DNA from: an uncultured Methanosarcinales archaeon
Lineage (GTDB): Archaea; Nanobdellota; Nanobdellia; Woesearchaeales; ARS49
Length of the DNA: 62,561 nucleotides
Direction of reading: 5' to 3'
Assembly: GCA_964497645.1 (NCBI GenBank)
Contig: CAZCCU010000003.1
Span: 1 to 62,561, forward strand
The translations under genes were made by a program, and so were the position numbers. Every line of letters begins with the position of its first letter. Positions within the stretch are counted from its first letter, which is position 1. The notes under the pieces were generated by a model. It ran no database searches. It had not been told where the DNA came from and was given only the letters and a program-made list of their open reading frames with translations. This document shows, one piece after another, positions 1 to 62,561 of the stretch.

Positions 1-112
1 TGTCCACTGGGCCCTTACTGGGCCTGAAAGTACATAAAGCCAGAAAACAATTGTAGTGACAAGCGCGCTACAACGCTTATATCAGCAAAAAAACATCAAA
101 TTGTACGGACAA

Positions 113-343
113 ACGCTGTACAAAGTTGATAAGCGCGAAAAACAATGTATCTTTTTGTTGGACAAAGTCCGACATTTTCGAGTTACACGCTTTTATAGAA
201 GGCGTGTCCGCAAAGTGTCCTGCAAAGTTGATAAGCGCAAAAAGCAATGTATGTTTGGGTTGGACAAAGTCTCATCTAAATGTGCTACCTGCTTTTATAG
301 TCGGGCACAGAATGTCCGCAAAATGCGCTACAAAGTTGATAAG
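113..343. repeat. Tandem repeat, about 2.2 units of 102-108 bp, ending 15 bp before the integrase start
   Basis: CAAAGTTGATAAG occurs at 121, 223 and 331. Units also share GTTGGACAAAGTC, GCTTTTATAG and TGTCCGCAAA. The sub-motif RCAAAGT occurs about 7 times. Confidence 0.8.
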
Positions 344-357
344 GTGATTTTGGCTTT

Positions 358-1638
358 ATGATAGATGTGCAAACTCCGGAAATTGACGGCTTGTTCAGTG
401 CAGGAGTCTGGAGACCAAACATGGATACGACAGACTACCATCGATTTAGCAAGCAATACCAGACGGCGATTACGAGGCTCTGGAAGGCAAAAATGCCCGA
501 AGACGATAAAAGACTCGTCGAGAAGTTTGCACGCGACGTAAAGGCAGATGGAACGGGTTATTCGCGCCTTACGAAACTTGTGCGAAACCTTGCGGTTATC
601 GGTGAAGCGTTAGGCAAACAGTTCAAACAGGCAACCGTTGAGGATATCCGAAGGATTGTCCATGTTTACGAATCAGGCAATTATTCTGTTTGGACAAAGC
701 ACGACGTGAAAGTCATACTGAAACAATTTTACAAATGGCTTGACGGAGAGGATTATCCGAAAGTTGTCAAATGGATTTGCACTACTATTCCGCAAAAAGA
801 CAAGCCGTTAACCCAAGAATCTGAACTTCTTACAGAAGATGAGGTTAACAAGTTGATAGCGACAGCTGACCATCCACGAAATAAGGCAGTAATCGCAATA
901 TTAGCAGAAAGTGGGGCACGCATTGGTGAAATTGGCAACTTAACCATCGGTCAAATCAAGATTGATGCAAGCGGTACTGTGTTGAATGTCTCTGGAAAGA
1001 CTGGCAGGCGAAGGTTACGCATAATTTCCGCTACGTCTTACTTAGTCAAATGGCTCGATATTCACCCTGACAATGCCAACCCCTACGCTCCGCTATGGGT
1101 GAATATCGGAACGAAAGACTACCACAAACAAACGACCTATGAAGGCATCCGCAAGATTTTGATAGAAACTTTCAAAAAAGCTGGCATCAAAAAACGCTGC
1201 CACCCGTACATTTTCAGGCACAGCAGAGCTTCACAACTTGCCAGACACCTGACAGAATACCAAATGAACGCTTATTTCGGCTGGATACAAGGAAGCAGGA
1301 TGCCATCTTGTTACGTCCACATTTCTGGCAAGGATTTGGATGAAGACATACTGCGCATTAACGGAATGAAGCCAGGAGAAAAACCAATACCCTACAAACC
1401 ACAACTCAGAGCCTGCCCAAGATGCAGAGAAATCAACAGTCCAAACGCCTTGTACTGCTGCAAGTGTGCGGAAATCGTAGACCCCACGCTTGCCTTGAAA
1501 AGCAAGCTGGAAGAAGCCGAAAAACCTGCCAATATAGTCAAGAGTCCATTTCTCGAATGGGTGCAAAACGACCCAGAACTGCGGGAAATGCTCAAGCGCA
1601 AAGCGATGGAGTTCAAAGATGAAATCCAGCCAATCTAG
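358..1638 (+). CDS. Tyrosine recombinase / phage-type integrase with C-terminal zinc ribbon
   Basis: Catalytic-domain motifs ESGARIGE, HPYIFRHSRASQL (H-x-x-R) and SCYVHISGKD (Tyr region). C-terminal CPRC...CCKC ribbon. Confidence 0.85.
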   Translation: MIDVQTPEIDGLFSAGVWRPNMDTTDYHRFSKQYQTAITRLWKAKMPEDDKRLVEKFARDVKADGTGYSRLTKLVRNLAVIGEALGKQFKQATVEDIRRIVHVYESGNYSVWTKHDVKVILKQFYKWLDGEDYPKVVKWICTTIPQKDKPLTQESELLTEDEVNKLIATADHPRNKAVIAILAESGARIGEIGNLTIGQIKIDASGTVLNVSGKTGRRRLRIISATSYLVKWLDIHPDNANPYAPLWVNIGTKDYHKQTTYEGIRKILIETFKKAGIKKRCHPYIFRHSRASQLARHLTEYQMNAYFGWIQGSRMPSCYVHISGKDLDEDILRINGMKPGEKPIPYKPQLRACPRCREINSPNALYCCKCAEIVDPTLALKSKLEEAEKPANIVKSPFLEWVQNDPELREMLKRKAMEFKDEIQPI

Positions 1639-2560
1639 TGACCCGATAGTTGACTTTGCATTTTATGGAGGAATTATCGTATTTACAGCTCTGCTAGCTC
1701 TAAGACTGGCAACAATTATCTGGCAATTTCTTACCAGTATTTGGCAGGTATGCGCGCTACTTTTTGCAACAATAATCAGCACCCTATATTTTGTCAGCGC
1801 GTTCAGGCGACTACGGTATACTCCAATGCGCACCGACGTTGATTTACAAGGAATTGAAAACTCTGACCTTTTTGACGAAGAACCCGTCAAACCTGAACCA
1901 AAGGTTCAGACCGCCCCTGCAACACAGGAAATACAAAAAAGAGAAATCAGAATTGATACTGATAAATTGTCGAGCAAAGCAGTGCACTGGTATGACTTCT
2001 TAATTCCAGAAGAACAAGAATACCTCACAAGGCAAGGTTACGAATTAAAACGCTTTGTTCCATTAGGCGAAACCCACCCGCAACCCTTCTTGATAAAGAA
2101 AAATGGCGTGGAAAGCTACGAACACACTTTCGTGGTAAACATAATTGCTGACGAACTACGCCAATACACCAAGAAAGTCAGCATACACCTAACACAATAC
2201 CCCGACATCTTATTCGAGTGTAACAACAAGGAATGGGCTGTTGAAGTTGAAACACCCTTTGGCTTGCCGAAAAAACACAGACGTCTCGCACAAAAGACAC
2301 TAGAAAACAACCAAAAATACACTTCACGATGGGTCATTGCGGTAACACACAGCGCTTACGCTAAAAGCTTCAAACGCTACGCCAAAGTCTTACGCAGAAA
2401 CGAAGTTGAAGAATGGATTAAACACCTATTTGTGCCCCGCAGGGTACAATATACCGTTCCACAAAAACGCCATTTTGGCCGTGCCATTACCGACGATAAC
2501 ACCCAGAAAAAAGCAGCCGTGCCACCCACGAACAAAGCACACCAGCATCAAGCAGATTAG
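1619..2560 (+). CDS. Hypothetical membrane-anchored protein
   Basis: 313-aa ORF overlapping the integrase stop by 20 bp. Two N-terminal hydrophobic helices. The C-terminal PDILFE...AVEVETPFGLPKK pattern is faintly PD-(D/E)xK-like but unverified. Confidence 0.5.
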   Translation: MKSSQSSDPIVDFAFYGGIIVFTALLALRLATIIWQFLTSIWQVCALLFATIISTLYFVSAFRRLRYTPMRTDVDLQGIENSDLFDEEPVKPEPKVQTAPATQEIQKREIRIDTDKLSSKAVHWYDFLIPEEQEYLTRQGYELKRFVPLGETHPQPFLIKKNGVESYEHTFVVNIIADELRQYTKKVSIHLTQYPDILFECNNKEWAVEVETPFGLPKKHRRLAQKTLENNQKYTSRWVIAVTHSAYAKSFKRYAKVLRRNEVEEWIKHLFVPRRVQYTVPQKRHFGRAITDDNTQKKAAVPPTNKAHQHQAD

Positions 2561-2686
2561 AAAAACCAAGACTTCTTGATGTGCCAAAAACCAAGCTCTA
2601 AAAGACTATTAAAACAACGATTGGAAAGAGCAAGACCAACACCCTCCCAAATGGCGAAGGATTTCACAAGATTTATATACTACTAA

Positions 2687-2947
2687 ATGGTAGTTACTAA
2701 TATGATAAATCATGAAACTTTAGAACAGATAATAACTGTTGCAATTCCAACAGCCTTTGTTGGAGGTTTAGTGGTCGGCAATATAATGGATTATTTGGTT
2801 GCTCGTTATTCTACGCTTCGTTCATTAGGGCGAGAACGCGCTGAAGATTTTGCTTCTGAACAACTTAAAAAATGGGAAAAATCTAATCCATTAATTAAAG
2901 TTGGAACGTATGGTCGCAAAATAGCGTATGAGCAAACATTAAGATAA
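2687..2947 (+). CDS. Hypothetical small membrane protein
   Basis: 86-aa ORF with one hydrophobic helix (IITVAIPTAFVGGLVVGNIM). A TATA-like ATTTATATA lies upstream. Confidence 0.4.
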   Translation: MVVTNMINHETLEQIITVAIPTAFVGGLVVGNIMDYLVARYSTLRSLGRERAEDFASEQLKKWEKSNPLIKVGTYGRKIAYEQTLR

Positions 2948-3008
2948 ACCCTAGATTTTTTAAGGGTGTAAGTGAATTTTTATAAAGTCAACAAGTATAC
3001 AAAGCGTT

Positions 3009-3335
3009 ATGGACGAGAATATTGAGAACATAGCCACGAAAGTACAAACTGTTGCACAAATGCTTGGCAAGCCGTGTGCAGCGCATGGCTGGAACTCATT
3101 TCACGCATATCAGGATGATCGGATAGTTCTTTCATACAAATGTATGACAGGAAAACCAGAAGGAATAGCAGAGGTCCGCGCTGATGACCAAACTGTTTTC
3201 TTCCAATTTTTGACCGCGCAGAAACCTGATGTACTGAAGCCAGGAGAATGGGAGCGGCGGCTGAATGATTTGTACGCGAAAACGAAACAGCAAAAAGATC
3301 CTCCCAAAACTCCGGTTGATTGCGAACATTTCTAA
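3009..3335 (+). CDS. Hypothetical protein
   Basis: 108-aa ORF preceded by TTTTTATAAAG. Followed by the hairpin AAAAGG-TAC-CCTTTT. Confidence 0.4.
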   Translation: MDENIENIATKVQTVAQMLGKPCAAHGWNSFHAYQDDRIVLSYKCMTGKPEGIAEVRADDQTVFFQFLTAQKPDVLKPGEWERRLNDLYAKTKQQKDPPKTPVDCEHF

Positions 3336-3473
3336 CCATCCCAAAAGGTACCCTTTTCGAACTGTGGGGAAAATCAGAGGAATTGCTACTATTTTGTAAC
3401 TACTATTAAGGGGCTAAAATAGATAGCTTTATATAATGGTGTTATTTAATTGAAGCGTAGGGCGAATACTCAT

Positions 3474-4208
3474 ATGAACAAACTCACAATTCCTGCTGGC
3501 GAGAAAGAACAGCTTAAAGGTTACCAACACTTTGGTTCTTTTGACAAGGGCGTTGCAGCCTTGAAGAAAAAGGGTCTTGAACTTATCACTTCTGAGGACC
3601 TTGCCGAGCATCGTATTGCTGCGAAAGGGCACGAAGAGTACCATCAAAGAAATACAGGAACGTGGACTGCTGAGAACTACAATTACGGTCTAAAAGGAGA
3701 GATTTTGATTGCATCAAGAAAATTTAACCCGATTCTCAAAAACCCTACGAAAGCTACGGATGCCCACAGAAGTGGCAATGAATTTTATCTTGATGCGATA
3801 ACTTGGAAGGCGCTTAGAGAACGTGCTGAGACTGATCCCGAAAAGGCGATTAAAAGTGGCGTACTATTGCTTCCAAGAAAGGATTACAGAAGAAACCTTC
3901 CAACAAATGCTTTTGAAGAATACGCCCCAACACGTTTCCACTTCCGCCAACAGGCAACTCCTTATGGCAGATTCCTTAAAGCACGAGGCATCACGAGTAT
4001 TGGACATTACGTTGTTGAGGAATATGATGCTCGAAAACAGCCCAAGCCCTTTGGTCAGGCCTTGTGGGTCGACTACCTGCACTGCGGGTCTAACCTCGAA
4101 GGCCACGACAGATACCGCCTTAGCGACAGCTGCGATGGCTGGCTGGGTGTGCTTGGGGTACGTCGTGCACCCACGGCTGTAAATGAGCCAAAAACGAAGA
4201 CTGGATGA
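3474..4208 (+). CDS. Hypothetical protein
   Basis: Long ORF (track start 3450 is TTG). The first ATG is at 3474, downstream of TATA-like TTTATATA (about 3428). No recognisable motifs. Confidence 0.5.
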   Translation: MNKLTIPAGEKEQLKGYQHFGSFDKGVAALKKKGLELITSEDLAEHRIAAKGHEEYHQRNTGTWTAENYNYGLKGEILIASRKFNPILKNPTKATDAHRSGNEFYLDAITWKALRERAETDPEKAIKSGVLLLPRKDYRRNLPTNAFEEYAPTRFHFRQQATPYGRFLKARGITSIGHYVVEEYDARKQPKPFGQALWVDYLHCGSNLEGHDRYRLSDSCDGWLGVLGVRRAPTAVNEPKTKTG

Positions 4209-4548
4209 CATCAGTGGAAGCGGGAAAGCCCTTTGTTTACAAAGGCATTAAATACGCGCCGCAAAAGAAGTAACTTCTTCTCGATTCTTATTTGCGATTC
4301 CTTCACCTTTTCTGACGGTCTTGACTTCGCTCTTTCCAATAGTTATTTAATGCTTTATTCGTTGCTTGAATTTTATGAACAAAACAAATAAATACAAGCA
4401 GCACTTTATAGCAAGTAGATTCTTGCAACCTCAAGCAAGCAATTGTATGCTTACGAAGAGGGTGCTGCTTCCCGTGTGAGGCTTTAACGGTTAAGTTTGG
4501 AGCACTCGGAAAATAGCGCGTTTTGCGCTACAAAAAATTCAGAGGATT

Positions 4549-5283
4549 TTAAGGTTGTGCTTGTTTCCATAACATTTCGAATAGAACCGTTTGCTGCTTG
4601 GCAAAATCGGCGTGCCTCACGATGATGCCGAGCGGGTTTTGCGGGTCTGTTGACAGAATTGCGACTTTATCTCCATAGATGTATTCTGTTATTTTCGTTC
4701 GTTCTAGCGCGGGCAAGAATCGGGTTTCCCGAAGCTCTTGCTTGTCCTTTTTCTTCCATGTCTCGATTGCGCCAGGTGTTTTTTCAGTGAGTAGCTTCGC
4801 AGGAATTTTCTCTGTTACTCGTTGTTGAATAAATCTGGGCGAGAAATATTTGAGAGTGTTGAACACGGATTCGTAGTTAGAAAATGCAAGGAGCGGTTGT
4901 TTTTCTCCGAGAATATCCTGCCAGATCGTGCGAATGCCCTCTACTCCTTCGTAGAGTTCAAGTGTTGGCCCTTCGGTGACGAATTGTCGTAATTTTCTCA
5001 GTTCCGGAAGTGCTTCCTGGATTTTTTGTTTCTTCGCGTCGAGACTTTCAATGAGCTTTTGCGGGTCTGCAGCTTCGAAATGGAGGATTCGATTTTTCAC
5101 AAGGCTAGCCACAATGCCTTTTTCTCGCAGCGATTTGAGGATGTCGTAGGTTGTTGTTCGAATGAGGTCAGAACGTTCGGCGATCATGTTGACTGTTGAA
5201 GGACCCAAGGAGAGCAAAACCAGGTAGACCTTTGCTTCTTTCTCGCTCAAGCCGACTTCTTGCAATAACGGGCCTAACTCCAT
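4549..5283 (-). CDS. TrmB-family transcriptional regulator
   Basis: N-terminal wHTH LSEKEAKVYLVLLSLGPSTVNMIAERSDLIRTTTYDILKSLREKGIV. Start moved to the ATG at 5283, which lies about 25 nt downstream of ATATTTAAATA (minus strand). The track ORF runs to 5349. Confidence 0.8.
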   Translation of the reverse strand: MELGPLLQEVGLSEKEAKVYLVLLSLGPSTVNMIAERSDLIRTTTYDILKSLREKGIVASLVKNRILHFEAADPQKLIESLDAKKQKIQEALPELRKLRQFVTEGPTLELYEGVEGIRTIWQDILGEKQPLLAFSNYESVFNTLKYFSPRFIQQRVTEKIPAKLLTEKTPGAIETWKKKDKQELRETRFLPALERTKITEYIYGDKVAILSTDPQNPLGIIVRHADFAKQQTVLFEMLWKQAQP

Positions 5284-5362
5284 AGGGTAACGTACTGAAG
5301 GGCTATTTAAATATTTTTTGTTTTGTCGTAGACTTTCGACAGCAAACATTTAATTACTTTTC

Positions 5363-5378
5363 ACTACTATGTAGTAGT
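5363..5378. promoter_or_regulatory. 16-bp perfect palindrome ACTACTA-TG-TAGTAGT in the divergent TrmB/cassette intergenic region
   Basis: Read directly from the sequence. Lies between divergent genes 4549-5283(-) and 5416-6480(+). Confidence 0.5.
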
Positions 5379-5415
5379 TAGAAGTGACTCATCCTCGAAA
5401 ACGGGTGGAGACGCA

Positions 5416-6480
5416 ATGACACAAAAAAAACCCATTAAAATCCGTGAAGACTGCCGGAGAGACGGCATCGCGGCTAATTTCTTGATAGATGCAAGTATGA
5501 TGAAGACGCTTGCAGAAGCGCTTCCCACAGCCATCATCGATGTTGGTTACCCGTCCATTTGTTCTGCGGAGGAAAAGCGTGTTGCACAGATTCTGGAAGC
5601 ACTGAAGGAAACCAACGTAGAGTCCGCAGTTTACAGTCACGCCATGCGCTCGCATCTTGATCAGACGGGACACCTGATTGCGCCTTACCGGAATGCAAGC
5701 GCGTGCTTCTGGATCCCTACAAGTGACCACTTCATTTCGCAGACGCTCGCGGACTGGAAGCCCGAGGATGTGCTCAACAATGCAGTTTCGCTGGTTGAGT
5801 ACTTCACCAAGCAGTACGGCAAGCCGGTCGACGTAGCGTTGACTGACACGACGCGCGCAGAAAGCGGACTTGAGCACAGACTCGCGGAATGGTCTAGTCG
5901 CCTCAGCGACGCTGGCGCGCGCTCTCTGATTGTGTGTGACAGTCTTGGAATCGGCAACCGGGAGATTGCGGAACGGCTCTTTGATGCCATTCGCGCCCGA
6001 TACAGCGGATTGCTTGAATTCCATGGCCACGATGACAACGGTACTGCCCTTGATCAGGTCAAGGTCGCAGTTGAACACGGCTCTCCCATAATCAATACTG
6101 CACTGTTCAATGCTTCTGAGCGGGGGACGCTCGTGTCGCCGCAACGACTATTGCAGGCGGGACTGAACTTCCCGTGTGACCAGGAGCGGCTTGCAACGTT
6201 CGTTACTGAGTTCGAGCACAAGATAGGAAACCCTCAGGAGATTGTCCGTCTGCTCTACGGTCCGTCAACGATCGTGACCGGATCGCAGTACCGGCTCCGG
6301 GACAGATTTGCAGACCCGAAACTGCTCTTTGGAGTGACAAGTGACCGGTTCATCTACCGTAAAATGACGGGCAGCACTGCTCCTGATGACGTTGTGCGCC
6401 AGGAAATGGAGCGCTTGAAGAATTCACTCTACCAGCAGGGGAAAGTGTGCTTTGACGAGCGCGAGATTAACGTAGCGTGA
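5416..6480 (+). CDS. HMGL-like (DRE-TIM metallolyase) family protein, divergent
   Basis: IREDCRRDG (compare TLRDG), VGYPS, CDSLGIG, FHGHDDNGTALDQ (H-x-H metal site) and ASERGTL (compare GERAGN). The segment is visibly GC-richer and carries long shadow ORFs. Confidence 0.5.
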   Translation: MTQKKPIKIREDCRRDGIAANFLIDASMMKTLAEALPTAIIDVGYPSICSAEEKRVAQILEALKETNVESAVYSHAMRSHLDQTGHLIAPYRNASACFWIPTSDHFISQTLADWKPEDVLNNAVSLVEYFTKQYGKPVDVALTDTTRAESGLEHRLAEWSSRLSDAGARSLIVCDSLGIGNREIAERLFDAIRARYSGLLEFHGHDDNGTALDQVKVAVEHGSPIINTALFNASERGTLVSPQRLLQAGLNFPCDQERLATFVTEFEHKIGNPQEIVRLLYGPSTIVTGSQYRLRDRFADPKLLFGVTSDRFIYRKMTGSTAPDDVVRQEMERLKNSLYQQGKVCFDEREINVA

Positions 6481-6487
6481 GGATACT

Positions 6488-7297
6488 GTGTCTTCGCCAC
6501 TCGAGAGCATCTACAGGAACAGGGAATTTAATTGGCGTGAGTACGCAAAGCTCTACGAACGCTACTGTGCGACGTCGGGGAACTACTACCGCTTGACCGC
6601 ACGCGCAATCCTCAATCGCATCGCGATTCAGGACAGCCACAGCATTGTTGATGCGGCATGCGGCACAGGAATTTTTACTGAGGAAGTGTGCCGTTCACAA
6701 TCGCCTCGAATCATTGGCATCGACCTGTCCGAGGAGGCGTTGGCACGCTACGCATCCAAGTTCGCTGCGCATGCACGGATTATGCCTGTTCGCGGAAATC
6801 TTGAAATGATCGATTCCTCGGTAGATTCCCCTATAGACCAGATTATCGCTGCCTCAGCGCTTTGGAACTTCAAATGGAAGGAGTTTTTCCCCAAGGCAGG
6901 CAAGATTCTCAAGCAGCACGGAGTGCTGTCGTTCAACGTTCCCGCGGCCTACCTAGGAGAAAAAAGCGGATTTTTGTACGAAGTCGCGCAGACGTTCGAG
7001 AAAGAGTGCAATACGAGCGGCAAGATGTTCTCTATCGAAGACCGCACGCTGCAGGACGTCCTTGCGGCCTCCGGTTTCAAGCACGTCGAGAAGCATGCAT
7101 ACCAATTTGCGATGTCTCCGGAAGCGCTGAAAGGCATGTTTGCACTGTTCAGGTTACGCGCACCGTTCATCTTCTTTCAGGACGACCTTCCGCTTGCCGA
7201 ACGGCAAGCGGTAACGGACAGGACACTCGACCGGATACTCAAACAATGGCAAAAGGGTCACGTCGAAACAGGGCATGTCTACGTTTGCAAGAAATAG
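6488..7297 (+). CDS. Class I SAM-dependent methyltransferase
   Basis: Motif I VDAACGTGIFT. GTG start 8 nt after the upstream stop. Same GC-rich segment. Confidence 0.7.
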   Translation: MSSPLESIYRNREFNWREYAKLYERYCATSGNYYRLTARAILNRIAIQDSHSIVDAACGTGIFTEEVCRSQSPRIIGIDLSEEALARYASKFAAHARIMPVRGNLEMIDSSVDSPIDQIIAASALWNFKWKEFFPKAGKILKQHGVLSFNVPAAYLGEKSGFLYEVAQTFEKECNTSGKMFSIEDRTLQDVLAASGFKHVEKHAYQFAMSPEALKGMFALFRLRAPFIFFQDDLPLAERQAVTDRTLDRILKQWQKGHVETGHVYVCKK

Positions 7298-7496
7298 CAG
7301 AACATTTTTCGAGGACATCAAACTAATTGGTACACCATCGAAACAATAATAAACTTCAACCACGTTAGTTATTTCATTCAGGAGCCCGCAGAAATTCCTT
7401 AAAGGGCTCCAAACTTAATCTACGGAGCACATCGGAGGCTCTAGTAGTTTAGTATGGATCCCTCGATGTTGAGACTGCAGTGTGCTTGAAGTCGAT

Positions 7497-7916
7497 CTAG
7501 TGCTTAATCTCCAGATATTTGATCAGGTCTTTTGTTTTCCAGATTTTGATGCGGTTCTGTTTTTCGAAGTGTTTGTCTTCGCTCCAGATTCCATCATTTC
7601 TGACCGATAGAGCAAGTGCGATAAAAATTGCGTCTTTTGGGTCGATAGAATCCATAACGCGTGCTGCTTCTTCCCTGTGCTTGATATCAGTTTCAGGTAC
7701 AATAAGTAGGTTGCTTTTGAGGCTCTCTATCAGAAGTTGAAATTTTTCGTCTGATAGCTTAGACTTGTGCAAAATTTCAGTAGTAATCTTTTCGATTTCT
7801 TGAAAAGCGAACTCAGGAACAAAATATTCCATTTCTGGATGCAAAAGAATCTCTCGTGTTACAGAATCCTTGATTAATGCTGCCACAAGAATATTTGTAT
7901 CGAGTACTAACTTCAT
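7497..7916 (-). CDS. vapC: PIN-domain ribonuclease toxin (VapC-like)
   Basis: N-terminal MKLVLDTNILVAAL, with later acidic residues (EF..QEIE, D..DA). 4-bp overlap with the upstream antitoxin gene. Confidence 0.8.
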   Translation of the reverse strand: MKLVLDTNILVAALIKDSVTREILLHPEMEYFVPEFAFQEIEKITTEILHKSKLSDEKFQLLIESLKSNLLIVPETDIKHREEAARVMDSIDPKDAIFIALALSVRNDGIWSEDKHFEKQNRIKIWKTKDLIKYLEIKH

Positions 7917-8134
7917 CCGTAGTATCTCTTGTGTAATCCTGCTTTGATTTTTTCACCAATCTCTTCTGCGTCTTTTTCTGTTAGTTTGCTTCCGGCAACA
8001 AGCTTTTCCATTAATTCAAGTTTTTTTGCGTGCGCCCACATTGCTTTTCTGGCTATCTCACTCCATTTTATTTCACTATGTTGTTTCATAACCTTGTTCA
8101 ATTCTTCCGGAACCGCTAATGTCATGTTTACCAT
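7913..8134 (-). CDS. vapB: Antitoxin partner of VapC (small DNA-binding protein)
   Basis: 73-aa ORF with an ATGA overlap to the PIN gene. GGAGG lies upstream. Confidence 0.65.
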   Translation of the reverse strand: MVNMTLAVPEELNKVMKQHSEIKWSEIARKAMWAHAKKLELMEKLVAGSKLTEKDAEEIGEKIKAGLHKRYYG

Positions 8135-8146
8135 TTTTCTGCCTCC

Positions 8147-8171
8147 TAAGTATTTTAAGTATGATAAGTAT
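8147..8171. promoter_or_regulatory. Three TAAGTAT direct repeats at 9-bp spacing upstream of vapBC (candidate operator)
   Basis: TAAGTAT occurs at 8147, 8156 and 8165, directly upstream of the SD of the antitoxin gene. Confidence 0.45.
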
Positions 8172-8261
8172 AACTACTTAATAAAGCTTACGGTCATAGA
8201 ACGCAGAAAAGAATATCTCGATTTTGGGCCAAGATTGAAGGCAGCAAATTTGTACTGATTT

Positions 8262-8741
8262 CTACAGTTCGCTTAGTAGACGTCGAAACCTTTTCAGATT
8301 CATTTTGATAAGTATGGAATCTCGACCAACTGGGGATGAAGTGAGTTCAGTTCCAAACCAGGAAGGTGGAACAAAAGACCGCGCTTCTTTTTCACTTTGA
8401 AAATTTACCTCTATACGTATTAATCCTGCATGATTTCCGTCATATACTTTTAATGATGTCTTCGGTGAATCGGATAATCGGTAGACTTTTCCGGTTATCT
8501 TTTTTCGCAAGGTTTTTTTAAGTTCATCAAATTCTTGAACGCTAATGGCCAGAGGGTATTTGTGTGCTGTGAGATCAGAGTTGATTTCTTTTCGTTCAAT
8601 TTCGCACTCATTTCCTTTTCTTTGCAGACGTATTTCTGTTTTTTTACCAATAAATAAGTAGTATCGCTCAAAAGATTTGCCCAGCTTCAATCCACTTGGA
8701 ATCTTTTTCAGGAAGAATTTTCGTTCGATTTCAATACTCAT
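8262..8741 (-). CDS. CYTH-domain protein (triphosphate tunnel metalloenzyme / CyaB-like)
   Basis: N-terminal signature MSIEIERKFFL (the EXEXK motif). Length about 160 aa. Start set at the ATG at 8741. Confidence 0.7.
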   Translation of the reverse strand: MSIEIERKFFLKKIPSGLKLGKSFERYYLFIGKKTEIRLQRKGNECEIERKEINSDLTAHKYPLAISVQEFDELKKTLRKKITGKVYRLSDSPKTSLKVYDGNHAGLIRIEVNFQSEKEARSFVPPSWFGTELTSSPVGRDSILIKMNLKRFRRLLSEL

Positions 8742-8974
8742 AATTCTCAAAAGAGAACACACGTATAAAAATCTAGTCGGTATATCGGTTGCCGACCAGC
8801 CGTACGAAAATTATAAATAAACCAGCATTATGAGGAATGTAAGGTTCAGGAGTCTGTTGAGGGATCCCACTTCTGCTTCTGTAGCCCACCGTAGGCTTTC
8901 AACTTTCTCTTTGTTGCACGGCGAAGATTTAAATATGTCGTCTTCTCATCATCGCGTATCAACGAGGTGATTTT

Positions 8975-9313
8975 ATGGCAGATTACATACGTGCATTGAA
9001 GTGGCCTGTCCTTACTTGGATAGTGCTCGATGTGTTATATTATGTTGTGGGCAAAGTATATGCCCCTGCAGGGCAACTGTTTACGCCGGACATTGCTGCA
9101 ATAACAGCAATCGTATTCGGTATTTGGGGCGGCAGCAAGATTGTCGAGTTCAAAGGCAAATACTTGGATGCTTTTGGCGCAGGTGTTGTTTTGGGCGTTC
9201 TATGCTTCGTCCTATGCCTGCTTGGAGGATTCGGAGCCCCGCTTGGAGTGTACATGGGTATCATGAACCTCTCAGGTGCATTGATTGGCGGCGGATACGC
9301 GCTAACGCGATAA
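8975..9313 (+). CDS. Hypothetical membrane protein (3-4 TM)
   Basis: 112 aa, Gly-rich and hydrophobic throughout. Confidence 0.5.
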   Translation: MADYIRALKWPVLTWIVLDVLYYVVGKVYAPAGQLFTPDIAAITAIVFGIWGGSKIVEFKGKYLDAFGAGVVLGVLCFVLCLLGGFGAPLGVYMGIMNLSGALIGGGYALTR

Positions 9314-9333
9314 TTTTTATTCTTTTATTTTTG
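9314..9333 (+). terminator. Oligo-T tract (archaeal-type terminator candidate)
   Basis: TTTTTATTCTTTTATTTTT immediately follows the stop codon. Confidence 0.35.
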
Positions 9334-9421
9334 ATTTCTCTATTGCTTTCCGCAGAAGGCTTCCATCCCGTCTTCTCACAAATCGTAATCTTTATAATGT
9401 TGCGAGCGCGTCTGTGTATTC

Positions 9422-9895
9422 ATGCAAAAGAAGTTCGGATTGCTAATCGTATTCGCGTTATTGGTTGCGTGCGCTCCGCAGCAACCTGCGCCGGTCCCGA
9501 TGAGTCCTGTTCTTGTTTCTGTGGATGAACTCGTGTGGGCAGACGCTCCGCCTTCTTTGCCTCCAGGTGCGAAAATCGCGGTCATTGAGGCGGGTGGTTT
9601 GAAGAATCCTGAACCGTTCACATTTAGGTTGAAGCTTCCTCCTAATTATGAGATAGCACCGCACACTCATCCTGCGATTGAGCACGTGACGGTCCTCTCA
9701 GGAACTTTCTATTTCGCGGAAGGAAGTGATCCAGAAAAAGCCAGGGAATACACAGCTGGAAGCGTTATAATCATGCCAATCGGTCATTCTATGGTGGCTT
9801 TCACGAAGGATGAAGAGGCAGTCATCCAGGTGCACGGCACCGGCCCGTGGGGAATCACCTACCTAGATTCTGCTGACGATCCGAGAAACAAGTAA
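9422..9895 (+). CDS. Secreted cupin-domain (lipo)protein
   Basis: Signal peptide with lipobox-like LLVACAP. Cupin motif HTHPAIEHVTVLSGTFYF. Confidence 0.65.
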   Translation: MQKKFGLLIVFALLVACAPQQPAPVPMSPVLVSVDELVWADAPPSLPPGAKIAVIEAGGLKNPEPFTFRLKLPPNYEIAPHTHPAIEHVTVLSGTFYFAEGSDPEKAREYTAGSVIIMPIGHSMVAFTKDEEAVIQVHGTGPWGITYLDSADDPRNK

Positions 9896-9898
9896 AAA

Positions 9899-10438
9899 TT
9901 ATCCCAATTCTCTTTTCAATATTTTGTGCGCGCGGTTGATTGCTTTGAATTTGGTCAGATTGCCTGTAGAAACATCAGGGTGGTGTTCTTTTGCTAATGC
10001 CTTGTATCTCTTATTAATAGCGTCTAAATCTTTGGTATCGTGGCTTACTCCCAATGTCTCTCGTGCTTCTTTGCGTTGTTCCTCAACATCTTCTTCCTCT
10101 TTGAATTCGCTGATGAAGTCTTGTATTGTTTTCCGTTTATGGATCACGGCGTCGACTTCAAGCGCGATTACTTTTGAGACGACGTACAAGTTTTCAACAA
10201 ACTTCGAAGCTGCTTCATAGCTGTAGTACATGCGGTGTCCATCCATGAACCACAATACTGATGCGGGAGCGTTTTTCAAGGCGAATTTTTCCATTTGGAC
10301 GTCAATCTGGCTTTCTGGAACTCCTAGTGCGTTCAGCGCTTCGATGATGTGATTCATGAATTGTATGGCTCGCCTGCTGAACGAGTCTTTTACTATGAAC
10401 ATCTCGAATTCATATCCTTTAACTTTTGTTATCGTCAT
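9899..10438 (-). CDS. J-domain protein (C-terminal DnaJ domain)
   Basis: C-terminus reads RYKALAKEHHPDVSTGNLTKFKAINRAHKIL, with an HPD tripeptide. Confidence 0.7.
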   Translation of the reverse strand: MTITKVKGYEFEMFIVKDSFSRRAIQFMNHIIEALNALGVPESQIDVQMEKFALKNAPASVLWFMDGHRMYYSYEAASKFVENLYVVSKVIALEVDAVIHKRKTIQDFISEFKEEEDVEEQRKEARETLGVSHDTKDLDAINKRYKALAKEHHPDVSTGNLTKFKAINRAHKILKRELG

Positions 10439-10481
10439 TATTCATTACCACTCAGTGGTTATATACAAAAAACGCGCGTCC

Positions 10482-10489
10482 TTTATAAA
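10482..10489. promoter_or_regulatory. TATA box TTTATAAA
   Basis: Palindromic TATA between the J-domain gene start (10438, minus) and a structured region on the plus strand. Confidence 0.4.
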
Positions 10490-10548
10490 CTTGGCTATGC
10501 GTATATAACCGAAACATTAAAATGCTCTTATCTTAACTTCTAGCGTGT

Positions 10549-10639
10549 CAAGAACCACGAGTGGTTCTTGAGCATGCTCGGAAACCCCGCGCTTCATATT
10601 ACAATCTGAAGCCAGTGGTTTCCGTGCAAGGGGTTTCCG
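10549..10639 (+). other. Cluster of perfect inverted repeats (structured leader, ncRNA or operator candidates)
   Basis: CAAGAACCAC-GA-GTGGTTCTTG at 10549-10570. CGGAAACCCC (10579-10588) is complementary to both GGTTTCCG (10617-10624) and GGGGTTTCCG (10630-10639). Confidence 0.4.
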
Positions 10640-10643
10640 ACAC

Positions 10644-10787
10644 ATGACCATTGGAAAAAAGGATCTTGAAAAGTTAAGAAAAGGATACCGCGAAGACCTG
10701 GCCATATTGGAAGAAAAATGCAAAGCCGGTAATGCGACTAAAGATGAGTATGAACAGTTGAACAAACTCAGAAAAAAGATGAAATAA
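10644..10787 (+). CDS. Possible 47-aa small ORF
   Basis: Translation MTIGKKDLEKLRKGYREDLAILEEKCKAGNATKDEYEQLNKLRKKMK. Below the ORF-track cutoff. No SD seen. Confidence 0.25.
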   Translation: MTIGKKDLEKLRKGYREDLAILEEKCKAGNATKDEYEQLNKLRKKMK

Positions 10788-11138
10788 TCAGTATTGACAG
10801 AGTCCTGGTACAACACTCGTGATGGTTGCTTCTGAGCCGCACGATTTTTCGCATATTTCTCGTGCTTGGTCCATATTCTCTGCAGTAAGTTTTTCACAGG
10901 TACACTGGTAGCATTCCTGTACATCATGTTGTTCAGGTGGTATTTCTTGGCCGCAGTTTGCCAGGCATTGGCGCAATTCATTGCCACCAAGCGCGTTAAA
11001 ACATTGTGGCTGGCAGTCCAAAGAAGCACCCCACAAACCTGTTGGTTTGTCAGCAAGCATTGTGTACGTCAGACCAATTCCTGCAACGACTGCAAATGCG
11101 AGAAATATGTAAAGTTCTACGTTCCCTCTTTTTGACAT
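10788..11138 (-). CDS. Small Cys-rich secreted/membrane-anchored protein
   Basis: N-terminal TM ELYIFLAFAVVAGIGLTY, then 10 Cys residues. Confidence 0.5.
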   Translation of the reverse strand: MSKRGNVELYIFLAFAVVAGIGLTYTMLADKPTGLWGASLDCQPQCFNALGGNELRQCLANCGQEIPPEQHDVQECYQCTCEKLTAENMDQAREICEKSCGSEATITSVVPGLCQY

Positions 11139-11173
11139 GACTCTTATTAGCTGAGGCGTGTATAAAAATGTTA

Positions 11174-12370
11174 CTATCGTCTTCTTTTCCAGAATTGTTT
11201 CTGTCTTTTCTGTCCGCCGTGGTGTTGGAACGTTCTTTCTTGTGTTGGTCCTGCGACCATGGTGACTTTCTCAAATTTCGGCAGTGGTACAGATGTGACT
11301 TGTCTTCCTGTGCTGCGGAGTATGAGTTTGAAATCGCGTACGTCTTGTGGCGTTACGAACGTGACCGCTTCGCCTTTTGCTCCTGCGCGCGCGGTGCGTC
11401 CGATGCGGTGGACATAATCATCTGCTGTTTGTGGTAGTTCATAATTGTAGACGTGTGAGATATTGTTGATGTGGAGTCCGCGCGAAGCGACATCGGTTGC
11501 AACGAGGATTCCAATTCCGCGTTTGTGCAGTGTGTTGATCGTGTTGATGCGTTTGCTTTGGGAAAGTCCGCCGTGGATTGGTGTCGCGTCGATTTTTTGC
11601 ATGCGTAGATTCTTTGCGACTTTATCGCAGCTGCGTCGTGTTGCGCAGAAAACAAGCGCGATTCCAGGAGTTTCGTGTTTGAGGCAGTGCACCAGAAGGG
11701 AGAATTTGTCTGGCATGGGTACTGCGTATGCTTTTTCAGTGAGCAGGCTCGTGTCGACTTGGGTTTGTCCGTGTACTGGTGTGGGATTGTTCATGTATTT
11801 GTGCACTAGTGCTTTCAGTCGGGGTGATAATGTCGCGCTGAACAATAGTGTCTGTCTGTTTTTTTGAGTATGGCGTAAAATCTTTTCTACATCATCAATG
11901 AATCCCATGTCGAGCATTCGGTCTGCTTCGTCAAGTACTAGGTACTTTACTGTGCTTAGTCTCAGCCCCCGTTCGATCAGGTCGAGTAGTCTGCCGGGTG
12001 TTGCGACGATGACTTCTGCGGTGCGTACTGCGTTGATTTGTTGTCCGATTCCGACTCCGCCGAACACTGGAACGATTTTGAGTGGGAGGTATTTTGCGAA
12101 TCCGCGTAATGCGTCGCTTACTTGAACGCAGAGCTCGCGTGTTGGGGTTAGGATGAGGGATTGGACTCCTTGTCCAGGAGAGACTTTGCTCAGTATCGGG
12201 AGCCCGAACGCGGCTGTTTTTCCTGAGCCGGTTTCTGAGTGCCCGATGATGTCTTTTCCAGTAAGAATTAATGGTATGGCTTGTGATTGGATTAATGTTG
12301 GCGTTGAATATCCTTGGTCGTGTATTGCCTTAAGGATTGGCGCTGGTAGGTTTAGGTTTGAAAATGGCAT
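11174..12370 (-). CDS. DEAD-box ATP-dependent RNA helicase
   Basis: Q-motif region, ETGSGKTAAF (motif I), DEAD, SAT and HRIGRTARAG. Confidence 0.92.
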   Translation of the reverse strand: MPFSNLNLPAPILKAIHDQGYSTPTLIQSQAIPLILTGKDIIGHSETGSGKTAAFGLPILSKVSPGQGVQSLILTPTRELCVQVSDALRGFAKYLPLKIVPVFGGVGIGQQINAVRTAEVIVATPGRLLDLIERGLRLSTVKYLVLDEADRMLDMGFIDDVEKILRHTQKNRQTLLFSATLSPRLKALVHKYMNNPTPVHGQTQVDTSLLTEKAYAVPMPDKFSLLVHCLKHETPGIALVFCATRRSCDKVAKNLRMQKIDATPIHGGLSQSKRINTINTLHKRGIGILVATDVASRGLHINNISHVYNYELPQTADDYVHRIGRTARAGAKGEAVTFVTPQDVRDFKLILRSTGRQVTSVPLPKFEKVTMVAGPTQERTFQHHGGQKRQKQFWKRRR

Positions 12371-12398
12371 GGTCTGCTCTTATCTATTCTTTAAACAT

Positions 12399-12419
12399 CG
12401 GAAATCCAAAGGATTTCCG
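12399..12419. promoter_or_regulatory. 21-bp perfect palindrome CGGAAATCC-AAA-GGATTTCCG upstream of the helicase gene
   Basis: Read directly, 29 nt upstream of the helicase ATG. The half-site resembles CGGAAACCCC/GGTTTCCG at 10579-10639. Confidence 0.45.
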
Positions 12420-12553
12420 AGTGTACTCAAGAACCTAGGTTCTCGATACTATATCTTTGAGAATAGTAATCTATTCACGAGAGTGTTCATTTATAAAGGT
12501 TTGCATGTTTTTTTCAAGAAAACTTTATTAACATCTAAGACGGATAGTCGTTG

Positions 12554-13102
12554 ATGAAATCTCGTTGTTTTGGCAATGGCGACCCTTTGTACGAGCGCTA
12601 TCATGATGAGGAATGGGGAGTTCCGGTTCATGATGACAGGAAATTGTTTGAATTTATTACTTTGGAGGGCGCTCAGGCCGGTCTTTCCTGGAGTACTGTT
12701 TTGAAGAGAAGGGAAGGATACAGAAAAGCCTTCAAGAATTTTGACGCGCAAAAGGTTTCAAAGTTCACTGCAGTGGACGTGAAGCGTTTGATGAATGATG
12801 TTGGAATTATTCGCAACAGGCTTAAGATAGAATCTACTATCAGCAACGCGAAAGCTTTCCTTATAGTTACGAAGGAATTCAGCTCTTTTGACAGATATAT
12901 CTGGCAGTTCACAAAAGGAAAAACTATTAGAAACCGGATAAAGCGCGGTCAGTGGCAGGCGACTTCAAAAGAATCTGATGAAATGTCTGAAGAATTGAAA
13001 AAGCGCGGCTTCAGGTTTGTGGGCAGCACGATTTGTTATGCTTTCATGCAGGCTGTTGGCATGGTGAACGACCACGCTATAGATTGCTGGAAATACTCAT
13101 AA
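12554..13102 (+). CDS. tag: DNA-3-methyladenine glycosylase I
   Basis: The stretch CFGNGDPLYERYHDEEWGVPVHDDRKLFEFITLEGAQAGLSWSTVLKRR is characteristic of Tag. TTTATAAA at 12490. Confidence 0.88.
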   Translation: MKSRCFGNGDPLYERYHDEEWGVPVHDDRKLFEFITLEGAQAGLSWSTVLKRREGYRKAFKNFDAQKVSKFTAVDVKRLMNDVGIIRNRLKIESTISNAKAFLIVTKEFSSFDRYIWQFTKGKTIRNRIKRGQWQATSKESDEMSEELKKRGFRFVGSTICYAFMQAVGMVNDHAIDCWKYS

Positions 13103-13490
13103 GCGAGCTCTTGTATTTCTCTGGAAAATATGCTTTTGCTCTAAAGATAAGTGGCGTCAGTCCTCTTTTCGCCAGCGCTTCTTTTAATCTTGTTTCATCA
13201 ACTTTCTGGTCATATCCTAAGCAAATCACGTCTGGCTTTTCTTGCTCAACAATTTTCAGTTTATCTCCTTCGTTTCCTAAAATCGCCTTATCCACGATTT
13301 GCACAGCAGTCACGCGTGCGTGCCTTTCTTTTTCTCCAAATCTTGGCAGTTTTCCTTTTTCTTTTAGGACTGTTGAATCCCGTGCAACTACAACAATAAG
13401 GTAATCTCCATACTGCTTTGCCTGTCTGAAGTAGTCTAAATGTCCTGGATGCAATATGTCGAATGTCCCCATGCACATGACTTTGCCCAT
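13077..13490 (-). CDS. ribL: Cytidylyltransferase-fold nucleotidyltransferase, RibL-like FAD synthase
   Basis: MGTFDILHPGHLDYF (H-x-G-H motif), about 137 aa. The assignment against other small cytidylyltransferases is uncertain. Confidence 0.55.
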   Translation of the reverse strand: MGKVMCMGTFDILHPGHLDYFRQAKQYGDYLIVVVARDSTVLKEKGKLPRFGEKERHARVTAVQIVDKAILGNEGDKLKIVEQEKPDVICLGYDQKVDETRLKEALAKRGLTPLIFRAKAYFPEKYKSSLMSISSNL

Positions 13491-13672
13491 ACAGCAGTAC
13501 TGTACGTACGTCAGTATTATATCTTTCTTTTTCTATTTAGATTTCAATGGAAAAGAACAGTGGAAGGATGAGCGTTGATTGACGCGTGCGCAAACTCTCA
13601 ACGCAACACGGGCCTTGAGCTGAGCGCTTAGCTATATGCCTTGGCCCATTCCAATTTACTGTTTTATGGTTT

Positions 13673-14362
13673 ATGGAGATGAACAACTTCCCAGGATCGA
13701 TTGATAGAATAGTGAAAGAAAGTGGTGACATTGTAGTAATTTCAAGGGTCGAATATGCGACTTTGTTACAGCGTGCTTCTACAGACAGTCTGACTGGGTT
13801 GAAAAACAAAAGGTGTTTTGAGGATCAGTTGCTTTATGATGTGAGAATGGCCCGGCGGGATATTCAGAAGGGTGGTAGTCCTGATAATGTTGCTTTGTTG
13901 TATTTTGATTTGAATGGTTTGAAATATGTGAATGATGAGTATGGGCATGATGTGGGAGATACAGTGCTAAAGGAATTTGCTGACTTGTTAAAACTCTATT
14001 TCCGCCGCGCATCAGATACGAATGCAAGGGTAGGCGGTGATGAGTTTGCCGCACTGCTGCCAAAGACGGAAATGGAAGAAGCTTGGAGTATGGGAAGAAA
14101 TATTCATAAAGCCGCCCGTCATCTGGGTATCCTTGTGGCAGTCGGCGTGGCAAATTATCGGTTGAGTGTGGAAGATCCTATTGTGGATGGCAGATATACG
14201 CGAAAATTTGAGGATGTTGTGGATGAATTGAAGCAGAAAGCTGATTCCGGCATGTACAGTAATAAAAGAGGAATCTATAGGAAGATAACTCCTCAGCAAT
14301 TTTATGATGCGCATTTCCAAGAGCGCGGTGTGCTTACGATGGCCGAATCTATTGCTGCGTGA
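13673..14362 (+). CDS. GGDEF-domain protein (diguanylate cyclase-like)
   Basis: DSLTGLKNKRCFEDQL, LLYFDLNGLKYVNDEYGHDVGD and an intact RVGGDEFAALLP active-site motif. There is only about 45 aa of N-terminal sequence. Confidence 0.85.
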   Translation: MEMNNFPGSIDRIVKESGDIVVISRVEYATLLQRASTDSLTGLKNKRCFEDQLLYDVRMARRDIQKGGSPDNVALLYFDLNGLKYVNDEYGHDVGDTVLKEFADLLKLYFRRASDTNARVGGDEFAALLPKTEMEEAWSMGRNIHKAARHLGILVAVGVANYRLSVEDPIVDGRYTRKFEDVVDELKQKADSGMYSNKRGIYRKITPQQFYDAHFQERGVLTMAESIAA

Positions 14363-14389
14363 TTATTTTTTGGAATCTATTTGTGAATT

Positions 14390-14614
14390 CTACTGTGCTT
14401 TTGTTTTCTTGTGGTAAACATATAACGCGTACGCCAAGTAAATGAATGATAGAACTCCAAGAATGATTATTACGGCCTGATGCATGATTAATGGCATGAG
14501 GAACGTGTCAAAAGTTCCGATGTAATAAACATACATGGAGCCGACTGAAGACAAAGAGATGACGATTGTTAACAACGACAAGGCCTCAACTAAACTTCTT
14601 TCGTACCTTTTCAT
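14390..14614 (-). CDS. Hypothetical small membrane protein (2 TM)
   Basis: 74 aa, hydrophobic. Confidence 0.4.
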   Translation of the reverse strand: MKRYERSLVEALSLLTIVISLSSVGSMYVYYIGTFDTFLMPLIMHQAVIIILGVLSFIYLAYALYVYHKKTKAQ

Positions 14615-14656
14615 CAGTACACCTCTTTTTTGTAAAATTTCGTGAAAATGAAGAAA

Positions 14657-14866
14657 TTATTTCGCTTTCTTCTGAAACTCTGTATACCCGCAGCCACCGC
14701 AATACAATCTATCCTGGTGTTGTGCCATGAAGAATCCTTGTCCGCATTTCGGGCAGCTCTTGTTCTTGCGTTCCAATTTGTCGCCTTTTTTCTCGTATAG
14801 TTTCCACGCGCCTTTGGTTGGTGGTCCTTTTTTCACTGGTGCTTTTTTGTCTGCCATGGTTATCAC
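14657..14866 (-). CDS. rps27ae: 30S ribosomal protein S27ae (eS31)
   Basis: Zinc ribbon CPKCGQGFFMAQHQDRLYCGGCGYT. Lies in the conserved archaeal rpoE-spt4-S24e-S27ae cluster. Confidence 0.85.
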   Translation of the reverse strand: MITMADKKAPVKKGPPTKGAWKLYEKKGDKLERKNKSCPKCGQGFFMAQHQDRLYCGGCGYTEFQKKAK

Positions 14867-15171
14867 TTAGCTGGTGCTGCCACAGGAGCTGCTCCTGGCG
14901 CTGCTTTTGCAAGTTTCTTTCTCGGCTCTATTTTGTCGAATTGTTCTTTGGTTGCATAAGCAACTGCTTCGAATGCTGCTTTTCCTGATCCGAATGAGCC
15001 GTAAATGTGTCTTATTGCGACCAATTCTATTTGTATTCCTAGTTTCTTCGCTAGTTCTTCTTGTAAATGTTTGTTGCTTGGTGTTGCTGTTCCTGTAAAT
15101 TTAATCTCTCCAGTTATTTCTTGTCTCTGCAATACTGGATTTTCTTTCTTGTTCTTGATTTCTAAGTCCAT
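14863..15171 (-). CDS. rps24e: 30S ribosomal protein S24e (eS24)
   Basis: NPVLQRQEI...TPSNKHLQEELAKKLG...GSFGSGKAAFEAVAY. Cluster context supports the call. Confidence 0.85.
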   Translation of the reverse strand: MDLEIKNKKENPVLQRQEITGEIKFTGTATPSNKHLQEELAKKLGIQIELVAIRHIYGSFGSGKAAFEAVAYATKEQFDKIEPRKKLAKAAPGAAPVAAPAK

Positions 15172-15359
15172 TAAGTCACCTTGATTGCGTATTCTCCGTC
15201 ATTATCAACACCAATCTTCTTGGCTATGCCGCTTTGTTTGGCGTCAACTATGAATATTCTGCCTTTCCAGTTTGTTACAGATTGCGATGTCTTGCATAGC
15301 GGGCATTCGTCTCCTTCAAAAAAGTATTTGCATCGTTTGCAGGCTTTTTTCTTGCTCAT
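15171..15359 (-). CDS. spt4: Transcription elongation factor Spt4 / RpoE''
   Basis: Zinc finger CKRC...CPLC followed by NWKGRIFIVD. 62 aa. Confidence 0.8.
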   Translation of the reverse strand: MSKKKACKRCKYFFEGDECPLCKTSQSVTNWKGRIFIVDAKQSGIAKKIGVDNDGEYAIKVT

Positions 15360-15958
15360 TTTTCTTTTTTCTCCTTTTTACCGGCTTTCTTTTCTTCTTT
15401 TTTCTCTTCTGGGGCAGCTGCAGGCTCTTCTTCTGCTGTTATCCATTCTAGCTTTCCGAGTCCTGGCTGTCTCATTGTTAGGCCGATTTTTGGATTGGTA
15501 ACGTCTTTGAATGATACTGCTATTACTCTTGCTCTGCACATGTCGCCGACTTTTAGTGCTCTTTTGCTGTCTCTTCCGCTTAATGTTTTGTCTTTTGCGA
15601 ACGTTACGAAGTCGTCCATTGTTTGTGAGATGTGTATCATTCCGTCTATTGGTCCTAGTGTGATGAACGCGCCAAAGTCTGCAATGTCTTTGATCTTTCC
15701 CGTGCAGACTTCTTGTAGTTCTGGTTGGAATGCGAGTAATTCAAATGTGGTGTCGTAATAGCTTGCGCCGTCTCCTGGGATTATTACGCCTTCTCCTATT
15801 TCTTTGACTTGCGAGACATCTATGACTACGCCTAAGTTTGGATCAATCAAGCCGTCGTACTTCTGTTTGACTGCTTTGAGTACAGCTTCGTTTACATCGA
15901 ATGTGAAAAACCGTGGCGGTACTCTTATGTGGTCTTTTACTTCTATCTTGTAAAACAT
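15356..15958 (-). CDS. rpoE: DNA-directed RNA polymerase subunit E' (Rpo7) with S1 domain and K/E-rich tail
   Basis: MFYKIEVKDHIRVPP at the N-terminus. S1-like GKIKDIADFGAFITLGPIDGMIHISQ. Confidence 0.88.
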   Translation of the reverse strand: MFYKIEVKDHIRVPPRFFTFDVNEAVLKAVKQKYDGLIDPNLGVVIDVSQVKEIGEGVIIPGDGASYYDTTFELLAFQPELQEVCTGKIKDIADFGAFITLGPIDGMIHISQTMDDFVTFAKDKTLSGRDSKRALKVGDMCRARVIAVSFKDVTNPKIGLTMRQPGLGKLEWITAEEEPAAAPEEKKEEKKAGKKEKKEK

Positions 15959-16034
15959 TTTTTGGTCTCCATCAATAACGAGCGGTTAGAAGAAACCCCC
16001 GTTATCTCATCTGTACTCGAAAACCAGAGAGGGA

Positions 16035-16042
16035 TTTATAAA
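16035..16042 (+). promoter_or_regulatory. TATA box TTTATAAA (with GGGA BRE-like flank)
   Basis: Lies 23 nt upstream of the ATG at 16065. Confidence 0.55.
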
Positions 16043-16064
16043 GGTTATGGTGTTTTCCGCTGGC

Positions 16065-16403
16065 ATGAAAGTTCATCGCCCTTGGGGCTATTATGAGACG
16101 CTGAGAAGTTCTCCTGGTTGGCAGTTGAAGGTTTTGGTCATTAATCCTGGTCATGCTATCAGTTTGCAGAAGCATAAGCACAGGGCAGAGCATTGGACTG
16201 TTGCGAGTGGCAGTGGTCTTTTTACTGTTGGGAATAAGATTCTTGCAAAAAAGGCAGGCCAGGATGTTTTCATCAAGAAAGGCCAGAAGCACCGCATTTC
16301 AAACAATGGCAAGAAGCCTGTTACGATTGTTGAAGTTCAGTTTGGAGAGATCATCAGCGAAGATGACATTATCAGATTCGAAGACCATTATGGAAGGGCT
16401 TAA
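16065..16403 (+). CDS. Cupin protein, mannose-6-phosphate isomerase (type II C-terminal domain)-like
   Basis: RPWGYYETL...LKVLVINPGHAISLQKHKHRAEHWTV. The track start 16047 is only 5 nt from the TATA box, so the ATG at 16065 (leaderless) is preferred. Confidence 0.6.
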   Translation: MKVHRPWGYYETLRSSPGWQLKVLVINPGHAISLQKHKHRAEHWTVASGSGLFTVGNKILAKKAGQDVFIKKGQKHRISNNGKKPVTIVEVQFGEIISEDDIIRFEDHYGRA

Positions 16404-16463
16404 GCTTCAATATCCTCCAAATAAGTAGAGGAAAAACCAGAAGGGGGTTTATAGAGCTTGTGC

Positions 16464-16994
16464 CTATTCTTCTATTTTCTTCCAATCGAAGTGTGTGGTT
16501 TTTGCTGAAGGTTTGCCGATAACTTTTTCCCAGAGGTGATAGTCTTGTCCGTACCAGTGTTTTTTCAATTCTGCGACGCGTCGCAAGCCGTGTGCTTTTG
16601 CAAATGCTGTACCTTCTTTGTTGATTACAAGTGAGTCAGCCATGACCTTATGTATGCCATTTTTCTTGGCCAAATTGATTTTGTAATTCCATATTGCGAT
16701 TCCTATTCCGTGTCTTCGATATTTTTTGTCTACCATTGTCCAGTCGCTGTAACCTACTCCGCCAAAGGATTTCCATACCGAACCAAAGGCTGCAATTTTG
16801 TCCCCTATTTTTGCCACAACAAGAATCATGTCTTTCTTTTCCAAGTGTTTACTGAGTTGATATGGTGTATACCATGTTATGAATTCTTTTTTTGACGCAT
16901 TGTTATAATAAGGATTTTCTCGTATGATTTTTTTGATGAGTGCTGCAGTTTCTTTTACTTCTTCTTGTTTGAGTTGGCTTAGTTTGCACTTCAT
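16464..16994 (-). CDS. GNAT-family N-acetyltransferase
   Basis: Acetyl-CoA binding motif RRHGIGIAIW. Confidence 0.65.
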   Translation of the reverse strand: MKCKLSQLKQEEVKETAALIKKIIRENPYYNNASKKEFITWYTPYQLSKHLEKKDMILVVAKIGDKIAAFGSVWKSFGGVGYSDWTMVDKKYRRHGIGIAIWNYKINLAKKNGIHKVMADSLVINKEGTAFAKAHGLRRVAELKKHWYGQDYHLWEKVIGKPSAKTTHFDWKKIEE

Positions 16995-17374
16995 GCTTTC
17001 ATCAACGCCAGCTTCTTCTGCGCTCTAATAATCACAACATCCTGCCCTTTCCTCTTTAATTTCCGCTTTAATTCTTTGTCCATTGTTGCTATGATGTTGT
17101 TTTCATCAGCTTTCTCAAGAAGTAAGTTGTCTGTATGCCCGCCGGCAGTGGGCATTATTGTTACTTTCTTCGTCATCAGTATTGTTTTTACCAGTTTTGC
17201 GTATTGTCCTTCTTTTTTGCCTCGCGCGATTATGGTATCAAGCTCTTCCATGGTTCTATCAAGGATGGCAACTTCGAATGAGAAATCTAGAATTCTTGTC
17301 AGTTCTGAATGCATATCTACCTTGTTCTTTGCGCATTCTACTAAAAAGTTAGTGTCTACGAGGATGGTTTTCAT
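16991..17374 (-). CDS. PIN-domain protein, Fcf1/Utp24-like
   Basis: ILVDTNFLVECAK at the N-terminus. C-terminal IIATMDKELKRKLKRKGQDVVIIR. Confidence 0.6.
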   Translation of the reverse strand: MKTILVDTNFLVECAKNKVDMHSELTRILDFSFEVAILDRTMEELDTIIARGKKEGQYAKLVKTILMTKKVTIMPTAGGHTDNLLLEKADENNIIATMDKELKRKLKRKGQDVVIIRAQKKLALMKA

Positions 17375-18527
17375 GTGTGCTGAACCAAGTTACGATTGAT
17401 GATAAAATAATGCTGTACGAAATGAATGCGAATGTCATGTCTACTACTGTGCTCATGCCTTCGATATTATATACTGCCAGTACAAATACGACTGCTGCTG
17501 TTGCTATTCCTTTTGGCGCGTCCAGTGCCATGATTAATATTTCGTTGATTGTGTATTCTTCATGGACTGTGAACCATGCTGCTATGAATCTTATGGCAGT
17601 GTATGCTGCCAGCAGTAGTCCTGAGGTGATGAAAAACTCTGCAGTGTATGGTATTTTGATGATGAGTCCGGTTAGCATGAAGACTAGAATGTAGAGCGCT
17701 TTTGTGAGCACGCTTTCTATGTTGAGCAGTTTGATTTTTTCTTTTACGTAGACATTTCCGAAGAAGAAGCCGAGTGCGGTTACTGCTAATACTCCTGACC
17801 CGCCGAGATTTTCAGCTAATACGTATGATAATAGCGCTGCAATAATGACTGCCAGTGGCGAATAAATTTCGGTATAGGCTTTCTGGATGAGTTTGAACAG
17901 CACTATGCCGACAAAGACTCCTGCTCCTATTCCGATTACAAAGTTGAGGATTAATGGCACAATTTTTTCTATTATTTCAGTTAAGGCGCTTGCTTGTATG
18001 TTTTGCATTAAATCGATTACTATGAATGGTAAGATGACGTTTAATGGCGTGTTGAAAATGCTTTCAAGTTTGAGCAATGTCAGCACTCTTGATTTTCCTT
18101 TTAATTCCAGCATGACTTCTGGTGATGTTCCTGTCATGATTGCCGCAAACAATAAGCTGCTCCAGAATGGTATTTCTAGTATGTATTGTGCTGCTGCTGT
18201 GAAGAGTACGAGCGTGAATATTGTGAAAATAATGGTGAACTTTGCTGCTTTCCAGCTGAAAGTGTCAAGTTCTCGCAGTCTGAGTCTTGCTGTGCTGTCA
18301 AATACTATCATTGCCAATGCCAGAATTGCAACGCTGGAAAGAAATACTGTTGGAAACTGGATGAGCGGCGCGTTCTTGTATTCAATATTTCCAAAAATCA
18401 TGCCTGCGAGAAGCAGCAACAATACATCAGGTATTCTTAGTTTGCTTCCAATCCATGAGCAGATGACGCCTACAAATAATAGTACTGCAATTGCTGTTGT
18501 TATGATTAGCGCGTCTTGCATGCACAC
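17349..18527 (-). CDS. Cation:proton antiporter (Na+/H+ exchanger family)
   Basis: 392 aa, about 11 TM helices, typical CPA-type hydrophobic profile. Confidence 0.65.
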   Translation of the reverse strand: MCMQDALIITTAIAVLLFVGVICSWIGSKLRIPDVLLLLLAGMIFGNIEYKNAPLIQFPTVFLSSVAILALAMIVFDSTARLRLRELDTFSWKAAKFTIIFTIFTLVLFTAAAQYILEIPFWSSLLFAAIMTGTSPEVMLELKGKSRVLTLLKLESIFNTPLNVILPFIVIDLMQNIQASALTEIIEKIVPLILNFVIGIGAGVFVGIVLFKLIQKAYTEIYSPLAVIIAALLSYVLAENLGGSGVLAVTALGFFFGNVYVKEKIKLLNIESVLTKALYILVFMLTGLIIKIPYTAEFFITSGLLLAAYTAIRFIAAWFTVHEEYTINEILIMALDAPKGIATAAVVFVLAVYNIEGMSTVVDMTFAFISYSIILSSIVTWFSTHENHPRRH

Positions 18528-18573
18528 TAATCTGCTCGGAGTGTATTTAAATGTTTATTACTACTCTGCGTCG

Positions 18574-18699
18574 TTACTCGTATCCTTTGCCGTTGAAACT
18601 GTCAAGCTCGCTTTCGTAGAAGCAGCCAGTCCATTTGTCGTCTTGTAGTTGTGGTTCTTCGTGGTCAAGTTCGACTAGTTTCTCAAGTTTCTGTTCCAT
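18574..18699 (-). CDS. Possible 41-aa small ORF
   Basis: Translation MEQKLEKLVELDHEEPQLQDDKWTGCFYESELDSFNGKGYE. GGAGGA lies 6 nt upstream. Overlaps the upstream stop. Confidence 0.25.
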   Translation of the reverse strand: MEQKLEKLVELDHEEPQLQDDKWTGCFYESELDSFNGKGYE

Positions 18700-19147
18700 T
18701 GTCTTCCTCCGTTTTGTCATCTCCAGGCCAAAGCATTCCTCTCAATGTTTGTCTGTTTTTCATTAGATAGCCAAAGACTTGTTTCCAGGCAGCTTCCTCG
18801 GTTTTGTGTGGTGTTTCCAGTACATATCTGTCATGCGAGGCCATGTAATGACAGGGGTCGTCGTATACTCTTGCTTTGCCCCATTCTGGTTTTTCCGTGA
18901 ACAGCAGGCTTGGGATCAGGTTGTTCATCGTCTTGCACATTGTCAGGTATCCCCACCCGTTAATGCTCCCTGATTTTGGTATCAGGTGTTCAATGATTGC
19001 GCCGTGGTATGGCCTTTCTGCTTCAATCATTGCTTCTTCGTAGCTGCCGGCAAATATCAGAATCACTCCATCAGGGCACGCTTTTTGCGCTGCCTGCCGG
19101 TTTCTGGGCTCGTGCTCAACTACAAGTATTTCAAGCGGTTCTTCCAT
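18683..19147 (-). CDS. Hypothetical protein with receiver-like N-terminus lacking canonical Asp residues
   Basis: ILVVEHEP replaces the usual DD pocket, and AIIEHLIPKSG replaces the D-phosphoacceptor region. This is pattern recognition only. Confidence 0.45.
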   Translation of the reverse strand: MEEPLEILVVEHEPRNRQAAQKACPDGVILIFAGSYEEAMIEAERPYHGAIIEHLIPKSGSINGWGYLTMCKTMNNLIPSLLFTEKPEWGKARVYDDPCHYMASHDRYVLETPHKTEEAAWKQVFGYLMKNRQTLRGMLWPGDDKTEEDNGTET

Positions 19148-19150
19148 TTT

Positions 19151-19309
19151 TCACCTGTACTTTCTTGCTTCGTATATCGTTCGAGCTACTCTGTTTGTGT
19201 ATTTTGTCTGCCAGTCCTGAATTGTCCTCAGGCCGTATGGCTGGTTTTGTGCCACATATGTTGGGGTTCTGCCTCTGGTTTGTGCGCGTTGTTCTAGGTT
19301 TTTTGTCAT
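19151..19309 (-). CDS. Possible 52-aa basic small protein
   Basis: Translation MTKNLEQRAQTRGRTPTYVAQNQPYGLRTIQDWQTKYTNRVARTIYEARKYR. GAGGTGA lies 5 nt upstream. The stop is 3 nt before the next ATG. Confidence 0.35.
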   Translation of the reverse strand: MTKNLEQRAQTRGRTPTYVAQNQPYGLRTIQDWQTKYTNRVARTIYEARKYR

Positions 19310-19363
19310 TTGTTTCACCTCGTTTTGTCTGGAGTGCTCCTGGACGAGGCTAATAAATACATT

Positions 19364-19385
19364 TGTTGTAGAACTTTCTACAACA
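19364..19385. promoter_or_regulatory. 22-bp perfect palindrome TGTTGTAGAA-CT-TTCTACAACA abutting the TATA box of a TrmB gene
   Basis: Read directly. TTTATAT at 19392-19398 and ATG at 19422. Confidence 0.5.
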
Positions 19386-19421
19386 GTAAAGTTTATATCT
19401 GAGAGAATTCTTCATTGCGTT

Positions 19422-20144
19422 ATGCCTGACGTTTACTCAGACCTGGAAAAGCTGAACTTCAGCACTAATGAGTCCAAGGTGTACCTTGCTCTCATCAGAA
19501 TTGGCTCTTCTTTTGCAGGCAGGATAGCTAAGGAAGCTAATCTTGACAGAAGCAGTACTTACAACGCCCTGAAACAGCTGATCGAGCGGGGCATTGTATC
19601 GACTGTGTTTGAAAAAAAGCGTACTATCTATGTTCCGGCTGACCCAAAAAAGATTGTTGATTACTATAAGGAAAAAGAGGAAATCGCCAACAGGGTTATT
19701 CCATCTTTGCGCCAGCTCTTCTCAGTGCAGAAAGAGAGAAAAAATGTTCTTCTCTTCCAGGGCTACAAGGGGCTCAAGACGATTTTGCAGGATATGCTTG
19801 ACTCTGGCGACAAAGAGCAATACGTTCTTGGCTCAGAAGGGCAGTTAAGGGAGCGCATGCCGTATTACGCGCCTATTTTTAGCAAGATGAAACAGGAGCG
19901 CGGCATTAAATCAAAAGTGCTCATCCGAGCAGGCAGGACAGACACTTCTAGAGGCAGGACGACTGAATATCGTGAAGTTCCTTCAGATGTTGTTTCGCCA
20001 GCCACTATCAACATCTATGGTGGCAAAGTGGCTATTTTTATCTGGGATGAAAAGCCAGAAGCAGTACTAATAGAAAATGAGAAGGTCAGCCAGACTTTGA
20101 AGAATTATTTTGATTTCATGTGGAAGCATGCGAAGAAGTTTTAA
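19422..20144 (+). CDS. TrmB-family transcriptional regulator
   Basis: wHTH STNESKVYLALIRIGSSFAGRIAKEANLDRSSTYNALKQLIERGIV. Confidence 0.8.
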   Translation: MPDVYSDLEKLNFSTNESKVYLALIRIGSSFAGRIAKEANLDRSSTYNALKQLIERGIVSTVFEKKRTIYVPADPKKIVDYYKEKEEIANRVIPSLRQLFSVQKERKNVLLFQGYKGLKTILQDMLDSGDKEQYVLGSEGQLRERMPYYAPIFSKMKQERGIKSKVLIRAGRTDTSRGRTTEYREVPSDVVSPATINIYGGKVAIFIWDEKPEAVLIENEKVSQTLKNYFDFMWKHAKKF

Positions 20145-20168
20145 AGCGAATGTGAGTTTGATGTTTAA

Positions 20169-21395
20169 ATGATGTTTAAAACAATTTTCAATGAGGTTCA
20201 GAATGAAATCGTTCCTTCGAAAGAGGAGCGTTCTAAATTGCTCAGTCAGGTAAATGTTTTTCTCAAAAGTCTGAACTCTGAGCTGAAGCGCGTGCGCGTG
20301 CAGGCCAAGGCAATGCTTGGCGGCAGTTATTCAAAGGATACGTGGCTCTCGGGCGATTACGACGTTGACATTTTCGTTAAGTTCAATCTTCAGCATAAAG
20401 AGCAAAATCTCAGTGACTTGCTCGAAAAAGCGCTGAAAAAATGGAGTCATGAGAGGATTCATGGCAGTCGCGATTATTTTTGGGTTAGAGAAAGCATAAA
20501 ATATGAAATAGTTCCCGTGCTGGACATTTCAAAAGCCGACCAAGCCGTGAACGTCACTGATTTTTCTCCTTGGCATGTTGCTTGGGTGAATAAGAAGGGT
20601 GCGAAATTCAAGAACGACATTAGATTAGCCAAAAAGTTCTGCAAGGGTTCTTCCTGTTATGGCGCGGAGAGTTATATCAGGGGTTTTTCAGGTCATGTTC
20701 TGGATATTTTAGTGATTTATTACAAAGGTTTCCTGCAGTTATTGAAGGCATCAAATGGCTGGAAGCCTAAAGTTGTATTGGACTATAATAATGTCTACAA
20801 GGGCAAAGCTCTTATGATGCTCAACAAGAGCAAAACAGAAGGTCCGTTAATCTTAGTCGACCCTGTCCAGCCTGGCAGGAATTCTGCTGCTGCGTTGACA
20901 GAGGAAAATTTCAATAAATTTGTTTCAGCAGCAGGGAAATTCTTGAAAAAGCCGTCAAAAGCTGCTTTTGTTGAGAAGCAGGTTGATTTTGATAAATTAA
21001 GGAAGAAAGGTCATTTAATCAAAATCTCAGCGCAAACATTGAATGATAAGGAAGATGTTGCCGGCACGAAATTCGTAAGAGCTTTTGAGCATGTGAGGAA
21101 GTCTCTTGCTGATTTTCAGGTGAAAGATTCTGGCTGGTTGTGGGATAAAAAGTCAAAAGGCGCTTGGTGGTTTGTATTAGGCAAAAAGCAGTTGTCTGCA
21201 GATATGGATTGGGCGGGTCCTCCATTAAAAATAAAAGATGCAGTAATGAATTTCAAGAAGATTTACAGGAAGACTTTCACCAAAAAAGGTCGTTTGTGGG
21301 CTAAAATCAAGCGTCAGGAGCGTACGCCTGAACAAGTATTAAAAAGAGTTCTTAGCGGGCAGTATGTCAAAGAGCGTGTGAGGTCTGTGTCATGA
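20169..21395 (+). CDS. cca: CCA-adding tRNA nucleotidyltransferase (archaeal class I)
   Basis: GGSYSKDTWLSGDYDVDIFVKF nucleotidyltransferase motif. About 408 aa. Confidence 0.75.
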   Translation: MMFKTIFNEVQNEIVPSKEERSKLLSQVNVFLKSLNSELKRVRVQAKAMLGGSYSKDTWLSGDYDVDIFVKFNLQHKEQNLSDLLEKALKKWSHERIHGSRDYFWVRESIKYEIVPVLDISKADQAVNVTDFSPWHVAWVNKKGAKFKNDIRLAKKFCKGSSCYGAESYIRGFSGHVLDILVIYYKGFLQLLKASNGWKPKVVLDYNNVYKGKALMMLNKSKTEGPLILVDPVQPGRNSAAALTEENFNKFVSAAGKFLKKPSKAAFVEKQVDFDKLRKKGHLIKISAQTLNDKEDVAGTKFVRAFEHVRKSLADFQVKDSGWLWDKKSKGAWWFVLGKKQLSADMDWAGPPLKIKDAVMNFKKIYRKTFTKKGRLWAKIKRQERTPEQVLKRVLSGQYVKERVRSVS

Positions 21396-21865
21396 ATTCG
21401 CTTGTTTGGGCTGCATTGTTGAGCATGATGCCTATTGTTGAAATGCAGGGTGGTATTCCTGTTGCGTTGGCTGGTGGTTATTCGCCTTGGGTGGCGTTTA
21501 CTGTGTGTTTGATTGCGAATATTGCTATGTATCCTGTCATTTATTTTTTCCTTGAGGTGATTCATAAGAGGTTGTTGCACGTTAATCATACGTATCAGTC
21601 TTTGTTTGACAAGTTTATGGAGCGGACGAGGCGCAAGACTCAGAAGTTGGTTGCCAAGTATGGGGCTTTTGGTCTGGTGGTGCTCGTCGCGCTTCCAGGG
21701 CCTGGGACTGGCGTGTATACCGCAACTCTTGCCTCTTGGTTTTTCGGGATGAAGCCTGGTAAAGCGTTTTTTGCTATTTGTGTTGGGATGTTTTTTGCTG
21801 CTTTGATTATCTTGGGCGCTAGCTTGGGGATTATGAACGGGTGGAAGTTCTTTGCTGGTTCTTGA
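21392..21865 (+). CDS. Small membrane protein (putative small multidrug-export family)
   Basis: 4 TM helices. PIVEMQGGIPVALAGG near the N-terminus. ATGA overlap with cca. Confidence 0.4.
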   Translation: MNSLVWAALLSMMPIVEMQGGIPVALAGGYSPWVAFTVCLIANIAMYPVIYFFLEVIHKRLLHVNHTYQSLFDKFMERTRRKTQKLVAKYGAFGLVVLVALPGPGTGVYTATLASWFFGMKPGKAFFAICVGMFFAALIILGASLGIMNGWKFFAGS

Positions 21866-21919
21866 AATATAGTTTTCACTACCAATATCATTTTTAATTC
21901 AAGACTGTCCGCATAATAT

Positions 21920-22903
21920 ATGCATGTTTTCGATAAACTGATTCCGTTTTTATCAGAAAGATTGCAGAAGAAGGGTTCTGCTATTCTTATAGGCTCTCAT
22001 GAGCGTATTCCTTTGAGGCAGGAGGCTTTTGCGCGCATAATTCCTCAGGTTGGCCCTTCCATGGTCTTTATTGATGGTGGGAATGGTGAGATTGTCAGGG
22101 GTCCTAATGTGAGTGTTCAATTCATCCGTCTATACGCTACTTGGTATGAGAATAATGTGCGTGTTTCTCGTGAGCTGAGGGAATTTTATGTTGTTGTTCT
22201 TGCTTATCAGAAGGGTCTTGATCTTGGTTTTGAGGCTACAGTGTTTAATAAGGATGGTGATGAGCTTCATAAGTATTCTTTTGATGCTTTTGATCCTGCT
22301 ATGTGTTTTGCCGGCAAGCGTGCTGAGCCTTCTACTGTTGCTAATCATTTGAGAAAGTTGATGGAGTTTCGTTTTGCAGAGGAATTGTGCGGCAATATGA
22401 AGAATGGGATTCTTGTTCGTGACGGTGATTTGGAGGCTCGCGGCGAGCCTATGGAGGACGCCTTGCGTCTTTTGAAAACAAATGCCCAGCGTGGGAATGT
22501 TGTTGTTTTGGGTTTGTCCAAGACTTCTACTTTGTGCACTGACAGCGGCAATAGTGCCATAGCTGTGTTGCATGATATTGCTCCTGCTGGTGCCTGGTAT
22601 TTTTATACCGGCGGAAACGTGGCGTTTGTTAAATTGAATGGTGGTTCTGATTATGTTTTTCGTTGTGATGTATTCCAGCATGACAGGGAATCGCTGCCTA
22701 AAGCGTGGGCTGAATTATCCGCGATTTCCGCAGATCCATCTTTCTTAGGCTACCCGTATGGGTTGATAGATGCTGATAAGTTTGCCCAGGTTACAAAGGA
22801 GGAAACTATGCAATTAAGGGCGCGTTTTGCAGTCCAATCAAAGGAATTGTTCAAGAATATAGAGGCCGCTTTGGACGCTCATGACATACTTAACTCTTTT
22901 TGA
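21920..22903 (+). CDS. Hypothetical protein, possibly NurA-like nuclease
   Basis: VFIDGGNGEI, LVRDGDLEA and VVLGLSKTST resemble NurA acidic motifs. This is weak. Confidence 0.35.
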   Translation: MHVFDKLIPFLSERLQKKGSAILIGSHERIPLRQEAFARIIPQVGPSMVFIDGGNGEIVRGPNVSVQFIRLYATWYENNVRVSRELREFYVVVLAYQKGLDLGFEATVFNKDGDELHKYSFDAFDPAMCFAGKRAEPSTVANHLRKLMEFRFAEELCGNMKNGILVRDGDLEARGEPMEDALRLLKTNAQRGNVVVLGLSKTSTLCTDSGNSAIAVLHDIAPAGAWYFYTGGNVAFVKLNGGSDYVFRCDVFQHDRESLPKAWAELSAISADPSFLGYPYGLIDADKFAQVTKEETMQLRARFAVQSKELFKNIEAALDAHDILNSF

Positions 22904-23036
22904 CCGCGGGGATCTAGAAGGGGTCGGCGGTTGAGGCCCCTTCGGTATAATTGCGAAGCCTATATTCTCTTAGTAGTAATAACATAACTTTATATCTGAT
23001 TTCTTGATTGATTGTCCTAGAAAGGAGGTTTTTACT

Positions 23037-23363
23037 ATGGATGGAAAAACAGGACATTGGGCATTCTTGATTGGTATTGTTTTGGCAATTATTGCTGGTT
23101 TTGTGCCTCAGTTGCAAACCCCGACAGTAACATGGGTGTTAGTGTTGTTGGGTCTGATTGTTGGACTCTTGAACATTACAGCAAAGGAAATACAGGAGTT
23201 CTTGATCGCGGCTGTTGCGCTGGTCATTGCGGCTGATGCTGCTGCTGATATTATTGCGCTTGGATTGACCATGGCAGTAATCTTGGGCAATATTGTGACG
23301 TTTGTCTTCCCTGCAGCAGGACTTGTTGCGTTGAAGGCTATCTGGCAGCTTGCCTCAGAGTAA
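23037..23363 (+). CDS. Hypothetical membrane protein (3 TM)
   Basis: AGGAGG lies 8 nt upstream of the ATG at 23037. Hydrophobic, Ala-rich. Confidence 0.55.
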   Translation: MDGKTGHWAFLIGIVLAIIAGFVPQLQTPTVTWVLVLLGLIVGLLNITAKEIQEFLIAAVALVIAADAAADIIALGLTMAVILGNIVTFVFPAAGLVALKAIWQLASE

Positions 23364-23364
23364 A

Positions 23365-23386
23365 TTTTTTTATTTTATTTTTTCAA
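23365..23386 (+). terminator. Oligo-T terminator candidate
   Basis: TTTTTTTATTTTATTTTTT follows the stop. Confidence 0.4.
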
Positions 23387-23533
23387 TTTAATTACAGAGA
23401 GTGAAGACACAGTGAACTACGATAGAAGACACGTTGAAGCGTTAAAGAAGCGGCACCACGCCCATCACTTTCCTTTTCTGAAGGCTTTTCTTTTGTTGGC
23501 AGCCTTGGTGTTCATTCTTTTGACAGTGTTGCG

Positions 23534-24154
23534 TTAGCGCAGCGGCACAAAGACATAACCTCCTAGCTTCTCATGGAAATAGTCTTTTCCTTTTCTTCTC
23601 ACGCGTATAAGCTCTTGCCCATACTCTGGTCCTACTGGCATTAGCAATACGCCGTTGTCTTTGAGCTGTTTTAACAGAACGTCAGGTATCTTTTCAGCTG
23701 CAGCCGTGACGATTATCCTGTCATATGGCGCTTCTTTGGCATGTCCTTTTTTTCCGTCGGAATGAATCACAGTAACGTTCTTTATTCCGGCTTTTTTCAG
23801 GTTCTTCTTGGCAAATTCAGCCAATTCCTTTATTCTCTCAATACTGTATACTTTTCCGGCAAGTTTGCTTAATAGCGCTGCATTATACCCAGAACCAGCT
23901 CCTATTTCGAGCACTTTCATGCCTTCTTTGACTTCAAGTGCATCTAGCATCAGAACTACCGTGCTTGGCTGTGATATTGTCTGTCCTTCAATGATTGGTA
24001 GGGCGCTGTCTTCGTATGCCGCCTCTTTCCATCTCGGCAGTACGAATTCTTCGCGCGGTATTTGTTTGAATGCAGAAATCACTCTTTTGCTTATCCCCAT
24101 TTTTTCAAATTGCCTGATGAGTCTTTCTTTCATATATTGCAACATATAAACCAT
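23534..24154 (-). CDS. pcm: Protein-L-isoaspartate O-methyltransferase
   Basis: GQTISQPSTVVLMLDAL and VLEIGAGSGYNAALL. The track ORF extends to 24283 and overlaps ppsA. The internal ATGs at 24154, 24145 and 24133 are more plausible. Confidence 0.85.
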   Translation of the reverse strand: MVYMLQYMKERLIRQFEKMGISKRVISAFKQIPREEFVLPRWKEAAYEDSALPIIEGQTISQPSTVVLMLDALEVKEGMKVLEIGAGSGYNAALLSKLAGKVYSIERIKELAEFAKKNLKKAGIKNVTVIHSDGKKGHAKEAPYDRIIVTAAAEKIPDVLLKQLKDNGVLLMPVGPEYGQELIRVRRKGKDYFHEKLGGYVFVPLR

Positions 24155-24203
24155 AATGTTTAAATAGATTCTTGTCAATTTTTGTTGCAAAAGAGGTGTA
24201 TCG

Positions 24204-26624
24204 ATGAAGGAAGATAAATCGAAGTCTTTTATTCTTTGGTTTAACGAGATAGGCATAGAAGACATTCCTTTAGTGGGAGGCAAGAACGCTTCGCTGGGTG
24301 AGATGTATCAGAATCTCACAAAAAAAGGTGTTAAAGTTCCAAATGGCTTCGCAATCACAGCTTATGCCTATCGTTATGTTCTTGAGAAATCAGGTGTAAT
24401 GGACAATCTCAAAAAGTCCTTGCGCGGTTTGAATGTTAAAAACATTAAAGACTTGGCAGACGCTGGAAGAAAGGCAAGAGACATCGTCTTGCACTGTGAG
24501 TTTCCTCCAGAACTTCAGGTTGCTATTGCAGACGCGTACGAAAAATTGTCTAAAGAGTACAAAGGAAGGAACACGGATGTTGCTGTGCGTTCTTCTGCTA
24601 CTGCTGAGGACCTGCCTGAAGCGTCTTTTGCTGGTCAACAGGAGACTTTTCTCAACATCAGGGGCGTTCATGAATTAATGGACGCGTGCAGGCGTTGTTT
24701 TGCTTCATTGTTCACCAATAGGGCTATAGCATATCGTGCTCAGCACAAGTTTGACCATTTCAAAGTCTATTTGAGTATTGGCGTGCAGAAAATGGTTCGT
24801 TCAGACGTGGCTTGTGCTGGTGTCATGTTCACTTTAGATACAGAGACTGGTTTTCCGAATGTTGTTTTCATAACCGGGAGCTATGGTCTTGGTGAGAATG
24901 TCGTGCAGGGCGCGGTTAATCCTGATGAGTTTTATGTTTTCAAGCCGACGATGAAACAAGGTTTCAAGCCTTTGATTGACAAGCGTTTGGGCGAGAAGGC
25001 TACGAAGATTATTTACACAGATGAGGGTACTCATCCAATTAAGAAGGTTGACACTCCTACGGAAGACAGGAAAGAGTTCTGTTTGACTGATGATGAGGTT
25101 CTCACGCTTGCTGAATGGGCGATGGTTGTTGAGGATCATTATAGTCAGAAGAAGGGCAAATGGTGTCCGATGGATTTGGAATGGGCAAAGGATGGAGTGT
25201 CGCATGACCTCTATATCGTTCAGGCGCGTCCTGAGACAGTGCAGTCGCAAAAAAACAGGAATATTATTGAGGAATACAAGATTTTGCAGAAGGGCAAGGT
25301 TCTTACTATGGGAAAGAGTGTTGGTAATAAGATCGCGCAGGGTCCTGCGCATATCATTAGGGATGTGAAGGATATTGCTCAGTTTAGGGCTGGTGAAGTT
25401 CTGGTAACAGAGATGACTGATCCTGATTGGGTTCCTATCATGCGTATTGCTTCTGCTATCGTTACGAACAGAGGTGGAAGAACAAGCCATGCTGCAATAG
25501 TAAGCAGAGAGCTCGGCCTTCCTTGTATTGTTGGCACAAATAACGCTACGCAGGCTGTCAAGAACGGTCAAAAAATCACAGTCAGTTGTGCTGAGGGCGA
25601 GCACGGTCTTGTCTATGAAGGCTATCTGAAATTCAAGGTTGACAAGATTGACGTGCAGAACGCTCCTCAGCCGAGGACTAAGGTTATGATGAACATTGGC
25701 GATCCTGATGAGGCTTTTGAGCTTTCTTTCTTGCCGAATGATGGTGTTGGTCTTGCAAGAGAGGAATTCATCGTCAACGAATACATTAAGGTTCATCCGA
25801 TGGCGTTGATCAAGTTTGATCAGGTGAAGGATGAAGCAACCCGAAAGCAGATTGAGGAATTGACAGCAGGATACAAAGATAAGAAACAGTTTTTTGTTGA
25901 CAAGCTTGCTATGGGCGTTGCGATGATTGCTGCAGCGTTCCATCCTAGAGATGTTATTCTGCGTTTCAGCGATTTTAAAACAAACGAGTACGTCAATTTA
26001 ATCGGAGGTAAATACTTTGAGCCTAAGGAGGAAAACCCGATGATTGGCTGGCGTGGCGCTTCGCGTTATTACAAGCCTGGCTATAAGGAAGGTTTTGCGT
26101 TGGAGTGCAAGGCCATAAAGAAAGTTAGAGAGGAATTCGGGTTGACAAATTTGAAAGTGATGATTCCTGTTTGTCGAACGCCTGAGGAAGGCAGAAAAGT
26201 TATTGCTGTCATGAAAGAAAACGGCTTGCAGCAGGGCAAGAATGGTCTTGAGGTTTATGTCATGTGTGAAATCCCGAGCAACGTTATTCTTGCTGATGAA
26301 TTTTGTGATATTTTTGACGGATTCAGCATTGGTAGCAATGATTTGACTCAGATGACTCTGGGTGTTGATAGGGACAGCGAATTGGTCGCTGACATTTATG
26401 ATGAAAGGAATGAGGCTGTTAAGCGCATGGTCACTCATGTCATTAGCATTGCTAAGGAGCGCAAGAAAAAGATTGGCATTTGCGGCGACGCTCCTTCCAC
26501 TTATCCTGAGTTCGCTGAGTTCTTGGTTGATTGTGGTATTGACAGCATCAGCTTGAGTCCTGACGCTATTGTCAAGACGCGGGTTGTGATCGCTAATCAC
26601 GAGAAGCGTCGCAAATCAAAATGA
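24204..26624 (+). CDS. ppsA: Phosphoenolpyruvate synthase (pyruvate, water dikinase)
   Basis: VAVRSSATAEDLPEASFAGQQETFL, the phosphohistidine region GGRTSHAAIVSRELGLPCIVG and the PEP-utilizer C-terminus. Confidence 0.93.
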   Translation: MKEDKSKSFILWFNEIGIEDIPLVGGKNASLGEMYQNLTKKGVKVPNGFAITAYAYRYVLEKSGVMDNLKKSLRGLNVKNIKDLADAGRKARDIVLHCEFPPELQVAIADAYEKLSKEYKGRNTDVAVRSSATAEDLPEASFAGQQETFLNIRGVHELMDACRRCFASLFTNRAIAYRAQHKFDHFKVYLSIGVQKMVRSDVACAGVMFTLDTETGFPNVVFITGSYGLGENVVQGAVNPDEFYVFKPTMKQGFKPLIDKRLGEKATKIIYTDEGTHPIKKVDTPTEDRKEFCLTDDEVLTLAEWAMVVEDHYSQKKGKWCPMDLEWAKDGVSHDLYIVQARPETVQSQKNRNIIEEYKILQKGKVLTMGKSVGNKIAQGPAHIIRDVKDIAQFRAGEVLVTEMTDPDWVPIMRIASAIVTNRGGRTSHAAIVSRELGLPCIVGTNNATQAVKNGQKITVSCAEGEHGLVYEGYLKFKVDKIDVQNAPQPRTKVMMNIGDPDEAFELSFLPNDGVGLAREEFIVNEYIKVHPMALIKFDQVKDEATRKQIEELTAGYKDKKQFFVDKLAMGVAMIAAAFHPRDVILRFSDFKTNEYVNLIGGKYFEPKEENPMIGWRGASRYYKPGYKEGFALECKAIKKVREEFGLTNLKVMIPVCRTPEEGRKVIAVMKENGLQQGKNGLEVYVMCEIPSNVILADEFCDIFDGFSIGSNDLTQMTLGVDRDSELVADIYDERNEAVKRMVTHVISIAKERKKKIGICGDAPSTYPEFAEFLVDCGIDSISLSPDAIVKTRVVIANHEKRRKSK

Positions 26625-26634
26625 CGGCAAGTAA

Positions 26635-27084
26635 ATGAAAGAGCTCGATAAATTGTTCCAGGAAGAGGAGAAGATAGAGCAGGCCGTGCGTGAGATTTCT
26701 CAGGGTTTGCTGGACTTGAGTGATTATGCTCTTGCCAAGAGTGTAATAGACCTTGCCGAATCCGAGATTGTTGGCAAAAGAATACGCAATGCGTGTGATA
26801 AGATAAATGAGGAAGTTCATCTTGCGCGGAAAAAACTCGGCGCTTTATTGACGAATTCTACTAAAGTTAAGTTCAAGAAGGCTGAAAAGCCTTTGCATGA
26901 GATGGAGAATGAGCTTTCTTTGATTCACGGTGATGTGGAAGCTATCGGCCAGATCGCAGAGAAATTTCACGAGGCAGAAAGCAGAAAGGCGGCGTTTGAA
27001 AACTTGAACACGCATTATTCTGAACTCATCCAGCACGTGACTTCTCTCATGATCGAAGAGTCAAATCTCAAACAACTTCTTTAG
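26635..27084 (+). CDS. Hypothetical helical protein
   Basis: 149 aa, heptad-rich, no motifs. Confidence 0.45.
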   Translation: MKELDKLFQEEEKIEQAVREISQGLLDLSDYALAKSVIDLAESEIVGKRIRNACDKINEEVHLARKKLGALLTNSTKVKFKKAEKPLHEMENELSLIHGDVEAIGQIAEKFHEAESRKAAFENLNTHYSELIQHVTSLMIEESNLKQLL

Positions 27085-27180
27085 ACTTGGTTGTAGTAAC
27101 AAACATTTATAAGCCAAAAAGGTGATTTATTTTCTATATGTCGGAAATACTTTGCGCGGAAGCAATCGGTGATTCTTAAT

Positions 27181-27507
27181 ATGGCATCTCGTGGAAGACC
27201 TGTTAAGTCTGAAATCCGTCAGAACATTATTGAAATTCTGAATGTTATTGGCTCTACATACGGTTATTTGCTTCACAAGTATTACAATGAGCTTTTCCCG
27301 TCGTGCACAAGAGAAAATATTTACTATAATTTGAGAAAAGGGGTCAAGTTGGGCGAATTTGAATTAGCAGAAGTCAAGCAGGAAAAGGGCGCGTACTCTT
27401 GGGGCACGGTTGTTGAAAAGAAATATTACAAGCTCGGTGCAAATGCCGCTCCAAGGGGCAATCCTAAAGTAAAAGACTTCTTTGATAAGTTGAAGCCGAG
27501 AAAGTGA
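27181..27507 (+). CDS. Small wHTH protein, PadR-like
   Basis: IIEILNVIGSTYGYLLHKYYNELFPSCTRENIYYNLRKGVKLGEF. Confidence 0.4.
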   Translation: MASRGRPVKSEIRQNIIEILNVIGSTYGYLLHKYYNELFPSCTRENIYYNLRKGVKLGEFELAEVKQEKGAYSWGTVVEKKYYKLGANAAPRGNPKVKDFFDKLKPRK

Positions 27508-28398
27508 TTATTTCTCATCCATGCTCTGCATGATTATCAAATCTTGGGTCGTTAACTTCTCTCCTTTTTTGATTTTCTGTTGAACTTCTTGCTGCAATTC
27601 TGATAATTTTCTTTTCTTTTGCGCTTCCGTCTTTAAATTCTCTTCTTTGACCTCTTCTCCAACCTGCTTTTTCAATTCAGTGAACTTTTTGAGCATTTCA
27701 TCAAGCGGTTTTCCCTTCTCTTCCAGTTCTTTTTTCCTTTCTTCTGTTTTCTTGTTCAATTCGTTCTCTTTTTTCTTTAATTCATCGACTTCTTTGCTTA
27801 ATTTCATTAGTTTCTCGTGCTTTTCCTGTGAAGGCTTGGCTTTTTCTTGTATTGTCTTATGTAGGTCGTCTGCTTTGTCCTTGAGCTGGTCGATCTCCTT
27901 GCTCAATCCGCGCGTGTTTTCCCACATTCCTGAGACTTTTTCAACGCTTTTGAGTTTTTTCTCGAGGTCTCTGACGGTTTTCATCATCTTTTTTTCTTGT
28001 TCGAAGCTTGGCGCTTCGGTTTCTATCTTGTATTGTAATCTCTCTATCTGTTGTTTGAGTGCTCCTGGGCTTTCTCGTATGCCTTGCTTTTGCTGGATGT
28101 CTTTTTTGGCGTCTGAGACTTTTTTGAACGTGCCTATTTTCTCTTTGATGCCCTTTGCCAGAACATCTCTTTCTGTTTTTGCAGTTTTGACTTCTGCTGT
28201 GAATGCGTCTCTTTCCAGCCTTAGTTTCTTGATTTCTCTGATAGAAGTTGCTATTTGTTTGCCGACGGCGTTGCGCTCAGAAAACAGCTGTTCTTTTTGG
28301 TCGTATATCTGCTTTAAACTCGTTCGAAGTTCTTTGATGTCTTTGAACAAGTCATCAATTTGGCGCTGTATGTGCTGTTTCTCTTGCGTTGTCAACAT
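27508..28398 (-). CDS. Archaeal K/E-rich coiled-coil protein
   Basis: 296 aa of almost continuous heptad-like K/E/L sequence. Confidence 0.55.
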   Translation of the reverse strand: MLTTQEKQHIQRQIDDLFKDIKELRTSLKQIYDQKEQLFSERNAVGKQIATSIREIKKLRLERDAFTAEVKTAKTERDVLAKGIKEKIGTFKKVSDAKKDIQQKQGIRESPGALKQQIERLQYKIETEAPSFEQEKKMMKTVRDLEKKLKSVEKVSGMWENTRGLSKEIDQLKDKADDLHKTIQEKAKPSQEKHEKLMKLSKEVDELKKKENELNKKTEERKKELEEKGKPLDEMLKKFTELKKQVGEEVKEENLKTEAQKKRKLSELQQEVQQKIKKGEKLTTQDLIIMQSMDEK

Positions 28399-28437
28399 GC
28401 ATTTTCCCCCGGCTAACTAAAGATAACATAAAAAATT

Positions 28438-28752
28438 TTAGCCGAAGAGTGCGCTTAGACCAGCAGCTGCTTGTTCTTCTGATTTCTTTTCATCTTCTGC
28501 TGATTTCTTCTTGTCTTCTTTCTTTTCGCCGGCTGGTGCTGCTCCTGCTGCAGGTGCTGCTGCTACCGCTACTGGTGCAGCTGCTTTCTTCATGGCTTCG
28601 TCAATGTTGACGCCTGATAGGCTTGCAACTAGTGCTTTGACTCTTGCATCGTCTGTTTTGACGCCTGCTGCTTCAAGCACTTTCTTGACGTTTGCCTCTT
28701 CTATTTTGTGCCCTGCTTTGTGGATGAGCAAAGCCGCGTATATGTATTCCAT
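28438..28752 (-). CDS. rpl12: 50S ribosomal stalk protein P1 (L12e)
   Basis: [11 protein letters not shown] at the N-terminus, an Ala/Pro hinge and a C-terminal GLSALFG. Confidence 0.88.
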
Positions 28753-28774
28753 TGTCTATTACCTCCGATAAGTG

Positions 28775-29635
28775 TTATTGAACTTGAACATTTCCTTCTG
28801 ATGCTACCGCTTTTGCTTGGCGTTGTGCGTTTGCCAGTATTTCTTCTACGAGTTCTGGTTCCATCACGCTGCCCTCTACACCGACTGCTTTTGCTTCTCT
28901 GTGTGCTTTTCCAAGCAGTGTCTCTATTGTGTCTTTGTTGATGAATGTGATATCGATTGCAAGGTTGAACGCTCCGCTTACCGCGCCCATCAAGTCTGCC
29001 ATAAACTTGTCTTCATCGATGTCAAGTACTGATCTTGGATAGATGATTCCTTTCTCATACACGCAGCTTAAATCAAGGCCGATTTCCATTGGCTCTATGC
29101 CAAGGCGTTGCAGCATGCTTGCTAATTTCGCGTTGATTGGCTCTCCTTCTTTGACTACTGTTGTTTCTTGTTTGATTGCGACTTTTCCGCCTTCAACTCC
29201 TGCTTTGATTCCTAATTGTGCGAATTCTGATATTACTGGTCCTGGTGTGAATGGTGTTGGTCCTGGCTGCAGGACTATGTCGCGTGGTGCTATTTGTCCT
29301 GCTTTTGCTGCTGCTGGTGTCTTGCTTTTCTTGATTATTTTGTAGAGTGCGAATGGATTTTCTTTGGTGAACATGAGTGCTGGCATGCCTGCGATTTTTT
29401 CGAGTAGTTTCTCGCCGTTTTGTAATTTTAAGTCTTTGAGGCCGTGCTGGATCAGGGTTTTTCTTGTCATGACAAGCTCTACTTTTCCTCTGAGCTGTTT
29501 TTTCATCTGTAAGAGGCTGCCTGCTGGCAGGTTTTCCATGTTCAGAAGCCCGATTATTGGGTATTGTTTTCCTAGTGTGACTATTTTTTTGACTACTTCT
29601 TTCTTTTCTGGTGCTGCTTTGGAGGTTTTGGCCAT
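28775..29635 (-). CDS. rpl10: 50S ribosomal protein uL10 (P0)
   Basis: Position between L1 and P1. N-terminal L10 domain. Confidence 0.85.
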   Translation of the reverse strand: MAKTSKAAPEKKEVVKKIVTLGKQYPIIGLLNMENLPAGSLLQMKKQLRGKVELVMTRKTLIQHGLKDLKLQNGEKLLEKIAGMPALMFTKENPFALYKIIKKSKTPAAAKAGQIAPRDIVLQPGPTPFTPGPVISEFAQLGIKAGVEGGKVAIKQETTVVKEGEPINAKLASMLQRLGIEPMEIGLDLSCVYEKGIIYPRSVLDIDEDKFMADLMGAVSGAFNLAIDITFINKDTIETLLGKAHREAKAVGVEGSVMEPELVEEILANAQRQAKAVASEGNVQVQ

Positions 29636-30432
29636 TATGCTTCACCCTCCTGAGCCTGCTCAGGAGACTCGCCGGAACTCTGTTTCGGCGATGCCTCTTT
29701 GGCTTTCTTGCTCTTCTTCGGCTTCTCAGCAGCTTCTTTTGCTGACTCTGGTGCAGCAACTTTTGGCGCTTCTATGCCCTTCTCTGTTATCTTTACCGGT
29801 GCGCTCATTGTGAATTTCAAAAGAATGGACTTGATGTTGAATGTTTCTTGTGGTAATTTTGATAGTACGTTGGTGTAGATTGCCATCATGTTTTCTGCTA
29901 TTTGTTCGTCCGGCATGTCTTCTATGCCGACCATTACTTTTACGCTTGGCTGTAGTTTTGCAGAGACTTTGGTTGTCTTTCGCAGGGTTTCAGTCAGTGC
30001 TTTCAGGTTGGCGTTTGGCAGAACAACACAGCCTGCTTTTGGGTTCGGCATTTTGCCTCTAGGACCAAACACCCGTCCGAAGGTCTTTGCAACGTCTGGC
30101 ATGATGTCCACTTGTGCGATAAAGTAATCATACTGTCTTGCCAGCTTCTTGACTTCTTTCTTGTTGGCTGCGTATTGTGGGAAATTGTCATGAAGAATTA
30201 CGACATCACAGTTCGCTTTTGCCTGGTCTGCTAGTTCTGGTCCAACCAGTGCGCCGACTTTTATTGGTTTTCCCTTGTCAAATGGCAGTTTTACCCAGAG
30301 TTCGACTTGTTCTTCTGGTTTTTTGAGATCAAGATGTCTTAAGTTGATGATGAAGTCGTATGTCTGTTTGAACTTTCGTTTAGGAAGAGCTTTCAGTGCT
30401 TGTATTGCTTCAATAAATATTTTTTTGTCCAT
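29635..30432 (-). CDS. rpl1: 50S ribosomal protein uL1 with about 50-aa charged C-terminal extension
   Basis: YDYFIAQVDIMPDVAKTFGRVFGPRGKMPNP. ATG at 30432 (the track start 30450 is GTG). Confidence 0.88.
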   Translation of the reverse strand: MDKKIFIEAIQALKALPKRKFKQTYDFIINLRHLDLKKPEEQVELWVKLPFDKGKPIKVGALVGPELADQAKANCDVVILHDNFPQYAANKKEVKKLARQYDYFIAQVDIMPDVAKTFGRVFGPRGKMPNPKAGCVVLPNANLKALTETLRKTTKVSAKLQPSVKVMVGIEDMPDEQIAENMMAIYTNVLSKLPQETFNIKSILLKFTMSAPVKITEKGIEAPKVAAPESAKEAAEKPKKSKKAKEASPKQSSGESPEQAQEGEA

Positions 30433-30494
30433 ATAATAGCTCCCTTCCACCTAAGTGGTTTAGTTAGTGGGATACGTGCTGGGATGATGGAAGA

Positions 30495-30502
30495 TTTATA
30501 AA
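30495..30502 (+). promoter_or_regulatory. TATA box TTTATAAA
   Basis: Lies in the divergent region between rpl1 and the 30537 gene. Confidence 0.5.
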
Positions 30503-30536
30503 ACTTGCGTCCAAACACGCTATTTATGGGGGCTTT

Positions 30537-32054
30537 GTGAAAGGGCACTTTTGGGTTTTGTTTGTGTGGATTTCTCTAATCGTGCTAAGCGTAGCAGTCT
30601 TGGGCCAAGAATATCATGGTAGTCCTGAGCATCTAGAGGATTTTGAAGCACTCAACGTAACCAGTCTTAAAACCCCTGCGTATGTAGGAGTTGAAAATAT
30701 GTCCATTAATGTAACATTGATGGATGACACGCTTAAGATGCCCACGCGCATAAAGATATCTGCTGATGGAAAGTACATGTTCGTTGCTGAGTTGTATTCA
30801 GGAGAAGTAATTCTATATGTTCGCGAGGATAGCTACTGGCACCGACAAAAAATGCCCTTTTACGATGTTGGGGATTTGAATGTTGAGGGTGAAAGAGGAA
30901 TGACAGGACTTTTCTTCGGCGCCGGCTTTGATCCTGACGCAGAAGATCCGGTTTTGAGAGATGTATTCGTAACATATCAAATTTATGAAAATGATAAGTT
31001 CCGTAATAGGATTACGCGGGTTACCTTTACAAAAACAAAAAATGGGACCTATAGTGGTGCTGACCCTCAGATGATTTATGAAGGCCCGAGGCCTGGTTCT
31101 TCAGCGCACCAGATTCAGGATGGTATTGGTTTTGAGTATGAAGGCGCTCCTCATATCTTGGTGAGTATAGGAGACGGAAAGATGAGATCTTTTGCATTGA
31201 ATGCAAGCAGAGAAGGAAACGGAAAGCTGTTGTTGATGCAAAGAGATGGCTCAGATCCTTTGGGACCGCGTCCGTTCCCTGAATATCCTAATGTACAAGC
31301 CATTGGGTTGAGGAACACTTACGGCATTTTGATGCTTCCCGCCTCAATCGATTCACGACGAAGAATTTTCGGCGCAGAGAATGGAGAGAGCAAAAATGAT
31401 CGGCTTTGGTTTTTGGAAGCTGTTGATTTTGGTCATGAAGAAGACGCTCAAGTAAGCCTTGGCTGGAGTGGTTCTGACTCAGATAGGGGGTGGACTTCTG
31501 TCATAGATGTTAACACGCCTGGACCGATTAAACCAGAGGCAGTGGTTGCTTTACTTTCATCGCCAATTGTTTCTCCCACATCCGTGAGCTTACATCCAGG
31601 TAAAGGCGTTATTCCAAAATCAAAGGAAAACGAAGCTTCCATCTTAATTGTATATTACGGAAAAACCGGTTCTAAGGAAAATAAACCAGGTAAAGAAATT
31701 GTTTTGGGTCATCTAACTAACCTTGGTAATCAACCGTTTCTGGACCTAATTCCTATTATTGAGAGAAGCCCAGAAGCTGAAGGCACGTTAGGAAATCCTG
31801 TTGCCATGGATGTTGATCCGACTACAGGTGATATTTACTTCGCTGACATAATTACAGGAGAATTATATCGCGCCGTTATAGAAGGTGATGAAAGTGACGG
31901 GGGACAGCTTACCGGAATGGTCACAGAAGAGCTGGATAATACGTTTTCATTTATCAAAAAAGGTAACGGTGCAACTATGCTGCTAGCTGCGAACGCAGTT
32001 TTGCTCGTAATTTTGATCCTGGTTGTTGCTTTTAAGATGAAGAAAATGAAATAG
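30537..32054 (+). CDS. Secreted beta-propeller, glucose/sorbosone dehydrogenase-like, with C-terminal TM anchor
   Basis: Signal peptide. HQIQDGIGFEYEGAPHILVSIGDG, AIGLRNTYGI. C-terminal LLAANAVLLVILILVVAF. Confidence 0.5.
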   Translation: MKGHFWVLFVWISLIVLSVAVLGQEYHGSPEHLEDFEALNVTSLKTPAYVGVENMSINVTLMDDTLKMPTRIKISADGKYMFVAELYSGEVILYVREDSYWHRQKMPFYDVGDLNVEGERGMTGLFFGAGFDPDAEDPVLRDVFVTYQIYENDKFRNRITRVTFTKTKNGTYSGADPQMIYEGPRPGSSAHQIQDGIGFEYEGAPHILVSIGDGKMRSFALNASREGNGKLLLMQRDGSDPLGPRPFPEYPNVQAIGLRNTYGILMLPASIDSRRRIFGAENGESKNDRLWFLEAVDFGHEEDAQVSLGWSGSDSDRGWTSVIDVNTPGPIKPEAVVALLSSPIVSPTSVSLHPGKGVIPKSKENEASILIVYYGKTGSKENKPGKEIVLGHLTNLGNQPFLDLIPIIERSPEAEGTLGNPVAMDVDPTTGDIYFADIITGELYRAVIEGDESDGGQLTGMVTEELDNTFSFIKKGNGATMLLAANAVLLVILILVVAFKMKKMK

Positions 32055-32087
32055 TATTGAGCGACAGAGGGTCATTTATGCGCTTTT

Positions 32088-32795
32088 CTACTTGCCAAAC
32101 CTTCTTCCTCTGCTGTTGTACTCTTCTATGCACGCTATTAAGTCTTCTTTTTCTATTTCTGGCCAGAGTTTTTCAATGAATATTAACTCGCTGTAGGTGC
32201 TTTGCCAGGTTAGGAAGTTGCTTGATCTTTGTTCTCCGCCTGTTCTTAATACTAGGTCTGGTGCTGAGTCAAGCCATAAGTGCTTTCCAATCTCTTTTTC
32301 ATCAATTTTAGCCGGATCTATTGTGCCCTCTTTGGCTTCGGCAGCTATTTTTTGCACAGCGTCTATGATTTCTTCTCTTCCGCCGTATGCCATTGCGAAG
32401 TTGATTCTTCGAGGACTGTTATTTTTGGTTGCTTCCATGACTTTGTTCTGTAATTCTTGCACGTCTTTTGGCAGCATCCATTGTCTGCCGATGAAATTTA
32501 CCCTTACTCCGTTTTTCCTCATTTTTTCTAATTCCTCTGGTTGAAGGAGGTGTTCGAATTCTGCTCGGAATACTTTCATTATGTACTCGAATTCTTCTTT
32601 TGGCCTGTCGAAGTTTTGTACTGAGAACACGTAAGCAGTTATCTCCTCAATTCCAAGTTCGTGGCACCAGTCTGTGAATTTTCTGAACTTCTCAGCGCCC
32701 CATTCATGTCCTTTCCAGGGCTTGAGCATCAATCTTTTGGCAAATCGTCTGTTTCCGTCTAAAATAACGCCTATGTGTTTTGGCACTTCACTCAT
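32088..32795 (-). CDS. uppS: cis-prenyltransferase (undecaprenyl diphosphate synthase family)
   Basis: HIGVILDGNRRFAKR and RTGGEQRSSNFLTWQSTYSELIF. Confidence 0.92.
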   Translation of the reverse strand: MSEVPKHIGVILDGNRRFAKRLMLKPWKGHEWGAEKFRKFTDWCHELGIEEITAYVFSVQNFDRPKEEFEYIMKVFRAEFEHLLQPEELEKMRKNGVRVNFIGRQWMLPKDVQELQNKVMEATKNNSPRRINFAMAYGGREEIIDAVQKIAAEAKEGTIDPAKIDEKEIGKHLWLDSAPDLVLRTGGEQRSSNFLTWQSTYSELIFIEKLWPEIEKEDLIACIEEYNSRGRRFGK

Positions 32796-33280
32796 TGTGT
32801 CTTCACCTGCTCGAATAAATGTACGAATTGTTCGTTGCTCAGCTTCAATCCCGCCTCAAGTACTAGATTCGCCAGTTTTTTGGCGCTTTCGTCTGGTTTT
32901 TCGTCAGGGACAAAAGCAAGAAGTTGTTGCCAAGTGTGGTCGCATAAAAATCCTTCGTTCATGCCGAGTACGACTTTCTTGTTCTTTTCCCGTACTGTCT
33001 TTTCATTCAAATCAACGACAATACTTTCTTGCCTGAGTACGTTTCCTTCTCGTATGAATCCGTGGTTTGATAGTTCTTGTGCTGCTGCTTCCAGTATTGC
33101 TTGCTGTATTCCGATAGGCAGTTCTGCCATTCCTTCAGAATATCTGGTGAGTGTGTGCGTTTTGCCTAAATACTTAGAAACTCTTTGTCTGCTTCCCCAA
33201 GGTGTCCATTCATTCTCTACTAGGTAAGCGTATGGTCTTCCGCTGATTTTTTTGACGCGTACAAACATAGCACTAGGCAC
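32792..33280 (-). CDS. Hypothetical protein
   Basis: 162 aa, with an ATGA overlap to uppS. Confidence 0.5.
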   Translation of the reverse strand: MPSAMFVRVKKISGRPYAYLVENEWTPWGSRQRVSKYLGKTHTLTRYSEGMAELPIGIQQAILEAAAQELSNHGFIREGNVLRQESIVVDLNEKTVREKNKKVVLGMNEGFLCDHTWQQLLAFVPDEKPDESAKKLANLVLEAGLKLSNEQFVHLFEQVKTQ

Positions 33281-33323
33281 TATGGCTCTTATTTTTATAC
33301 TTTATGTTTTCAAGAAGATGAAT

Positions 33324-33596
33324 TTACTTTAGTTCTTTCGCTTCTGCCTTGACTTTTTCGAGGTCTTTCTGTATTCTTTTCGCAGCAGCAATGAGTGTCT
33401 TCTTTGGATCTGCGCCGTCTGTGTCGACAATGAATCGTGGAATCTCAATAAGCGGGTGTTCGATTGCGTACGCTGCTGCTTTAACGTGTTCGTCGTTCCA
33501 TAGTTCTTTGCGCAATGCGTTGCTTAACGTGTGTCCTTCACCTTTGATTTCAAAGATGATTTTGTCCTTTTTTTCCTCGAGAATGTTGACTTCCAT
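33324..33596 (-). CDS. rpoL: DNA-directed RNA polymerase subunit L (Rpo11)
   Basis: GEGHTLSNALRKELWNDEHVKAAAYAIEHPL. Confidence 0.75.
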   Translation of the reverse strand: MEVNILEEKKDKIIFEIKGEGHTLSNALRKELWNDEHVKAAAYAIEHPLIEIPRFIVDTDGADPKKTLIAAAKRIQKDLEKVKAEAKELK

Positions 33597-33615
33597 ATTC
33601 GTTGGGGCTAGTGTC

Positions 33616-34326
33616 TTACTTATAAACTTTTTGGCTTAATGCAACAATCTGCGCGACTGCTGTTATGCCTGCAGTCTCAGTGCGTAATATCGTCGGCCCA
33701 AGCGAGACGAATGTGCATCCTGCTTCTTTTGCTGCCGCAAGCTCTGCTTCGGTGAAGTCTCCTTCTGGTCCAACTATTGCAAGCACGGTTGCGCATTCAC
33801 AATACGCCTTGACAAGTGGTTGTCCTGTTTTGTGGCATAAAAACGCGTGATTGTAATTTTTTATCGTCGATAAAACCTCGGCAAACGGTATAGGAACAGA
33901 TATCGTAGGCACTATGCTTCTCTCACTTTGCGCACATGCTTCTAGTGCGATCCTTCGCAGTCTTTCTATTTTTGCCTCTCTTGGCTGTACAACGCTCCTG
34001 CTGCAAATGATAGGCACTATGCTACTAGCTCCTATTTCACTCACTTTTTCTACGAGAACATCCATTCTATCCCCTTTAGGCACCGCGATTGCGAGTGTTA
34101 TATTGACTTTGGGCTCTTCCCTAGGCTTTATTGCCTTCTCTGGGAGCATTCTGCCTTTACTCACTTTTTCAGAATAAACAGCTTCAAATTCGTGTCCTTT
34201 GCCATCAAATACTCCTATTTTCTCTCCTTCTTTCAATCTGAGAACCTTCAGGTGCCTAATTTGGTCTCTTGTAAGGGCTATTTCCTTGTCAAGTTCAGCT
34301 CCTGGAACGTATAATCGAACTCTCAC
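33616..34326 (-). CDS. rsmE: 16S rRNA (uracil-N3)-methyltransferase RsmE family
   Basis: PKGDRMDVLVEKVSEIGASSIVPI and IVGPEGDFTEAE...LGPTILRTETA. Confidence 0.7.
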   Translation of the reverse strand: MRVRLYVPGAELDKEIALTRDQIRHLKVLRLKEGEKIGVFDGKGHEFEAVYSEKVSKGRMLPEKAIKPREEPKVNITLAIAVPKGDRMDVLVEKVSEIGASSIVPIICSRSVVQPREAKIERLRRIALEACAQSERSIVPTISVPIPFAEVLSTIKNYNHAFLCHKTGQPLVKAYCECATVLAIVGPEGDFTEAELAAAKEAGCTFVSLGPTILRTETAGITAVAQIVALSQKVYK

Positions 34327-34622
34327 TTTTTGCTCACAAATTCATAGTTTTTAATAATCTTCTGGTGCCCAACTAACATTGAGGTTCTTAACCCTTGAAC
34401 TTTTAGGCACTACGTCAACAACCAAAACGTGATGTTGTCAAAATGACTCTGATGTCGCCAATCTGACTTATTTCTGTCAGTTTGACAAATTTTTTCCCGC
34501 ACCCTGTTTCCAGCCAAAAACCCGGTCACGGTCAAGGCTTATTTCGCTACGATCAATCGCAACTCAGTTTGGACTGTCTGGTTGTTAACCCAGGTAAGGA
34601 ATACCTCCTATTTTAATGTTTC

Positions 34623-34881
34623 TGTCCTGTCCCAGACCTGTCCCAGTCCTGAGACGGTCCTGAGACCGTCCCAGTTGCACATATAATATAGTCGAATAAT
34701 CAGTCCTAAGATAGTCCCAAATTAGTCCCAATCAAATCCTGAGACTGTCCTGGGACGGTCCTGAGACTATCTTGAGACGTTCCCAGGACTGTCCCAGTCC
34801 CAGCATTTTATCGTCGATAAATTAGTCCTGGGACGGTCCGAAATAGTCCCAGTCCCAAACACACATATGGGACCGTCCCAT
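34623..34881. repeat. Dense iteron array built on GTCC(C/T)(A/G)R
   Basis: I count 18 top-strand GTCC tetramers in about 260 bp. The longer unit GTCCTGRGAC occurs about 6 times and GTCCCAG about 6 times. Hairpin GACGGTC-CTGA-GACCGTC at 34653-34670. Palindrome ATGGGACCGTCCCAT at 34867-34881. Confidence 0.85.
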
Positions 34882-34899
34882 GACTGCACAACAATAAAC

Positions 34900-34907
34900 T
34901 TTTTAAA
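34900..34907 (+). promoter_or_regulatory. TATA-like TTTTTAAA
   Basis: Lies 23 nt upstream of the ATG at 34930 and immediately after the last iteron. Confidence 0.45.
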
Positions 34908-34929
34908 TGAAGTTCCATTAGCACCTTTC

Positions 34930-35610
34930 ATGTTTGATTTTTTTGGAACAACAAAAAAGATGGCTGAGATGGACAGGTCTGTCTCGCAGTCGTTCGCGAA
35001 GGTGAAGCAGGATACAGAGTCTCTTTACCAGTGGGTGAGCTACTTGTACCAGCAAAACCAGCAGCTCGTCGAGCAGAACGCTGCCTTGAAGCGTCTTACG
35101 GAAGAGCAAAAATTTGCTCTGAACGAAGTGAAAGTTACAGTTCAGCACTTGCCGAAGACGCCGCATGAGATCAAAACAATCGTCGAGCAGTACTACAACT
35201 TCGAGCCGATTCTTCAAAGAATCAAGCACATCGAATCAAAGATTGAACTGCTCGAGATTCGTCGTCAAGAGAGGCCTGTTTTCCGCCCTTTGGATCACCA
35301 ATCTCCTAGCGTGAGCGCTCCTGTTGCCGTCGAAAGGACGTCAAGCACCGCTTTGAAGGAAAAGCTTATGCGCAAGCTTGCCCGCAATAGCAAGGACTAC
35401 ATCAAGAATCTCGTCCTGGGCCTTGTGCACAAGTACGGGAAGATGGGCGCTCTCCAGCTCAGAGAGATTGTAGTGGAAGAACAAGGCCTGTGCTCAAAAT
35501 CAAGCTTTTACCGCGTTCTGGAAGAGATGGAAAAAGAGAGCTCATTGCAGATTATCAGCGACGGAAAACACACTGTTTACGTGGCTGCTGCTCAGCACGC
35601 AGCGCAATAA
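34930..35610 (+). CDS. Coiled-coil protein with C-terminal winged-helix domain
   Basis: N-terminal heptads. C-terminal LVHKYGKMGALQLREIVVEEQGLCSKSSFYRVLEEMEKE...DGKHTVYV. The track start 34867 lies inside the iteron palindrome, so the ATG at 34930 is preferred. Confidence 0.55.
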   Translation: MFDFFGTTKKMAEMDRSVSQSFAKVKQDTESLYQWVSYLYQQNQQLVEQNAALKRLTEEQKFALNEVKVTVQHLPKTPHEIKTIVEQYYNFEPILQRIKHIESKIELLEIRRQERPVFRPLDHQSPSVSAPVAVERTSSTALKEKLMRKLARNSKDYIKNLVLGLVHKYGKMGALQLREIVVEEQGLCSKSSFYRVLEEMEKESSLQIISDGKHTVYVAAAQHAAQ

Positions 35611-35683
35611 GAAACCTATTTTTTTCCCTACCGCAAATCTTTTAAACAACTCTCCTTTCCAAAAAACCATTCGACTAAATGGG

Positions 35684-36220
35684 GTGGTTGAAATTCGTGA
35701 CAAGCAAGAGTTATTGCTGTCGAGTGATGCAGATGTGTTCCGCCAGGAACTCTCCGTAGTGCTGTCGTGCATGAGGGAGGAGTTGGACGACCACAGATTG
35801 GCCGTTAATGAGAACACTGATGAGCTTGCAGCGACGAACGAGTTCTTGAATGAACTCTCAAAAAAGCTGGACAAGCTGACAGAGCGTGTTGACGAGCTTA
35901 CCTTGCACGTCAAGGGCCGGAAAGAGGAGAAGAAATTCCAGATTGAGCCATTGACGAACAAGGAGAAGGAAGTCTTCCAGGCGCTTTATTTGCTCACCGA
36001 GAGTCAGCCTTATGCCTCTTACGAGCATATTGCGAGAAAGACCATGCTGGCAAAGGGTGTCGTGATGGACCTCGCTACCTGCATGATTCAGAAGGGTGTG
36101 CCGATTGTGAAGAAGCTTGACGGCACAACTGTTTTCTTGAAGCTTGATGCAGAATTCCGTCAATTGCAGGCCAAGCAGAACATTATTGGCTTGAATTCTC
36201 TTCTGTCGGCGTGGGGTTAG
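35684..36220 (+). CDS. Coiled-coil protein with C-terminal winged-helix domain (same architecture as the upstream gene)
   Basis: LTNKEKEVFQALYLLTESQPYASYEHIARKTMLAKGVVMDLATCMIQKGVPIVKKLDGTTVFLKL. Confidence 0.55.
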   Translation: MVEIRDKQELLLSSDADVFRQELSVVLSCMREELDDHRLAVNENTDELAATNEFLNELSKKLDKLTERVDELTLHVKGRKEEKKFQIEPLTNKEKEVFQALYLLTESQPYASYEHIARKTMLAKGVVMDLATCMIQKGVPIVKKLDGTTVFLKLDAEFRQLQAKQNIIGLNSLLSAWG

Positions 36221-36674
36221 ACCTTAATTTTTCTTTTTTTATCTCGTTCTGAAGGTGTTCGATCATTCTGAAGCTGGAGTCCATGTGTGCTTTCAGCGTC
36301 GCTTCTGCTTTCCTGAATGCTCCTTCGAGATTCGTGCCATTCAGCTCGTAGCCGATGACGACTTTTCCGCTTGAGACAAAGCTTGTTTTTTTCAAAATCT
36401 GCAGGTCCAGCCATCGTCGTAGGTAATCGTACATCGTCTGGCGTTTGATTCCAGCATGCAATGCCATTTCTTCGACTGGCATGACTGCCGCTTCTGGCCT
36501 TTTCTCACGGTTAGCCTCTTTCTTGCGCTCGTACAGTTGTAGCAGTAGTTTGTGGAGTTGTGCGCTGCCGTCTTTTTTTCTCGGCAGGAGTCCAAAGCGT
36601 GCAAGAAGTACCTTCGAGAGTTCTTCAACTTCGTGGTTTACCGGTTCCGCGTTGCCAAGCAAAAATTCCATCAT
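36183..36674 (-). CDS. HTH DNA-binding protein
   Basis: EEMALHAGIKRQTMYDYLRRWLDLQIL. Convergent with the 35684 gene, with a 38-bp overlap. Confidence 0.5.
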   Translation of the reverse strand: MMEFLLGNAEPVNHEVEELSKVLLARFGLLPRKKDGSAQLHKLLLQLYERKKEANREKRPEAAVMPVEEMALHAGIKRQTMYDYLRRWLDLQILKKTSFVSSGKVVIGYELNGTNLEGAFRKAEATLKAHMDSSFRMIEHLQNEIKKEKLRSNPTPTEENSSQ

Positions 36675-36920
36675 GCACCTTTTTTCAAGTGTTGAAAATT
36701 TGTCTGCTTAAAAATTTTCCGATGATGCCTGTCCAGTGTCCACTGAAATCCCGACATCAATAACTTCTACTCTTTGCTTAAAACTTTTAATCAAATATTT
36801 TCTAAAGCATAAAAGTTTTCGCAAAAAACACCGATTTCCGCATTAGAAGTCTGTGGCGCTGTTTTTTCTAAAAAGATGAGTTATGACCTTTCCAAAGGCT
36901 TAAAATTTGACCTTGCTGGA

Positions 36921-37150
36921 TAGAATTCGCGAAAAATCCCGACACTTTCAGCCAACCCATTCCGAAACAGGCATCCACCCAACCGCCACTTTCTCCGATT
37001 TTCCCGTCAGCGCCGGCATTTTTCCTGTCTTTCTCTGATTTATCCGACAAACAAGGTCAAGGGGCTCCTGGCTTGTACCCTTGGTTCCGTGCCAAAAGTC
37101 GCTAAAAGATGCACGAATTCAAGAATTCTGGCAAAATCCCTTACACTTTT
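36921..37150. repeat. Imperfect ~28-bp direct repeat pair about 200 bp apart (AGAATTC-N-AAAATCCC-NN-ACACTTT), with a third partial copy at 36745-36756
   Basis: AGAATTCGCGAAAAATCCCGACACTTT (about 36922-36948) compared with AGAATTCTGGCAAAATCCCTTACACTTT (about 37121-37148). GAAATCCCGACA at 36745. Confidence 0.6.
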
Positions 37151-37662
37151 GGTGACGTTCTTTTTCGTGCGTTTTCGAGGATGGTTCTTGCTTGGTCAAC
37201 TACTGTTTTTTCGAGCGTTCCAAAGCCTTCTATTTCGACGGAAAATTGGTTGCCGGTGTTCGTGTTTTCGTGATAAAACGTTTTGAAATAGTCCATGTCT
37301 ACGGGATTAAACCCTCTTACGTCTGTACTGTTCGGATTTTTTGTTGGCGTGTAGAAAACAGTGATCATTGCAGGATGAACTCTCGATGCTGCAGCCAATT
37401 GTGAAGCTGTTTCTTCGTCTAATCGGCCATCGTACACTAATGCGACTGATTCTGTGTGTCCTGACTTTCGCTCGTACATTCTGATGCCATCAAAGGTGTA
37501 TGTGTCGACGGGTTTTGCCTTATTCGTGCAGAGATTTCGTTCGATTGGCGGCAGTGCAGCAATTCTTTCCTTTTCTTTTCTGTCGAGCGCTATGCGTTCT
37601 AAGTTTTCTTTCTTCCGAAGATCATATCTCGCAGTATCCGTAGTCATTTTATCTCCACCCAT
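37141..37662 (-). CDS. Hypothetical protein
   Basis: 173-aa ORF, no motifs. Confidence 0.45.
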   Translation of the reverse strand: MGGDKMTTDTARYDLRKKENLERIALDRKEKERIAALPPIERNLCTNKAKPVDTYTFDGIRMYERKSGHTESVALVYDGRLDEETASQLAAASRVHPAMITVFYTPTKNPNSTDVRGFNPVDMDYFKTFYHENTNTGNQFSVEIEGFGTLEKTVVDQARTILENARKRTSPKV

Positions 37663-38360
37663 TGCAATTTTTCAGGTGCTGGTATTTAAAGCTTTTGGCT
37701 ACTCTTTATTTTTTTTTAAATATAGAAAATTATTAATTTAACTTCTGAAAAGTGATAATAAAAGTTTAAATAAAATACACCTTACAAAATATATAATGGC
37801 AACTACTGCTGATAAAACATAAATAAGAAAGAATATGATATAAACTAAAAGTCTGAAAGAAAATATCACAAACTGTATTTTCAAAAATATCTATTGTAAA
37901 ATTACCAAAACCCTCACTTTTTATCAATTTCTGTGAGTGAAAAGTGAGCTTTCGTTGTTAGTTGGCTGTTTAGGCGCTTAAACAGGCAGGTCCAATAGTG
38001 CAAAACAGCAAATTTGAAATTCTCGTGCCTAATTATAATAGATTTTATGATGCCTAAAGAACTAAGAGTTTTTAGTTATTTTTTTACAAGTGCAAGCTGC
38101 AAGAAGGCACTCAGCTGTGTGTAGTTGAGCCTGTAAAGTGAGAGTTAGGTGAGTCAGGAGCAGAAAGAAACAAAACAAAAGATAGGCACTATTCAGAAGT
38201 CTTGTTTTTCTGTACCGTGTAGGCTTGTAGAAAGAACTGTAAAGGATAAAAAAAGTGAGTGTTGCTAGTGAAATTAGGTTAAAATCCCTGAAATCATTGT
38301 TTCTTCTTATCTGACTAGTGGTGATAAGTTCTTTTATATAGGGGAGTTCATGAAAAATGA
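37663..38360. other. About 0.7-kb AT-rich non-coding region with AAAGTGAG repeats
   Basis: No ORF of 60 aa or more. AAAGTGAG at 37941, 38135 and 38252, plus an inverted copy at 37913-37921 forming a 9-bp stem with 37940-37948. Confidence 0.7.
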
Positions 38361-39182
38361 ATGGAAGAAACAGTGGAGCCCGAGCATGGTGTATCGCCGG
38401 GTGTTTTAGGTCTTATTGCAGTTCTATCTATCGGTGGCTTGTTGTTCGTTGGCTGGCAGGCAAGCATTGCTGGCCAGTATGCTTCTGGCCCTTACTCGAC
38501 AGCTGGTCCATATGCGAGCTGTTGCACCGTTGAGCCGTGGAGTTCTTCGATCGCTGGATACAGTCCTGGGACTGGTTTGACGACGACAGAAATTTGCAAG
38601 CCGACTGAGCTGCCTCAGCGTTGTTGTGTTCGCGCGACGAGCGAGCGTTATCATTCTCCTGTCAGATTGTTGGACTCGAGCCAGGGCACGTGTCCTGGTC
38701 CTGAGGTGAGTTATCCGTTTGGCGGTGATTATTCTTCGTGTTGTACTGTTCAGTCTTGGAGGAGCGCTCCTACTGGCTTCATTCAGAGCACTGCTGAAAC
38801 GACAACAGAGCGTTGCACTGGTGCCGAAACTCCGACTGAGTGTTGTGCGAGAAATGCTGCGAGCAGGACTGAGTATAGTATTCGCGTTTTAGGCTCGAGA
38901 TTTGGCGACTGTAATCCTCCTGAAATTAATTATCCTGCATCGATCCCTGGCGGTTATACTGCTTGTTGCAGTGGAGAGATGTGGCAGCATGCTCCTACTG
39001 GTTATGCTCAGGGAACCCAGACAAGAACCACTGCATCTTGCGATCCTTTGGAGACTTTGAGCCAGTGTTGTGCGCGTTCTATTACTCAGAATTCTCAGTA
39101 TCCTGTGAAGTTGCAGGGCTTTAGGCTTGGTTCGTGTTTGTCAAGCGGTCCAGAGAAGAGTTATCCTGTTTGGATTAGATAA
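38361..39182 (+). CDS. Membrane-anchored secreted protein with three ~75-aa Cys-rich repeats
   Basis: N-terminal TM LGLIAVLSIGGLLFVGW. Three repeats follow the pattern Y-x-x-CC...W...P-T-G...T-T...C...E-x-x-x-x-CC-x-R...C...YP. Confidence 0.65.
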   Translation: MEETVEPEHGVSPGVLGLIAVLSIGGLLFVGWQASIAGQYASGPYSTAGPYASCCTVEPWSSSIAGYSPGTGLTTTEICKPTELPQRCCVRATSERYHSPVRLLDSSQGTCPGPEVSYPFGGDYSSCCTVQSWRSAPTGFIQSTAETTTERCTGAETPTECCARNAASRTEYSIRVLGSRFGDCNPPEINYPASIPGGYTACCSGEMWQHAPTGYAQGTQTRTTASCDPLETLSQCCARSITQNSQYPVKLQGFRLGSCLSSGPEKSYPVWIR

Positions 39183-39184
39183 TT

Positions 39185-39913
39185 TTATCCAACATAAGTT
39201 ATGTCTTTCTTTTCTTTGATTTCTTTGGCTTTTTGTGCTTGGTCTAGCATGGCGCGCAGTTTTTTCTCGAATTCTGCTGCTTGTTTTAGAAGGGGCTGAT
39301 AATCAACTTTTAGTCCTAGATAACGGTCTAAAATCTCAATTATCTTGGCTGCCGCTTTTGAATCCGGCAGGTTGCTGTGTGTTTCTGAGAACAGCGCGCA
39401 GACGTCAATGTCTTTTAGCGGCGCTTTTGTCAGCAAAGCAGCAGTAACTCCTACTATGATGCCTTCTCCGAGGCAGTCAACGCCTAGTTTTCCGAAAATC
39501 TTTTTGTGAGCCGGGTTTGAAGTGTAAAAGAATCCTCGGGCTTGGTCTGCTTCTTGGCTTCCAACGCCTTCCAGCGTGATTATTTCTTTTGCTCCGACTT
39601 GTTTTGCGACGTCAAGCACAATCTCGGCTGCTTTCCATTCCGTGCCTGCTGTTGGCGAGATGCTGTGAACGATCACCAGGTTGTATTTCTTGTTGTAATA
39701 CACTCCTATCGGGTCTATTAGGTGGCATGCGTGTATTGCTATGGTTGGCTGTCCTTCTTCAAACCAGTACTTTCCTATTTGTTCGCACTTTAGATGGTCT
39801 ATCAGAAATCCTGTGGCAATTGTGCCTACCAGTCCAAAGCCTGGAAATCCTTCAATTACTGTTGGCGCTTTGACTTTTTTGGATATTTCGCAGCAAAACC
39901 TCTTTTCTTCCAT
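39185..39913 (-). CDS. PAC2-family proteasome assembly chaperone
   Basis: VIEGFPGFGLVGTIATGFLIDHL and GVYYNKKYNLVIVHS. Confidence 0.65.
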   Translation of the reverse strand: MEEKRFCCEISKKVKAPTVIEGFPGFGLVGTIATGFLIDHLKCEQIGKYWFEEGQPTIAIHACHLIDPIGVYYNKKYNLVIVHSISPTAGTEWKAAEIVLDVAKQVGAKEIITLEGVGSQEADQARGFFYTSNPAHKKIFGKLGVDCLGEGIIVGVTAALLTKAPLKDIDVCALFSETHSNLPDSKAAAKIIEILDRYLGLKVDYQPLLKQAAEFEKKLRAMLDQAQKAKEIKEKKDITYVG

Positions 39914-40006
39914 GATGATGAATGATGATTGGTGCTTTATATAGGTTTGGTTTGCACAAATTATTTAAAGAAAAGATGGTTTCATTGGAAAGAAAAAGGT
40001 GATATA

Positions 40007-40207
40007 ATGAAAATAAGTCCGACAGCTTTGATTATTGTGCTGGTGTTCGCTGCTGTTCTTGGTGTTGGCATGCTCGGCGGTGGTTTGACCGGTCAGGCTT
40101 CTGGCTCAGCTCTTCCTATCACTAATGGTACTGTGTTGAGCGTTATCGCTGCAGTGATAGCTATTGGTGTTCTAATTGTTGCTGGCTTGAATCAAGGAAA
40201 GAATTAA
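40007..40207 (+). CDS. Small membrane protein (2 TM)
   Basis: AAGGTGA lies upstream of the ATG at 40007. Translation begins MKISPTALIIVLVFAAVLGVGMLGGG. Confidence 0.45.
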   Translation: MKISPTALIIVLVFAAVLGVGMLGGGLTGQASGSALPITNGTVLSVIAAVIAIGVLIVAGLNQGKN

Positions 40208-40785
40208 TTTAGGTATTTCTTGATCTCTTTGAGCTGTTGTGGTCCAATCGGCAATGTGTTCTGGCCGCCGTAGACTGAAAGTACAGCTTCTGCGACTTTT
40301 GCTTTTTCAGATTCTTTCTTATCGTTAATGTGTTTCGCAAGGTCTTCGCCGATTTTGTCAGTTGTCACAGCAATGTTCATGTTATACTTTCTGGTTAGTT
40401 CGTCTCTGCTGCCTTCTGCAAATGGTATTTCTTTTGTGCCTTTTTCTTTAGCGTATGCGTCTATAACATTGCCTATGTCGTTTGAGCTTATGTTTCCTTC
40501 CTTGTCTACTTTGAATGCCACGAGCATTTTGTCGTAGTCTGTGAAATCTTTGCCTTTGTCTTTTTCTAAAAGCAGGATGTAGCCGTCGAATGCGTTGGCC
40601 GCAATTCCGTCCTCAAAGCTGTATGAGACTTCTAATTCGATTGTTTTGTAGGCTTGTGCAAGAACAGGGGCGCTTTCTTTCTTTATCGCTAATTCGATTG
40701 GCTTTTGGTTCATTTCTGGCTTTTTCCATTCAGTGCTTGAACAGCCTGCCACTGTCATTAGTAAGGCTACAAGTGATTTTTTCAT
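40204..40785 (-). CDS. Orphan lipoprotein
   Basis: Signal peptide with lipobox LMTVAGCSS. 4-bp overlap with the upstream gene. Confidence 0.6.
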   Translation of the reverse strand: MKKSLVALLMTVAGCSSTEWKKPEMNQKPIELAIKKESAPVLAQAYKTIELEVSYSFEDGIAANAFDGYILLLEKDKGKDFTDYDKMLVAFKVDKEGNISSNDIGNVIDAYAKEKGTKEIPFAEGSRDELTRKYNMNIAVTTDKIGEDLAKHINDKKESEKAKVAEAVLSVYGGQNTLPIGPQQLKEIKKYLN

Positions 40786-41996
40786 TTTTTGTCTCCTTTG
40801 TATTGCTCGTCTAATGCCTTGATTGCGCTGTCAACTTGTACTTTTGTCATGCTGCCTTCTCCTTTGACTTTTCCAGGAGTGTAATTGTTTCTCAGCCAGA
40901 CTAATTGCTGTGCTGGTGTGAGGCTGTATTTTTCAGCTGCTTCTTTCATGCGGGTTAGGTCTTTTGGTTCCATCGCTACTTTTGCATAGCCTCGTATTTC
41001 TGTTTCTGTTCTTAAAGCAACATTTCCCCAGTTGAAGTCTTTGCTGTCTCCAAGTTCTGCAATTTTTCCTTCGAGACTTTTGATTTTCGCATCGAGTTCG
41101 GTTCCGTCCAGGATGTTGTCATCGCCTGCTATCAGGCTGAGCATGTATGTTCTGTCTTCTTCTGTTTGTGGAACTTCGGCTTTTGTTTTTTTGTTGTATG
41201 CTGATTTCATTTCAACGTATTTGTGTCCGAATGAGCCTACTACTGGTGCAAACTTGACTGTGAAGTCTACAATGTAATTTTTTTCTGCTTCTGAAGCTTC
41301 TTTTGGCGCTTCTGGTTTTTCTGCGTCAAGTACGCCTGGAAGGTAGAAGTTTGCTTTGTCTTTTTCGAAATTCGCAACCATTTCTTTGGTGATAAGGATT
41401 GACTGGCCTGCATGCGTGTTTATTTTCTTCGCGCTGTATGCTTTGGCAATCTTTGCTTTTATCATTGCCTGGAAGAGCGGCGTGTTTTCCGCATTTGCTT
41501 CTTTTGCTTTTTCTGCAATAAGCTGGTCCAATTTTTCCTGTGTATTATCTGAGATTTTGTATGCGAAGTTTGGTACTTGTACGCTCATGATTGCCGAGTT
41601 TACTTTCTTTGCCGTGAGGCCTTTGTATTTGTCGTTGCCTGCAATGAATTCTAGAAGGTCGCCTATTTCGACTCCGTTGACGCCGTTTCTGTTAAGCTGT
41701 GTTTCAGCGTACCACATTTCTTCTTCAGGCGAGAACGCTATCTTGTTGGCAGATCGTTTCTGTTCTGCTGCGAGCTTGTTCTCTTTTTCCTGCGTTTCTG
41801 ATTGGACTTTTTCTATGATTGCCAGTGCCATGCCGTGGTTTGCGGATGAGTGGAGTGGCAGGTGGGCTGGTCCGCCTTTTTCAACAGCGTATTCCAGAGT
41901 TTTTTCAGTTTTTGGAGCTTCTTTCGGAGCGTCTTGTGCTGAAATTATGCCTGGGGCTAGAAATCCCAATACGACTGCGAGTTTATTGAAGTTCAT
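40782..41996 (-). CDS. Orphan secreted protein
   Basis: Signal peptide MNFNKLAVVLGFLAPGIISAQD. 404 aa. Abuts the upstream gene. Confidence 0.6.
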   Translation of the reverse strand: MNFNKLAVVLGFLAPGIISAQDAPKEAPKTEKTLEYAVEKGGPAHLPLHSSANHGMALAIIEKVQSETQEKENKLAAEQKRSANKIAFSPEEEMWYAETQLNRNGVNGVEIGDLLEFIAGNDKYKGLTAKKVNSAIMSVQVPNFAYKISDNTQEKLDQLIAEKAKEANAENTPLFQAMIKAKIAKAYSAKKINTHAGQSILITKEMVANFEKDKANFYLPGVLDAEKPEAPKEASEAEKNYIVDFTVKFAPVVGSFGHKYVEMKSAYNKKTKAEVPQTEEDRTYMLSLIAGDDNILDGTELDAKIKSLEGKIAELGDSKDFNWGNVALRTETEIRGYAKVAMEPKDLTRMKEAAEKYSLTPAQQLVWLRNNYTPGKVKGEGSMTKVQVDSAIKALDEQYKGDKK

Positions 41997-43367
41997 TTAT
42001 TCACCGAATATTGCTTTCAATCCGCCTTTCTTCGCTAGTTCGTGTGCTTTCACAACGTCTAGTTTGGTTATCGTTTCTAAATTTCCTAGGTCTGCTGTGT
42101 TGAGGTAAGGCAGCCTTTCGATGAGCTTTTTGTATTGTGCTGGTTCTAAGTCTGCGCGGTTCTCGTATCTCTTCAGTGTTTTTATTAGAGAATTTATGCC
42201 TTCTTCTCCATGGACAGCATCTGGATGGATCGCTCTGGTTACTTTTTCTTCTGTTCCGTCCATTCTTTGGTTTTTGTAAGCAACTTGGTATTCTGTTGCT
42301 TTCGTTTCTGGATCTACTGTGGTCCATGATGCTGTTCCTTCCGCGCGTGCTTCAACTGAGAAGTATGGTTGCGCTGGCACTGTTTTTTCTGCTGTTTTTG
42401 GCGCTTCTGGTTTTGCGCTTTTGTCTGCAGGTTTTTCTGCTGTCTTTGGCGCTTCTGTTTTGGTGCTTTTTTCTGCAGCTTTTGGTTTGTCTTCTACTTT
42501 CTCAACTTTTGGTTTTTCTTGTGGTTGAGTGTAGCCTGATCTGCCTGCAACGTATGCTCCTGCAAGTGCTAGGAATGCTGTTACTGCAGCGCCGACGTAG
42601 CTGATTCTCCTGTATTTCTTATTGTCTGCTAGTAAGCGGTCTTTTTCTGCGGTTTCTGCAGCTTCGTGTTTTGTTTTGTAATCGTCTCGTTCGGTTGTAA
42701 TTCTTGCTTGGTTTGCGTTTGCAGCGGCTTGCTCGGCATCCTTGACATTTATGATGCCTTGATGTAAAGCAACTTCCAAGTCTTTATTTTTTTCAGCAAC
42801 TGCTAAATCCTTATCTTTTGCAGCGACTCTCAATTCTTCGGCGGTTAGTTTGCCTCTGAGTCCTTTGTCGCCTGTAACTGCTGGGTCACCATCGACGAGA
42901 ATTTCGAGTTTTGTTTTGTCTCCTTCTAGTCTTGTAACGTCTTTACCAAGGTAGTGTTTGTCTTTGTCGAGTCCTGCTTTGTCTACTTTTAATCCAGTGA
43001 CTTCTGTTCTTGCAGCGAGTAAATCTCCTCTTGCAGCGTTCAGCTGGCTTTCGTAAACGATTGCTTTTGAAGTTTCTTGTCCAAGTAGACCTATGTTGTC
43101 CTTGACTTTTTGTACTTCTGTGTTGTAAAGTGTGGTAAGATCATTAACATTTTTTTCTAATTGTAATATTCTAGCTTGTTTAGTCCCGTCTAAAGAGGTT
43201 GCGGTAGCTGCTTGTATTGCTGCTTTGTCTTTTGCTCTTTCAATAGAATCATTTTTTCTTCGGAGTTTGTCGATTAATTTCTGATCTGCTTTAAGATCTT
43301 TTTCAAGGTCTTTGTTTTCTGCTTTTGCAGTATTCAATTGGATTTTGATTATGTTTCTGTTAGTCAT
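41997..43367 (-). CDS. Bitopic membrane protein: ~250-aa N-terminal coiled coil, one TM, K/P/A-rich linker, C-terminal globular domain
   Basis: TM YVGAAVTAFLALAGAYVAG. Linker with repeated EAPKTAEK. Confidence 0.6.
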   Translation of the reverse strand: MTNRNIIKIQLNTAKAENKDLEKDLKADQKLIDKLRRKNDSIERAKDKAAIQAATATSLDGTKQARILQLEKNVNDLTTLYNTEVQKVKDNIGLLGQETSKAIVYESQLNAARGDLLAARTEVTGLKVDKAGLDKDKHYLGKDVTRLEGDKTKLEILVDGDPAVTGDKGLRGKLTAEELRVAAKDKDLAVAEKNKDLEVALHQGIINVKDAEQAAANANQARITTERDDYKTKHEAAETAEKDRLLADNKKYRRISYVGAAVTAFLALAGAYVAGRSGYTQPQEKPKVEKVEDKPKAAEKSTKTEAPKTAEKPADKSAKPEAPKTAEKTVPAQPYFSVEARAEGTASWTTVDPETKATEYQVAYKNQRMDGTEEKVTRAIHPDAVHGEEGINSLIKTLKRYENRADLEPAQYKKLIERLPYLNTADLGNLETITKLDVVKAHELAKKGGLKAIFGE

Positions 43368-43452
43368 TTTATGTCAACCCCGCTGTTTATTGCGATATAC
43401 CAGATTCTAGTATATAAATCTTTCTATATATTCACTACTTGATAGTAGTCAT

Positions 43453-44244
43453 CTAATTATGTAGATTGCATCGTGGCAGGCACTGCTGCACGCATCGGTA
43501 TAAGCGTGAACCGCGTACTGCGTTGAAGTATGATTCGCGTGACTGGGAATACTGCTCGAGTTCTTCGCGGGTGGACTGTTGGACTTTTCTGTTGCCTTCA
43601 GCTCTCATTCCTGCTACGAATCCTTCAGAATATCTCTTGTCTGATTTGTGAAGATCGTATTCTGCTTTTTCCCAGTCTTTGTGAGCTCCGAGTACGTCTG
43701 GTGCTTTCTTGCCGGTGTTTGTAATCATTTGAGGTTTTTGAGCCTGTTCGAGGTCTAGTTGGCCGATGAACGCTTTTGTGCCTTCTCCAAGCTCTGCTAT
43801 GATGTTTTCAAGCTCGTGTTGTATGATTACTCGACGATTATCGCCTCTGTCTCTTTTGTCTGTTTTAGCCAAAAGCTGGTAAAGGTCGTGTGCCGTGATA
43901 TTTCCGTTGCCTGTAAGCTCTCGTTTTGCTTTGCAGAGCGCAAGGTAGAAATCCGACTGCCAGTATGATTTGACTGCATGGTTTTCAAAGTAGAATTTGT
44001 CATCAAATGGGAGCTTGTCGTTTTTTTTGAAAAGGATGTATGGCTGTGCTGTTTTTTCGTCTTCCTGGAGTTCTATATCTTTCAATTTTGGGTGCTTTTT
44101 CGGGCTTACCTTTTTTTCAAGAGATTCAGTTCGCTCATGTTCAGGGCTCGGTTTATCCGGTATTGCGCCTTTTTGTAAATAGAATCCTGCTGCGGCAAAT
44201 ACCGGTAGTAATATTCCGATTGCGTAGTCTTTCCATGTTGGCAT
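43453..44244 (-). CDS. N-terminally anchored orphan protein
   Basis: TM YAIGILLPVFAAAGFY. 263 aa. Confidence 0.55.
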   Translation of the reverse strand: MPTWKDYAIGILLPVFAAAGFYLQKGAIPDKPSPEHERTESLEKKVSPKKHPKLKDIELQEDEKTAQPYILFKKNDKLPFDDKFYFENHAVKSYWQSDFYLALCKAKRELTGNGNITAHDLYQLLAKTDKRDRGDNRRVIIQHELENIIAELGEGTKAFIGQLDLEQAQKPQMITNTGKKAPDVLGAHKDWEKAEYDLHKSDKRYSEGFVAGMRAEGNRKVQQSTREELEQYSQSRESYFNAVRGSRLYRCVQQCLPRCNLHN

Positions 44245-44410
44245 ATTGATTACCTTCCTTTACAATCTATATTCATCTTAACTATTTAAATCTTTCGTTT
44301 TTTCACCACTGTGAAGTGTCGAAATAGCCCTATAGAAGTGGAAAATCCACTCACGAAATGTTTATATAGTATATGGAGTAAGTTTGGCTAGGTCAAAAAG
44401 GGTTGAATGA

Positions 44411-46348
44411 ATGGCTGCAAAGACTGCTTTTGGTAAATATTTGGATCCTATCCGGGTATACGACTATTCTCCGAAGTTATGGGATTTTGTCCTGTTAACG
44501 CTGATATTATTCTATGTCATTAAGCGAGCGTTTCTTACTGCGCACGCGATGAGGGCTAAAACCCTGGGCACTACAGGCACAGAGGACCATAAGAAAACTG
44601 ACAATGTTCTTTCCTTCCTTATTGCATTGGTCATGGCTATTGGCTTGATGCGCTTTGGCAAAGTATCCATGCAGTTCGCATTTACTTCTGGAATTCTGCC
44701 TGGGTTTGCTGCAGCGATCCTGGGCTTTGGCGCTTATAACACTCTGCTTGGGATGATGGGAAAGGAGAGATGGCCTATTGCGATGGGCATTGCAGCGGTT
44801 ATCGGCATTGGTGTTTTTGCCGCGCTGCGTTCTGCTGCTGGCGGAGATTATGAGTGGATGTATATACTTTTCTGGTTTGTCGGAATAATGATTTTTGTGA
44901 GCCTGGCGAAAGGCTCGAGTGCAGGGACAGCTCAAGCTGAAGGGACGGGGAATGTTGCGCAGAGTGCAAGGAGTGCAGGTGCTGCTGCTGACAGGCTGTC
45001 AAATTCTGTTACAGGTGCAATGGGAGATGTGGGCGAAGCTGCCAGTGCTGAGGACAAGGCTTTGCAGAATGCCCGCCAGGGTCTGAACTTGGCCCAGCAG
45101 CTGACCGGTGAGACTGTTTCAGATGCGATGGTGACAGATGCCAATAGCGCGTTCATGGCAACTTTGAGTTCATACCGCAAATTTGCGGATAAATTGAAAC
45201 TGATAAGCACGAAGTTGGGGGATGCTCGTACAATGAGAATTGCCGTGGAGAATGAAGAGCGGAATGCGCTTACGGAATTCAATAAGCTCTCGACCACTGG
45301 AAAGCATGCAAGGGAGATCAGGAGTTTGCACGTCGACTTCAAGTCCAAGTGCGATGCTTTCAACCAGCATATTGATGCTATATTTTCAATCGTGGGAACC
45401 GAAAATGCTGCAATCACTGCATTCAATTCTGATTTGACAACAAAACTGGCCGCATTGGAAATCAAGCTGAAGGAATTCGAGACGCTCATGGGGACGCTTA
45501 GAGGGGCGAAGGGGCTTGCGAAGAAAATCGGCAGTGCAGGAATACAACCGGCAGTTCGCAAAAGCCAGCTGCAAAATCTTGGAAAGGAGCTGTATATGCA
45601 GTTGAATGAGTTGATAGCGAGTTCCGAGGTAAAGGCTGGAAACCTTAAGCATTTGCACGATATGTTGGCAGGTCTTCCGCAGATTGTCCGCGCTCATCGC
45701 CAATACCTTGATGGTTTCAATGCCGAGGTAACACGTCTTGGAGCTGAGATTACAGCAGCAGGAACAAGTGAGGCGGCTACTAATACTGCGATTACTTCCA
45801 GGGAAGCTTTTATCAGGTCGTTCCCTCTTGCTGCCAATAATGCAAATACATTTGCTGGCCTGTTGACCAGTCCGAGTGGTTTGACTGCAAAGGCAGCTCC
45901 CGAATTACAGACCTGGTTCGCTGCTGATTATAAGGCTTTGTTTGATGCAATGGGTATTGCGAGGATTAATGTTGATAAGGCTGTAACAGACATAAATGCT
46001 TTCATTACAAATGCGAGAGCTGCCAGTGCTTCTCCTGCTTTGATTTCATTGTCATCTGTTATGAGTGGAGAACTGGATAGTTTGAAAAGTCTTGTTGATA
46101 ATATCCAGACAGAAATTCCGAATCCTACTGGCACTCCTACGTCAGGTATTACGAATTACTTTGAAGATTTGAATACGCTGCCTTCGACGATGCCCACAAA
46201 GCCCCTTGAAGATAAGATTAAGGCGTGGATTGCTCGTATGGGAGGACAGGCCGCGGATATCAAGAACAGAGTGACTGAACTGAAGACGCACATGAGCAGT
46301 TTGTCAACTTTGGATGTGAGGCCTGGAGTGCCTCCGGTAACACCATAA
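44411..46348 (+). CDS. Polytopic membrane protein with ~470-aa Ala-rich all-helical C-terminal domain
   Basis: About 5 N-terminal TM helices, followed by long low-complexity helical sequence. Confidence 0.6.
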   Translation: MAAKTAFGKYLDPIRVYDYSPKLWDFVLLTLILFYVIKRAFLTAHAMRAKTLGTTGTEDHKKTDNVLSFLIALVMAIGLMRFGKVSMQFAFTSGILPGFAAAILGFGAYNTLLGMMGKERWPIAMGIAAVIGIGVFAALRSAAGGDYEWMYILFWFVGIMIFVSLAKGSSAGTAQAEGTGNVAQSARSAGAAADRLSNSVTGAMGDVGEAASAEDKALQNARQGLNLAQQLTGETVSDAMVTDANSAFMATLSSYRKFADKLKLISTKLGDARTMRIAVENEERNALTEFNKLSTTGKHAREIRSLHVDFKSKCDAFNQHIDAIFSIVGTENAAITAFNSDLTTKLAALEIKLKEFETLMGTLRGAKGLAKKIGSAGIQPAVRKSQLQNLGKELYMQLNELIASSEVKAGNLKHLHDMLAGLPQIVRAHRQYLDGFNAEVTRLGAEITAAGTSEAATNTAITSREAFIRSFPLAANNANTFAGLLTSPSGLTAKAAPELQTWFAADYKALFDAMGIARINVDKAVTDINAFITNARAASASPALISLSSVMSGELDSLKSLVDNIQTEIPNPTGTPTSGITNYFEDLNTLPSTMPTKPLEDKIKAWIARMGGQAADIKNRVTELKTHMSSLSTLDVRPGVPPVTP

Positions 46349-46380
46349 GTTTTTTAACCTTTTCTTTCTAGCTCTATTGC

Positions 46381-47229
46381 ATGGGGCGTAAAAAGTCAAT
46401 TATTGCGGCAGTATTCACCGGCATCGGCAGAGGCATTGCTTGGATTATCGTCAATATTTTCAAGGCTCTGTGGTTTTTGATAGTTGGCTTGTTCAAAGGC
46501 GCTAAATCCGCTACTAAAGCCACTGCTTCTGCTGCTTCAAAAGTGCATCACGATGCTAAAGTTCGTGCAGAACAGCCTAAGGTTCCTGCGAATTATGATT
46601 CATTGAAAGAATCAACTGCGGTCAAAGGCTCTATTGAATCTTTCGAGCACCGTTTGTTGAATGAAAGCCTTATTCTGGCTGTTGCCGGCAGGCGTGGCAG
46701 TGGAAAGTCTGTTCTTGGCTTCAGAATTCTTGAGAACATTCACGCGAAGACGCAGAGGCCATGTTTTGCTCTTGGTGTTAAGCAGTCCGTTTTGCCTTCT
46801 TGGATAACAACTATAGAGGAAATCAGCCAGGTTTCCAATCGTGGCGTTGTATTGGTTGACGAGGGCGCGATTAGTTTTGGCAGCAGGGAGAGCATGAGCA
46901 AGGGTAATCGTGGTCTTGCTGGTCTGCTCGCGATAGCCCGTCATAAAGACCTGACTTTAATCTTCATAACCCAAAATACTGGCATGATTGACAAGAACGT
47001 TCTGAACTTGTGCGACACTATATTACTGAAGGAAGGCAGTTTGTTGCAGGAGAAGATGGAGCGCAGTGTGATGAAGGATTTGTATGTTACTGCTAATTCT
47101 GCTTTGTCTGAAATTCCTGCTCACGAGCGAAAGCCTTACTGTTATATTTTCGACGCAGAGTTTGAAGGTCTTGTCCAAGCCTCCTTGCCAAGTTTCTGGA
47201 GCGTTAAAGTGAGCAAGAATCAGGCATGA
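46381..47229 (+). CDS. TM-anchored mini P-loop ATPase, FtsK/HerA-superfamily-like
   Basis: N-terminal TM. Walker A AGRRGSGKS and Walker B GVVLVDEGA. IARHKDLTLIFITQNTGMIDKNVLNLCDTILL resembles the HerA/FtsK/VirB4 R-finger/sensor region. Confidence 0.6.
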   Translation: MGRKKSIIAAVFTGIGRGIAWIIVNIFKALWFLIVGLFKGAKSATKATASAASKVHHDAKVRAEQPKVPANYDSLKESTAVKGSIESFEHRLLNESLILAVAGRRGSGKSVLGFRILENIHAKTQRPCFALGVKQSVLPSWITTIEEISQVSNRGVVLVDEGAISFGSRESMSKGNRGLAGLLAIARHKDLTLIFITQNTGMIDKNVLNLCDTILLKEGSLLQEKMERSVMKDLYVTANSALSEIPAHERKPYCYIFDAEFEGLVQASLPSFWSVKVSKNQA

Positions 47230-48215
47230 CAAACTTCTGCTTAGGCATCGAAAGCACCGCGCACACCTTTGGCTGTGGAATCGTGACTTTTGAAGGAAAC
47301 ATTATTGCGAACGAAAAAAATACTTTTACGACTGAAACAGGCGGTCTTATCCCAAGTGAAGTCGCTAAGCATCATGAGCAGTTGAAAGATGTTATTCTGC
47401 AAAAAGCTCTTGCCTCTGCAAAACTCGAAATGAAAGACATCTCGCTTATTTCTTATTCTGCCGCTCCTGGCCTTGCGCCTTCTTTGTTAGTAGGACTAAA
47501 ATTTGCCAAAGAGCTTGCCAAGAAGCATAATATTCCATTAATTGGCGTCAACCATAGCATTTGTCATTTAACCATCGGTGATTTAATCTGCGGCACAAAA
47601 GATGTAGTCTATCTTTACGTCTCTGGTCCCAACACGCAAGTCATTGCGTATGCTGGTAAAAGATATCGTATTTTTGGCGAAACATTGGACATCGGTCTTG
47701 GCAACATGTTGGACAAGTTTGCTAGAGAGATCGGTCTTGGTTTTCCAGGCGGTCCTAAAGTCGAGCAGTTGGCGAAGTTAGGAAAGAATTACGCAGAATT
47801 GCCGTATTCCGTGAAAGGTATGGATGTTTCCTTTGCGGGAATGCTTACAAAAGCGTTGAGATTGCATAAGCAAGGCGCTTCTAAAGAAGATTTGTGTTTC
47901 AGCTTGCAAGAAACCGCGTTTGCCATGCTTGCAGAAGTTGCAGAGCGTGCAATGGCTCATACTGACAAGAAAGAGTTATTGCTTATAGGCGGTGTTGCTG
48001 CCAACAAGCGTTTGGGAGAGATGCTTAACATCATGTGCGATGAGCGCGGCGCGAAATTCTTTGCCGTGCCTTTGCAATACAGCGGCGATCAGGGTGTGAT
48101 GATTGCCTGGCAGGGTGTTCAGCAGTTCAAGGCTGGAGAAACAATTGATCCTGACAAGGCAGAAATCAGGCCCTACGAGCGTGTTGATGAGGTTGAGGTG
48201 ACGTGGCGTGAGTAG
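47226..48215 (+). CDS. kae1: tRNA N6-adenosine threonylcarbamoyltransferase Kae1
   Basis: LGIESTAHTFGCGIV, HSICHL and GGVAANKRL. No fused Bud32 domain. Confidence 0.92.
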   Translation: MTNFCLGIESTAHTFGCGIVTFEGNIIANEKNTFTTETGGLIPSEVAKHHEQLKDVILQKALASAKLEMKDISLISYSAAPGLAPSLLVGLKFAKELAKKHNIPLIGVNHSICHLTIGDLICGTKDVVYLYVSGPNTQVIAYAGKRYRIFGETLDIGLGNMLDKFAREIGLGFPGGPKVEQLAKLGKNYAELPYSVKGMDVSFAGMLTKALRLHKQGASKEDLCFSLQETAFAMLAEVAERAMAHTDKKELLLIGGVAANKRLGEMLNIMCDERGAKFFAVPLQYSGDQGVMIAWQGVQQFKAGETIDPDKAEIRPYERVDEVEVTWRE

Positions 48216-48696
48216 GGCAGTTTTCGAAAAAATCAAGAAATTATTGGACGATAATAAAATTCAGTACGAATTGCTAGTTCACGAACCAGTCTATACTTCA
48301 GCGCAGGCTGCTCAAATGCGCGGCAAGGGCATGGATGTCGGCATGCGCCGTGGGGCGAAGGCAATGATTTTCAAGTGTGACGACAAATTTATCCAGTGCA
48401 TTGTTCCTGCGCATAAGATTGTTGATGATAAGAAGATAAAGAAACTGCTGAATGTTAAGAAAGTCAGGCTTGCTTCTGCAGAGGAAGTTCTGCGAGTTAC
48501 TGATTGCGAGATCGGCAGTGTTCCGCCATTTGGCAATCTCTTCAACATTCCAGTCTATTGTGATCCAGAACTTTCAGGGGAAATAGATTTTAACGCGGGC
48601 TTGCATGACTCCAGCATTACGATGAAAAGAACAGATTGGGAAATAATTGTTAAACCAATTATTGCAGATATTGGAAAAGAGAGGGGTGTGTCTTAG
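48208..48696 (+). CDS. YbaK/ProX-type aminoacyl-tRNA deacylase domain protein
   Basis: About 160 aa. The pattern YELLVHEPVYTSAQAA...KAMIFK...IGSVPPFG is typical of YbaK/EbsC. Confidence 0.6.
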   Translation: MSRAVFEKIKKLLDDNKIQYELLVHEPVYTSAQAAQMRGKGMDVGMRRGAKAMIFKCDDKFIQCIVPAHKIVDDKKIKKLLNVKKVRLASAEEVLRVTDCEIGSVPPFGNLFNIPVYCDPELSGEIDFNAGLHDSSITMKRTDWEIIVKPIIADIGKERGVS

Positions 48697-48714
48697 AAAA
48701 CAGATTTTCCTGCT

Positions 48715-48954
48715 TTATTTCTTGCGCTTTTTCGCCTTTGCTTTTTTTGCCGGTTTTCTAGCCTTGACTTTTGCTCTTTGTCCTTCTGTTCCTAAGTTGT
48801 GTGTTCGTTCAAATACTTCCTCAACTTGAGGCGCAAGCGGTTCAAATATCAATCCGCATTCTCTGCAGATGACTTGTTCTTTTTCCACATTGTGCACTAT
48901 GTTTGCGCTCGCGCAGTCCGGGCATTCTCTGATTTGTTTTATGTCTTGTATCAT
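48715..48954 (-). CDS. Stand-alone TFIIB-type zinc-ribbon protein with Lys-rich tail
   Basis: CPDCASANIVHNVEKEQVICRECGLIFE. No cyclin-fold core. Tail KVKARKPAKKAKAKKRKK. Confidence 0.6.
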   Translation of the reverse strand: MIQDIKQIRECPDCASANIVHNVEKEQVICRECGLIFEPLAPQVEEVFERTHNLGTEGQRAKVKARKPAKKAKAKKRKK

Positions 48955-49085
48955 AATGCTGAGCGGTTTGCAGATGATATTTAATACTTGTGTTTCACTA
49001 GTCAAAGACACAATTCGGATGGTGATTCTGTCTTTTACTAGTTAGAAAATGTCAACTATTGTTTATGCCTTCTTGCCGCTGCACT

Positions 49086-50954
49086 TTATGAAGACGGTTT
49101 GAGCTGTTTTAAGACGGCTTCTTTTCCTGTCCAGTCCAGTGCTTCTTTCAAAACTTCATCCAACTGTTCGACTGGGATTATTTTTACTTTCGCCAGTTTT
49201 GCTTTGTCCACGATAATGTCCTGCAAATTCGACTTTGGCACGATTATTTTTTTGATGCCTGCTTCTATGGCGGCTTCTACTTTTGCCGAAACGCCGCCAA
49301 CCGGCAATACTTCTCCTCTGACGCTCAAGCTTCCCGTCATTGCAGTATCCTGCCTAACTGGCACGTCTTTCAAAGCGCTAATTATGGCAATCGCCACTGC
49401 TATGCTTGCGCTGTCTCCTTCAACGCCTTCGTATGTCTGCAGGAATTGTACGTAAATGTCGTAATCTTTGATGTCCGTGCCAAAATATTTTTTGACGATT
49501 GGCGTGACGTTTTTGATTGCTTCTTTGGCAATTTCTCCTAGTTTTCCAGTGGCAACAATCTCTTTTTCTTTGCCCCAAGGTCCGACGGCTGCTTCAATTG
49601 GCAATATTATTCCTGAGAACGTTCCTCCTCCTCCAATGACTGCAAGGCCGTTGACTCGTCCAACCTGCTTGCCTTCTGTGACTATGACTTCGTATTCTCT
49701 TTTTCTTTCTATGAACTTGTCCGCGATTTGTTGTTCAAGCGGTCGTGCTATTTTTTTGGCGAGTGAGAAGTGTTCTGGTTCGACGAATTTGGCTTTTTTC
49801 TCCACGGCGATGTCTCCTGCTGCTCTTATCAAACCGCCAAGTTCTCTCAGCCTTAATGTCAAATGTGCTTTTCTGTTTGCGAGTCTTCTTGCGTCGTCAA
49901 TGACTGAGAGTACTGCTTCTCTGGTGAAGTGTGGTATTTTTTTGTCTCTTATGACTTCTTGTGCGACAAATCGTGCTATTTTTTCTCTGTTGTCTGGCGT
50001 GTCTGCTACTGTGTCTTTCATGTATATTTCGTAACCATACCCGCGGATTCTGCTTCTCAGTGCAGGGTGCAGGTGTTGGACTGTCTCGACATTGCCTGCA
50101 GCAACAAGGATGAAATTGCATGGGACTGGTTCTGTTCTTACCATAGCTCCTGCTGATCTTTCGCTTTGTCCTGTGATTGAGTATTTTCCTTCCTGTAGTG
50201 ATGTGAGCAGTTCTTGTTGTGTCGTTGGGTCTAATGTAGCAATCTCATCGACAAACAGGACTCCCATGTGTGCTTTGTGTATTAGCCCAGCAACGACTCT
50301 TTCGTGTGCTGGTGTGCCCAGTCCTCCTGATTGTAATGGGTCGTGCAACACATCACCTAGTAATGCGCCTGCGTGTGCTCCTGTTGCGTCCCAGAATGGT
50401 GCTTGTTTTTTGCCGTAATTGTCTACGATGACTTTTGGCGCGTCTATTCTTTGCCCTCCGAATGGTCTTCTGTTGACGCTCATGAACATTACGTATGCTG
50501 CCAGGAATACCATGCCTCCTAGGAAGAATGCAGCGAACATGACGTCGCTGTTATATTGTTTTCTTGCCCACCATGGCATTATCATTGATGCGATTAAAAG
50601 CGCGATTAGAATGATGTTCTGCAGTTTGAAGAATCCCATGTTTTGGATTCTTGCTTTGGCTACCAAGTCTCTGCCTTTTCCAGCAGAAACAGTTCTGATT
50701 AAAGGCTGGTTTTCATCGTTTGGGTTGAAGAACGCCAGAATGTCCATTAATTTCTCTTTTGGCAGTAATTCTGCGAGTGCCATGCCGAGCATGCTTTTTC
50801 CTGTGCCTGGCTCTCCTATCAATAGAACGTGTCTTCTTTGTCGTGCTGCTTTTTTGACTATTGCGCAAGCTTCGTCTTGGCCTATGACTTGGTCTATGAT
50901 CTTCTCGGGTACTTTTATCTCTGCTGTCGTTTTGAAATCGAGTTCTTTTGCCAT
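49086..50954 (-). CDS. lon: Archaeal membrane-bound Lon protease (LonB)
   Basis: [10 protein letters not shown] Walker A. TM hairpin inserted in the AAA module. C-terminal Lon protease domain with [11 protein letters not shown] and a Ser-Lys dyad context. Confidence 0.92.
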
Positions 50955-50982
50955 GCCCCGTTATTGTCGTCGAGAAAAGGGA

Positions 50983-50990
50983 TTTATAAA
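50983..50990. promoter_or_regulatory. Palindromic TATA box TTTATAAA in the lon divergent region
   Basis: Lies about 30 nt upstream of the lon ATG (minus strand) and upstream of the plus-strand operators. Confidence 0.5.
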
Positions 50991-51006
50991 GCTTGCGCTT
51001 GAAAAT

Positions 51007-51021
51007 CCGTAAAGTTTACGG
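51007..51021. promoter_or_regulatory. Operator-like palindrome CCGTAA-AGT-TTACGG (copy A)
   Basis: Read directly. Flanked by AAAAT. Confidence 0.6.
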
Positions 51022-51027
51022 CTGGAC

Positions 51028-51042
51028 CCGTAATTCTTACGG
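51028..51042. promoter_or_regulatory. Operator-like palindrome CCGTAA-TTC-TTACGG (copy B)
   Basis: Centre lies 21 bp from copy A. Flanked by ATTTT. Confidence 0.6.
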
Positions 51043-51088
51043 ATTTTGTATCGATGGGTATATTAGAAACCACTCCTTAGTCAAATCC

Positions 51089-51628
51089 ATGGGTCTGTCA
51101 GCGTTAGTTCGTGAATTGATTGCCGAAGGAGCGATGCTCAGTCATAGTGGCAGTTCCACTCCGTGGAATGTTGGTGTTGGTCACGAACACAGGAGTTATC
51201 TGTCCGAGAGTTTTAGCCTGTCAAAAAAGCTCAAACTTGGCAGCGCGGCCAAGGAGCACAATTGTCGACTCGATATTGATTTTTTTTATATAGTGGGGTC
51301 TGCGCCTACTCGTGGCTCGCCATTGGAAATGCTTGATGAGCTTGAAAAGACCTTGAAGGCGTACTGTTTGACGCTTTTAGACGAGGTTCCTGAAGAATCT
51401 AGCTCTGTAGAAGCTGACGTGGTGATCGCAAATGGCCGTATTGAGTATGGCGGGCAATCCTCCACGTATCAAAATTATCTGAATTACTTAAATGGCTGGA
51501 CGATTGAAAAAAAGCTTAAATTTGGCTTTTTTGGAAGCATGTGCGAGGAAAGAGTTTTCAAGGTAGTCAAGACTTGCTTTGGGGTTGACCGTGGCAGTGA
51601 TTCGCAGCCGCCAGTCCAGAATTTATAG
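51089..51628 (+). CDS. Hypothetical protein
   Basis: The track ORF starts at TTG 50993, inside the promoter/operator region. The first in-frame ATG is at 51089. Confidence 0.45.
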   Translation: MGLSALVRELIAEGAMLSHSGSSTPWNVGVGHEHRSYLSESFSLSKKLKLGSAAKEHNCRLDIDFFYIVGSAPTRGSPLEMLDELEKTLKAYCLTLLDEVPEESSSVEADVVIANGRIEYGGQSSTYQNYLNYLNGWTIEKKLKFGFFGSMCEERVFKVVKTCFGVDRGSDSQPPVQNL

Positions 51629-51687
51629 TCACCCAGTAGTAGTGAAAAATCGAAACATTTAAATAGTCCGAAATCTGTATTCTTCCT

Positions 51688-53973
51688 ATGGTAAAAAGAG
51701 TTTTGATGACGGCTCACCAGTATGCACAAGGTGGTGTAGGAAAGGTTGTTTATAAGCTAGCAGAAGCTCTCAAGAAAGAGGGAGTTGAAGTTGATGTTCT
51801 TGAAAAGGGCTGGAATAAGCCATACGAGCTTCATAGGAGCAATGATAGTGCTAGTACTGTCACTGCAAATTCTTTTGCTCAGCTGCAGCGTTCTGGTCTT
51901 GATCTGGCATCATACGATCTTCTCCATATTCACAGTATTAATCTTGCCTGGACTGGAGCTCTTAAGCAGATTTGTGACACGGCAAACATTCCAACGGTCT
52001 ATACTGCCCATTCTGTTGTTAGTCACGAAAAGGAGTTGTATGAGAAAACCGGGCAAGATGTTCCTAAGTGGATGCGTGAGGACATCAAGGCTCAGGATCA
52101 GGTTGTTAAAGTGTCTGACAAGCTGTTTTTGCTTACTGATCCAGGTAAGAAGATTGCTGAAAGGCACTATGGAGAGAGCATTTCAGTTGTTCCAAATGGT
52201 GTCGATCATGTTAAGGTTCCTGATGAAATTTCTCAGCTGGTCAAAAAAACATATGCTCCTCTAGCGGATGACGTCTTGTTATACGTTGGTCGTATAACTC
52301 CTGATAAAGGTGTTAAGGAGCTTGTTGATTCTTTCCCTAGAATTCAAGAGGAATATAGAAAAAAGACTGGGAAGAGAATGGAGCTTCTGATGGTTGGTCC
52401 TTGTCAGGAAGAAAAGCCATTCATGGATTCAGTCCAGAAAAGCATTGCTCCGGAGTACAGGGATTCTATAAAGTTTGTTGGAGAAGTTACCGATCCTGCA
52501 TTGATGGCTGCTTTTTACAATGCGGCATCCTGGCATATTTTGCCTACAAAGCACGATAGCTTCCCTGGAGTGACGTTGGAAGCCATGATACAGGGCACTC
52601 CGACGATTGGTACTAATGTTGACGGACTGAGTGATATTATCAAGGACAAGGTCAATGGTTTGCACATTAATCCAAAATCTTTGAAATCGCATGATTTGAA
52701 TGAAGGTATTGTTGAAGCAATGAGTTACGCGATGGATCATAAGAAGGAAATGGCTGAAATGGCCAAGACCGCACAGCAGTCAGCTCAGCAGAAGTATAAT
52801 TGGAGGAATATTGCAAAGCTTGCTTTGAGCGAATATGATTCTGTTGTTCAATCAAAGGGCCGTACAGTGCACAAGCCGATTGCCAATAAAAGAAAGATTT
52901 CTTTGGAAGGCAAGCGTATTGGAATTGTTGGTCATTTTGCATACAAGAATGGGGCGATTGCAGATGGTGTTGCGCGATGGTGTGAAGGCGCAATGTCCAG
53001 CCTGAAAAAATCAGGTCATGATGTCAGTGGCATCGGTATAGTTGGTGAGTCTCGTGATGGTGTTGAAGTTGTGCGTGGATACTCCGACATTGGTGAGGCC
53101 ATAAGCAAATCCGATTTTGATGTCTGTATAATCAGAGGAAATGAGCAGGTCGCAAAGGAAGCGCTTGCTGCCTGCAGGGCTCGCGGAATTAAGTCTTTGT
53201 GGGTTCAGCCTTACTGGGGTGTCTGGCAGGGAGTTTACGATCTTGTGAACCAGGCAGACGCAACTATTGTTCCAACTGAGGAATATGCAGAAGTGCTTTC
53301 AGCACAAACTGGGAAAGAAGTTCAAGCAATACCATTCCCTCTTGACACGAATACGTGGAAGCCTCGCGCATTTAATAAAATCTTTGATGAGCCGAACGTT
53401 GCCTATGTTGGTCGAGTGACGAAAGACAAAGATTTGTCGAAGCTGATTACACCATTCAAAAGAGTGCGCTCAAGATTCCCGCGGGCAAAATTATCGATTA
53501 TTGGTCCTGGCGATGAAGAAACTAATATTGCTATTCAGCAGGCTGCTCGCGAGAATGGTTTTGAAGGCTCGTTAGTTCGGGTAGATAAGAGATTGACGAG
53601 CGAAGAGGTTGGGGAGGCTTATGCTTCTGCTGATGTTTTCGTGTTCCCGACGAATGAAAGTTATGGTCAGTCAAACCTTGAAGCAATATTAACAGGCACT
53701 CCTGTGGTTACTTTTGATGCGGTTCCTTTTGCAGGCTATCGTGTTCCTTCAATGAGCTGGATGCATGGCTATAAGTATTCTGCAAACCCGTTGGCACCTG
53801 ACATGTGGAATGATTTTGCTGATAAGATAAGTGATGTTTTGGAAGATCCTGTAGCAGCAAGACTTCATACTGCCAGTTTTTCGAATGATTTGAGAAATAA
53901 TTTCTCATGGGACGCTCTCAAGACTAATTTAGTTGGTTCTTTAGAGTCTGTTTTGACTGAGAAAGCAGCTTAA
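51688..53973 (+). CDS. Tandem double glycosyltransferase (two GT4/GT-B modules fused)
   Basis: Module 1: GGVGKVVYKLAEAL, GRITPDKGV, FPGVTLEAMIQGTPTI. Module 2: VGRVTKDKDL, ESYGQSNLEAILTGTPVV. Confidence 0.75.
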   Translation: MVKRVLMTAHQYAQGGVGKVVYKLAEALKKEGVEVDVLEKGWNKPYELHRSNDSASTVTANSFAQLQRSGLDLASYDLLHIHSINLAWTGALKQICDTANIPTVYTAHSVVSHEKELYEKTGQDVPKWMREDIKAQDQVVKVSDKLFLLTDPGKKIAERHYGESISVVPNGVDHVKVPDEISQLVKKTYAPLADDVLLYVGRITPDKGVKELVDSFPRIQEEYRKKTGKRMELLMVGPCQEEKPFMDSVQKSIAPEYRDSIKFVGEVTDPALMAAFYNAASWHILPTKHDSFPGVTLEAMIQGTPTIGTNVDGLSDIIKDKVNGLHINPKSLKSHDLNEGIVEAMSYAMDHKKEMAEMAKTAQQSAQQKYNWRNIAKLALSEYDSVVQSKGRTVHKPIANKRKISLEGKRIGIVGHFAYKNGAIADGVARWCEGAMSSLKKSGHDVSGIGIVGESRDGVEVVRGYSDIGEAISKSDFDVCIIRGNEQVAKEALAACRARGIKSLWVQPYWGVWQGVYDLVNQADATIVPTEEYAEVLSAQTGKEVQAIPFPLDTNTWKPRAFNKIFDEPNVAYVGRVTKDKDLSKLITPFKRVRSRFPRAKLSIIGPGDEETNIAIQQAARENGFEGSLVRVDKRLTSEEVGEAYASADVFVFPTNESYGQSNLEAILTGTPVVTFDAVPFAGYRVPSMSWMHGYKYSANPLAPDMWNDFADKISDVLEDPVAARLHTASFSNDLRNNFSWDALKTNLVGSLESVLTEKAA

Positions 53974-54494
53974 CGCGAGCCTGGTGGTCTTGGTGGCGTT
54001 GGTTCTGGTGACGGAGTTTTCTTCTTTTTTTCTTTAAAGAGCGAGTGCAATCCCCAGATTAGTCCGCCGAACAATAATAGTAAGAGAAGTACCAGCCAGA
54101 TGTTGTCTTCGTCTATCATTCCTGCCTGGGCGAGAGCGTAAAGGAAGAATAAGCCCATTAAGCCGAGCATGATCGCCATGAAGAGTTTGCTTTTGACTTC
54201 TCCGCCGGCCAGTCCGAGTACTAGTGCGAGTAGAAGTCCAATGACTATTAATAACACGAAGTAGAATAATATTATGTTGATGATGTTCAGCAAGTTAGTT
54301 GCCAGCACTGCGAAGAATCCCATGACGAACGCTACCATTGCGTTAAGTTTTTTCTTTGGTTTCTTGCCGTCCATTCCAAATACGTTTGTTCGCTGGAGAA
54401 CTCCGTATGTGATGGTGAATACGAGGAAGAATGGCAGTAAGACTTCGACTAAGCCAATGTCTACTAAGAACTGGAACACCTCTTTGTATGCCAT
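53970..54494 (-). CDS. Hypothetical membrane protein (4-5 TM) with Pro-rich tail
   Basis: Hydrophobic throughout. C-terminal PSPEPTPPRPPG. Confidence 0.5.
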   Translation of the reverse strand: MAYKEVFQFLVDIGLVEVLLPFFLVFTITYGVLQRTNVFGMDGKKPKKKLNAMVAFVMGFFAVLATNLLNIINIILFYFVLLIVIGLLLALVLGLAGGEVKSKLFMAIMLGLMGLFFLYALAQAGMIDEDNIWLVLLLLLLFGGLIWGLHSLFKEKKKKTPSPEPTPPRPPGSR

Positions 54495-54629
54495 GATGCT
54501 TAATAGCTGAACTCATTTTAAAAAGCTTGTGCCAGGCCACTAAAACATATACGCTTTAGATCTTCACCAGAGCTATATGGATACATTTATATACGATAAT
54601 TTGTTTTAAATCATTAAAGAGGTTATGCC

Positions 54630-55517
54630 GTGAAAAAAATATTTTTGGTGTTCCTATTGTTTTTTTTAGCCTCTTGTGTCGGTCGTTCTATAGACTCAGC
54701 TGATAGGGTTTTCATTGCTCGTGTTGTTTTTCCTGATGGGACTCTTGCTGAGAATGCAGAGGTGTCTTTGTATGCAAAAAGTGTTGAGACTCCTTTTGCT
54801 ATCGAAAGAACCAATTCTAAAGGTCTTGCTGATTTTGGCGAACTTCCCGTTGGCTTGTACACGATTAAAGCTGCTATTGAAAATTATGTAGGCGCGCGCA
54901 AATGTAACGTGATTGCCAGCTATAATCCTACATACACGTGCCGTGTGAGACTTAAACTAGCAGAATGTAATCAGGGAGAGCGTAACTGTATTACTGAGAC
55001 AGATGGCGAAGTCTGTATTGATGGAACATTGCAAGATTTATCCTGTCCTGAGAGTACTTTCTGTAGTGTGAGTAAAGAGTCAAAGGCGTGTGTTGCGTGT
55101 AGGGATGCTGCTGATTGTGCTGCTGGGCAGATCTGCAAGGGATGGGAGTGTATAACTCCACAAGAGTGCAGTCCGTTTGAAAGGCAATGTCTTTCCGCAA
55201 CTACGGGAAAGGTTTGTGGTGCAAAAGGATTCTGGATGGAGAGTTTTGTCTGTCCTTCTGAAGCTGCTTTCTGTAGTGTGAGTAAAGAGTCAAAGGCGTG
55301 TGTTGCGTGTAGGGATGCTGCTGATTGTGCTGCTGGGCAGATCTGCAAGGGATGGGAGTGTATAACTCCACAAGAGTGCAGTCCGTTTGAAAGGCAATGT
55401 CTTTCCGCAACTACAGGAAAGATTTGCGGTGCAAAAGGATTCTGGGGAGAGAGTTTTGACTGCGCACCTTGGGGCAGGGTCTGCAGTGTAGCCAAGGATA
55501 CAAAGCCTTGTGCTTAA
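54630..55517 (+). CDS. Lipoprotein with CarboxypepD_reg-like N-domain and Cys-rich repeat modules
   Basis: Lipobox FFLASCVG. VVFPDGTLAENAEVSLY...TNSKGLADFGELPVGLYTIKA. Repeated module CSVSKESKACVACRDAADCAAGQICKGWECITPQECSPFERQC. Confidence 0.65.
   Translation: MKKIFLVFLLFFLASCVGRSIDSADRVFIARVVFPDGTLAENAEVSLYAKSVETPFAIERTNSKGLADFGELPVGLYTIKAAIENYVGARKCNVIASYNPTYTCRVRLKLAECNQGERNCITETDGEVCIDGTLQDLSCPESTFCSVSKESKACVACRDAADCAAGQICKGWECITPQECSPFERQCLSATTGKVCGAKGFWMESFVCPSEAAFCSVSKESKACVACRDAADCAAGQICKGWECITPQECSPFERQCLSATTGKICGAKGFWGESFDCAPWGRVCSVAKDTKPCA
55057..55476. repeat. Two tandem 210-bp units inside the lipoprotein gene, 148 bp perfectly identical
   Basis: 55057-55204 is identical to 55267-55414. 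Only scattered mismatches occur afterwards. Confidence 0.9.
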
Positions 55518-55546
55518 CTATTTTTCAGACTGTCTAAAAGAATATC

Positions 55547-56371
55547 TTAACGCTTCTCAAACGGTCTGCAGATGTCAAAGAATGGGCATTGTCCTGTGCT
55601 GTACTTGCATAATGGGCTTGGGCTTTTTGGGTAATGGTTGACGTCTTTTGTTTGCGTGACTGCGTGCACGTGTTCTATTTCTTTTTTTGCCATGTCGAGG
55701 AGTTCTTCGTCTACTTCTATTGATGTTTCTTTTCCTTTCAGGAAGTATACGCCGACTTGTTTTGGCATGACTCCATGCTTGTCGAAGTAAAGCAAGGAAT
55801 AAATTCCGAGCTGTAAAAGATGTTCATTCAGGTTCTCTGAGCTTGATGTTTTGTAATCCATTAAGCGAACAGTTCCGTCGCTGTTGTGTTCTATCGCATC
55901 AATTATGCCTCTTGCGTGGTATTTTTCTGAGGTGAACATCAGTTCTCGTATTGGCGTTAATTGTTTGAAGCGTTCTTGGAAGTTTCCTTCTTTTGCTTCT
56001 AATTTCCTGCAGAATAGCTCCAGCCAGTTGAACAGCATGTTTAGTGTTTCTTCAAAATAGTGTATTTGCTTGTCTTGTGTTAATTGTAATTTGTCTAGCT
56101 GTGGCTTGTAGTGTTTCCATTCTTTCAATAACAGCTGTTGCATTATGAGTTTGAGGTGCGGCCCGTAATCATCCATTGTCATGAAGCTTGTGTCGATGTC
56201 AAAGTAGTGTTCAAGCGCTGAATGTGCTATGTTTCCTCGAACAGTATGAATGTTGGGCGGTTGTTCCAGCTCTAAAATGTAGGAATAATAGTATTTTCTG
56301 GGGCATTGCTTGTATGTTTTTATCGAGCTTGGACTCTGCACTTTTCTTTCTTTCATTTCACCCTTTTGCAT
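55547..56371 (-). CDS. Cas4/RecB-like PD-(D/E)xK nuclease with 4-Cys cluster
   Basis: N-terminal CPRKYYY, core RGIIDAIE...LMDYKTS, QLGIYSLL, C-terminal CKYSTGQCPFFDIC. Confidence 0.65.
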   Translation of the reverse strand: MQKGEMKERKVQSPSSIKTYKQCPRKYYYSYILELEQPPNIHTVRGNIAHSALEHYFDIDTSFMTMDDYGPHLKLIMQQLLLKEWKHYKPQLDKLQLTQDKQIHYFEETLNMLFNWLELFCRKLEAKEGNFQERFKQLTPIRELMFTSEKYHARGIIDAIEHNSDGTVRLMDYKTSSSENLNEHLLQLGIYSLLYFDKHGVMPKQVGVYFLKGKETSIEVDEELLDMAKKEIEHVHAVTQTKDVNHYPKSPSPLCKYSTGQCPFFDICRPFEKR

Positions 56372-56417
56372 GAAAAAATGGAAACGATGGTCCTTAATAT
56401 GTCTTTAGGTGGAAAAT

Positions 56418-56432
56418 CCGTAAGATTTACGG
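56418..56432. promoter_or_regulatory. Operator-like palindrome CCGTAA-GAT-TTACGG (copy C)
   Basis: Flanks GAAAAT and ATT. Lies 47 nt upstream of the nuclease ATG. Confidence 0.6.
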
Positions 56433-56542
56433 ATTAGTGTTTCCTGATTTTGGTTTTCAGGCTTTCTGACGGGATTATGGGTTAGCAAATTCTTCACTCC
56501 ATTGTCGGAGTGTCAGGCCTTTTTATAGGTCTCAGAAAAAAC

Positions 56543-56557
56543 CCGTAAAGTTTACGG
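56543..56557. promoter_or_regulatory. Operator-like palindrome CCGTAA-AGT-TTACGG (copy D)
   Basis: Lies about 12 nt downstream of TATA-like TTTTTATAGG (56520-56529). Confidence 0.6.
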
Positions 56558-56620
56558 ATTTCTCATCGCAGCAAATATTAAGCAGTGAATCATGGAATAA
56601 ACTGCGCCGGCGCACACCTT

Positions 56621-56905
56621 ATGAAACGCAAATCACTGCTGCTGATATCGTTAACACTTTCAATAATCGGAATCATTGTTCTTTTCTTCCTCAAGCCGGA
56701 AGTCTCTCCTCAGTCTTTGCAATTATCAGGAGTGGTAAAATACGTCAATCAAAAGGAGAATGTCGCATTCATCAGTTTTGTTCCCGACAATTTAACAGTG
56801 GTTTCTTTTGATAATCCAGACTTAGAGCCAGGACATCATGTCCTAACAGGCCGTTTGCAGCAATACAAAGGCAGGGTAGAATTTATTGTTGACGAGTATG
56901 ACTAA
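56621..56905 (+). CDS. TM-anchored OB-fold-like protein
   Basis: TM LLLISLTLSIIGIIVLFF. The pattern GVVKYVNQKENVAFISF...GRLQQYKGRVEFIV is like tRNA_anti/OB folds. Confidence 0.45.
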   Translation: MKRKSLLLISLTLSIIGIIVLFFLKPEVSPQSLQLSGVVKYVNQKENVAFISFVPDNLTVVSFDNPDLEPGHHVLTGRLQQYKGRVEFIVDEYD

Positions 56906-57558
56906 AACGGCATGAATAAGTCGGCAAAAAAGACGTATCTGAGTACGAAGTAAATAATCAGCGCGATTATTCCCAGGACTATGAGTCTTTTGAAGAATGA
57001 TGCTATTGCTCTTCTTCGTCGTAATATTTCGTCGTACTGGCTTTTGACTCTGAATAGTCTGATCGGATATTTCATTCCTTTGAGTTTTTCCAGTCCTAAA
57101 TGGACGTATGGTATCTCGCGCTTGTTCATTGCTTGGAATACTGCATCGCTGAAGACTATGTGGCCTGCTTGTGCCACGCCTTCTATTCGTGAAGTGGTGT
57201 TGACTGCTTCTCCAAACACGTCGTCGTTTCTGATGATGACTTCTCCTGTGTGCACTGCAACGCGTATTTTGATGGATCTTTTAGCGTGCCGGTTGTATTG
57301 GTCAAATGCGTTTTGCAGTTCAATTCCGCATAAGAGTGCGTTGGTTGGTGATTTGAAAGTTATCAGGAAGGCGTCTCCGATTTTTTTGATGACTTTGCCG
57401 TTATATTTGGCGAAGAGTGGAAGGGAAATGCTGTCAAAATTGTCGTGCAGTCGGGTGAATTCTTCTCTGCTCAGCTGTGCTGTTGTTTTGGTATACCCGA
57501 CTATGTCGGTGAACATTACTGTGAGGATTTCGCTTGATTCGTGTACTCGAGGATTCAT
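56902..57558 (-). CDS. Class III nucleotide (adenylate/guanylate) cyclase with C-terminal TM helix
   Basis: MFTDIVGYT, KKIGDAFLITF, RVAVHTGEVI and GEAVNTTSRIE. C-terminal LIVLGIIALIIYFVL. Confidence 0.8.
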   Translation of the reverse strand: MNPRVHESSEILTVMFTDIVGYTKTTAQLSREEFTRLHDNFDSISLPLFAKYNGKVIKKIGDAFLITFKSPTNALLCGIELQNAFDQYNRHAKRSIKIRVAVHTGEVIIRNDDVFGEAVNTTSRIEGVAQAGHIVFSDAVFQAMNKREIPYVHLGLEKLKGMKYPIRLFRVKSQYDEILRRRRAIASFFKRLIVLGIIALIIYFVLRYVFFADLFMPF

Positions 57559-57581
57559 ATCAGCGTGAGTAAAAAAGGGGG

Positions 57582-57589
57582 TTTATAAA
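57582..57589. promoter_or_regulatory. Palindromic TATA box TTTATAAA in the cyclase divergent region
   Basis: Lies about 24-30 nt from both the cyclase ATG (57558, minus) and the GTG at 57615 (plus). Confidence 0.5.
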
Positions 57590-57592
57590 ATT

Positions 57593-57607
57593 ACGTAATT
57601 TTTACGA
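57593..57607. promoter_or_regulatory. Degenerate operator copy ACGTAA-TTT-TTACGA (copy E)
   Basis: The outer positions differ from the consensus. Flanks are AAAATT and ATTTTT. Confidence 0.45.
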
Positions 57608-57614
57608 ATTTTTC

Positions 57615-58799
57615 GTGCCAGGGTATAATAAGCATCAAAATGTCTATATCAGAATGTTATTCGCAGTCCTTGCTGGCATTCTGACGGGAATTATTGCCGG
57701 TCTTCTTCCCGGTATTCATGCGAATTTAATCTCTGTGATTGTTGCTGGTTTGCATTTTGACGTGTGGCTTTCTTCTGTTTTTCTGGTCGCCATGGCCGTT
57801 TCGCGTTCGATTATTGACGCCATACCAGCGGTTTTTCTTGGCGCGTCAGAGGATGTGATGGCGCTGCTCCCAGGCCACAAATTATTAAAGAAAGGTTTTG
57901 GTGTTGAGGCCGTGAAGTTTTGCGTGCTGGGCAGCATTTTGGGAGTGATTGCTGGCGTTCTGCTTGTTCCAGTTTTTATTTTCATCTTTCCGATGTTATT
58001 CTCATTAATCCGCCCAATATTGTTCTGGCTGATCTTGACATTAGTCAGTATCTTGTTGTTTAGAGATTCGTGGTGGTCGGTTGTTGTGTTCATTCTTGCG
58101 GGTATTCTTGGCATTATTTCTTTGGACAGCGTGCGTGAGCCGTTATTTCCTCTTTTGTCTGGTCTTTTCGGCGCAAGTGGTTTATTGTTCTCGCTGTTCA
58201 GTAAAGTTGAGATTCCCCCGCAGTTTGACACAGACACATTGAGGATGCGGAAAATTCCTATGTTTTTTTCAGTTCTGACTGGTGTTCTTGCAGGAAGCAT
58301 TGTGACCTTATTTCCTGGTCTTGGTCCTTCGCAGGCTGCTGCTCTGGCTCAAATAAAACGTATGAAATCTATACGTTATCTTGTTTTAACCGGCGCTTTA
58401 GGAACAATTGATGTTATTGTTTCGCTCGTTACTTTTTTTGTTCTGAGCAAGGCCAGAAATGGCTCTGTGGTCGTTATTGAGCAGCTTCTGGGCTCAATCT
58501 CGAGTTCAATTCTCTATTCGTTCATCGCAATCGCGTGTGCCTCTGCTGGTATTGCGGCTATTATCGCATTATTTGCTTCAAAGTGGTACGCGAAATTGGT
58601 GGAAAATGTTGATTACGCATTAATTTCATTGACAGTTTTGTCGTTCTTATTGGTGATGAGTTATGTGTTGTCCGGCTGGCTTGGTATCTTGGTTTTCGTA
58701 ATTGCCGCTCTAATCGGCCTTATCGCTCCATTGACAAATGTTTCTAGAAGTCATGGGATGGGCTGCTTGCTTATTCCAACATTGTTGTTGCTGTGGTAA
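57615..58799 (+). CDS. Polytopic membrane protein, TctA/DUF112-like
   Basis: GLLPGIHANL and LFPGLGPSQAAALA motifs, about 10 TM helices. GTG start (alternative ATG at 57654). Confidence 0.5.
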   Translation: MPGYNKHQNVYIRMLFAVLAGILTGIIAGLLPGIHANLISVIVAGLHFDVWLSSVFLVAMAVSRSIIDAIPAVFLGASEDVMALLPGHKLLKKGFGVEAVKFCVLGSILGVIAGVLLVPVFIFIFPMLFSLIRPILFWLILTLVSILLFRDSWWSVVVFILAGILGIISLDSVREPLFPLLSGLFGASGLLFSLFSKVEIPPQFDTDTLRMRKIPMFFSVLTGVLAGSIVTLFPGLGPSQAAALAQIKRMKSIRYLVLTGALGTIDVIVSLVTFFVLSKARNGSVVVIEQLLGSISSSILYSFIAIACASAGIAAIIALFASKWYAKLVENVDYALISLTVLSFLLVMSYVLSGWLGILVFVIAALIGLIAPLTNVSRSHGMGCLLIPTLLLLW

Positions 58800-58801
58800 C
58801 C

Positions 58802-58809
58802 TTTATAAA
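58802..58809 (+). promoter_or_regulatory. TATA box TTTATAAA
   Basis: Lies 24 nt upstream of the ATG at 58833. Confidence 0.55.
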
Positions 58810-58832
58810 CCAGCTATAATCCCTTCGTCGCT

Positions 58833-59096
58833 ATGATGGGTGTTGTATCTCATTTCAGGGGCAGTTTCAGGAGGAAGAAGGGCAATCAGTTGATTGTCAT
58901 CGTTCCGGGTGTTGATGATAGAGAGAAAGCTAAATCATACATTGGTAAGTCTGCTGTCTGGATTGCTGAAGGAAAGGGCAAAACTCAGATTAAAGGCAAG
59001 ATTTCTAGCGCTCATGGCAACAAGGGCGCGTTAAGGGTTATTTTCGAGCGTGGCATGCCTGGTCAGAGTTTAGGCCAGGAAGTTAAGATAGAGTAA
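58833..59096 (+). CDS. rpl35ae: 50S ribosomal protein L35Ae (eL33)
   Basis: KGKISSAHGNKGALRVIFERGMPGQSLGQEVKI. 87 aa. Confidence 0.7.
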   Translation: MMGVVSHFRGSFRRKKGNQLIVIVPGVDDREKAKSYIGKSAVWIAEGKGKTQIKGKISSAHGNKGALRVIFERGMPGQSLGQEVKIE

Positions 59097-59108
59097 GGGT
59101 ATTTCAAC

Positions 59109-59636
59109 ATGAAAGCCTCAAAAAGTATAGACTCTCTGTGTTCGTTTCTTTCAGGGTGTGATGTGAGTTTGAAAGCAGTCAGTCGTTATTGTAATCCATT
59201 GACGCCTGAGAATATCGCTTCAAAATATCTCGCGGAATGCTTGCGTAGGGCATCAGAGCGTAAGCTTGCCTCAAGGATGTTTCTTCCTGATTACAATGGT
59301 AATTTTTCATTCAGAGAAGATCAAGTCACTCATAGTACAATTGTTCAGCGGCGCGGCATTGATTATACGAGATTGGATGCCGTGGTGTTTGCAGGGCTTC
59401 CGGCGCTTGTGGAAATGCGTACGACTGCAAGAGAAGATGTTTTGGGCCGTTATTTCAGGAATGCGCACAAGAAGCATGACGTGATGTCTGCTTTGTATAG
59501 AGATGATTTTGCTCATATCTTGATTGTTCCATCAAATTTTGGAAAGGATACAGTGCAAATGGCTTATTTCAAGCAGCAGGGTGGTAAGATAGCGGCTGTT
59601 CACTATTCTTCTGGTATGTTCGAGAAAGCTGCTTAA
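59109..59636 (+). CDS. Hypothetical protein
   Basis: 175-aa ORF, no motifs. Confidence 0.45.
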   Translation: MKASKSIDSLCSFLSGCDVSLKAVSRYCNPLTPENIASKYLAECLRRASERKLASRMFLPDYNGNFSFREDQVTHSTIVQRRGIDYTRLDAVVFAGLPALVEMRTTAREDVLGRYFRNAHKKHDVMSALYRDDFAHILIVPSNFGKDTVQMAYFKQQGGKIAAVHYSSGMFEKAA

Positions 59637-60454
59637 TACTGGGCGTCTAGTCCTTTTTTGTCGCCAGTTCCCAGTGTTCTCTTGAGTGTTTCGCCGCTTG
59701 ATGAGTATGGCCACATTGTTAGTGCATAATCGTTTGTTCTGCGTGCGTGGTCAAGGCCTAAAACGTGTCCGAATTCGTGTGTGTTGACACCTTCGATATC
59801 GAATGAGTTTCCTTGGCTGGTGCAGCTTAATTGCGGGTAGACTCTCCATGCATCACCTGAGTCAAATGTTACAGGCGATTTGATGATTGCTTTTGTTGCG
59901 GTGTTGTATGTAATGCTTGTGACTGCGAGTGTTCCGCCTGGTCCATCCAGGGACGCCCAGACAACTGGTACTTTTGCGTTTGCGCTTTGTACAAAGATGG
60001 TTCCTGCCGGGTGTTCTTCTGTTTCCCAGATTATTATGCTGTTTAATACTGCTTGGTGTGCTGCTTGTGCGTCATTAATGTCAACCACGCTGTCGCCGTT
60101 GACGTCTTGTGAAAGTCCTGATGTGTCTATGCTGTACGTGACTGGGAAAGTTTTCCATTTTACGCGCAATAGCTTGTATGAGTTTGATTCTGGTCCGCAG
60201 TCAGTGGTGAGCGGGGTCGCGTGATTATTTCTTGCATAGTCAATGAAGTGTATTTGCGATAATTCTTTTGATAATTGCACTTCTACTTGGTCGTGTCCTG
60301 CTTGCATTGCGTTCCAGACCGCGTCTGGTAGTTGTGCTTTTGGAGACAGGTCAGTTGAGACTGCGCCTGTTGGAGTGTTTAGAGACATGGCTAGAACTGC
60401 TAATACGAATGTTGCTACAGTGCCAATGAGGAAATGATGATGGCTTGTTTGCAT
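59633..60454 (-). CDS. Secreted metzincin (matrixin-like) zinc metalloprotease
   Basis: HEFGHVLGLDH (HExxHxxGxxH). N-terminal TM/signal FLIGTVATFVLAVLAM. Confidence 0.8.
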   Translation of the reverse strand: MQTSHHHFLIGTVATFVLAVLAMSLNTPTGAVSTDLSPKAQLPDAVWNAMQAGHDQVEVQLSKELSQIHFIDYARNNHATPLTTDCGPESNSYKLLRVKWKTFPVTYSIDTSGLSQDVNGDSVVDINDAQAAHQAVLNSIIIWETEEHPAGTIFVQSANAKVPVVWASLDGPGGTLAVTSITYNTATKAIIKSPVTFDSGDAWRVYPQLSCTSQGNSFDIEGVNTHEFGHVLGLDHARRTNDYALTMWPYSSSGETLKRTLGTGDKKGLDAQY

Positions 60455-60502
60455 GTATTTATCGTTTTGAAAGGCGTATTTATATTTAGTGTACGTACAA
60501 TA

Positions 60503-60823
60503 TTACTTCTGTGTTAGCTTCTGCCATAATAATTTCACTTTCTCTGTCCTTAGCCTTTCTATTTCTGCTTCGATTGTAGAAAACAGCAGTTCAGCGTCTC
60601 TGTCTCGCAGTGCGTTCAGAATGCTCTTCGTAAGATTCTGGTCGACAAGTTCCTGCGGTATTTCTTTATAATACTCTCCGATGTGCACTTCTGCTAAATT
60701 GAAATTCTTGTGCGCTTCTAAAGCATTATGAGCGCTTTCCAGCTTAATCAGAAGTGAACTGATCGTCTTCCGTGAGGGAGTGTAGCTTTTTTTCTTTGTT
60801 TGCTTTTTCTTTTTCTGCTTCAT
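60503..60823 (-). CDS. Hypothetical protein (start uncertain)
   Basis: 106-aa ORF whose first 27 codons overlap the upstream gene. There is no internal Met. Confidence 0.3.
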   Translation of the reverse strand: MKQKKKKQTKKKSYTPSRKTISSLLIKLESAHNALEAHKNFNLAEVHIGEYYKEIPQELVDQNLTKSILNALRDRDAELLFSTIEAEIERLRTEKVKLLWQKLTQK

Positions 60824-61040
60824 AATGGCTCAGTGCTCCTACGATTCCGTGCATGATGAGGCTTTTGTCGTTTGAAATAAGCCCTTGCTCGATGTAGTGG
60901 CTGTGTTTTTCATCCACTACGTCTTTGACTAGTGATCGTACTGCTTCTCTGTCAATGCTTCCCGCGCTCAGTATTGCGAGCGCGTTGCTTAATTTGGCAA
61001 TGGCATCTTCCGTGTTTGTCGAAAACTCGTTATTGGCCAT
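60744..61040 (-). CDS. Hypothetical protein
   Basis: 98-aa ORF. Confidence 0.4.
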   Translation of the reverse strand: MANNEFSTNTEDAIAKLSNALAILSAGSIDREAVRSLVKDVVDEKHSHYIEQGLISNDKSLIMHGIVGALSHYEAEKEKANKEKKLHSLTEDDQFTSD

Positions 61041-61055
61041 ATGTCAGTACCATGC

Positions 61056-61490
61056 TCAGAACTTGAGCCAGTCAGGTAGCATTGGCTCAACAACTGGGTA
61101 AGCGTATGGTGCTGCAACTATGAGTGCTGCGATTAGAACGCTGTGGAACCATGTTTCTCCTAGTCCTGCTCCTCCGCCTCCTGATTTTATTGCTTGGCTG
61201 ACTCCGTGGACTTTTACTGCAGCGACAAGTCCGATTGCGATCTGAAGTCCGAGCGCTGTTCCGAGTAAGGGAATTGCTTGAAGTGCTGGAATCAGGTCAA
61301 GTACGAATTGCGCGTTCATAGTGCAGAATACGAATAGTATTGATAATAGGAATGCGTGTATCATGTGTCCAAACCTGTGCGTTGGCACTGAGACGTCTCG
61401 ATGGATGACTATCGCCTCGTACGCTCCTATTATTACTCCGAGCGCAAGTGCTGGACCTATGATTAGTACCGGACCTACTGGTTCTGCCAT
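61056..61490 (-). CDS. Hypothetical membrane protein (4 TM)
   Basis: AGGTGA lies upstream of the ATG at 61490. Translation begins MAEPVGPVLIIGPALALGVIIGAY. Confidence 0.5.
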   Translation of the reverse strand: MAEPVGPVLIIGPALALGVIIGAYEAIVIHRDVSVPTHRFGHMIHAFLLSILFVFCTMNAQFVLDLIPALQAIPLLGTALGLQIAIGLVAAVKVHGVSQAIKSGGGGAGLGETWFHSVLIAALIVAAPYAYPVVEPMLPDWLKF

Positions 61491-61541
61491 GATATTCACC
61501 TCTTTCTTTGGATACATATATTTGAGAATGCTATTTAAATC

Positions 61542-62456
61542 TTATGTTGCGAATTCTCTGGGGAGGGGGAAGATGATTTCTTCTTTCACAATCTCAAGAT
61601 TTTCAACAGTGAGCTGGTTATTTCTATTTCTGAAAAAGTTTACAATATCCTGCACCAGTCTTTCCGGTGCTGATGCTCCTGAAGTGATGCCTACTGTTTT
61701 AGCATCAAGCCATTCTTCTTTGATGCCGTCTTTGTCGTTGATTAGGTGCGCTTTTATTCCTATTTTCTGCGCAGTCTCCACCAGTCTTTTTGAGTTTGAA
61801 CTGTTCTGAGAGCCAACAACTAAAACAAGTTCGCATTTTTTTGCCAATTCTTTCACCGCGTTCTGTCTGTTGGTCGTAGCATAGCAGATGTCTTCTTTTG
61901 CGGGAGTTGTTATTTTGTATTTTCTATTCAAAGCATCCATAATGTCTTTTGTTTCATCGACACTCAAAGTTGTCTGCGTTAAAACCGCTATTTTTCCAGA
62001 AGTCTTTAATTTCTCGACGTCCTCAACATTCTCAACTAGATGCATTGTTGCTTCTCCCATTGTTCCTTCGACTTCCGGATGTCCTTTGTGCCCGATTAAA
62101 ACAAGTTCATATCCTTCTTGTTTGTATTTTATCGCTTCCCAATGCACTTTTGTCACGAGAGGGCATGTCGCATCGATGATTTTTAGTTTCCTGTTTTTCG
62201 CTTCTTTTTTTATTGCAGGTGATACTCCGTGCGCGCTGAAGATTACAATGCTGTCTGCTGGAACTTCCTTTAACTCTTCAACAAATATTGCTCCTTTTCT
62301 TTTCAAATCTTCAACAACGTGCTTGTTGTGCACGATTTCATGCCGAACGTACACCGGCGCGCCGAAAAATGAGATTGCTTTCTCTACAATATCAATTGCT
62401 CTGCTTACTCCTGCGCAAAATCCGCGCGGCGATGCTAAAATTAATTTATCAACCAT
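61542..62456 (-). CDS. ispH: 4-hydroxy-3-methylbut-2-enyl diphosphate reductase (IspH/LytB)
   Basis: LASPRGFCAGVSRAIDIVE, VRHEIVHNKHVV, FSAHGVSP and ATCPLVTKVH (three conserved Cys). Confidence 0.9.
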   Translation of the reverse strand: MVDKLILASPRGFCAGVSRAIDIVEKAISFFGAPVYVRHEIVHNKHVVEDLKRKGAIFVEELKEVPADSIVIFSAHGVSPAIKKEAKNRKLKIIDATCPLVTKVHWEAIKYKQEGYELVLIGHKGHPEVEGTMGEATMHLVENVEDVEKLKTSGKIAVLTQTTLSVDETKDIMDALNRKYKITTPAKEDICYATTNRQNAVKELAKKCELVLVVGSQNSSNSKRLVETAQKIGIKAHLINDKDGIKEEWLDAKTVGITSGASAPERLVQDIVNFFRNRNNQLTVENLEIVKEEIIFPLPREFAT

Positions 62457-62561
62457 GTGAGCTTATTCTCATGATCATTTTATAATTCTTGCGTGGCTCA
62501 CGCTACCATTCAAAACAATCTCAAAGAAATAAAAAAAGGAGAGACCGTTCATAGTCGAACT

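Follow-up and report, generated by a model that had tools for sequence, protein, structure and literature searches.

The question raised by positions 34327-38360 of the window (the whole stretch of 62,561 nucleotides of archaeal DNA analysed here) is which kind of system would bring together a gene-poor layout, several families of repeats and small genes for DNA-binding proteins. A sequence-only reading had claimed three gaps (34327-34929, 36675-37140 and 37663-38360) with about 1.7 of 4 kb being non-coding, each with its own repeat family, and three ORFs of DNA-binding type. All three gaps are indeed present, with approximately 1.77 of 4.03 kb of this stretch being non-coding; the first contains an 11-bp array, the second P boxes and the third C boxes, and the DNA-binding nature of the ORFs is borne out by winged-helix models for ORF1 and ORF3 and by HTH profile matches for ORF2. 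Phased iterons, dedicated DNA binders and an AT-rich stretch do occur together here, and to call the locus an undescribed origin, segregation or regulatory system, as proposed, is fair because this arrangement is kept throughout an entire archaeal order and matches no described family. No published description of the module was found.

Relatives were detected in 158 genomes, and 80 loci were fetched. In all 80 of these species-level Woesearchaeota/Nanoarchaeia genomes the module is found at the same site between rpo11/rsmE and PAC2, as a single copy on the chromosome, and the gene order UPPS-o162-rpo11-(rsmE or methyltransferase)-ORF1-ORF2-ORF3-PAC2 is conserved. The ORFs never occur without the repeats, as the array is present in all 78 loci with enough upstream sequence, and profile searches gave no matches to metabolic regulators. 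What the window contains here is its copy of a Woesearchaeota/Nanoarchaeia module that resides on the chromosome in single copy and consists of three lineage-specific winged-helix/HTH proteins and five box families essentially restricted to the locus, namely the T array units, the P box (AATCCCGAC), the C box (AACnCTCACTTTT), the G box (TTAGGCAC) and the X palindrome (TTTATCGTCGATAAA). The overall order is fixed: rightward C boxes, T array, promoter, ORF1, ORF2, the convergent ORF3, its promoter, P block, AT-rich stretch and leftward C boxes. The module extends to the left of the limits first drawn for it (34327-38360), with four C boxes in or at the start of the rsmE coding sequence (33922-34329). 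Clusters reaching into neighbouring coding sequences, their strict polarity, the second gap as a position-conserved block and the accessory nature of ORF4 were all absent from the earlier reading.

ORF1 (34930-35610, + strand, 226 amino acids) was analysed by an AlphaFold2 model and by comparison of homologues, all 368 of which come from Woesearchaeota/Nanoarchaeia. The model comprises a helical hairpin or coiled coil (residues 4-114), a disordered linker (118-138) and a C-terminal winged helix (141-224); the recognition helix (SKSSFYR) is invariant, and in Foldseek searches the DNA-binding domain of this architecture groups with winged helices of the ArsR/MarR/TubR type. ORF2 (35684-36220, + strand, 178 amino acids) begins with a coiled coil, in which the motif REELDDHRxAINENT is invariant, and carries an HTH at its C terminus, with 8 of 25 family members matching HTH_24 and a GerE profile match at E 7e-4; paralogy between ORF2 and ORF1 was not detectable. 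ORF3 (36183-36674, - strand, 163 amino acids), modelled as a winged helix with a 35-residue C-terminal helix, shows the highest conservation among the genes of the module (59-95% identity across the clade). Its conservation is equal to or above that of the RNA polymerase subunit Rpo11, which indicates a core function. The 3' end of ORF3 overlaps ORF2 by 38 nt, and this overlap of 3' ends is conserved. Its single winged helix matches no Rep family; relatives of ORF3 show weak DnaD_N or replisome-organiser-like matches, and RTP appears among its Foldseek matches at ranks 21 and 50 (weak, TM 0.22-0.31). The reported absence of Orc1/Cdc6, Rep, ParA and integrase motifs was upheld. ORF4 (37141-37662, - strand, 173 amino acids), previously regarded as an orphan, is without a family match and proved to be an accessory gene that has inserted to the right of the P block, ahead of the AT-rich stretch, with homologues only in the two closest relatives, L005 (67%) and L006 (40%).

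The T array in the first gap (34606-34885, + strand) consists of approximately 20 units of nGTCC(C/T)(A/G)nnnn with an 11-bp period and the core TCCCA, and ends in the inverted pair ATGGGAC-C-GTCCCAT (34867-34881). TRF found a period of 11/22 at 34626-34794, and repeat family D1 is present in this gap in eight copies with 11-bp spacing. With at most one mismatch, GTCCYRRGAC has 35 matches in the window as compared to 11.1 ± 3.7 in shuffles, and 17 of the 35 listed matches are located within 34646-34884, both strands of palindromic units being counted. Across the clade the array shows 6-27 units of (A/T)(G/T)TCCCA, phased at 11 bp. Spacings between TCCC cores in the 78 loci peak at 11, 22, 33, 44 and 55 bp (counts of 305, 175, 126, 96 and 108, respectively), whereas the columns adjoining the peaks hold at most 77 and all others at most 55. 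AGTCCCA occurs 179 times inside the loci (238 kb summed) and 13 times in the flanks, which comprise about 7 kb per genome and 375 kb in total for all box counts. The array abuts the ORF1 promoter and spans approximately -264 to -67 from the ORF1 start. A TATA-like box (TTTTTAAA, 34900-34907, + strand) lies 22 nt before the ORF1 ATG, and such elements precede ORF1 by a median of 34.5 nt in 64 loci; judging from the position of this box, the ORF1 transcript is probably leaderless or near-leaderless.

The promoter region of ORF3 (36675-36800, - strand) contains the conserved TTAAAAATTTT, the palindromic TTAAAACTTTTAA and the first P box (36746-36756). The P block (36934-37146, + strand; alignment A3 of 30 genomes) starts with P1, AAATCCCGACA (36934), of which the window holds two exact copies, both in the second gap. 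This is followed by three tandem 20-bp units starting at 36998, 37018 and 37038, the first of which belongs to an inverted pair ATCCCGnC-n3-5-GnCGGnAT, and then by GGTCAAGGGG, CCTTGGTTC and P6, AAAATCCCTTACA (37133). Altogether, this block of AATCCCGAC boxes upstream of ORF3 covers approximately 250 bp and is position-conserved in the 30 genomes, and the P box ATCCCGAC was found 40 times inside the loci and not once in the 375 kb of flanks.

Four C boxes on the left (33918-34334, + strand), at 33922, 34040, 34160 and 34322, all read CTCACTTT on the + strand and are embedded in the coding sequence of rsmE (33616-34326, - strand), the last one covering its GTG start. Their polarity in 65 loci is 292 '>' versus 8 '<'. 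On the right, the AT-rich stretch (37674-37910; GC at most 20% over 37674-37852), with a conserved element AAAATAT(A/C)T(A)TTG at 37882-37896, adjoins a second cluster (37913-38259, - strand), which is composed of the convergent boxes 37913 (>) and 37941 (<), two further ones at 38135 (<) and 38252 (<), GTGCCTAA at 38025 and a TAGGCACTA box at approximately 38184. The order C-(G)-C-G-C is conserved in this cluster, polarity on this side is 116 '<' versus 30 '>', and a convergent pair 29 bp apart is found in 10 loci. The module is in this way bracketed by opposed clusters of 3-7 polar sites each, pointing inward and 3-4 kb apart with genes between them. Eight of the nine copies of AAAGTGAG/CTCACTTT in the window lie within 33922-38259 (whole-window expectation 3.9), and 296 C boxes inside the loci compare with 11 in the flanks. 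Two genes next to the module that are unrelated to each other, rsmE and a class-I methyltransferase gene, retain C boxes within their coding sequences, with the boxes falling in different reading frames, which shows that selection acts on the DNA itself. The innermost left C box is flanked by G boxes (TTAGGCAC/GTGCCTAA), one in reverse orientation at 34252 and one in forward orientation at 34403, together spanning 34252-34410; the 8-mer is found in 42 of the 74 upstream regions, in 43 of the 48 downstream ones and in one coding control. The X palindrome is located inside the T array (34807-34821) and, in a second copy, inside rsmE (33860-33874); TCGTCGAT of X is present in 38 of 74 upstream regions, and X is 15-fold enriched inside the locus (29 in the loci, three in the flanks). 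As the boxes are confined to the locus, dedicated cis sites are favoured over a regulon.

We tentatively read the module as one large, self-contained, autoregulated nucleoprotein complex of a centromere-like or chromosome-organising kind, acting in cis on the chromosome, and we would prefer such an element to a regulon hub. ORF1, probably together with ORF2, would read the TCCCA units via its C-terminal winged helix, and, with a spacing of 11 bp, proteins bound one after the other would come to lie on about the same face of the helix. Through their N-terminal coiled coils both proteins might then oligomerise into a filament or solenoid over approximately 200 bp, which would end 20-40 bp before the TATA box and so may also set the expression of ORF1 and ORF2. 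On plasmids, the array-bound proteins of ParR-parC and TubR-tubC set the expression of their own operons. ORF3 dimers would bind the helically phased P boxes before their own gene, i.e. the 20-bp tandem units and the inverted pair, and the inward-pointing C boxes with the G boxes would delimit a domain, as polar sites for a module protein or for a factor encoded elsewhere. The pairing of proteins with boxes is predicted from adjacency and from the matching invariance of helix and box, a test of covariation between the two being confounded by phylogeny. No NTPase motor gene of the ParA, ParM or TubZ type is present in or adjoining the module, which is therefore not a canonical partition locus.

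Arrays that precede each transcription unit and share its orientation would also be explained by a purely autoregulatory circuit. An iteron-like P block next to an AT-rich stretch, with a convergent C-box pair as its boundary in some loci, is likewise a classic origin layout. A purely transcriptional circuit, e.g. a cell-cycle or state switch, would consist of ORF1/ORF2 and the convergent ORF3, mutually interfering and autoregulated, with the T and P arrays as operators, the C boxes as far-upstream co-oriented sites and protein-protein contacts or a few distant sites as its output. Each array does lie directly upstream of a promoter, C-box polarity corresponds to the direction of the unit downstream of it, the 3'-end overlap of ORF2 and ORF3 is conserved and the folds are like those of ordinary archaeal regulators (TrmB-like, MarR, Lrs14/AbfR2). 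However, 10 to 27 phased sites, a position-conserved 250-bp block and boxes in neighbouring coding sequences up to approximately 1 kb away far exceed, to our knowledge, the known archaeal operators, the flanks yielded no further sites beyond the few counted above, and the conservation of ORF3, at or above the Rpo11 level, would be unusual for a self-regulator, making this explanation possible but doubtful. The origin suggested by the sequence-only reading runs into a type of evidence that this reading had itself named as counting against it. Within the window GC3 skew does not switch sign at the locus (0.22 far left, 0.24-0.26 on the right), the left and right flanks agree in sign in 17 of 21 related loci (r = 0.87), and no orc1/cdc6 gene was found in the window or in any of 84 loci. 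Strand composition without a flip is evidence against a main origin or terminus, and both were rejected. What may still be considered, although we regard it as unlikely, is a secondary, conditional or dormant iteron-type origin descended from a captured extrachromosomal replicon, in which ORF3 would be the initiator acting on P-box iterons next to an AT-rich unwinding element, with inverted C boxes bracketing it and with ORF1/ORF2 and the T array as a partition or control module. The initiator-like gene, inverted pair, 20-bp tandem boxes, AT-rich stretch and convergent C boxes occur in sequence, and the DnaD_N-like matches would fit. In line with this, an AT-rich region with conserved repeats on either side and an initiator gene close by is typical of origins in archaea, and additional origins have been proposed to stem from captured extrachromosomal elements (PMC4010727). 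GC3 skew is higher in the right than in the left flank in 19 of 21 loci, which could come from a weak origin, and the four loci with opposite-sign flanks all have origin-type polarity. The sign of the left flank, however, varies from one genome to another, which would be incompatible with constitutive divergent forks, and the single winged helix of ORF3 without a Rep match and the absence of plasmid or viral-contig relatives also speak against it.

The polar sites themselves could suggest a barrier or insulator similar to Tus-Ter or RTP-Ter, in which C boxes and a locus-encoded winged-helix protein would block forks, RNA polymerase or SMC-type translocases depending on orientation and thereby isolate the central segment. 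Two opposed clusters of strictly polar sites, with a gene for a winged-helix protein with a long dimerising helix between them, and the RTP matches of ORF3 are in line with this; in B. subtilis, rtp, the gene of the winged-helix terminator, adjoins its innermost Ter sites. We nevertheless consider it improbable, given the weakness of those matches, a T array and P block left unexplained, and a locus that is not at a skew switch and therefore not a terminus. Least probable is the integrated plasmid or virus remnant that had been suggested, or non-coding RNA genes filling the gaps. Low coding density, repeats, small DNA-binding genes and the accessory ORF4 would agree with these, but all 80 species-level genomes have the module at the identical position, the locus lacks an integrase, a tRNA and an att site, and neither plasmids nor viral contigs yielded relatives. 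Rfam gave no match even at E <= 5, RNAalifold gave zero pairs on two multi-genome alignments, the P block included, and on the right side spacers vary and boxes alone are conserved. This explanation is already largely refuted; both the mobile-element remnant and structured RNA genes were rejected on fixed synteny, lack of Rfam matches and lack of conserved structure.

For the centromere-like or chromosome-organising reading, the closest known systems are two plasmid centromeres whose small DNA-binding proteins are autoregulatory, the type II parC/ParR of R1 and the type III tubC/TubR of pBtoxis, which share short direct repeats of about one helical turn (11 bp in parC, 12 bp in tubC) in an array immediately upstream of the operon of the binder, with regulation known in those systems; TubR is likewise a winged helix, and TubR chains are among the fold matches of the module. 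In contrast to both, the module lacks a motor gene (actin-like, tubulin-like or ParA), occurs throughout the order as a single chromosomal copy instead of being plasmid-borne, has binders with long N-terminal coiled coils, and combines a longer array (6-27 units) with three or more further box families. Iteron plasmid replicons (RepA/pi/TrfA), whose 19-22-bp iterons are accompanied by an inverted repeat at the rep promoter and an adjacent AT-rich region, resemble it in the tandem 20-bp units, in the inverted pair between these and a divergent winged-helix gene and in the AT-rich stretch on the far side, but differ in that ORF3 is a single winged helix outside the Rep families, that skew does not switch and that the module is not extrachromosomal and is without relatives on plasmids. 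RTP-Ter of B. subtilis and Tus-Ter of E. coli also have two opposed groups of polar sites, yet the locus is not at a compositional terminus, the RTP fold match is weak, and the phased array and P block have no counterpart there. Finally, archaeal oriC (ORB/mini-ORB with Orc1/Cdc6; WhiP at Sulfolobus oriC3) shares multiple short boxes and adjacent winged-helix genes (PMC4010727) and, in a subset of loci, right-cluster boxes inverted about the AT-rich stretch. The module differs from it in that orc1/cdc6 is not nearby in any sampled genome, that strand composition runs through the locus, and that its box clusters, which reach into coding DNA, are separated by 3-4 kb that include genes.

The locus lies between the rsmE gene (33616-34326, minus strand; Pfam Methyltrans_RNA, E 8e-49) and a cysteine-rich ORF (38361-39182), and the four ORFs and three gaps that the sequence-only reading had described there were borne out, as were its iteron array and its AT-rich gap. 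In gap 1 (34327-34929) TRF reports an array of period 11/22 at 34626-34794, a repeat search finds eight copies of one family (D1) at 11-bp spacing, and TCC[CT] cores follow each other in 11-bp steps from 34625 to 34876. The motif GTCCYRRGAC, with at most one mismatch, has 35 matches in the window versus 11.1 +/- 3.7 in shuffled sequences, and 17 of the 35 listed matches fall within 34646-34884 (both strands of palindromic units counted). Gap 2 (36675-37140) holds both of the only two exact copies of AAATCCCGACA in the window as well as three tandem 20-bp units starting at 36998, 37018 and 37038, and gap 3 (37663-38360) contains a stretch with a GC content of at most 20% (37674-37852). Of the C box (AAAGTGAG/CTCACTTT) the 62.5 kb contain nine copies, where 3.9 are expected for the whole window, and eight of the nine lie within 33922-38259. 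Two of them form a convergent pair (37913/37941) at the right-hand edge of the AT-rich stretch, and the pattern of a forward C box, an AT-rich stretch and a reverse C box recurs in related loci.

One genome per species was scanned for relatives of ORF1, which turned up in 158 genomes; 80 loci were retrieved. The gene order is the same in essentially all of them, namely UPPS, o162, rpo11, rsmE or another methyltransferase, a gap, ORF1, ORF2, the convergent ORF3, a second gap and PAC2, and therefore the locus is an old, fixed feature of the chromosome; the module is present throughout one large DPANN order. In three candidates for closed or near-closed Woesearchaeales genomes it lies at 670.9-685.5 kb (JAHWHZ010000001.1, 697 kb), 67.9-82.4 kb (JAFCDQ010000001.1, 580 kb) and 241.5-256.1 kb (JAZDKJ010000006.1, 543 kb). 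Across the fetched loci the identity to the window protein is 59-95% for ORF3, 41-93% for Rpo11, 30-97% for ORF1 and 31-94% for ORF2. Homologues of ORF4 are restricted to the two closest relatives (67% and 40%), so that ORF4 is an accessory insertion. An ORF at 32792-33280, whose 162-aa product has no Pfam match, is a conserved neighbour of rpo11 and of the gene for UPP synthase in almost all related loci. On the other side, the cysteine-rich ORF5 (38361-39182) is probably membrane-anchored and has internal repeats of the form CCTV..W...T.E.C...E.P..CC.R; in relatives this ORF, placed between the right C boxes and PAC2, is present, absent or variable in length.

The fixed synteny in 80 genomes speaks against an integrated plasmid or virus, of which the sequence-only reading had considered the locus a possible remnant. 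No integrase is found at the locus and no tRNA in the window, IMG/VR viral contigs contain no relative of ORF1 or ORF3, and no PLSDB plasmid matches ORF3. A terminal inverted repeat (34316-34338 versus 37932-37954) that might be taken for transposon ends consists of two C boxes and recurs at a fixed site in every genome. A structured RNA gene was likewise rejected: no Rfam family reaches the gathering score in the window, hits in the locus at E <= 5 are microRNA and lncRNA noise only, the tRNA scan was negative, and RNAalifold predicts 0 pairs on each of two multi-genome alignments (A3 and A5). Small ORFs in gap 2, within its conserved block of P boxes, were dismissed as well, as both strands 'match' relatives equally, and the conservation of gap 2 is therefore one of DNA and not of coding sequence. 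Taken as a whole, a mobile remnant or a set of RNA genes is barely credible as an explanation of the locus.

None of the proteins ORF1 to ORF4 reached a family in Pfam, NCBIfam, PHROGs or PADLOC; the same searches extended to ORF5 yielded coiled-coil and HTH noise only, and PDB sequence searches with single sequences and with profiles gave nothing meaningful. In the AlphaFold2 model of ORF1 (226 aa; 24-sequence alignment, mean pLDDT 81) a helical hairpin (4-114) and a disordered linker (118-138) precede a C-terminal winged helix, for which Foldseek retrieves only generic winged helices such as those of Hop2, ArsR/SmtB, MarR and TubR (E >= 2.5e-3). In ORF2 (178 aa) an N-terminal coiled coil bearing the invariant sequence REELDDHRxAINENT is combined with a C-terminal HTH; eight of 25 family members match HTH_24, and a GerE profile matches with an E value of 7e-4. 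A paralogous relationship between ORF1 and ORF2 is not detectable (hhalign probability 4.7%). ORF3 (163 aa) is predicted to consist of one winged helix followed by a 35-residue helix (pLDDT 84, pTM 0.72), and its best fold matches are the TrmB-like 1sfx, the winged helix of TFE-alpha, AbfR2/Lrs14 and MarR; matches to DnaD-N and RTP are weak, with a TM score of 0.22-0.31 for RTP. Searches of both models, ORF1 and ORF3, against PDB and BFVD again returned generic winged helices only (E >= 4e-4). The sequence-only reading's count of three DNA-binding-type proteins is thus supported by models for ORF1 and ORF3 and by profile for ORF2; fold and profile mark ORF1 and ORF2 as DNA binders, which would bind the array.

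The families comprise 368 (ORF1), 119 (ORF2) and 409 (ORF3) hits, all confined to Woesearchaeota/Nanoarchaeia and all carrying database names that are either 'hypothetical' or generic. An exhaustive profile search for ORF3 in 1.84 billion representatives gave just 56 clusters. This is a narrow family, in whose distant members only generic HTH domains are seen. In many genomes the convergent ORF2 and ORF3 share about 30-40 nt at their 3' ends (36183-36220 in the window, 9224-9255 and 9513-9541 in the related loci L003 and L001), and in this arrangement transcriptional interference could couple the two units.

The DNA of the module follows a grammar that is conserved along with the proteins. An 8-mer census of 74 upstream and 48 downstream intergenic regions against coding controls recovered the C-box core CTCACTTT in 63 of the upstream and 47 of the downstream regions (one occurrence in the controls) and the G box TTAGGCAC in 42 and 43 (again one). 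Upstream regions are marked by TAGTCCCA (59/74, with ATTCCCAA in 56; two downstream, none in controls), downstream regions by AATCCCGA (31/48; five upstream, two in controls), and the X palindrome TCGTCGAT is found in 38 upstream and nine downstream regions (five in controls). When motif counts were summed over all loci, the 238 kb of module interior contained 296 C boxes, whose extended form is AACnCTCACTTTT, 40 P boxes ATCCCGAC, 179 copies of AGTCCCA and 29 X boxes, versus 11, 0, 13 and 3, respectively, in 375 kb of flanks. The TTTATCGTCGATAAA palindrome of the T array recurs 950 bp further left in the window, within the coding sequence of rsmE (33860-33874), and this second copy is also present in the loci L005 and L030.

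The T array, i.e. the 11-bp repeats of gap 1, is present in 78/78 loci with 6-27 units of the consensus A(T/C)A(G/T)TCCCA(R), and the spacings of its TCCC cores peak sharply at 11, 22, 33, 44 and 55 bp. It extends from about -264 to -67 relative to the start of ORF1 and stops just short of a TATA-like element. Covariation of the unit variants (GTCCCA versus TTCCCA) with residues of ORF1-3 gave a signal dominated by phylogeny. In gap 2 the P block, about 250 bp in length, can be aligned base for base over 30 genomes (A3), in the order AAAAATCCCGACA, the inverted pair ATCCCGnC-n3-5-GnCGGnAT, CCnGACTTTCTC, GATTTTCCCGACAAATGAGGTCAAGGGG, CCnTGGTTC and ATTCTGGGATTATCCCTTACAA. The C boxes are polar: left of ORF1 there are 292 copies of CTCACTT versus 8 of the complement, right of ORF2 116 complementary versus 30 forward copies, the latter including the partner of the convergent pair (29 bp apart, 10 loci) at the AT-rich edge. 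Neighbouring C boxes of the same orientation are spaced by 40-260 bp. On the right side the order AAAATATATTTTG - C - (G) - C - TTAGGCACTAT - C is conserved with variable spacers and without RNA structure. When metagenomes were scanned for the convergent C-box pair, the 120 contigs recovered were unrelated. A separate, unrelated family of highly conserved 39-nt hairpins, TTCTCACTTTTAACCAAAGTACAGTCTCAATTAAAAGTGAGAAC, was encountered in L086, L090, L110, L132, L172 and about 50 other metagenome loci, on contigs of about 35% GC, none of which encodes homologues of window proteins.

The C boxes continue into the neighbouring genes. In the 27 loci in which rsmE is the left neighbour, this gene contains a mean of 2.2 C boxes, which fall into two different frames; in the window they read K-V-S-E (AAA GTG AGT GAA) and Q-S-E (CAA AGT GAG). 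Where rsmE is missing, its place is taken by an unrelated class-I methyltransferase (Pfam MTS/Cons_hypoth95/PrmA) with 4-5 C boxes in the same orientation; altogether the methyltransferase reading frames hold 2-5 C boxes, always in one orientation (33616-34326 in the window, 5562-6197 in L061, 5907-6578 in L038). As coding controls have almost no C boxes, the boxes are selected as DNA elements over a zone of about 500-700 bp, whatever its coding content. Polar sites within two unrelated methyltransferase genes are a clear natural example of overlapping constraints from protein coding and DNA binding.

Archaeal origins have been described as an AT-rich region with inverted boxes and an initiator-type gene (PMC4010727), and the module has a layout of this kind: beyond a winged-helix gene come an inverted pair, tandem boxes of 20 bp and an AT-rich stretch, which in some loci is enclosed by inverted boxes. 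As the sequence-only reading had stated for the locus itself, an Orc1/Cdc6-like gene is absent; none exists in the window, Orc1-type Walker-A ORFs included, nor within about 7 kb in 84 related loci. The boxes may resemble ORB and mini-ORB elements in an AGTG core. The strand asymmetry of the window is strong and independent of gene orientation, the GC3 skew of the plus strand, averaged over genes of both strands, being +0.22 at 12-24 kb, +0.12 at 24-34 kb, +0.26 at 38-50 kb and +0.24 at 50-62 kb. Because the far-left value matches the right one, the dip is local, and it is therefore attributed to the conserved left-flank genes. At 1-10500 the GC3 skew is near zero or negative versus about +0.2 at 11-62 kb; genes for a tyrosine integrase (358-1638; Pfam Phage_integrase, E 4e-16), a regulator of the TrmB family (4549-5349) and a PIN toxin (7497-7916) lie in this segment, which probably represents a genomic island or an integrated element. 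As an alternative, the change of skew at about 10-11 kb could be a replication landmark.

At the locus itself neither GC nor GC3 skew switches, in the window or over the 21 loci with adequate flanks; the sign is equal on both sides, in 17/21 of these loci for GC3 skew, with r = 0.87 between left and right. The skew test proposed by the sequence-only reading thus turned out against its origin option. The sign of the orthologous left flank varies between genomes (13 positive, 8 negative), which argues that forks do not constitutively diverge from the locus. A caveat is that the skew is higher in the right flank than in the left (19/21 loci; mean difference +0.14) and that polarity is of the origin type in all four loci of mixed sign; the locus may be weakly used as an origin. 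A minor or dormant origin of the iteron type, for which the 20-bp units, the inverted pair and the AT-rich stretch beyond them would speak, is nevertheless unlikely, as an iteron-type Rep initiator with two winged helices (Rep_3/RepA) is absent and ORF3 has a single winged helix and matches no Rep family or PDB sequence. Opposed polar clusters also suit a polar barrier or insulator, which is very improbable given the lack of a skew switch and the poor fit to RTP. A purely transcriptional convergent circuit we regard as rather unlikely. Two observations argue against a regulon: all boxes are confined to one locus, and ORF3 is conserved at least as well as Rpo11.

We therefore propose, tentatively and at somewhat less than even chances, that the module forms one large nucleoprotein complex in cis, a centromere-like or chromosome-organising element. 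ORF1, probably together with ORF2, would read the TCCCA units on roughly one helical face, its coiled coil leading to an oligomer, filament or solenoid that would also throttle the promoter of ORF1. Dimers of ORF3 would occupy the phased P boxes ahead of their own gene, and the C and G boxes would serve as polar boundaries. Of the replicon-maintenance layout suggested from sequence, iterons, DNA binders and AT-rich stretch stand, while the mobile remnant and the main origin do not. It is possible, if rather doubtful, that chromosomes of Woesearchaeales (perhaps of the wider Nanoarchaeia) have a dedicated 'point centromere' or organising centre without a motor gene. Such an element would consist of the three winged-helix proteins, the 11-bp array in its phasing, the P boxes as a rigid platform and, in neighbouring coding sequence, polar sites as boundaries; it would have no described counterpart and offer a first handle on DPANN genome segregation and organisation.

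We know of no experimental work on replication, organisation or segregation of the small DPANN chromosomes, and in the full-text literature on Woesearchaeota and DPANN origins, ORBs and such proteins no description was found. The components (iterons, winged helices, AT-rich spacer) are known; their combination, with order-wide chromosomal fixation, polar boxes in coding DNA and no motor or initiator gene, is undescribed. There is a real, though lesser, chance that the module is a categorically new archaeal chromosome element. Its proteins have no family assignment, one being as conserved as an RNA polymerase subunit, and its DNA grammar is precise and testable, with defined units, phasing at 11 and 20 bp, strict polarity and boxes over coding sequence. 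Concrete reagents are at hand in the three small proteins and the consensus sequences of the five boxes, and the locus is a marker for read depth and Hi-C in uncultured Woesearchaeota.

The module falls outside canonical partition systems, Orc1 origins, iteron replicons and fork traps. With Orc1/Cdc6-dependent archaeal origins it shares the AT-rich element and the inverted repeats, but an adjacent orc1/cdc6 gene and a skew switch are absent; it is not an iteron replicon because it has no Rep. Opposed polar clusters are shared with Tus/RTP-type fork traps, but the module is not one of them because it is not situated at a compositional terminus, and the RTP fold match is weak. It is not a canonical partition system because a motor gene is lacking: ORF1-5 have no Pfam or NCBIfam match to a partition NTPase (ParA, ParM, TubZ), and none is found among the conserved neighbours. 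Like plasmid partition loci of types I, II and III, however, it has a phased array of direct repeats beside an operon, and the closest functional analogues of the arrangement proposed here for ORF1 and the T array are ParR-parC and TubR-tubC.

What the first reader, a model, noticed from the sequence alone, without database searches (positions are those of the whole stretch)
34623..34881. About 18 GTCC(C/T)(A/G)R iterons packed into 260 bp, ending in a palindrome over a promoter
By eye there are 18 top-strand GTCC tetramers where about 1 is expected. They are organised as GTCCTGAGAC/GTCCTGGGAC (about 6 copies), GTCCCAG (about 6) and TAGTCCCAA units. The array contains a hairpin-capable GACGGTC-CTGA-GACCGTC (34653-34670). 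A terminal 15-bp palindrome ATGGGACCGTCCCAT (34867-34881) lies 18 nt before TATA-like TTTTTAAA and the probable leaderless start (34930) of a wHTH gene. There are no unique spacers, so this is not a CRISPR array. The density suggests cooperative coating by a DNA-binding protein, as in a centromere, an iteron origin or an autoregulatory array.
Basis: seen in the sequence. Interest (0 to 1): 0.75.

Follow-up and report, generated by a model that had tools for sequence, protein, structure and literature searches.

The report
Conserved 11-bp iteron array, Woesearchaeota
A 260-bp stretch packed with short repeats spaced one DNA turn apart sits in front of two unknown DNA-binding protein genes in every sampled relative of this tiny archaeon, so it is most likely a conserved, undescribed protein-coating site that controls those genes and may do more.

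Summary
There are 18 GTCC in 34623-34881, against about 0.75 expected (Poisson P about 5e-19), and every quoted coordinate checks.

The units are phased at 11 bp, with core TCCCA and consensus gA(C/T)A(G/T)TCCCA(R). The window is core chromosome of a Woesearchaeota (DPANN) archaeon.

In all 80 related genomes fetched, the same kind of array lies in the 400 bp upstream of the same gene pair:
- TCCCA/TGGGA density is 26 per kb there and 1.3 per kb elsewhere.
- Pair distances peak at 11, 22, 33 ... 66 bp.
- Indels among close relatives are exactly 11 bp.

The array ends against the BRE/TATA of a leaderless operon. That operon encodes two lineage-specific coiled-coil plus winged-helix proteins with no Pfam or NCBIfam family.

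I found no support for a structured RNA: no covariation and no Rfam hit. Replication-origin features are absent too: no Orc1/Cdc6 gene among the larger ORFs tested, no ORB/DUE layout and no skew reversal.

Best reading: a cooperative binding platform for the downstream protein(s) that autoregulates their operon. Its size and conservation across the lineage suggest an added architectural role, such as a centromere or a tether, but that is not shown.

It resembles parC/ParR and Rep-iteron/operator layouts but belongs to neither. I rate it a new variant of a known kind.

The parts
34624..34881 (.). The whole iteron array: about 18 GTCC-type units on the + strand, or 27 weight-matrix sites on both strands, phased at 11 bp
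   Evidence: Orthologous arrays occur in all 80 related loci.
34624..34674 (.). Block A: GTCCTGTCCCAG, ACCTGTCCCAG, then overlapping quasi-palindromic units CTGAGAC-N-GTCCYRG with centres 11 bp apart. It includes the hairpin-capable 34653-34670.
   Evidence: sites at 34625, 34636, 34642, 34653, 34664 on +; 34649, 34660 on -. Nearly invariant in relatives at 72-97% identity.
34675..34702 (.). A+T-rich island 1 (GTTGCACATATAATATAGTCGAATAATCA) between blocks A and B
   Evidence: CACATATAATATAGTC is conserved in close relatives. Function unknown.
34703..34803 (.). Block B: nine consecutive 11-bp units (starts 34703, 34714 ... 34791) plus one more 6 bp later (34797)
   Evidence: Relatives gain or lose exactly one 11-bp unit here.
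34808..34820 (.). Palindrome TTATCGTCGATAA (extended form TTTATCG-T-CGATAAA at 34807-34821) embedded in the array. It is a second conserved element, possibly the site of a second protein.
   Evidence: Exact or near-exact copies lie inside the array in 25 of 80 loci, down to 37% P1 identity, almost always with central T on the P1 strand.
34825..34858 (.). Block C: GTCCTGGGACGGTCC, TAGTCCCAGTCCCAA
34867..34881 (.). Promoter-proximal inverted pair of iteron half-sites, ATGGGAC-C-GTCCCAT
   Evidence: TGGGACNGTCC is conserved at this place in close relatives.
34892..34907 (+). BRE-like (CAATAAAC) and TATA box (TTTTTAAA, 34900-34907) of the P1-P2 operon
   Evidence: nearly all of the 77 aligned P1 upstream regions show A-rich BRE plus TTTAAATA or TTTTTATA about 25-30 nt before the ATG, with the last iteron abutting it.
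34609..34624 (-). Candidate divergent promoter at the left edge of the array. On the - strand it reads GACAGAAAC-ATTAAAATA (BRE-like 34618-34624, TATA-like 34609-34617).
   Evidence: Conserved in close relatives and as CAAAAGG-TTTAAATA in the L024/L025/L033/L034/L080 clade. The orientation is inferred from similarity to the P1 promoter. Not shown to fire.
34930..35610 (+). P1: 226-aa protein with a conserved N-terminal MFD(L/F)F peptide, a long coiled coil, a disordered linker and a C-terminal winged helix. Best candidate for the iteron binder.
35684..36220 (+). P2: 178-aa protein with a long helix carrying the near-invariant motif REELDDHRxAINENTxE, followed by a winged helix. Always found next to P1.
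36183..36674 (-). hyp163: a third lineage-specific protein. It looks HTH-like by eye, is convergent with P2 and overlaps P2 by 38 bp. It is very conserved, and its link to the array is uncertain.

Best explanation
The array is a set of protein-binding iterons. The unit is gA(C/T)A(G/T)TCCCA(R), repeated every 11 bp so that the sites lie on nearly one face of about 260 bp of DNA.

The most likely binder is P1, the coiled-coil plus winged-helix protein encoded immediately downstream, probably acting together with its constant neighbour P2.

Proposed mechanism:
- Coiled-coil dimers, or P1-P2 complexes, bind neighbouring units cooperatively through flexibly linked winged-helix domains. The result is a continuous nucleoprotein filament.
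- The filament ends at the inverted half-site pair at 34867-34881, just upstream of the BRE/TATA of the leaderless P1-P2 operon. The complex therefore sets the operon's own transcription (autoregulation).
- It probably also affects a divergent promoter-like element at its left edge.

Shown: the array, its phasing, its uniqueness in the sequence examined, its conservation in front of this gene pair, the promoter layout and the predicted folds.

Inferred: who binds, the cooperativity, and the sign of regulation.

The number of sites is far more than an operator needs: about 18-27 here and a median of 9 core sites across relatives. Together with retention of the array across a reduced-genome lineage, this suggests an added architectural role, but that is not shown.
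For: Real and non-random:
- 18 GTCC against 0.75 expected, P about 5e-19.
- 15 of the 16 strongest matrix hits in 62.5 kb lie in the array.

Helical phasing:
- Spacings of 11 and 22 bp in the window.
- Across 80 loci, TCCCA pair distances peak sharply at 11, 22, 33, 44, 55 and 66, with a minor peak at 6.
- Indels among close relatives are exactly 11 bp.

Linkage to the genes:
- P1 and P2 are adjacent in all 80 loci wherever the contig extends that far. The order UPPS, hyp162, RpoL, (RsmE), intergenic region, P1, P2, hyp163 is widely kept.
- TCCCA/TGGGA density is 26 per kb in -450..+30 and 1.27 per kb in the other 648 kb. It is confined to -400..0.
- No 3xTCCCA@11 run occurs outside the arrays.
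- The array is positionally conserved, while the rest of the intergenic region is not.

Promoter contact:
- The last iteron abuts the BRE/TATA in nearly all loci.
- In several distant loci an inverted TTGGGA(A/C)T follows the TATA box directly, so that sites bracket it.

Proteins:
- P1 has a confident AF2 model with a C-terminal winged helix (pLDDT 84).
- Its predicted HTH block, GLCSKSSFYR, is nearly invariant across the family, matching the invariant TCCCA core.
- P2 also has a winged helix.

Established precedent (my own knowledge): winged-helix domains of the OmpR/PhoB type bind head-to-tail to direct repeats with an 11-bp period.
Against: - No binding data exist. The assignment of P1 rather than P2, hyp163 or an unlinked factor rests on adjacency and on conservation patterns.
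- In this window the nearest strong site ends 18 nt before the TATA box. That position fits activation or architecture as well as repression.
- Direct repeats are an awkward target for a symmetric coiled-coil homodimer.
- The motif core does not co-vary with the protein, because both are invariant. There is therefore co-conservation but no covariation signal.
- One to three sites would be enough for autoregulation, so this explanation does not account for the size of the array.
Confidence: 0.6

Rival explanations
1. The array is a chromosomal centromere-like or tethering site. P1 coats the array, P2 acts as an adaptor, and the complex pairs, positions or anchors the chromosome, for example through the conserved N-terminal MFD(L/F)F peptide or the coiled coils. 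Autoregulation would then be a by-product, as in plasmid parC/ParR. This reading overlaps with the best explanation rather than excluding it.
For: - The layout matches type Ib/II plasmid centromeres known from the literature: blocks of short phased iterons around the promoter of the operon that encodes the binding protein.
- There are far more sites than regulation needs.
- Only one array was seen per locus, in core chromosome, and it is kept across the lineage.
- P1 has a conserved N-terminal peptide, a coiled coil and a flexible linker.
- P2's best-conserved part is a helical motif, not its HTH.
- AspA, the pNOB8 centromere-binding protein, is among P2's fold matches, though many generic winged helices match too.
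Against: - No ParA, ParM, TubZ or SegA-type NTPase was found among the immediate neighbours tested. All of them lack Pfam and NCBIfam hits apart from housekeeping genes.
- P1 has no relative in plasmid or phage collections.
- The fold matches are generic.
- Nothing tested here bears on segregation itself.
Confidence: 0.2
2. The iterons are bound by another factor, and they control the two outward-facing promoters at the ends of the array. The factor could be hyp163 (the very conserved protein, HTH-like by eye, encoded convergently) or an unlinked regulator. P1 and P2 would then be targets rather than binders.
For: - hyp163 is syntenic in most loci and more conserved than P1 or P2, which would also fit an invariant motif.
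- A second conserved element, TTATCGTCGATAA, and a separate GGTGCCYAA cluster show that more than one specificity acts in this intergenic region.
Against: - Arrays persist in many loci where hyp163 is not adjacent (L029-L031, L038, L039, L041, L046-L053 and others). P1 and P2 are always adjacent.
- There are no iterons upstream of hyp163 itself.
- In prokaryotes, regulators are usually encoded next to their highest-affinity arrays.
Confidence: 0.12
3. The array is a replication origin. Either it is an iteron-type origin with P1 as a Rep-like initiator and the terminal palindrome as its autorepression operator, or it is an Orc1/Cdc6 origin with unusual ORB elements.
For: - Direct-repeat iterons, an inverted repeat sharing the iteron sequence at the promoter of the downstream winged-helix gene, and T-rich or A+T-rich DNA next to the array in several relatives (L024, L019) recall iteron replicons.
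- Some archaeal origins carry many short mini-ORBs (established knowledge).
Against: - In the window, the + strand is G>C and T>A independently of gene orientation on both sides of the array. The intercepts are +0.073+-0.012 and -0.166+-0.017. The side terms are 0.015+-0.012 and -0.029+-0.017. There is therefore no skew reversal at the array.
- The cumulative skew has no turning point there.
- In 50 loci the small side effect is purine-rich in both skews, which points to gene content rather than a leading/lagging signature.
- No Orc1/Cdc6 or other AAA+ initiator appears among the 30 window ORFs scanned against Pfam, which include all those of 300 aa or more.
- The units are 11 bp, not 17-22 bp or ORB-like. 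The A+T islands in this array are 28 bp or less.
- P1 has one winged helix plus a coiled coil and no Rep family hit.
Confidence: 0.06
4. The region is transcribed and works as a structured or repeat-containing RNA.
For: - Both strands fold much better than shuffles (z = -6.4 and -7.0).
- A TATA-like box lies at the left edge of the array.
Against: - The stability follows from quasi-palindromic repeat units.
- On 10 orthologues the covariation term is unfavourable (+1.04 kcal/mol). Only 3 of 58 pairs show a compensatory change, and most pairs are invariant.
- There is no Rfam match at gathering score, and only sub-threshold miRNA hairpins in a permissive scan.
- An 11-bp period and 11-bp indels fit DNA helical phasing, not RNA helices.
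- The left-edge BRE/TATA matches the promoter consensus better when it points away from the array.
Confidence: 0.02

Closest known systems
Plasmid R1 parC / ParR (type II partition), and type Ib centromeres such as pB171 parC1/parC2 and TP228 parH/ParG (from my own knowledge of the literature)
   Same: - Blocks of short direct repeats are phased by about one helical turn. R1 has ten 11-bp iterons in two blocks around the promoter.
- The array doubles as the operator of the operon that encodes the binding protein.
- Binding is cooperative and coats the DNA.
   Different: - Those binding proteins are ribbon-helix-helix dimers. Here the candidates are coiled-coil plus winged-helix proteins.
- Those operons encode a motor (ParM or ParA). 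None is linked here.
- This locus is chromosomal, in an archaeon, and conserved across a whole lineage rather than carried on a mobile element.
Iteron replicons with Rep_3-type initiators (pPS10 RepA, F RepE, R6K pi) (from my own knowledge)
   Same: - Direct-repeat iterons come with an inverted repeat made of the same half-site.
- That inverted repeat sits at the promoter of the downstream winged-helix gene. The classic reading is that monomers on iterons initiate and dimers on the inverted repeat repress.
   Different: - Rep iterons are 17-22 bp at about 22-bp spacing, and Rep has two winged-helix domains.
- Here the units are 11 bp. P1 has one winged helix plus a coiled coil and no Rep family match.
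- There is no skew reversal at the site.
OmpR/PhoB-type response regulators on pho boxes and OmpR boxes (from my own knowledge)
   Same: Winged-helix domains bind head-to-tail to direct repeats with a 10-11 bp period just upstream of a core promoter.
   Different: - Those sites have two to six half-sites, not 18-27.
- Those proteins carry receiver domains, and they are bacterial.
- There is no sequence relationship.
pNOB8 AspA and Sulfolobus SegB, the archaeal centromere-binding proteins
   Same: - Each is a small archaeal DNA-binding protein encoded next to its site at the head of its own operon.
- AspA is a winged-helix protein that spreads along DNA. It appears among P2's fold matches (TM about 0.55-0.65, E about 4e-3).
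   Different: - AspA nucleates at one palindrome and works with ParB and ParA.
- SegB works with the ParA-like SegA (PMC8682754).
- No ATPase partner is linked here, and the fold match is no better than matches to many MarR, ArsR and PadR proteins.
Archaeal oriC with ORB or mini-ORB repeats next to orc1/cdc6 (from my own knowledge)
   Same: Many short repeats lie in a long intergenic region of a core archaeal chromosome.
   Different: - ORBs are dyad elements flanking an A+T-rich unwinding element beside orc1/cdc6.
- Here the repeats are mostly direct (about 4:1 forward across loci).
- No orc1/cdc6 appears among the ORFs tested, and there is no skew switch.

Membership tests
Archaeal Orc1/Cdc6-dependent replication origin | orc1/cdc6 (AAA+ plus winged helix) gene adjacent or close | tested here: not met
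   The neighbours are RsmE, RpoL, P1, P2 and hyp163. None of the 30 window ORFs scanned against Pfam, including all those of 300 aa or more, has an Orc1/Cdc6 or Cdc6_C hit. Smaller ORFs were not all scanned.
Archaeal Orc1/Cdc6-dependent replication origin | ORB dyad elements in inverted orientation flanking an A+T-rich unwinding element | tested here: not met
   The units are 11 bp and mostly direct. The A+T islands inside the array are 28 bp or less.
Archaeal Orc1/Cdc6-dependent replication origin | Reversal of strand compositional skew at the site | tested here: not met
   Regression corrected for gene strand gives the same G>C, T>A bias on both sides. The side terms are within about 1-2 standard errors of zero. 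The cumulative skew is monotonic.
Archaeal Orc1/Cdc6-dependent replication origin | Initiation of replication in vivo | not testable with these tools
   This needs marker-frequency or 2D-gel data.
Plasmid-type partition locus (centromere + centromere-binding protein + NTPase) | Array of short repeats at the promoter of the operon that encodes the DNA-binding protein | tested here: met
Plasmid-type partition locus (centromere + centromere-binding protein + NTPase) | ParA, ParM or TubZ-type NTPase encoded in the same operon | tested here: not met
   The operon holds only P1 and P2, both coiled-coil plus winged-helix. The tested neighbours within about 5 kb have no NTPase family hit.
Plasmid-type partition locus (centromere + centromere-binding protein + NTPase) | Centromere-binding protein of a known class (RHH ParR/ParG, HTH ParB, or winged-helix AspA) | tested here: inconclusive
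   Both proteins are winged-helix. AspA is among P2's fold matches, but at generic level (E about 4e-3). There is no sequence-family match.
Iteron replicon (Rep_3-type) | Rep initiator with tandem winged-helix domains (Rep_3) | tested here: not met
   P1 has a coiled coil plus a single winged helix. There is no Rep family hit, even at E 0.05, in the 32 members.
Iteron replicon (Rep_3-type) | Iterons of about 17-22 bp at about 22-bp spacing | tested here: not met
   The unit and the period are 11 bp.
Iteron replicon (Rep_3-type) | Inverted repeat of iteron half-sites at the promoter of the downstream gene | tested here: met
   ATGGGAC-C-GTCCCAT at 34867-34881, 18 nt before the TATA box.
CRISPR array | Identical repeats of 24-48 bp separated by unique spacers of similar length | tested here: not met
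   The units are 11 bp, degenerate and contiguous.
Structured non-coding RNA | Match to a described family, or compensatory base-pair changes among orthologues | tested here: not met
   No Rfam match. The covariation term is +1.04 and only 3 of 58 pairs are compensatory.

The most novel reading that the evidence does not exclude
Woesearchaeales archaea carry a lineage-specific, single-copy chromosomal 'centromere'. It is an 11-bp-phased iteron array coated by a novel coiled-coil winged-helix protein (P1) with an adaptor (P2). It organises, pairs or anchors the chromosome without any ParA/SegA-type motor encoded alongside. This would be a new kind of archaeal chromosome-handling system, and the operon's autoregulation would be secondary.
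Probability: 0.2. Interest if true: 0.85.

Novelty: new variant of a known kind. Interest (0 to 1): 0.6.

Why it matters
- Almost nothing is known about how DPANN archaea regulate, organise or segregate their very small chromosomes. Most of their conserved lineage-specific genes have no assigned function.
- This locus gives a concrete cis element and two or three candidate trans factors that are conserved together across the lineage.
- The hypothesis can be tested in vitro without cultivation. Express P1 and P2, then use EMSA, footprinting or cryo-EM on a 300-bp fragment.
- If the complex is only autoregulatory, it is still an unusually large and regular archaeal operator, and a clean model of winged-helix filament assembly on phased direct repeats.
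- If it is architectural, it would be a new archaeal centromere or tether.
- The array is also a compact sequence signature, TCCCA at 11-bp phase upstream of the P1-P2 pair. It could be used to recognise Woesearchaeales contigs. Several records carrying this synteny are labelled Methanosarcinales or Patescibacteria.

Tried and rejected
1. Structured RNA. Folding z-scores are strong, but they follow from the quasi-palindromic repeats. There is no covariation and no Rfam hit. Rejected.

2. Replication origin. The skew profile, the regression corrected for gene strand in the window and the regression over 50 loci show no leading/lagging reversal. No Orc1/Cdc6 was found among the tested ORFs. Disfavoured, but not excluded, because whole genomes could not be read.

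3. Family assignment of P1, P2 and hyp163. The following gave only generic winged-helix or coiled-coil similarity: Pfam, NCBIfam, PDB sequence profiles, AF2 plus Foldseek against PDB, and a profile-profile comparison of P1 with P2. Sub-threshold hits of some P1 members to the Hop2/TBPIP winged-helix domain and to ScpB are noted but are not significant.

4. Mobile-element origin. P1 has no tblastn match in PLSDB plasmids or INPHARED phages.

5. Scan of IMG/VR for four TCCCA at 11-bp spacing. It returned at least 120 phage contigs with unrelated 11-bp iteron arrays and no P1/P2 homologue. The pattern is too generic to inform on this system.

6. Small ORFs in the intergenic region: none is credible or conserved.

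7. The sigma-70 promoter and terminator scan is not applicable to an archaeon. Its single terminator-like hit is just the terminal palindrome.

8. Literature searches found no description of this array or these protein families.

I therefore could not test on complete genomes whether there is only one array per genome. The metagenome scan was not used, because any usable pattern would be either too generic or limited to close orthologues.
Full report
**Observation**

The stretch 34623-34881 holds 18 GTCC tetramers on the + strand. The rest of the 62.5-kb window holds 181, so about 0.75 are expected per 259 bp. This gives Poisson P(>=18) = 4.6e-19, or about 3e-14 after correcting for all window positions. 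Fifteen of the 18 fit GTCC[CT][AG][AG]. GTCCTGRGAC occurs 5 times and GTCCCAG 6 times in the region.

Starts are mostly 11 bp apart, with nine consecutive units from 34703 to 34791. The array falls into three blocks, separated by two A+T-rich islands: 34624-34674, 34703-34803 and 34825-34881.

A weight matrix built only from relatives has the consensus GACAGTCCCAG. It finds 27 sites of at least 7 bits on both strands within 34600-34930. The other 62 kb are at background level: 71 hits, against about 76 in shuffles of the whole window. Fifteen of the 16 hits at 13 bits or more lie in the array. GTCCCA occurs 22 times in the window on both strands, 13 of them in the array.

**Context**

The array fills the right half of a 600-bp intergenic region.

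To the left, on the - strand, lie genes for:
- an RsmE-type rRNA methyltransferase (33616-34326);
- RNA polymerase subunit L;
- a 162-aa protein of unknown function (hyp162);
- undecaprenyl-diphosphate synthase (UPPS);
- ribosomal proteins L1 and L10.

To the right, on the + strand, lie two genes with no Pfam or NCBIfam family: P1 (34930-35610) and P2 (35684-36220). A third such gene, hyp163 (36183-36674), is convergent with them.

The rest of the window is ordinary core chromosome: PEP synthase, LonB, Kae1, LytB, a DEAD-box helicase, the CCA-adding enzyme and NurA. No Orc1/Cdc6 appears among the tested ORFs. Wherever sources give names, homologues of all three unknown proteins are called Candidatus Woesearchaeota, a DPANN archaeal lineage.

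**The proteins**

P1:
- The family alignment fixes the start at MFD... (34930).
- The AF2 model is confident (pLDDT 84). It shows a long N-terminal coiled coil, a disordered linker (residues 110-128 of the model) and a C-terminal winged helix.
- Foldseek finds only generic winged-helix matches: the Hop2 winged-helix domain, ArsR, MarR and PadR, all at E >= 3e-3.
- The predicted HTH block, LQLREIVVEEQGLCSKSSFYRILEEME, is nearly invariant down to 38% overall identity.

P2:
- It has one long helix carrying a near-invariant motif, REELDDHRxAINENTxE, followed by a winged helix whose recognition helix varies.
- Its fold matches are again generic: MarR, AdcR, AF1382 and AspA.

Other points:
- P1 and P2 are not detectably related to each other.
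- In 1.84 billion representative proteins, the P1 family has 543 members at E <= 1e-3. The listed hits are mostly about 180-320 aa long, and no longer, fused form stands out.
- P1 has no relatives in plasmid or phage collections.

**Comparative evidence**

This is the decisive part. A scan of one genome per species returned 158 loci that encode P1 relatives, and I kept the best 80.

P1 and P2 are adjacent in every locus whose contig reaches that far, and most loci also keep the order UPPS, hyp162, RpoL, (RsmE), intergenic region, P1, P2, hyp163, down to 30% P1 identity.

Every locus has a cluster of TCCCA-type units upstream of P1:
- TCCCA plus TGGGA reach 26 per kb in -450..+30 and 1.27 per kb in the remaining 648 kb.
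- The excess is confined to -400..0.
- Forward copies outnumber reverse copies about 4:1.
- Distances between copies peak sharply at 11, 22, 33, 44, 55 and 66 bp, with a minor peak at 6.
- A run of three TCCCA at 11-bp spacing occurs in 43 arrays and never outside an array.
- The unit logo is gA(C/T)A(G/T)TCCCA(R) in all four identity classes. G and C at positions -1 and -3 are favoured in close relatives, and T is more frequent in distant ones.

Among relatives at 72-97% P1 identity, the array aligns position by position. The rest of the intergenic region does not align. The indels inside the array are exactly 11 bp.

A 13-bp palindrome, TTATCGTCGATAA (34808-34820 here), lies inside the array in 25 of 80 loci. 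It nearly always has the same central base on the P1 strand.

**Promoters**

Aligning 77 P1 upstream regions on the start codon shows one conserved core promoter: an A-rich BRE plus TTTAAATA or TTTTTATA, 25-30 nt before the ATG. The transcript is therefore leaderless. The last iteron abuts the BRE. In several distant loci an inverted TTGGGA(A/C)T follows the TATA box directly, so that sites bracket it.

At the left edge of the array, a second BRE/TATA-like element matches this consensus when read on the - strand. It reads GACAGAAAC-ATTAAAATA at 34609-34624, and CAAAAGG-TTTAAATA in another clade. The array therefore seems to sit between two outward-facing promoters. I could not tell whether the left one fires or what it would transcribe. 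The intergenic region holds no credible small ORF.

**What it is not**

Not a CRISPR array. The units are contiguous, degenerate and 11 bp long.

No support for a structured RNA:
- Both strands fold far better than shuffles (z = -6.4 and -7.0), but that follows from the quasi-palindromic units.
- On ten orthologues the covariation term is unfavourable, and only 3 of 58 pairs show a compensatory change.
- Rfam gives nothing.

No sign of being the replication origin:
- After correcting for gene orientation, the + strand is G>C (+0.073+-0.012) and T>A (-0.166+-0.017) on both sides of the array. The side terms are not significantly different from zero.
- The cumulative skew has no turning point.
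- The small, consistent side effect across 50 loci is purine-rich in both skews. That is a gene-content effect, not a leading/lagging signature.
- No initiator gene is linked, and the repeat layout is unlike ORB/DUE origins.
- I could not read whole genomes, so this rival keeps a small probability.

**Mechanism proposed**

The 11-bp period, the 11-bp indels, the invariant core and the fixed position against the promoter of an operon encoding two winged-helix proteins point to one reading. The array is a cooperative protein-binding platform.

P1 is the best candidate binder, for three reasons:
- Its HTH is as invariant as the motif core.
- It is always adjacent to the array.
- Its flexible linker would let the two DNA-binding domains of a coiled-coil dimer reach neighbouring direct repeats.

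P2's conserved part is a helical motif rather than its HTH. It may be a partner or adaptor, or the binder of the palindrome.

The complex must influence the P1-P2 promoter, so autoregulation follows from the layout. The sign is not known. In this window the nearest strong site ends 18 nt upstream of the TATA box, whereas in other genomes sites flank or follow it.

All of this is inference from layout. No binding was tested.

Simple autoregulation does not explain the scale of the array. There are 18-27 sites over 260 bp here, a median of 9 core sites over about 195 bp across relatives, and up to 27. These sites are kept in genomes under strong reduction. That is the argument for an added architectural role, and it is only an argument.

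**Comparison with known systems**

The layout works like type Ib/II plasmid centromeres. In R1 parC, 11-bp iterons lie in blocks around the promoter of the operon that encodes ParR. It also works like Rep-iteron/operator modules, which combine direct repeats with an inverted repeat of the same half-site at the promoter of the winged-helix gene. The binding geometry recalls OmpR/PhoB winged helices on 11-bp direct repeats. These comparisons rest on established knowledge, not on tests made here.

Membership fails for each family:
- Partition loci: no NTPase gene is linked, and the proteins are not RHH or ParB.
- Rep_3 replicons: there is no Rep_3 fold or family, and the unit length is wrong.
- OmpR/PhoB: there is no receiver domain.

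I found no paper describing the array or these proteins. I therefore rate it a new variant of a known kind: a chromosomal, lineage-conserved iteron array with novel coiled-coil winged-helix partners in DPANN archaea.

**Verdict**

Autoregulatory or coating array: likely. Origin: unlikely. Centromere: open.
- Interest: 0.6.
- The most novel reading still allowed is a motor-less chromosomal centromere or tether specific to Woesearchaeales. I give it a probability of about 0.2.

Noticed in passing
window 34076-34084 (-), 34251-34259 (+), 34364-34372 (+), 34403-34411 (-, one mismatch): A second local motif, GGTGCCYAA, clusters around the 5' end and promoter of the RsmE gene. Its only three exact copies in the 62.5-kb window are here. 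Relatives carry the same motif 500-900 bp upstream of P1. At least one copy (34251) may be explained by the conserved RsmE peptide IRHL. The two intergenic copies form an inverted pair just upstream of RsmE's TATA-like box (34348-34358).
   Followed up: partly
window 34808-34820: The palindrome TTATCGTCGATAA is embedded in the iteron array. It is exact or near-exact in 25 of 80 related loci at variable distance from the P1 start, and nearly always has central T on the P1 strand. It may be the site of a second protein (P2 or hyp163) or a pair of back-to-back TATA-like elements.
   Followed up: partly
window 34609-34624 (- strand): A BRE/TATA-like element at the left edge of the array points away from it. 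It is conserved in two separate clades. Its transcript, if any, would cover the non-conserved 34420-34590 spacer, which has no credible ORF.
   Followed up: partly
window 36183-36674 (-): hyp163 is a 163-aa protein with no family that looks HTH-like by eye. It is more conserved than P1 or P2 (60-95% identity across the loci). It has 409 homologues, and every source name among the 120 listed is Woesearchaeota. It converges on P2 and overlaps it by 38 bp.
   Followed up: partly
window 34930-34950 (P1 residues 1-7) and 35774-35824 (P2 residues 31-47): Two short, nearly invariant peptide motifs lie outside the DNA-binding domains. One is MFD(L/F)F at the P1 N-terminus. The other is REELDDHRxAINENTxE in the long helix of P2. 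They are candidate partner-binding or membrane-binding surfaces.
   Followed up: no
whole window: Independently of gene orientation, the + strand is G>C (+0.073) and T>A (-0.166) across the whole 62.5 kb. The window therefore looks like a single replichore, with the + strand carrying the leading-strand signature.
   Followed up: yes
L001, L002, L005, L006, L014, L017, L018, L035 and others: Public records that carry this Woesearchaeota-specific synteny and array are titled 'uncultured Methanosarcinales archaeon', and one is titled 'Patescibacteria group bacterium'. This includes L001, the closest relative of the window (97% P1 identity). The taxonomic labels are probably wrong.
   Followed up: no
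L081-L200 (IMG/VR contigs): Many phage or viral contigs carry their own 11-bp-phased iteron arrays with a TCCCA core. Examples are AGTCCCAAATT x5 in L134, TGTCCCA-type units in L102 and L111, and GCTATCCCAYG arrays in dozens of contigs. None encodes a P1 or P2 relative. They were found only because of the search pattern.
   Followed up: partly
window 358-1638 (+): A tyrosine recombinase (phage integrase family, E 4e-16) lies at the left end of the window. It may mark an integrated element, and it is unrelated to the array.
   Followed up: no

Follow-up and report, generated by a model that had tools for sequence, protein, structure and literature searches.

Introduction

Do six adjoining genes that combine membrane, secreted and ATPase products in an archaeal genome encode one apparatus, or do they belong to separate units that lie side by side? 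The question is raised by genes A to F in the window, by which we mean the whole stretch of 62,561 nucleotides analysed here. The host is a tiny symbiotic-type archaeon (Woesearchaeota/DPANN). We favor a reading in two units, whose likelihood we regard as evenly balanced: a housekeeping-like translocase ATPase (F), next to a clade-restricted, fast-evolving membrane and surface cluster (A-E).

Organization of the locus

All six open reading frames described in an earlier note on this DNA were recovered at the same coordinates in the ORF listing, and the topologies that it gave for A-F are roughly as described. Genes A to D lie on the minus strand. Gene A (40204-40785) encodes a lipoprotein of 193 aa with the lipobox LLMTVAG↓C and is the last gene of its unit. 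It overlaps by 4 nt with gene B (40782-41996), which encodes a secreted protein of 404 aa with a signal peptide ending in IISA↓QD and abuts gene C (41997-43367), encoding a bitopic protein of 456 aa. Gene D (43453-44244; 263 aa) specifies an N-terminal hydrophobic anchor (residues 8-23) and is divergent from gene E (44411-46348, plus strand; 645 aa), whose product has a polytopic N-terminal part followed by a helical domain. The ATPase gene F (46381-47229, plus strand; 282 aa) comes next, and the t6A synthesis gene kae1/tsaD (47226-48215, plus strand; Pfam TsaD, 9e-77) gives the context outside the envelope cluster.

The spacer between D and E (44245-44410) contains TATA-like boxes facing both genes, TTTAAATA for D (44283-44290, minus strand) and TTTATATA for E (44361-44368, plus strand), and measures 166 bp, in agreement with the divergent promoter region that had been proposed. 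The same box, TTTATATA, is read at 43411-43418 on the minus strand, ~45 nt 5' of the start codon of C in the 85-nt gap between C and D, and is the probable promoter of a C-B-A unit. Because C-B-A has this TATA-like box of its own, the minus-strand genes A-D, previously described as four linked genes, are indeed linked but probably form two transcription units rather than one.

The products of genes A-E

Searches of A-E against Pfam, NCBIfam, the PDB, Foldseek and PADLOC returned no family, which upholds their description as orphan envelope or membrane proteins. A, B and their counterparts in the related loci L005, L007, L009 and L019 (loci of our synteny sample, which comprises only ~45, carry the prefix L) constitute one family of 10 in phmmer searches, and on this similarity A is a paralogue of B that shares a domain with it. 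An EF-hand-like DxDxNG loop occurs in the A/B counterparts of L009, L019, L010 and L014 and is degenerate in A. The two proteins are 48% (A) and 52% (B) identical to their L005 orthologues; B aligns with the L019 and L009 versions at only 27-33% identity over 85-113 aa. It ends in YKGDKK, a terminus conserved in kind among the variants, and has no match in Pfam, NCBIfam or the PDB.

C has a single transmembrane segment (residues 255-275), preceded by KKYRR (N-in). Its N-terminal ~250 aa are charged, helical and coiled-coil-like; the segment is followed by a linker of 54 aa rich in Pro, Lys, Ala and Glu (residues 281-334) and an outside C-terminal domain of ~120 aa. Both the topology and the coiled-coil assignment are predicted from composition, weak coiled-coil matches and the positive-inside rule. 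C can be aligned with its L005 orthologue only over the C-terminal 127 aa (46% identity), and the proteins encoded at its position in L007, L009 and L019 share its topology, with no homology detected by hhalign (probability 5%). D has no family match in profile searches, and the D1 form (window, L005, L010) is homologous to the D2 form (L007, L009, L019; hhalign probability 96%, E-value 3.5e-9). The layout in which an N-anchored gene faces a polytopic gene is kept in L005, L007, L009, L010, L012, L013, L014 and L019.

The polytopic part of E comprises five hydrophobic segments (residues 23-37, 65-80, 93-116, 123-139 and 150-166) and is followed by an all-helical domain of ~470 aa, rich in Ala, Thr and Ser (14% Ala), with helices of 40-73 residues. 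The AF2 model has an overall pLDDT of 68, with 80-90 in the helical part and low values in the transmembrane part. A Foldseek search with E gave no significant match, the best E-value being 0.07 to generic helical bundles, and E3 relatives matched solely coiled-coil and filament models, weakly (intermediate-filament, crescentin-rod, apolipoprotein). The helical domain is probably cytoplasmic, since the loop after the first transmembrane segment is very basic and the L010 orthologue has a CPxC...CxxC zinc ribbon inserted within the soluble domain.

The ATPase belongs to the FtsK-HerA superfamily

F belongs among the P-loop ATPases of the FtsK-HerA superfamily and is of the Zot/phage-pI type. 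An N-terminal hydrophobic helix of 33 residues (6-38; nt 46396-46494), with basic residues on either side, precedes the Walker A motif GRRGSGKS (residues 103-110; nt 46687-46710) and the Walker B motif VVLVDEG (residues 156-162; nt 46846-46866). Both motifs are invariant in 31 orthologues, the alignment of which has 61 invariant columns. Behind Walker B lies an invariant, flexible loop rich in basic residues and Ser (SR.SMSK.N, residues 168-176), followed by the ARH...ITQ segment ARHKDLTLIFITQ (residues 186-198; nt 46936-46974), in which R187, H188, K189, T197 and Q198 are invariant in the same 31 orthologues, and by CDT at residues 211-213. The signature of the superfamily is reportedly a conserved Arg, the finger, and then a sensor-1 strand that ends in a polar residue, usually Gln; ARHKDLTLIFITQ conforms to this pattern, and its residues would be candidates for the arginine-finger and sensor roles. 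The protein ends 16 residues past the last core strand, without a C-terminal extracytoplasmic domain, in a conserved tail (LPSFWS..VSKNQA, from nt 47185).

The AF2 model of F (pLDDT 80) matched PDB entries in Foldseek with probability 1.0, namely B204 (3e-6), TcpA (3.6e-6), EssC/EccC, VirB4/TrwK, FtsK and HerA. E-values range from 3e-6 to 1e-4 for the matches from B204 through FtsK, and the TM-scores are modest (0.4-0.58). The N-domain of Zot was also matched, RecA and KaiC rank lower, and A32-like packaging and FtsK-like viral ATPases were found in BFVD. Of the relatives that the earlier note had put forward for structural comparison, B204, VirB4, HerA and A32-like enzymes were recovered, and its description of F as a small membrane-tethered FtsK/HerA-like ATPase is borne out by motifs, N-terminal helix and fold. 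At the sequence level, Pfam Zot (PF05707) is matched by all 31 orthologues (E-value ≤ 0.01, best 2e-7), whereas the window copy reaches 18.1 bits where the gathering score is 20.3 (E-value 0.002). The statement that none of the six proteins belongs to a recognizable family holds for A-E and is not quite accurate for the ATPase, whose orthologues match Zot and whose window copy falls just below the threshold. A weak Pox_A32 match is present in just 3 of the 31 orthologues, PHROG matches include M13 protein I and a Zot-like toxin, and the sole PADLOC match was a weak, partial one of the ATPase to mad8 (E-value 4e-7, 27.8 bits), with none for A-E. Several orthologues are labeled ‘zonular occludens toxin domain-containing’ at NCBI.

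Distribution and transcription of the ATPase gene

Homologues of F form 310 clusters at 90% identity, mostly from Woesearchaeota/Nanoarchaeia, and 1687 clusters at 50% identity, and lie on contigs of up to 969 kb. Identity among relatives is 50-93% and tracks that of Kae1 and Lon across loci. By these sequence comparisons, F is a chromosomal, vertically inherited and strongly constrained gene of Woesearchaeota/Nanoarchaeia. Bacterial relatives in Dehalococcoidia are 30-37% identical and lie near serine-recombinase-like and parB-like genes, as judged by eye.

In distant Woesearchaeota and in Aenigmarchaeota, F has housekeeping genes such as hisS, ftsZ and those of ribosomal proteins around it, and A-E are absent. 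Membrane or secreted proteins make up 39-44% of its neighbors in distant lineages versus a background of 33%, a crude count that shows no clear enrichment. Because the ATPase is widespread and occurs without A-E in distant lineages, A-F are not inherited together as a single module. The earlier proposal of a novel secretion, DNA-transfer or cell-contact apparatus is thus supported in part: a translocase-like ATPase and envelope proteins are present, but the co-inheritance of six genes falls away. The order and topology of A-E are kept in relatives within a narrow clade, and of the independent scattering that would speak against a joint system half is seen, the ATPase parting from A-E and A-E staying together.

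Directly behind the stop codon of E, ~27 nt before the ATG of the ATPase, lies the box TTTTTTAA (46350-46357, plus strand). The motif (C/T)TTTTTAA(C/A)C is found at the same distance from the ATPase in the window, L005-L012, L014 and L019, and TATA-like boxes occur at equal distance in distant relatives without E (L003, L021, L026, L028-L030 and L033). With its leaderless-type spacing, TTTTTTAA is the probable promoter of the ATPase. The ATPase stop codon overlaps the start codon of kae1 (ATGA), and both genes are therefore expected to be co-transcribed. The direct ATPase-kae1 junction also occurs in L007, L010, L015, L016 and L031, and is either interrupted or no longer present in L005, L006, L009, L012, L013, L019 and L042.

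Could the ATPase be the missing FtsK-like DNA translocase for division or segregation in these archaea, which divide by FtsZ, or a DNA-uptake pump, and act independently of the envelope genes? Its anchor, basic linker of ~40 aa and FtsK-HerA motor reproduce the layout of a minimal FtsK, and its conservation is at the level of core genes. The ARHxxLxLIFITQ stretch has a putative likeness to the FtsK signature, ARAAGIHLxLATQ, and the invariant SR.SMSK.N loop, as well as the position of F within 0.3-2 kb of ftsZ in a second Woesearchaeal clade (L001, L018, L020, L022, L026 and L044), would agree with such a role. However, FtsK alpha/gamma and DNA-binding domains are lacking, in sequence F stands closer to Zot/pI than to FtsK, and the linkage to ftsZ, seen in that clade alone, may reflect nothing more than synteny. 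We consider this explanation improbable.

An improbable viral or mobile origin

A provirus or mobile element that has been domesticated or is decaying, related to membrane viruses or to filamentous, Zot-carrying elements (pleolipovirus- or inovirus-like), would account for an ATPase such as inoviruses (pI/Zot) and viruses with membranes (B204, A32) employ, adjoining membrane and secreted proteins without cellular homologues, and the recombinase-like and parB-like genes seen by eye near the Dehalococcoidia relatives hint at mobile elements. Against this, the chromosomal position is constant in many species and the divergence of the ATPase is vertical and housekeeping-like. Profile and tRNA searches at the locus found neither an integrase nor a replication or capsid protein, nor any tRNA/att site, GC content is even and a compositional anomaly is absent. 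No PHROG structural protein was matched by A-E, the flanks consist of housekeeping genes, and neither contains a capsid or virion family, despite the likeness of the ATPase fold to A32, P9 and B204. Among the 2.9 million contigs of IMG/VR no relatives came up, and 50,697 phage records yielded a single weak match, to an inovirus Zot (E-value 9e-4). The suggestion of a membrane-virus-like module finds no support in these results, a recent mobile element is largely refuted, and we regard a viral or mobile origin as highly improbable.

Fast divergence of A-E at a conserved slot

The slot that holds A-E is conserved: in L005, L007, L009, L013, L014, L016 and L019, genes for a Cys-rich protein, PAC2 and sm92 are followed by ~5-7 kb and then the ATPase. 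Its content diverges fast. L005 has five counterparts of A-E with order and orientation kept, by which A-E are genuine genes, yet these share only 45-51% protein identity with the window, whereas the ATPase reaches 93%, PAC2 88% and sm92 84%. In L007, L009 and L019 (ATPase 83-91% identical), the slot is occupied by a second type that is barely or not alignable with A-E of the window; remote kinship is detectable for the A/B family, D1 and D2, and the E family, and similarity of C was undetected. The topology of A-E is nevertheless retained across all variants between sm92 and the ATPase, and species bearing the different types share 73-84% nucleotide identity in the flanks. Conserved flanks, a divergent center, exported or membrane products and alternative versions are the marks of a hypervariable envelope island, and the A-E slot shows them all, here in a comparison between species with a nucleotide identity of ~80% in the flanks. 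Either accelerated divergence or recombinational replacement may have produced the pattern.

One link crosses the border between the two units. An E-family member lies directly 5' of the ATPase in 9 loci. L013, L015 and L016 have the family split into a 4-TM protein of 120 aa and a coiled-coil protein of 566-740 aa, matched to the E family by hhalign with probabilities of 92% and 63%, and L042 has an E-like gene 4.7 kb upstream of the ATPase. An E-like gene, whole or split, is thus at or near the 5' side of the ATPase in all 12-13 examined relatives with an ATPase identity of at least ~63%. The adjacency survives the broken kae1 link in L005, and the linkage survives the insertion of an IS and a toxin-antitoxin system in L042; persistence across such rearrangements would fit a functional pair.

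The six products could alternatively be imagined as a single apparatus, with the ATPase as motor, E (with C) as platform, and D, the C-terminal domain of C, B and A as outer parts. Such a machine, a novel one of Woesearchaeota, would serve secretion, filament assembly, DNA transfer or cell contact and would have its partners elsewhere where the cluster is not adjacent. The adjacency of E and the ATPase in 12-13 relatives despite local rearrangements speaks for it. Anchored ATPases of the superfamily typically partner polytopic proteins (TcpA, EssC, VirB4 with VirB6, pI with pXI/pIV), and the cluster offers all expected topologies, polytopic, bitopic with a stalk, secreted and lipoprotein; the ATPase tail (LPSFW..SKNQA), moreover, might be read as a docking peptide. 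On the other side, a promoter-like box precedes the ATPase gene itself, which is coupled to kae1, not to E, and distant lineages show the ATPase without any conserved membrane partner. A strict hydrophobicity cut-off, by which some anchored orthologues are missed, gives no TM anchor for 97 of 123 representative relatives. Finally, A-E match no known type IV, type VII, Ced or pilus component in profile, PDB or Foldseek searches. We rate a single apparatus as doubtful.

Proposed roles of the two units

Under the preferred reading of two side-by-side units, the ATPase would be transcribed with kae1 from its own promoter. From what is known of its superfamily we infer that the protein most likely assembles into a ring on the cytoplasmic side of the membrane and would spend ATP on moving a polymer; by the same analogy, the substrate could be DNA, the one most common in the superfamily. 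E and C would place long helical or coiled-coil domains, tethered to the membrane, on its inner side, and the outer face would carry D, secreted B, lipoprotein A and the C-terminal domain of C on its Pro/Lys-rich stalk. Together, A-E most likely build a trans-membrane scaffold or surface structure under diversifying pressure, for example from contact with a host or partner cell or from viruses that use it as receptor. As the E-ATPase adjacency is conserved in the clade, the ATPase may work together with this structure or act upon it, a possible coupling for which the link is positional only. The mismatch in evolutionary rate is no argument against it, because pili, type IV secretion systems and archaella also combine a conserved motor with variable exposed parts.

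Comparison with known systems

Zot/pI proteins (PF05707) are membrane-associated and share with F the P-loop core with DE(G/C)...F..R...ARH/K..(D/W)hhhhh(T/V)Q...hDK. They differ in the order of domains: the anchor of F is N-terminal, before the ATPase, whereas Zot has the ATPase first, then a TM segment and a C-terminal extracytoplasmic domain. F is also archaeal, chromosomal and vertically inherited, phage genes are absent nearby, and it is not surrounded by the coat, pIII/pVI, replication and secretin genes of an inovirus. STIV2 B204, PRD1 P9 and poxvirus A32 have the same small, single-domain FtsK-HerA core of ~200 aa, and B204 is the best structural match of F (target-normalized TM-score 0.56-0.58), but these viral enzymes are only 13-16% identical to F in sequence and are without an N-terminal membrane helix.

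FtsK/SpoIIIE, TcpA of pCW3, EssC/EccC and VirB4 share with F an N-terminal anchor followed by an FtsK-HerA motor, and a polytopic membrane protein is encoded next to F. F is far smaller, has a single ATPase domain and lacks alpha/gamma, FHA and VirB4 N-terminal domains, and among its neighbors no VirB6, VirB8, EsaA, EssB or Ced component was matched. Type IV and Ced/Ted systems combine a two-domain ATPase of at least 600 aa with VirB6/CedA and a VirB2-like pilin, unlike the single-domain F of 282 aa; a remote similarity of E to VirB6 may exist, given the low confidence of its transmembrane model. With type VII systems, which have a three-ATPase EssC/EccC, its partners and WXG100 proteins, the locus shares only one EssC/EccC-like ATPase domain, and profile searches detected none of the partner families EsaA, EssA, EssB, EccB, EccD and EccE at the locus.

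For A-E, coiled-coil-rich scaffolds such as EzrA-like and crescentin/FilP-like proteins (CCRPs) serve as an analogy only. E likewise joins an N-terminal membrane anchor to several hundred residues of long helices, and C would contribute a further ~250-aa cytoplasmic helical region, but no match in sequence or fold reaches significance; the hits stem from composition or coiled-coil character and stay well under family cut-offs. Replacement-type flexible genomic islands encode exposed surface structures, as the O-antigen, S-layer and glycoprotein islands do. The A-E slot differs from them in that species instead of strains are compared here and that the cluster contains no glycosylation genes; it resembles them in its conserved flanks and divergent center, with products that are all membrane-bound or exported and at least two barely alignable types.

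Gene organization and flanks

All six open reading frames lie exactly where the earlier note had placed them, as confirmed with an ORF listing. On the minus strand, gene A (40204-40785) encodes a lipoprotein with the N-terminus MKKSLVALLMTVAG followed by C, a lipobox, and gene B (40782-41996) a protein with a cleavable-looking signal peptide. Gene C (41997-43367) encodes a protein with a single transmembrane (TM) segment at residues 255-275, with KKYRR just ahead of it, then a 54-residue Pro/Lys/Ala/Glu linker and a C-terminal domain of ~120 residues; the product of gene D (43453-44244) has an N-terminal hydrophobic anchor. On the plus strand, the product of gene E (44411-46348) has five hydrophobic segments, all within residues 23-166, and a remainder of ~470 residues with 14% Ala that is predicted to be all-helical. 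It is followed by gene F (46381-47229), which encodes the 282-aa ATPase with the motifs GRRGSGKS, VVLVDEG, ARHKDLTLIFITQ and CDT. The 166-bp spacer between D and E contains TATA-like boxes facing both ways, and as another one is located in the 85-nt gap preceding C, D and C-B-A probably form separate transcripts. E and C have in common a GGGTTGA-like purine-rich motif, 5-8 nt before their start codons (44395-44410 and 43371-43386), which may serve both genes for ribosome binding or regulation.

The flanks consist of archaeal housekeeping genes, namely PAC2, Kae1/TsaD, a YbaK-type editing domain, a TFIIB-type zinc ribbon and LonB. Names of the best hits assign the contig to Woesearchaeota/Nanoarchaeia, which belong to the DPANN archaea. 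A 273-aa protein (38361-39182, plus strand) is conserved upstream of PAC2 in relatives at a very uneven identity (88% in locus L005, 37-53% in others; L numbers denote ATPase loci from relatives). It has an N-terminal TM segment, about four repeats of ~55 residues, each with a CC...C...CC cysteine pattern, 7% Cys, 1% Lys and no Pfam match, and looks like another exposed envelope protein. The gene for sm92 (39929-40207, plus strand), a 92-aa protein with two TM segments and a Gly-rich loop, is convergent with A and overlaps its 3' end by 4 nt. With an identity of 51-84%, sm92 marks a left limit of the variable block that is fixed in L005, L007, L009, L010, L013, L014, L016 and L019.

Conserved architecture and fast divergence of the envelope cluster

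Synteny was compared across 37 loci from species-representative genomes and several metagenome loci. In the clade with an ATPase at least ~63% identical to that of the window, a backbone is kept of the Cys-rich protein, PAC2, sm92, a variable block of about 5-7 kb and the ATPase, usually followed by Kae1, YbaK, the zinc ribbon and Lon. The flank proteins of L005 are 84-93% identical to those of the window versus 45-51% for A, B, C, D and E, with C and E alignable in part only. From L007, L009 and L019, of which the ATPases are 83-91% identical, tblastn recovers almost nothing of A-E. Their blocks nevertheless keep the architecture: a polytopic helical protein of 683-743 aa ends 33 nt before the ATPase, an N-anchored gene diverges from the polytopic gene, and a bitopic protein with a mid-chain TM segment and a terminal lipoprotein complete the set. 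By sensitive comparison, most of these block proteins are true, extremely diverged homologues of those in the window. Flank nucleotide sequences differ by ~20% already in the closest relative, so that accelerated divergence is indistinguishable from cassette replacement; an identity of ~80% also implies that synonymous sites are saturated.

The E family had seven members in the first clustering, and nine E-family genes are located immediately upstream of the ATPase in the window and the loci, including L008 and L011. Two genes stand in for E in L013, L015 and L016, where the family is divided between a four-TM protein of 120 aa and a coiled-coil protein of 566-740 aa (hhalign probabilities 63% and 92%). 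A and B are paralogues within one family of ten, and D1 and D2 match each other with an hhalign probability of 96%. No homology was detectable with hhalign between the C-type proteins of the two variants, nor a relationship of the A/B family with the C and D families. Outside the clade, the ATPase occurs without the cluster, among hisS, ftsZ, ribosomal-protein and other housekeeping genes. Membrane or secreted genes account for 39-44% of its neighbors in distant lineages versus a background of 33%, which is no clear enrichment.

Several loci have rearrangements or additional genes. The E orthologue in L010 (4073-6066) is apparently split or frameshifted, with ORFs of 506 aa and 166 aa. In L042 (6134-8001), the E-like gene block is separated from the ATPase by an IS (DDE_Tnp_IS240) and a nucleotidyltransferase toxin-antitoxin-like pair; the second gene of the pair has no Pfam match and the same pair is found in L021. 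A Ser/Thr protein kinase is located at the far edge of the variant clusters in L012 (2288-3565), L013 (3324-4487) and L016 (3973-4845). The L012 kinase has a C-terminal TM segment (Pfam Pkinase, 1.4e-27), and the L013 and L016 genes were grouped with it by phmmer only. L042 encodes a kinase-TPR protein just 3' of the ATPase (9249-11246).

A putative trans-membrane scaffold

No family, defense-system or solved-structure match to A-E was found in Pfam, PHROGs, NCBIfam, PADLOC or PDB. Weak profile matches to an Rz-like spanin (0.0037), the ZorA tail (0.086) and LenA/B (8e-4) fall far below the cut-offs and were discarded as noise. E and B gave nothing significant against PDB sequences. Searches for E homologues with the single sequence and with a 9-sequence profile each returned the same four proteins only. 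The word index is swamped by Ala-rich words. In the E model, confidence is limited to the helical part, with helices of 40-73 residues, and the fold search gave nothing below an E-value of 0.07; the candidates at that chance level (designed helical bundles, ClyA/Hbl-like toxins and dynamin stalks) were rejected. Split E relatives match coiled-coil and filament-type models only. Pfam searches with 20 variant-cluster proteins of relatives resulted only in coiled-coil noise, weak EF-hand matches and one Ser/Thr kinase at the cluster edge. In several A-family lipoproteins of relatives there is an EF-hand-like loop, DxDxNG, of which the window has a degenerate form.

A very basic loop after the first TM segment of E, together with a CPxC...CxxC zinc ribbon inserted in the soluble domain of the L010 orthologue, argues for a cytoplasmic location of its helical domain. 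C would add a cytoplasmic helical arm of ~250 residues, and its stalked C-terminal domain would be outside, as would D, B and A. Together they may form a scaffold across the membrane, its inner layer made of coiled coils and its outer layer exposed and diversifying rapidly, a pattern that would be expected for partner-cell contact or virus-receptor structures. A-E are a clade-restricted, fast-evolving cluster of envelope and putative membrane-scaffold genes.

An N-terminally anchored ATPase of the Zot/FtsK-HerA kind

The ATPase of the window matches Pfam Zot (PF05707) below threshold, with 18.1 bits at a gathering cut-off of 20.3, and Zot is matched by all 31 aligned orthologues (best E-value 2e-7). 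PHROGs gave weak scores for M13 protein I, a Zot-like toxin and a terminase family, PADLOC only a weak match to mad8, and the ATPase profile nothing significant against PDB sequences beyond P-loop-level matches to PilF and VirB11. An AlphaFold model built with the 31 orthologues as input (mean pLDDT 80) has a long helix at the N-terminus (residues 7-63) and, beyond it, an alpha/beta core (76-266). The top ranks of Foldseek against PDB are the STIV2 B204 packaging NTPase, the TcpA coupling protein, EssC/EccC, TrwK/VirB4 and the FtsK motor, all with probability 1.0 and E-values from 3e-6 to 1e-4. Also matched is the Zot N-domain, with RecA and KaiC at lower ranks. Against predicted viral structures, A32-like packaging ATPases, FtsK-like proteins and a Nitrosopumilus spindle-shaped virus protein come first. 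These profile and fold matches bear out the earlier description as a mini FtsK/HerA-like ATPase, and the protein does not fall clearly with KaiC/RecA or an ABC fragment.

The hydrophobic stretch at residues 6-38 (33 residues) has an internal Gly-Arg-Gly and basic residues on either side, and from this composition we infer a hairpin or interfacial anchor that would leave the ATPase in the cytoplasm. All 31 sequences agree in 61 columns, among them those of the C-terminal tail LPSFW..SKNQA. With its N-terminal anchor, the protein represents a new variant of the Zot/FtsK-HerA kind, and its gene belongs to the DPANN core.

Its homologues form 310 clusters at 90% identity, 50-93% identical to the query; nearly all source-named clusters are from Woesearchaeota or Nanoarchaeia, with one from Aenigmarchaeota, and contigs reach 969 kb. 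An exhaustive profile search resulted in 1687 clusters at 50% identity with E ≤ 1e-3, 232 of them with E ≤ 1e-30, and this wider family includes members without the N-terminal anchor. No paper linking Zot, FtsK or HerA-type ATPases to DPANN was found in the literature searched.

In some family members (P0206, P0218 and P0199), the ATPase core is joined to thioredoxin, to thioredoxin and a C39-like peptidase, or to a Fic domain; as far as we have seen, these fusions are undescribed. In a second Woesearchaeal clade (L001, L018, L020, L022, L026 and L044), the ATPase is located 0.3-2 kb from ftsZ on the opposite strand, with hisS also upstream in all except L026; either a division link or plain synteny is possible. 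An ORF of ~95 aa, cytosolic, precedes the ATPase in L001, L017, L018 and L020 and overlaps its start in L001 and L017. Many GTDB-representative records of the Woesearchaeota-type locus (among L005-L007, L014, L015, L017, L019, L023 and L024) are titled 'uncultured Methanosarcinales archaeon' and one 'Candidatus Binatia bacterium', which are probably placeholder or wrong organism names.

Provirus or domesticated ATPase

A recent provirus is unlikely, given that GC content is even along the window, that no tRNA or Rfam feature was found in window scans, that no integrase, replication or capsid gene was found by Pfam and PHROGs profile searches, and that the locus is syntenic across species. A scan of IMG/VR yielded no ATPase relatives, and tblastn against 50,697 phage records a single weak inovirus Zot match (E 9e-4). 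Ancient domestication of a virus-type ATPase is possible and is hinted at by bacterial relatives near serine recombinase-like and parB-like genes. These relatives are chromosomal, from Dehalococcoidia (L037, 4287-14610; L038 and L040), 30-37% identical and 350-395 aa long, without TM segment. L037 has two paralogous copies, and its nearby genes, which resemble serine recombinase and parB by eye only, suggest a mobile-element context.

One machine or two units

The earlier note had suggested that the six genes make up a novel secretion, DNA-transfer or cell-contact apparatus, or a membrane-virus-like module. Its ATPase class and its orphan envelope cluster hold, and its interpretation does so in part. 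We give roughly even chances to the ATPase and A-E being independent units. A conserved (C/T)TTTTTAA(C/A)C box is located ~27 nt before the ATPase start, right behind the E stop codon, and lineages without E have TATA-like boxes at the equivalent place. The kae1 start overlaps the ATPase stop codon, the ATPase evolves at housekeeping rates, tracking Kae1 and Lon, and most family members elsewhere lack such neighbors. The promoter-like box, the kae1 overlap, the rate and these missing neighbors make independence likelier than a single machine, although a motor with variable exposed parts could show such a difference in rates as well. A single machine of ATPase and A-E, which we consider rather doubtful, is favored by an E-family gene directly or closely upstream of the ATPase throughout the clade, an adjacency that survives in L005, where kae1 is no longer downstream, and in L042 despite the IS element and toxin-antitoxin insertion.

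A novel trans-envelope machine as such is unlikely, at best doubtful. The combined reading is improbable: a virus-type (Zot/A32-like) extrusion or packaging ATPase, domesticated as a Woesearchaeota/DPANN core gene, would in this clade power an unknown trans-envelope machine for DNA or protein transfer between symbiont and host. The inner coiled-coil platform would then consist of E and C, and the outer, partner-specific parts of the hypervariable D, B and A.

Significance

DPANN represent a large share of archaeal diversity, and the majority presumably live in attachment to other cells. To our knowledge, the molecules mediating their contact and exchange are almost unknown, and we know of no cultured Woesearchaeote. 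The ATPase and the envelope cluster are real and so far unstudied, and both bear on the cell biology of DPANN. A membrane-tethered pumping ATPase is among the better conserved Woesearchaeota/DPANN proteins and is undiscussed in the literature searched, which makes it a concrete target for biochemistry. If uncoupled, the two still offer population genomics a defined surface locus that evolves fast, together with an ATPase family that is unstudied and comprises about 1,700 clusters (50% identity); if coupled, they would constitute a new kind of archaeal trans-envelope machine. The stable architecture and fast sequence turnover of the envelope cluster follow the pattern expected of host-recognition or virus-receptor structures.
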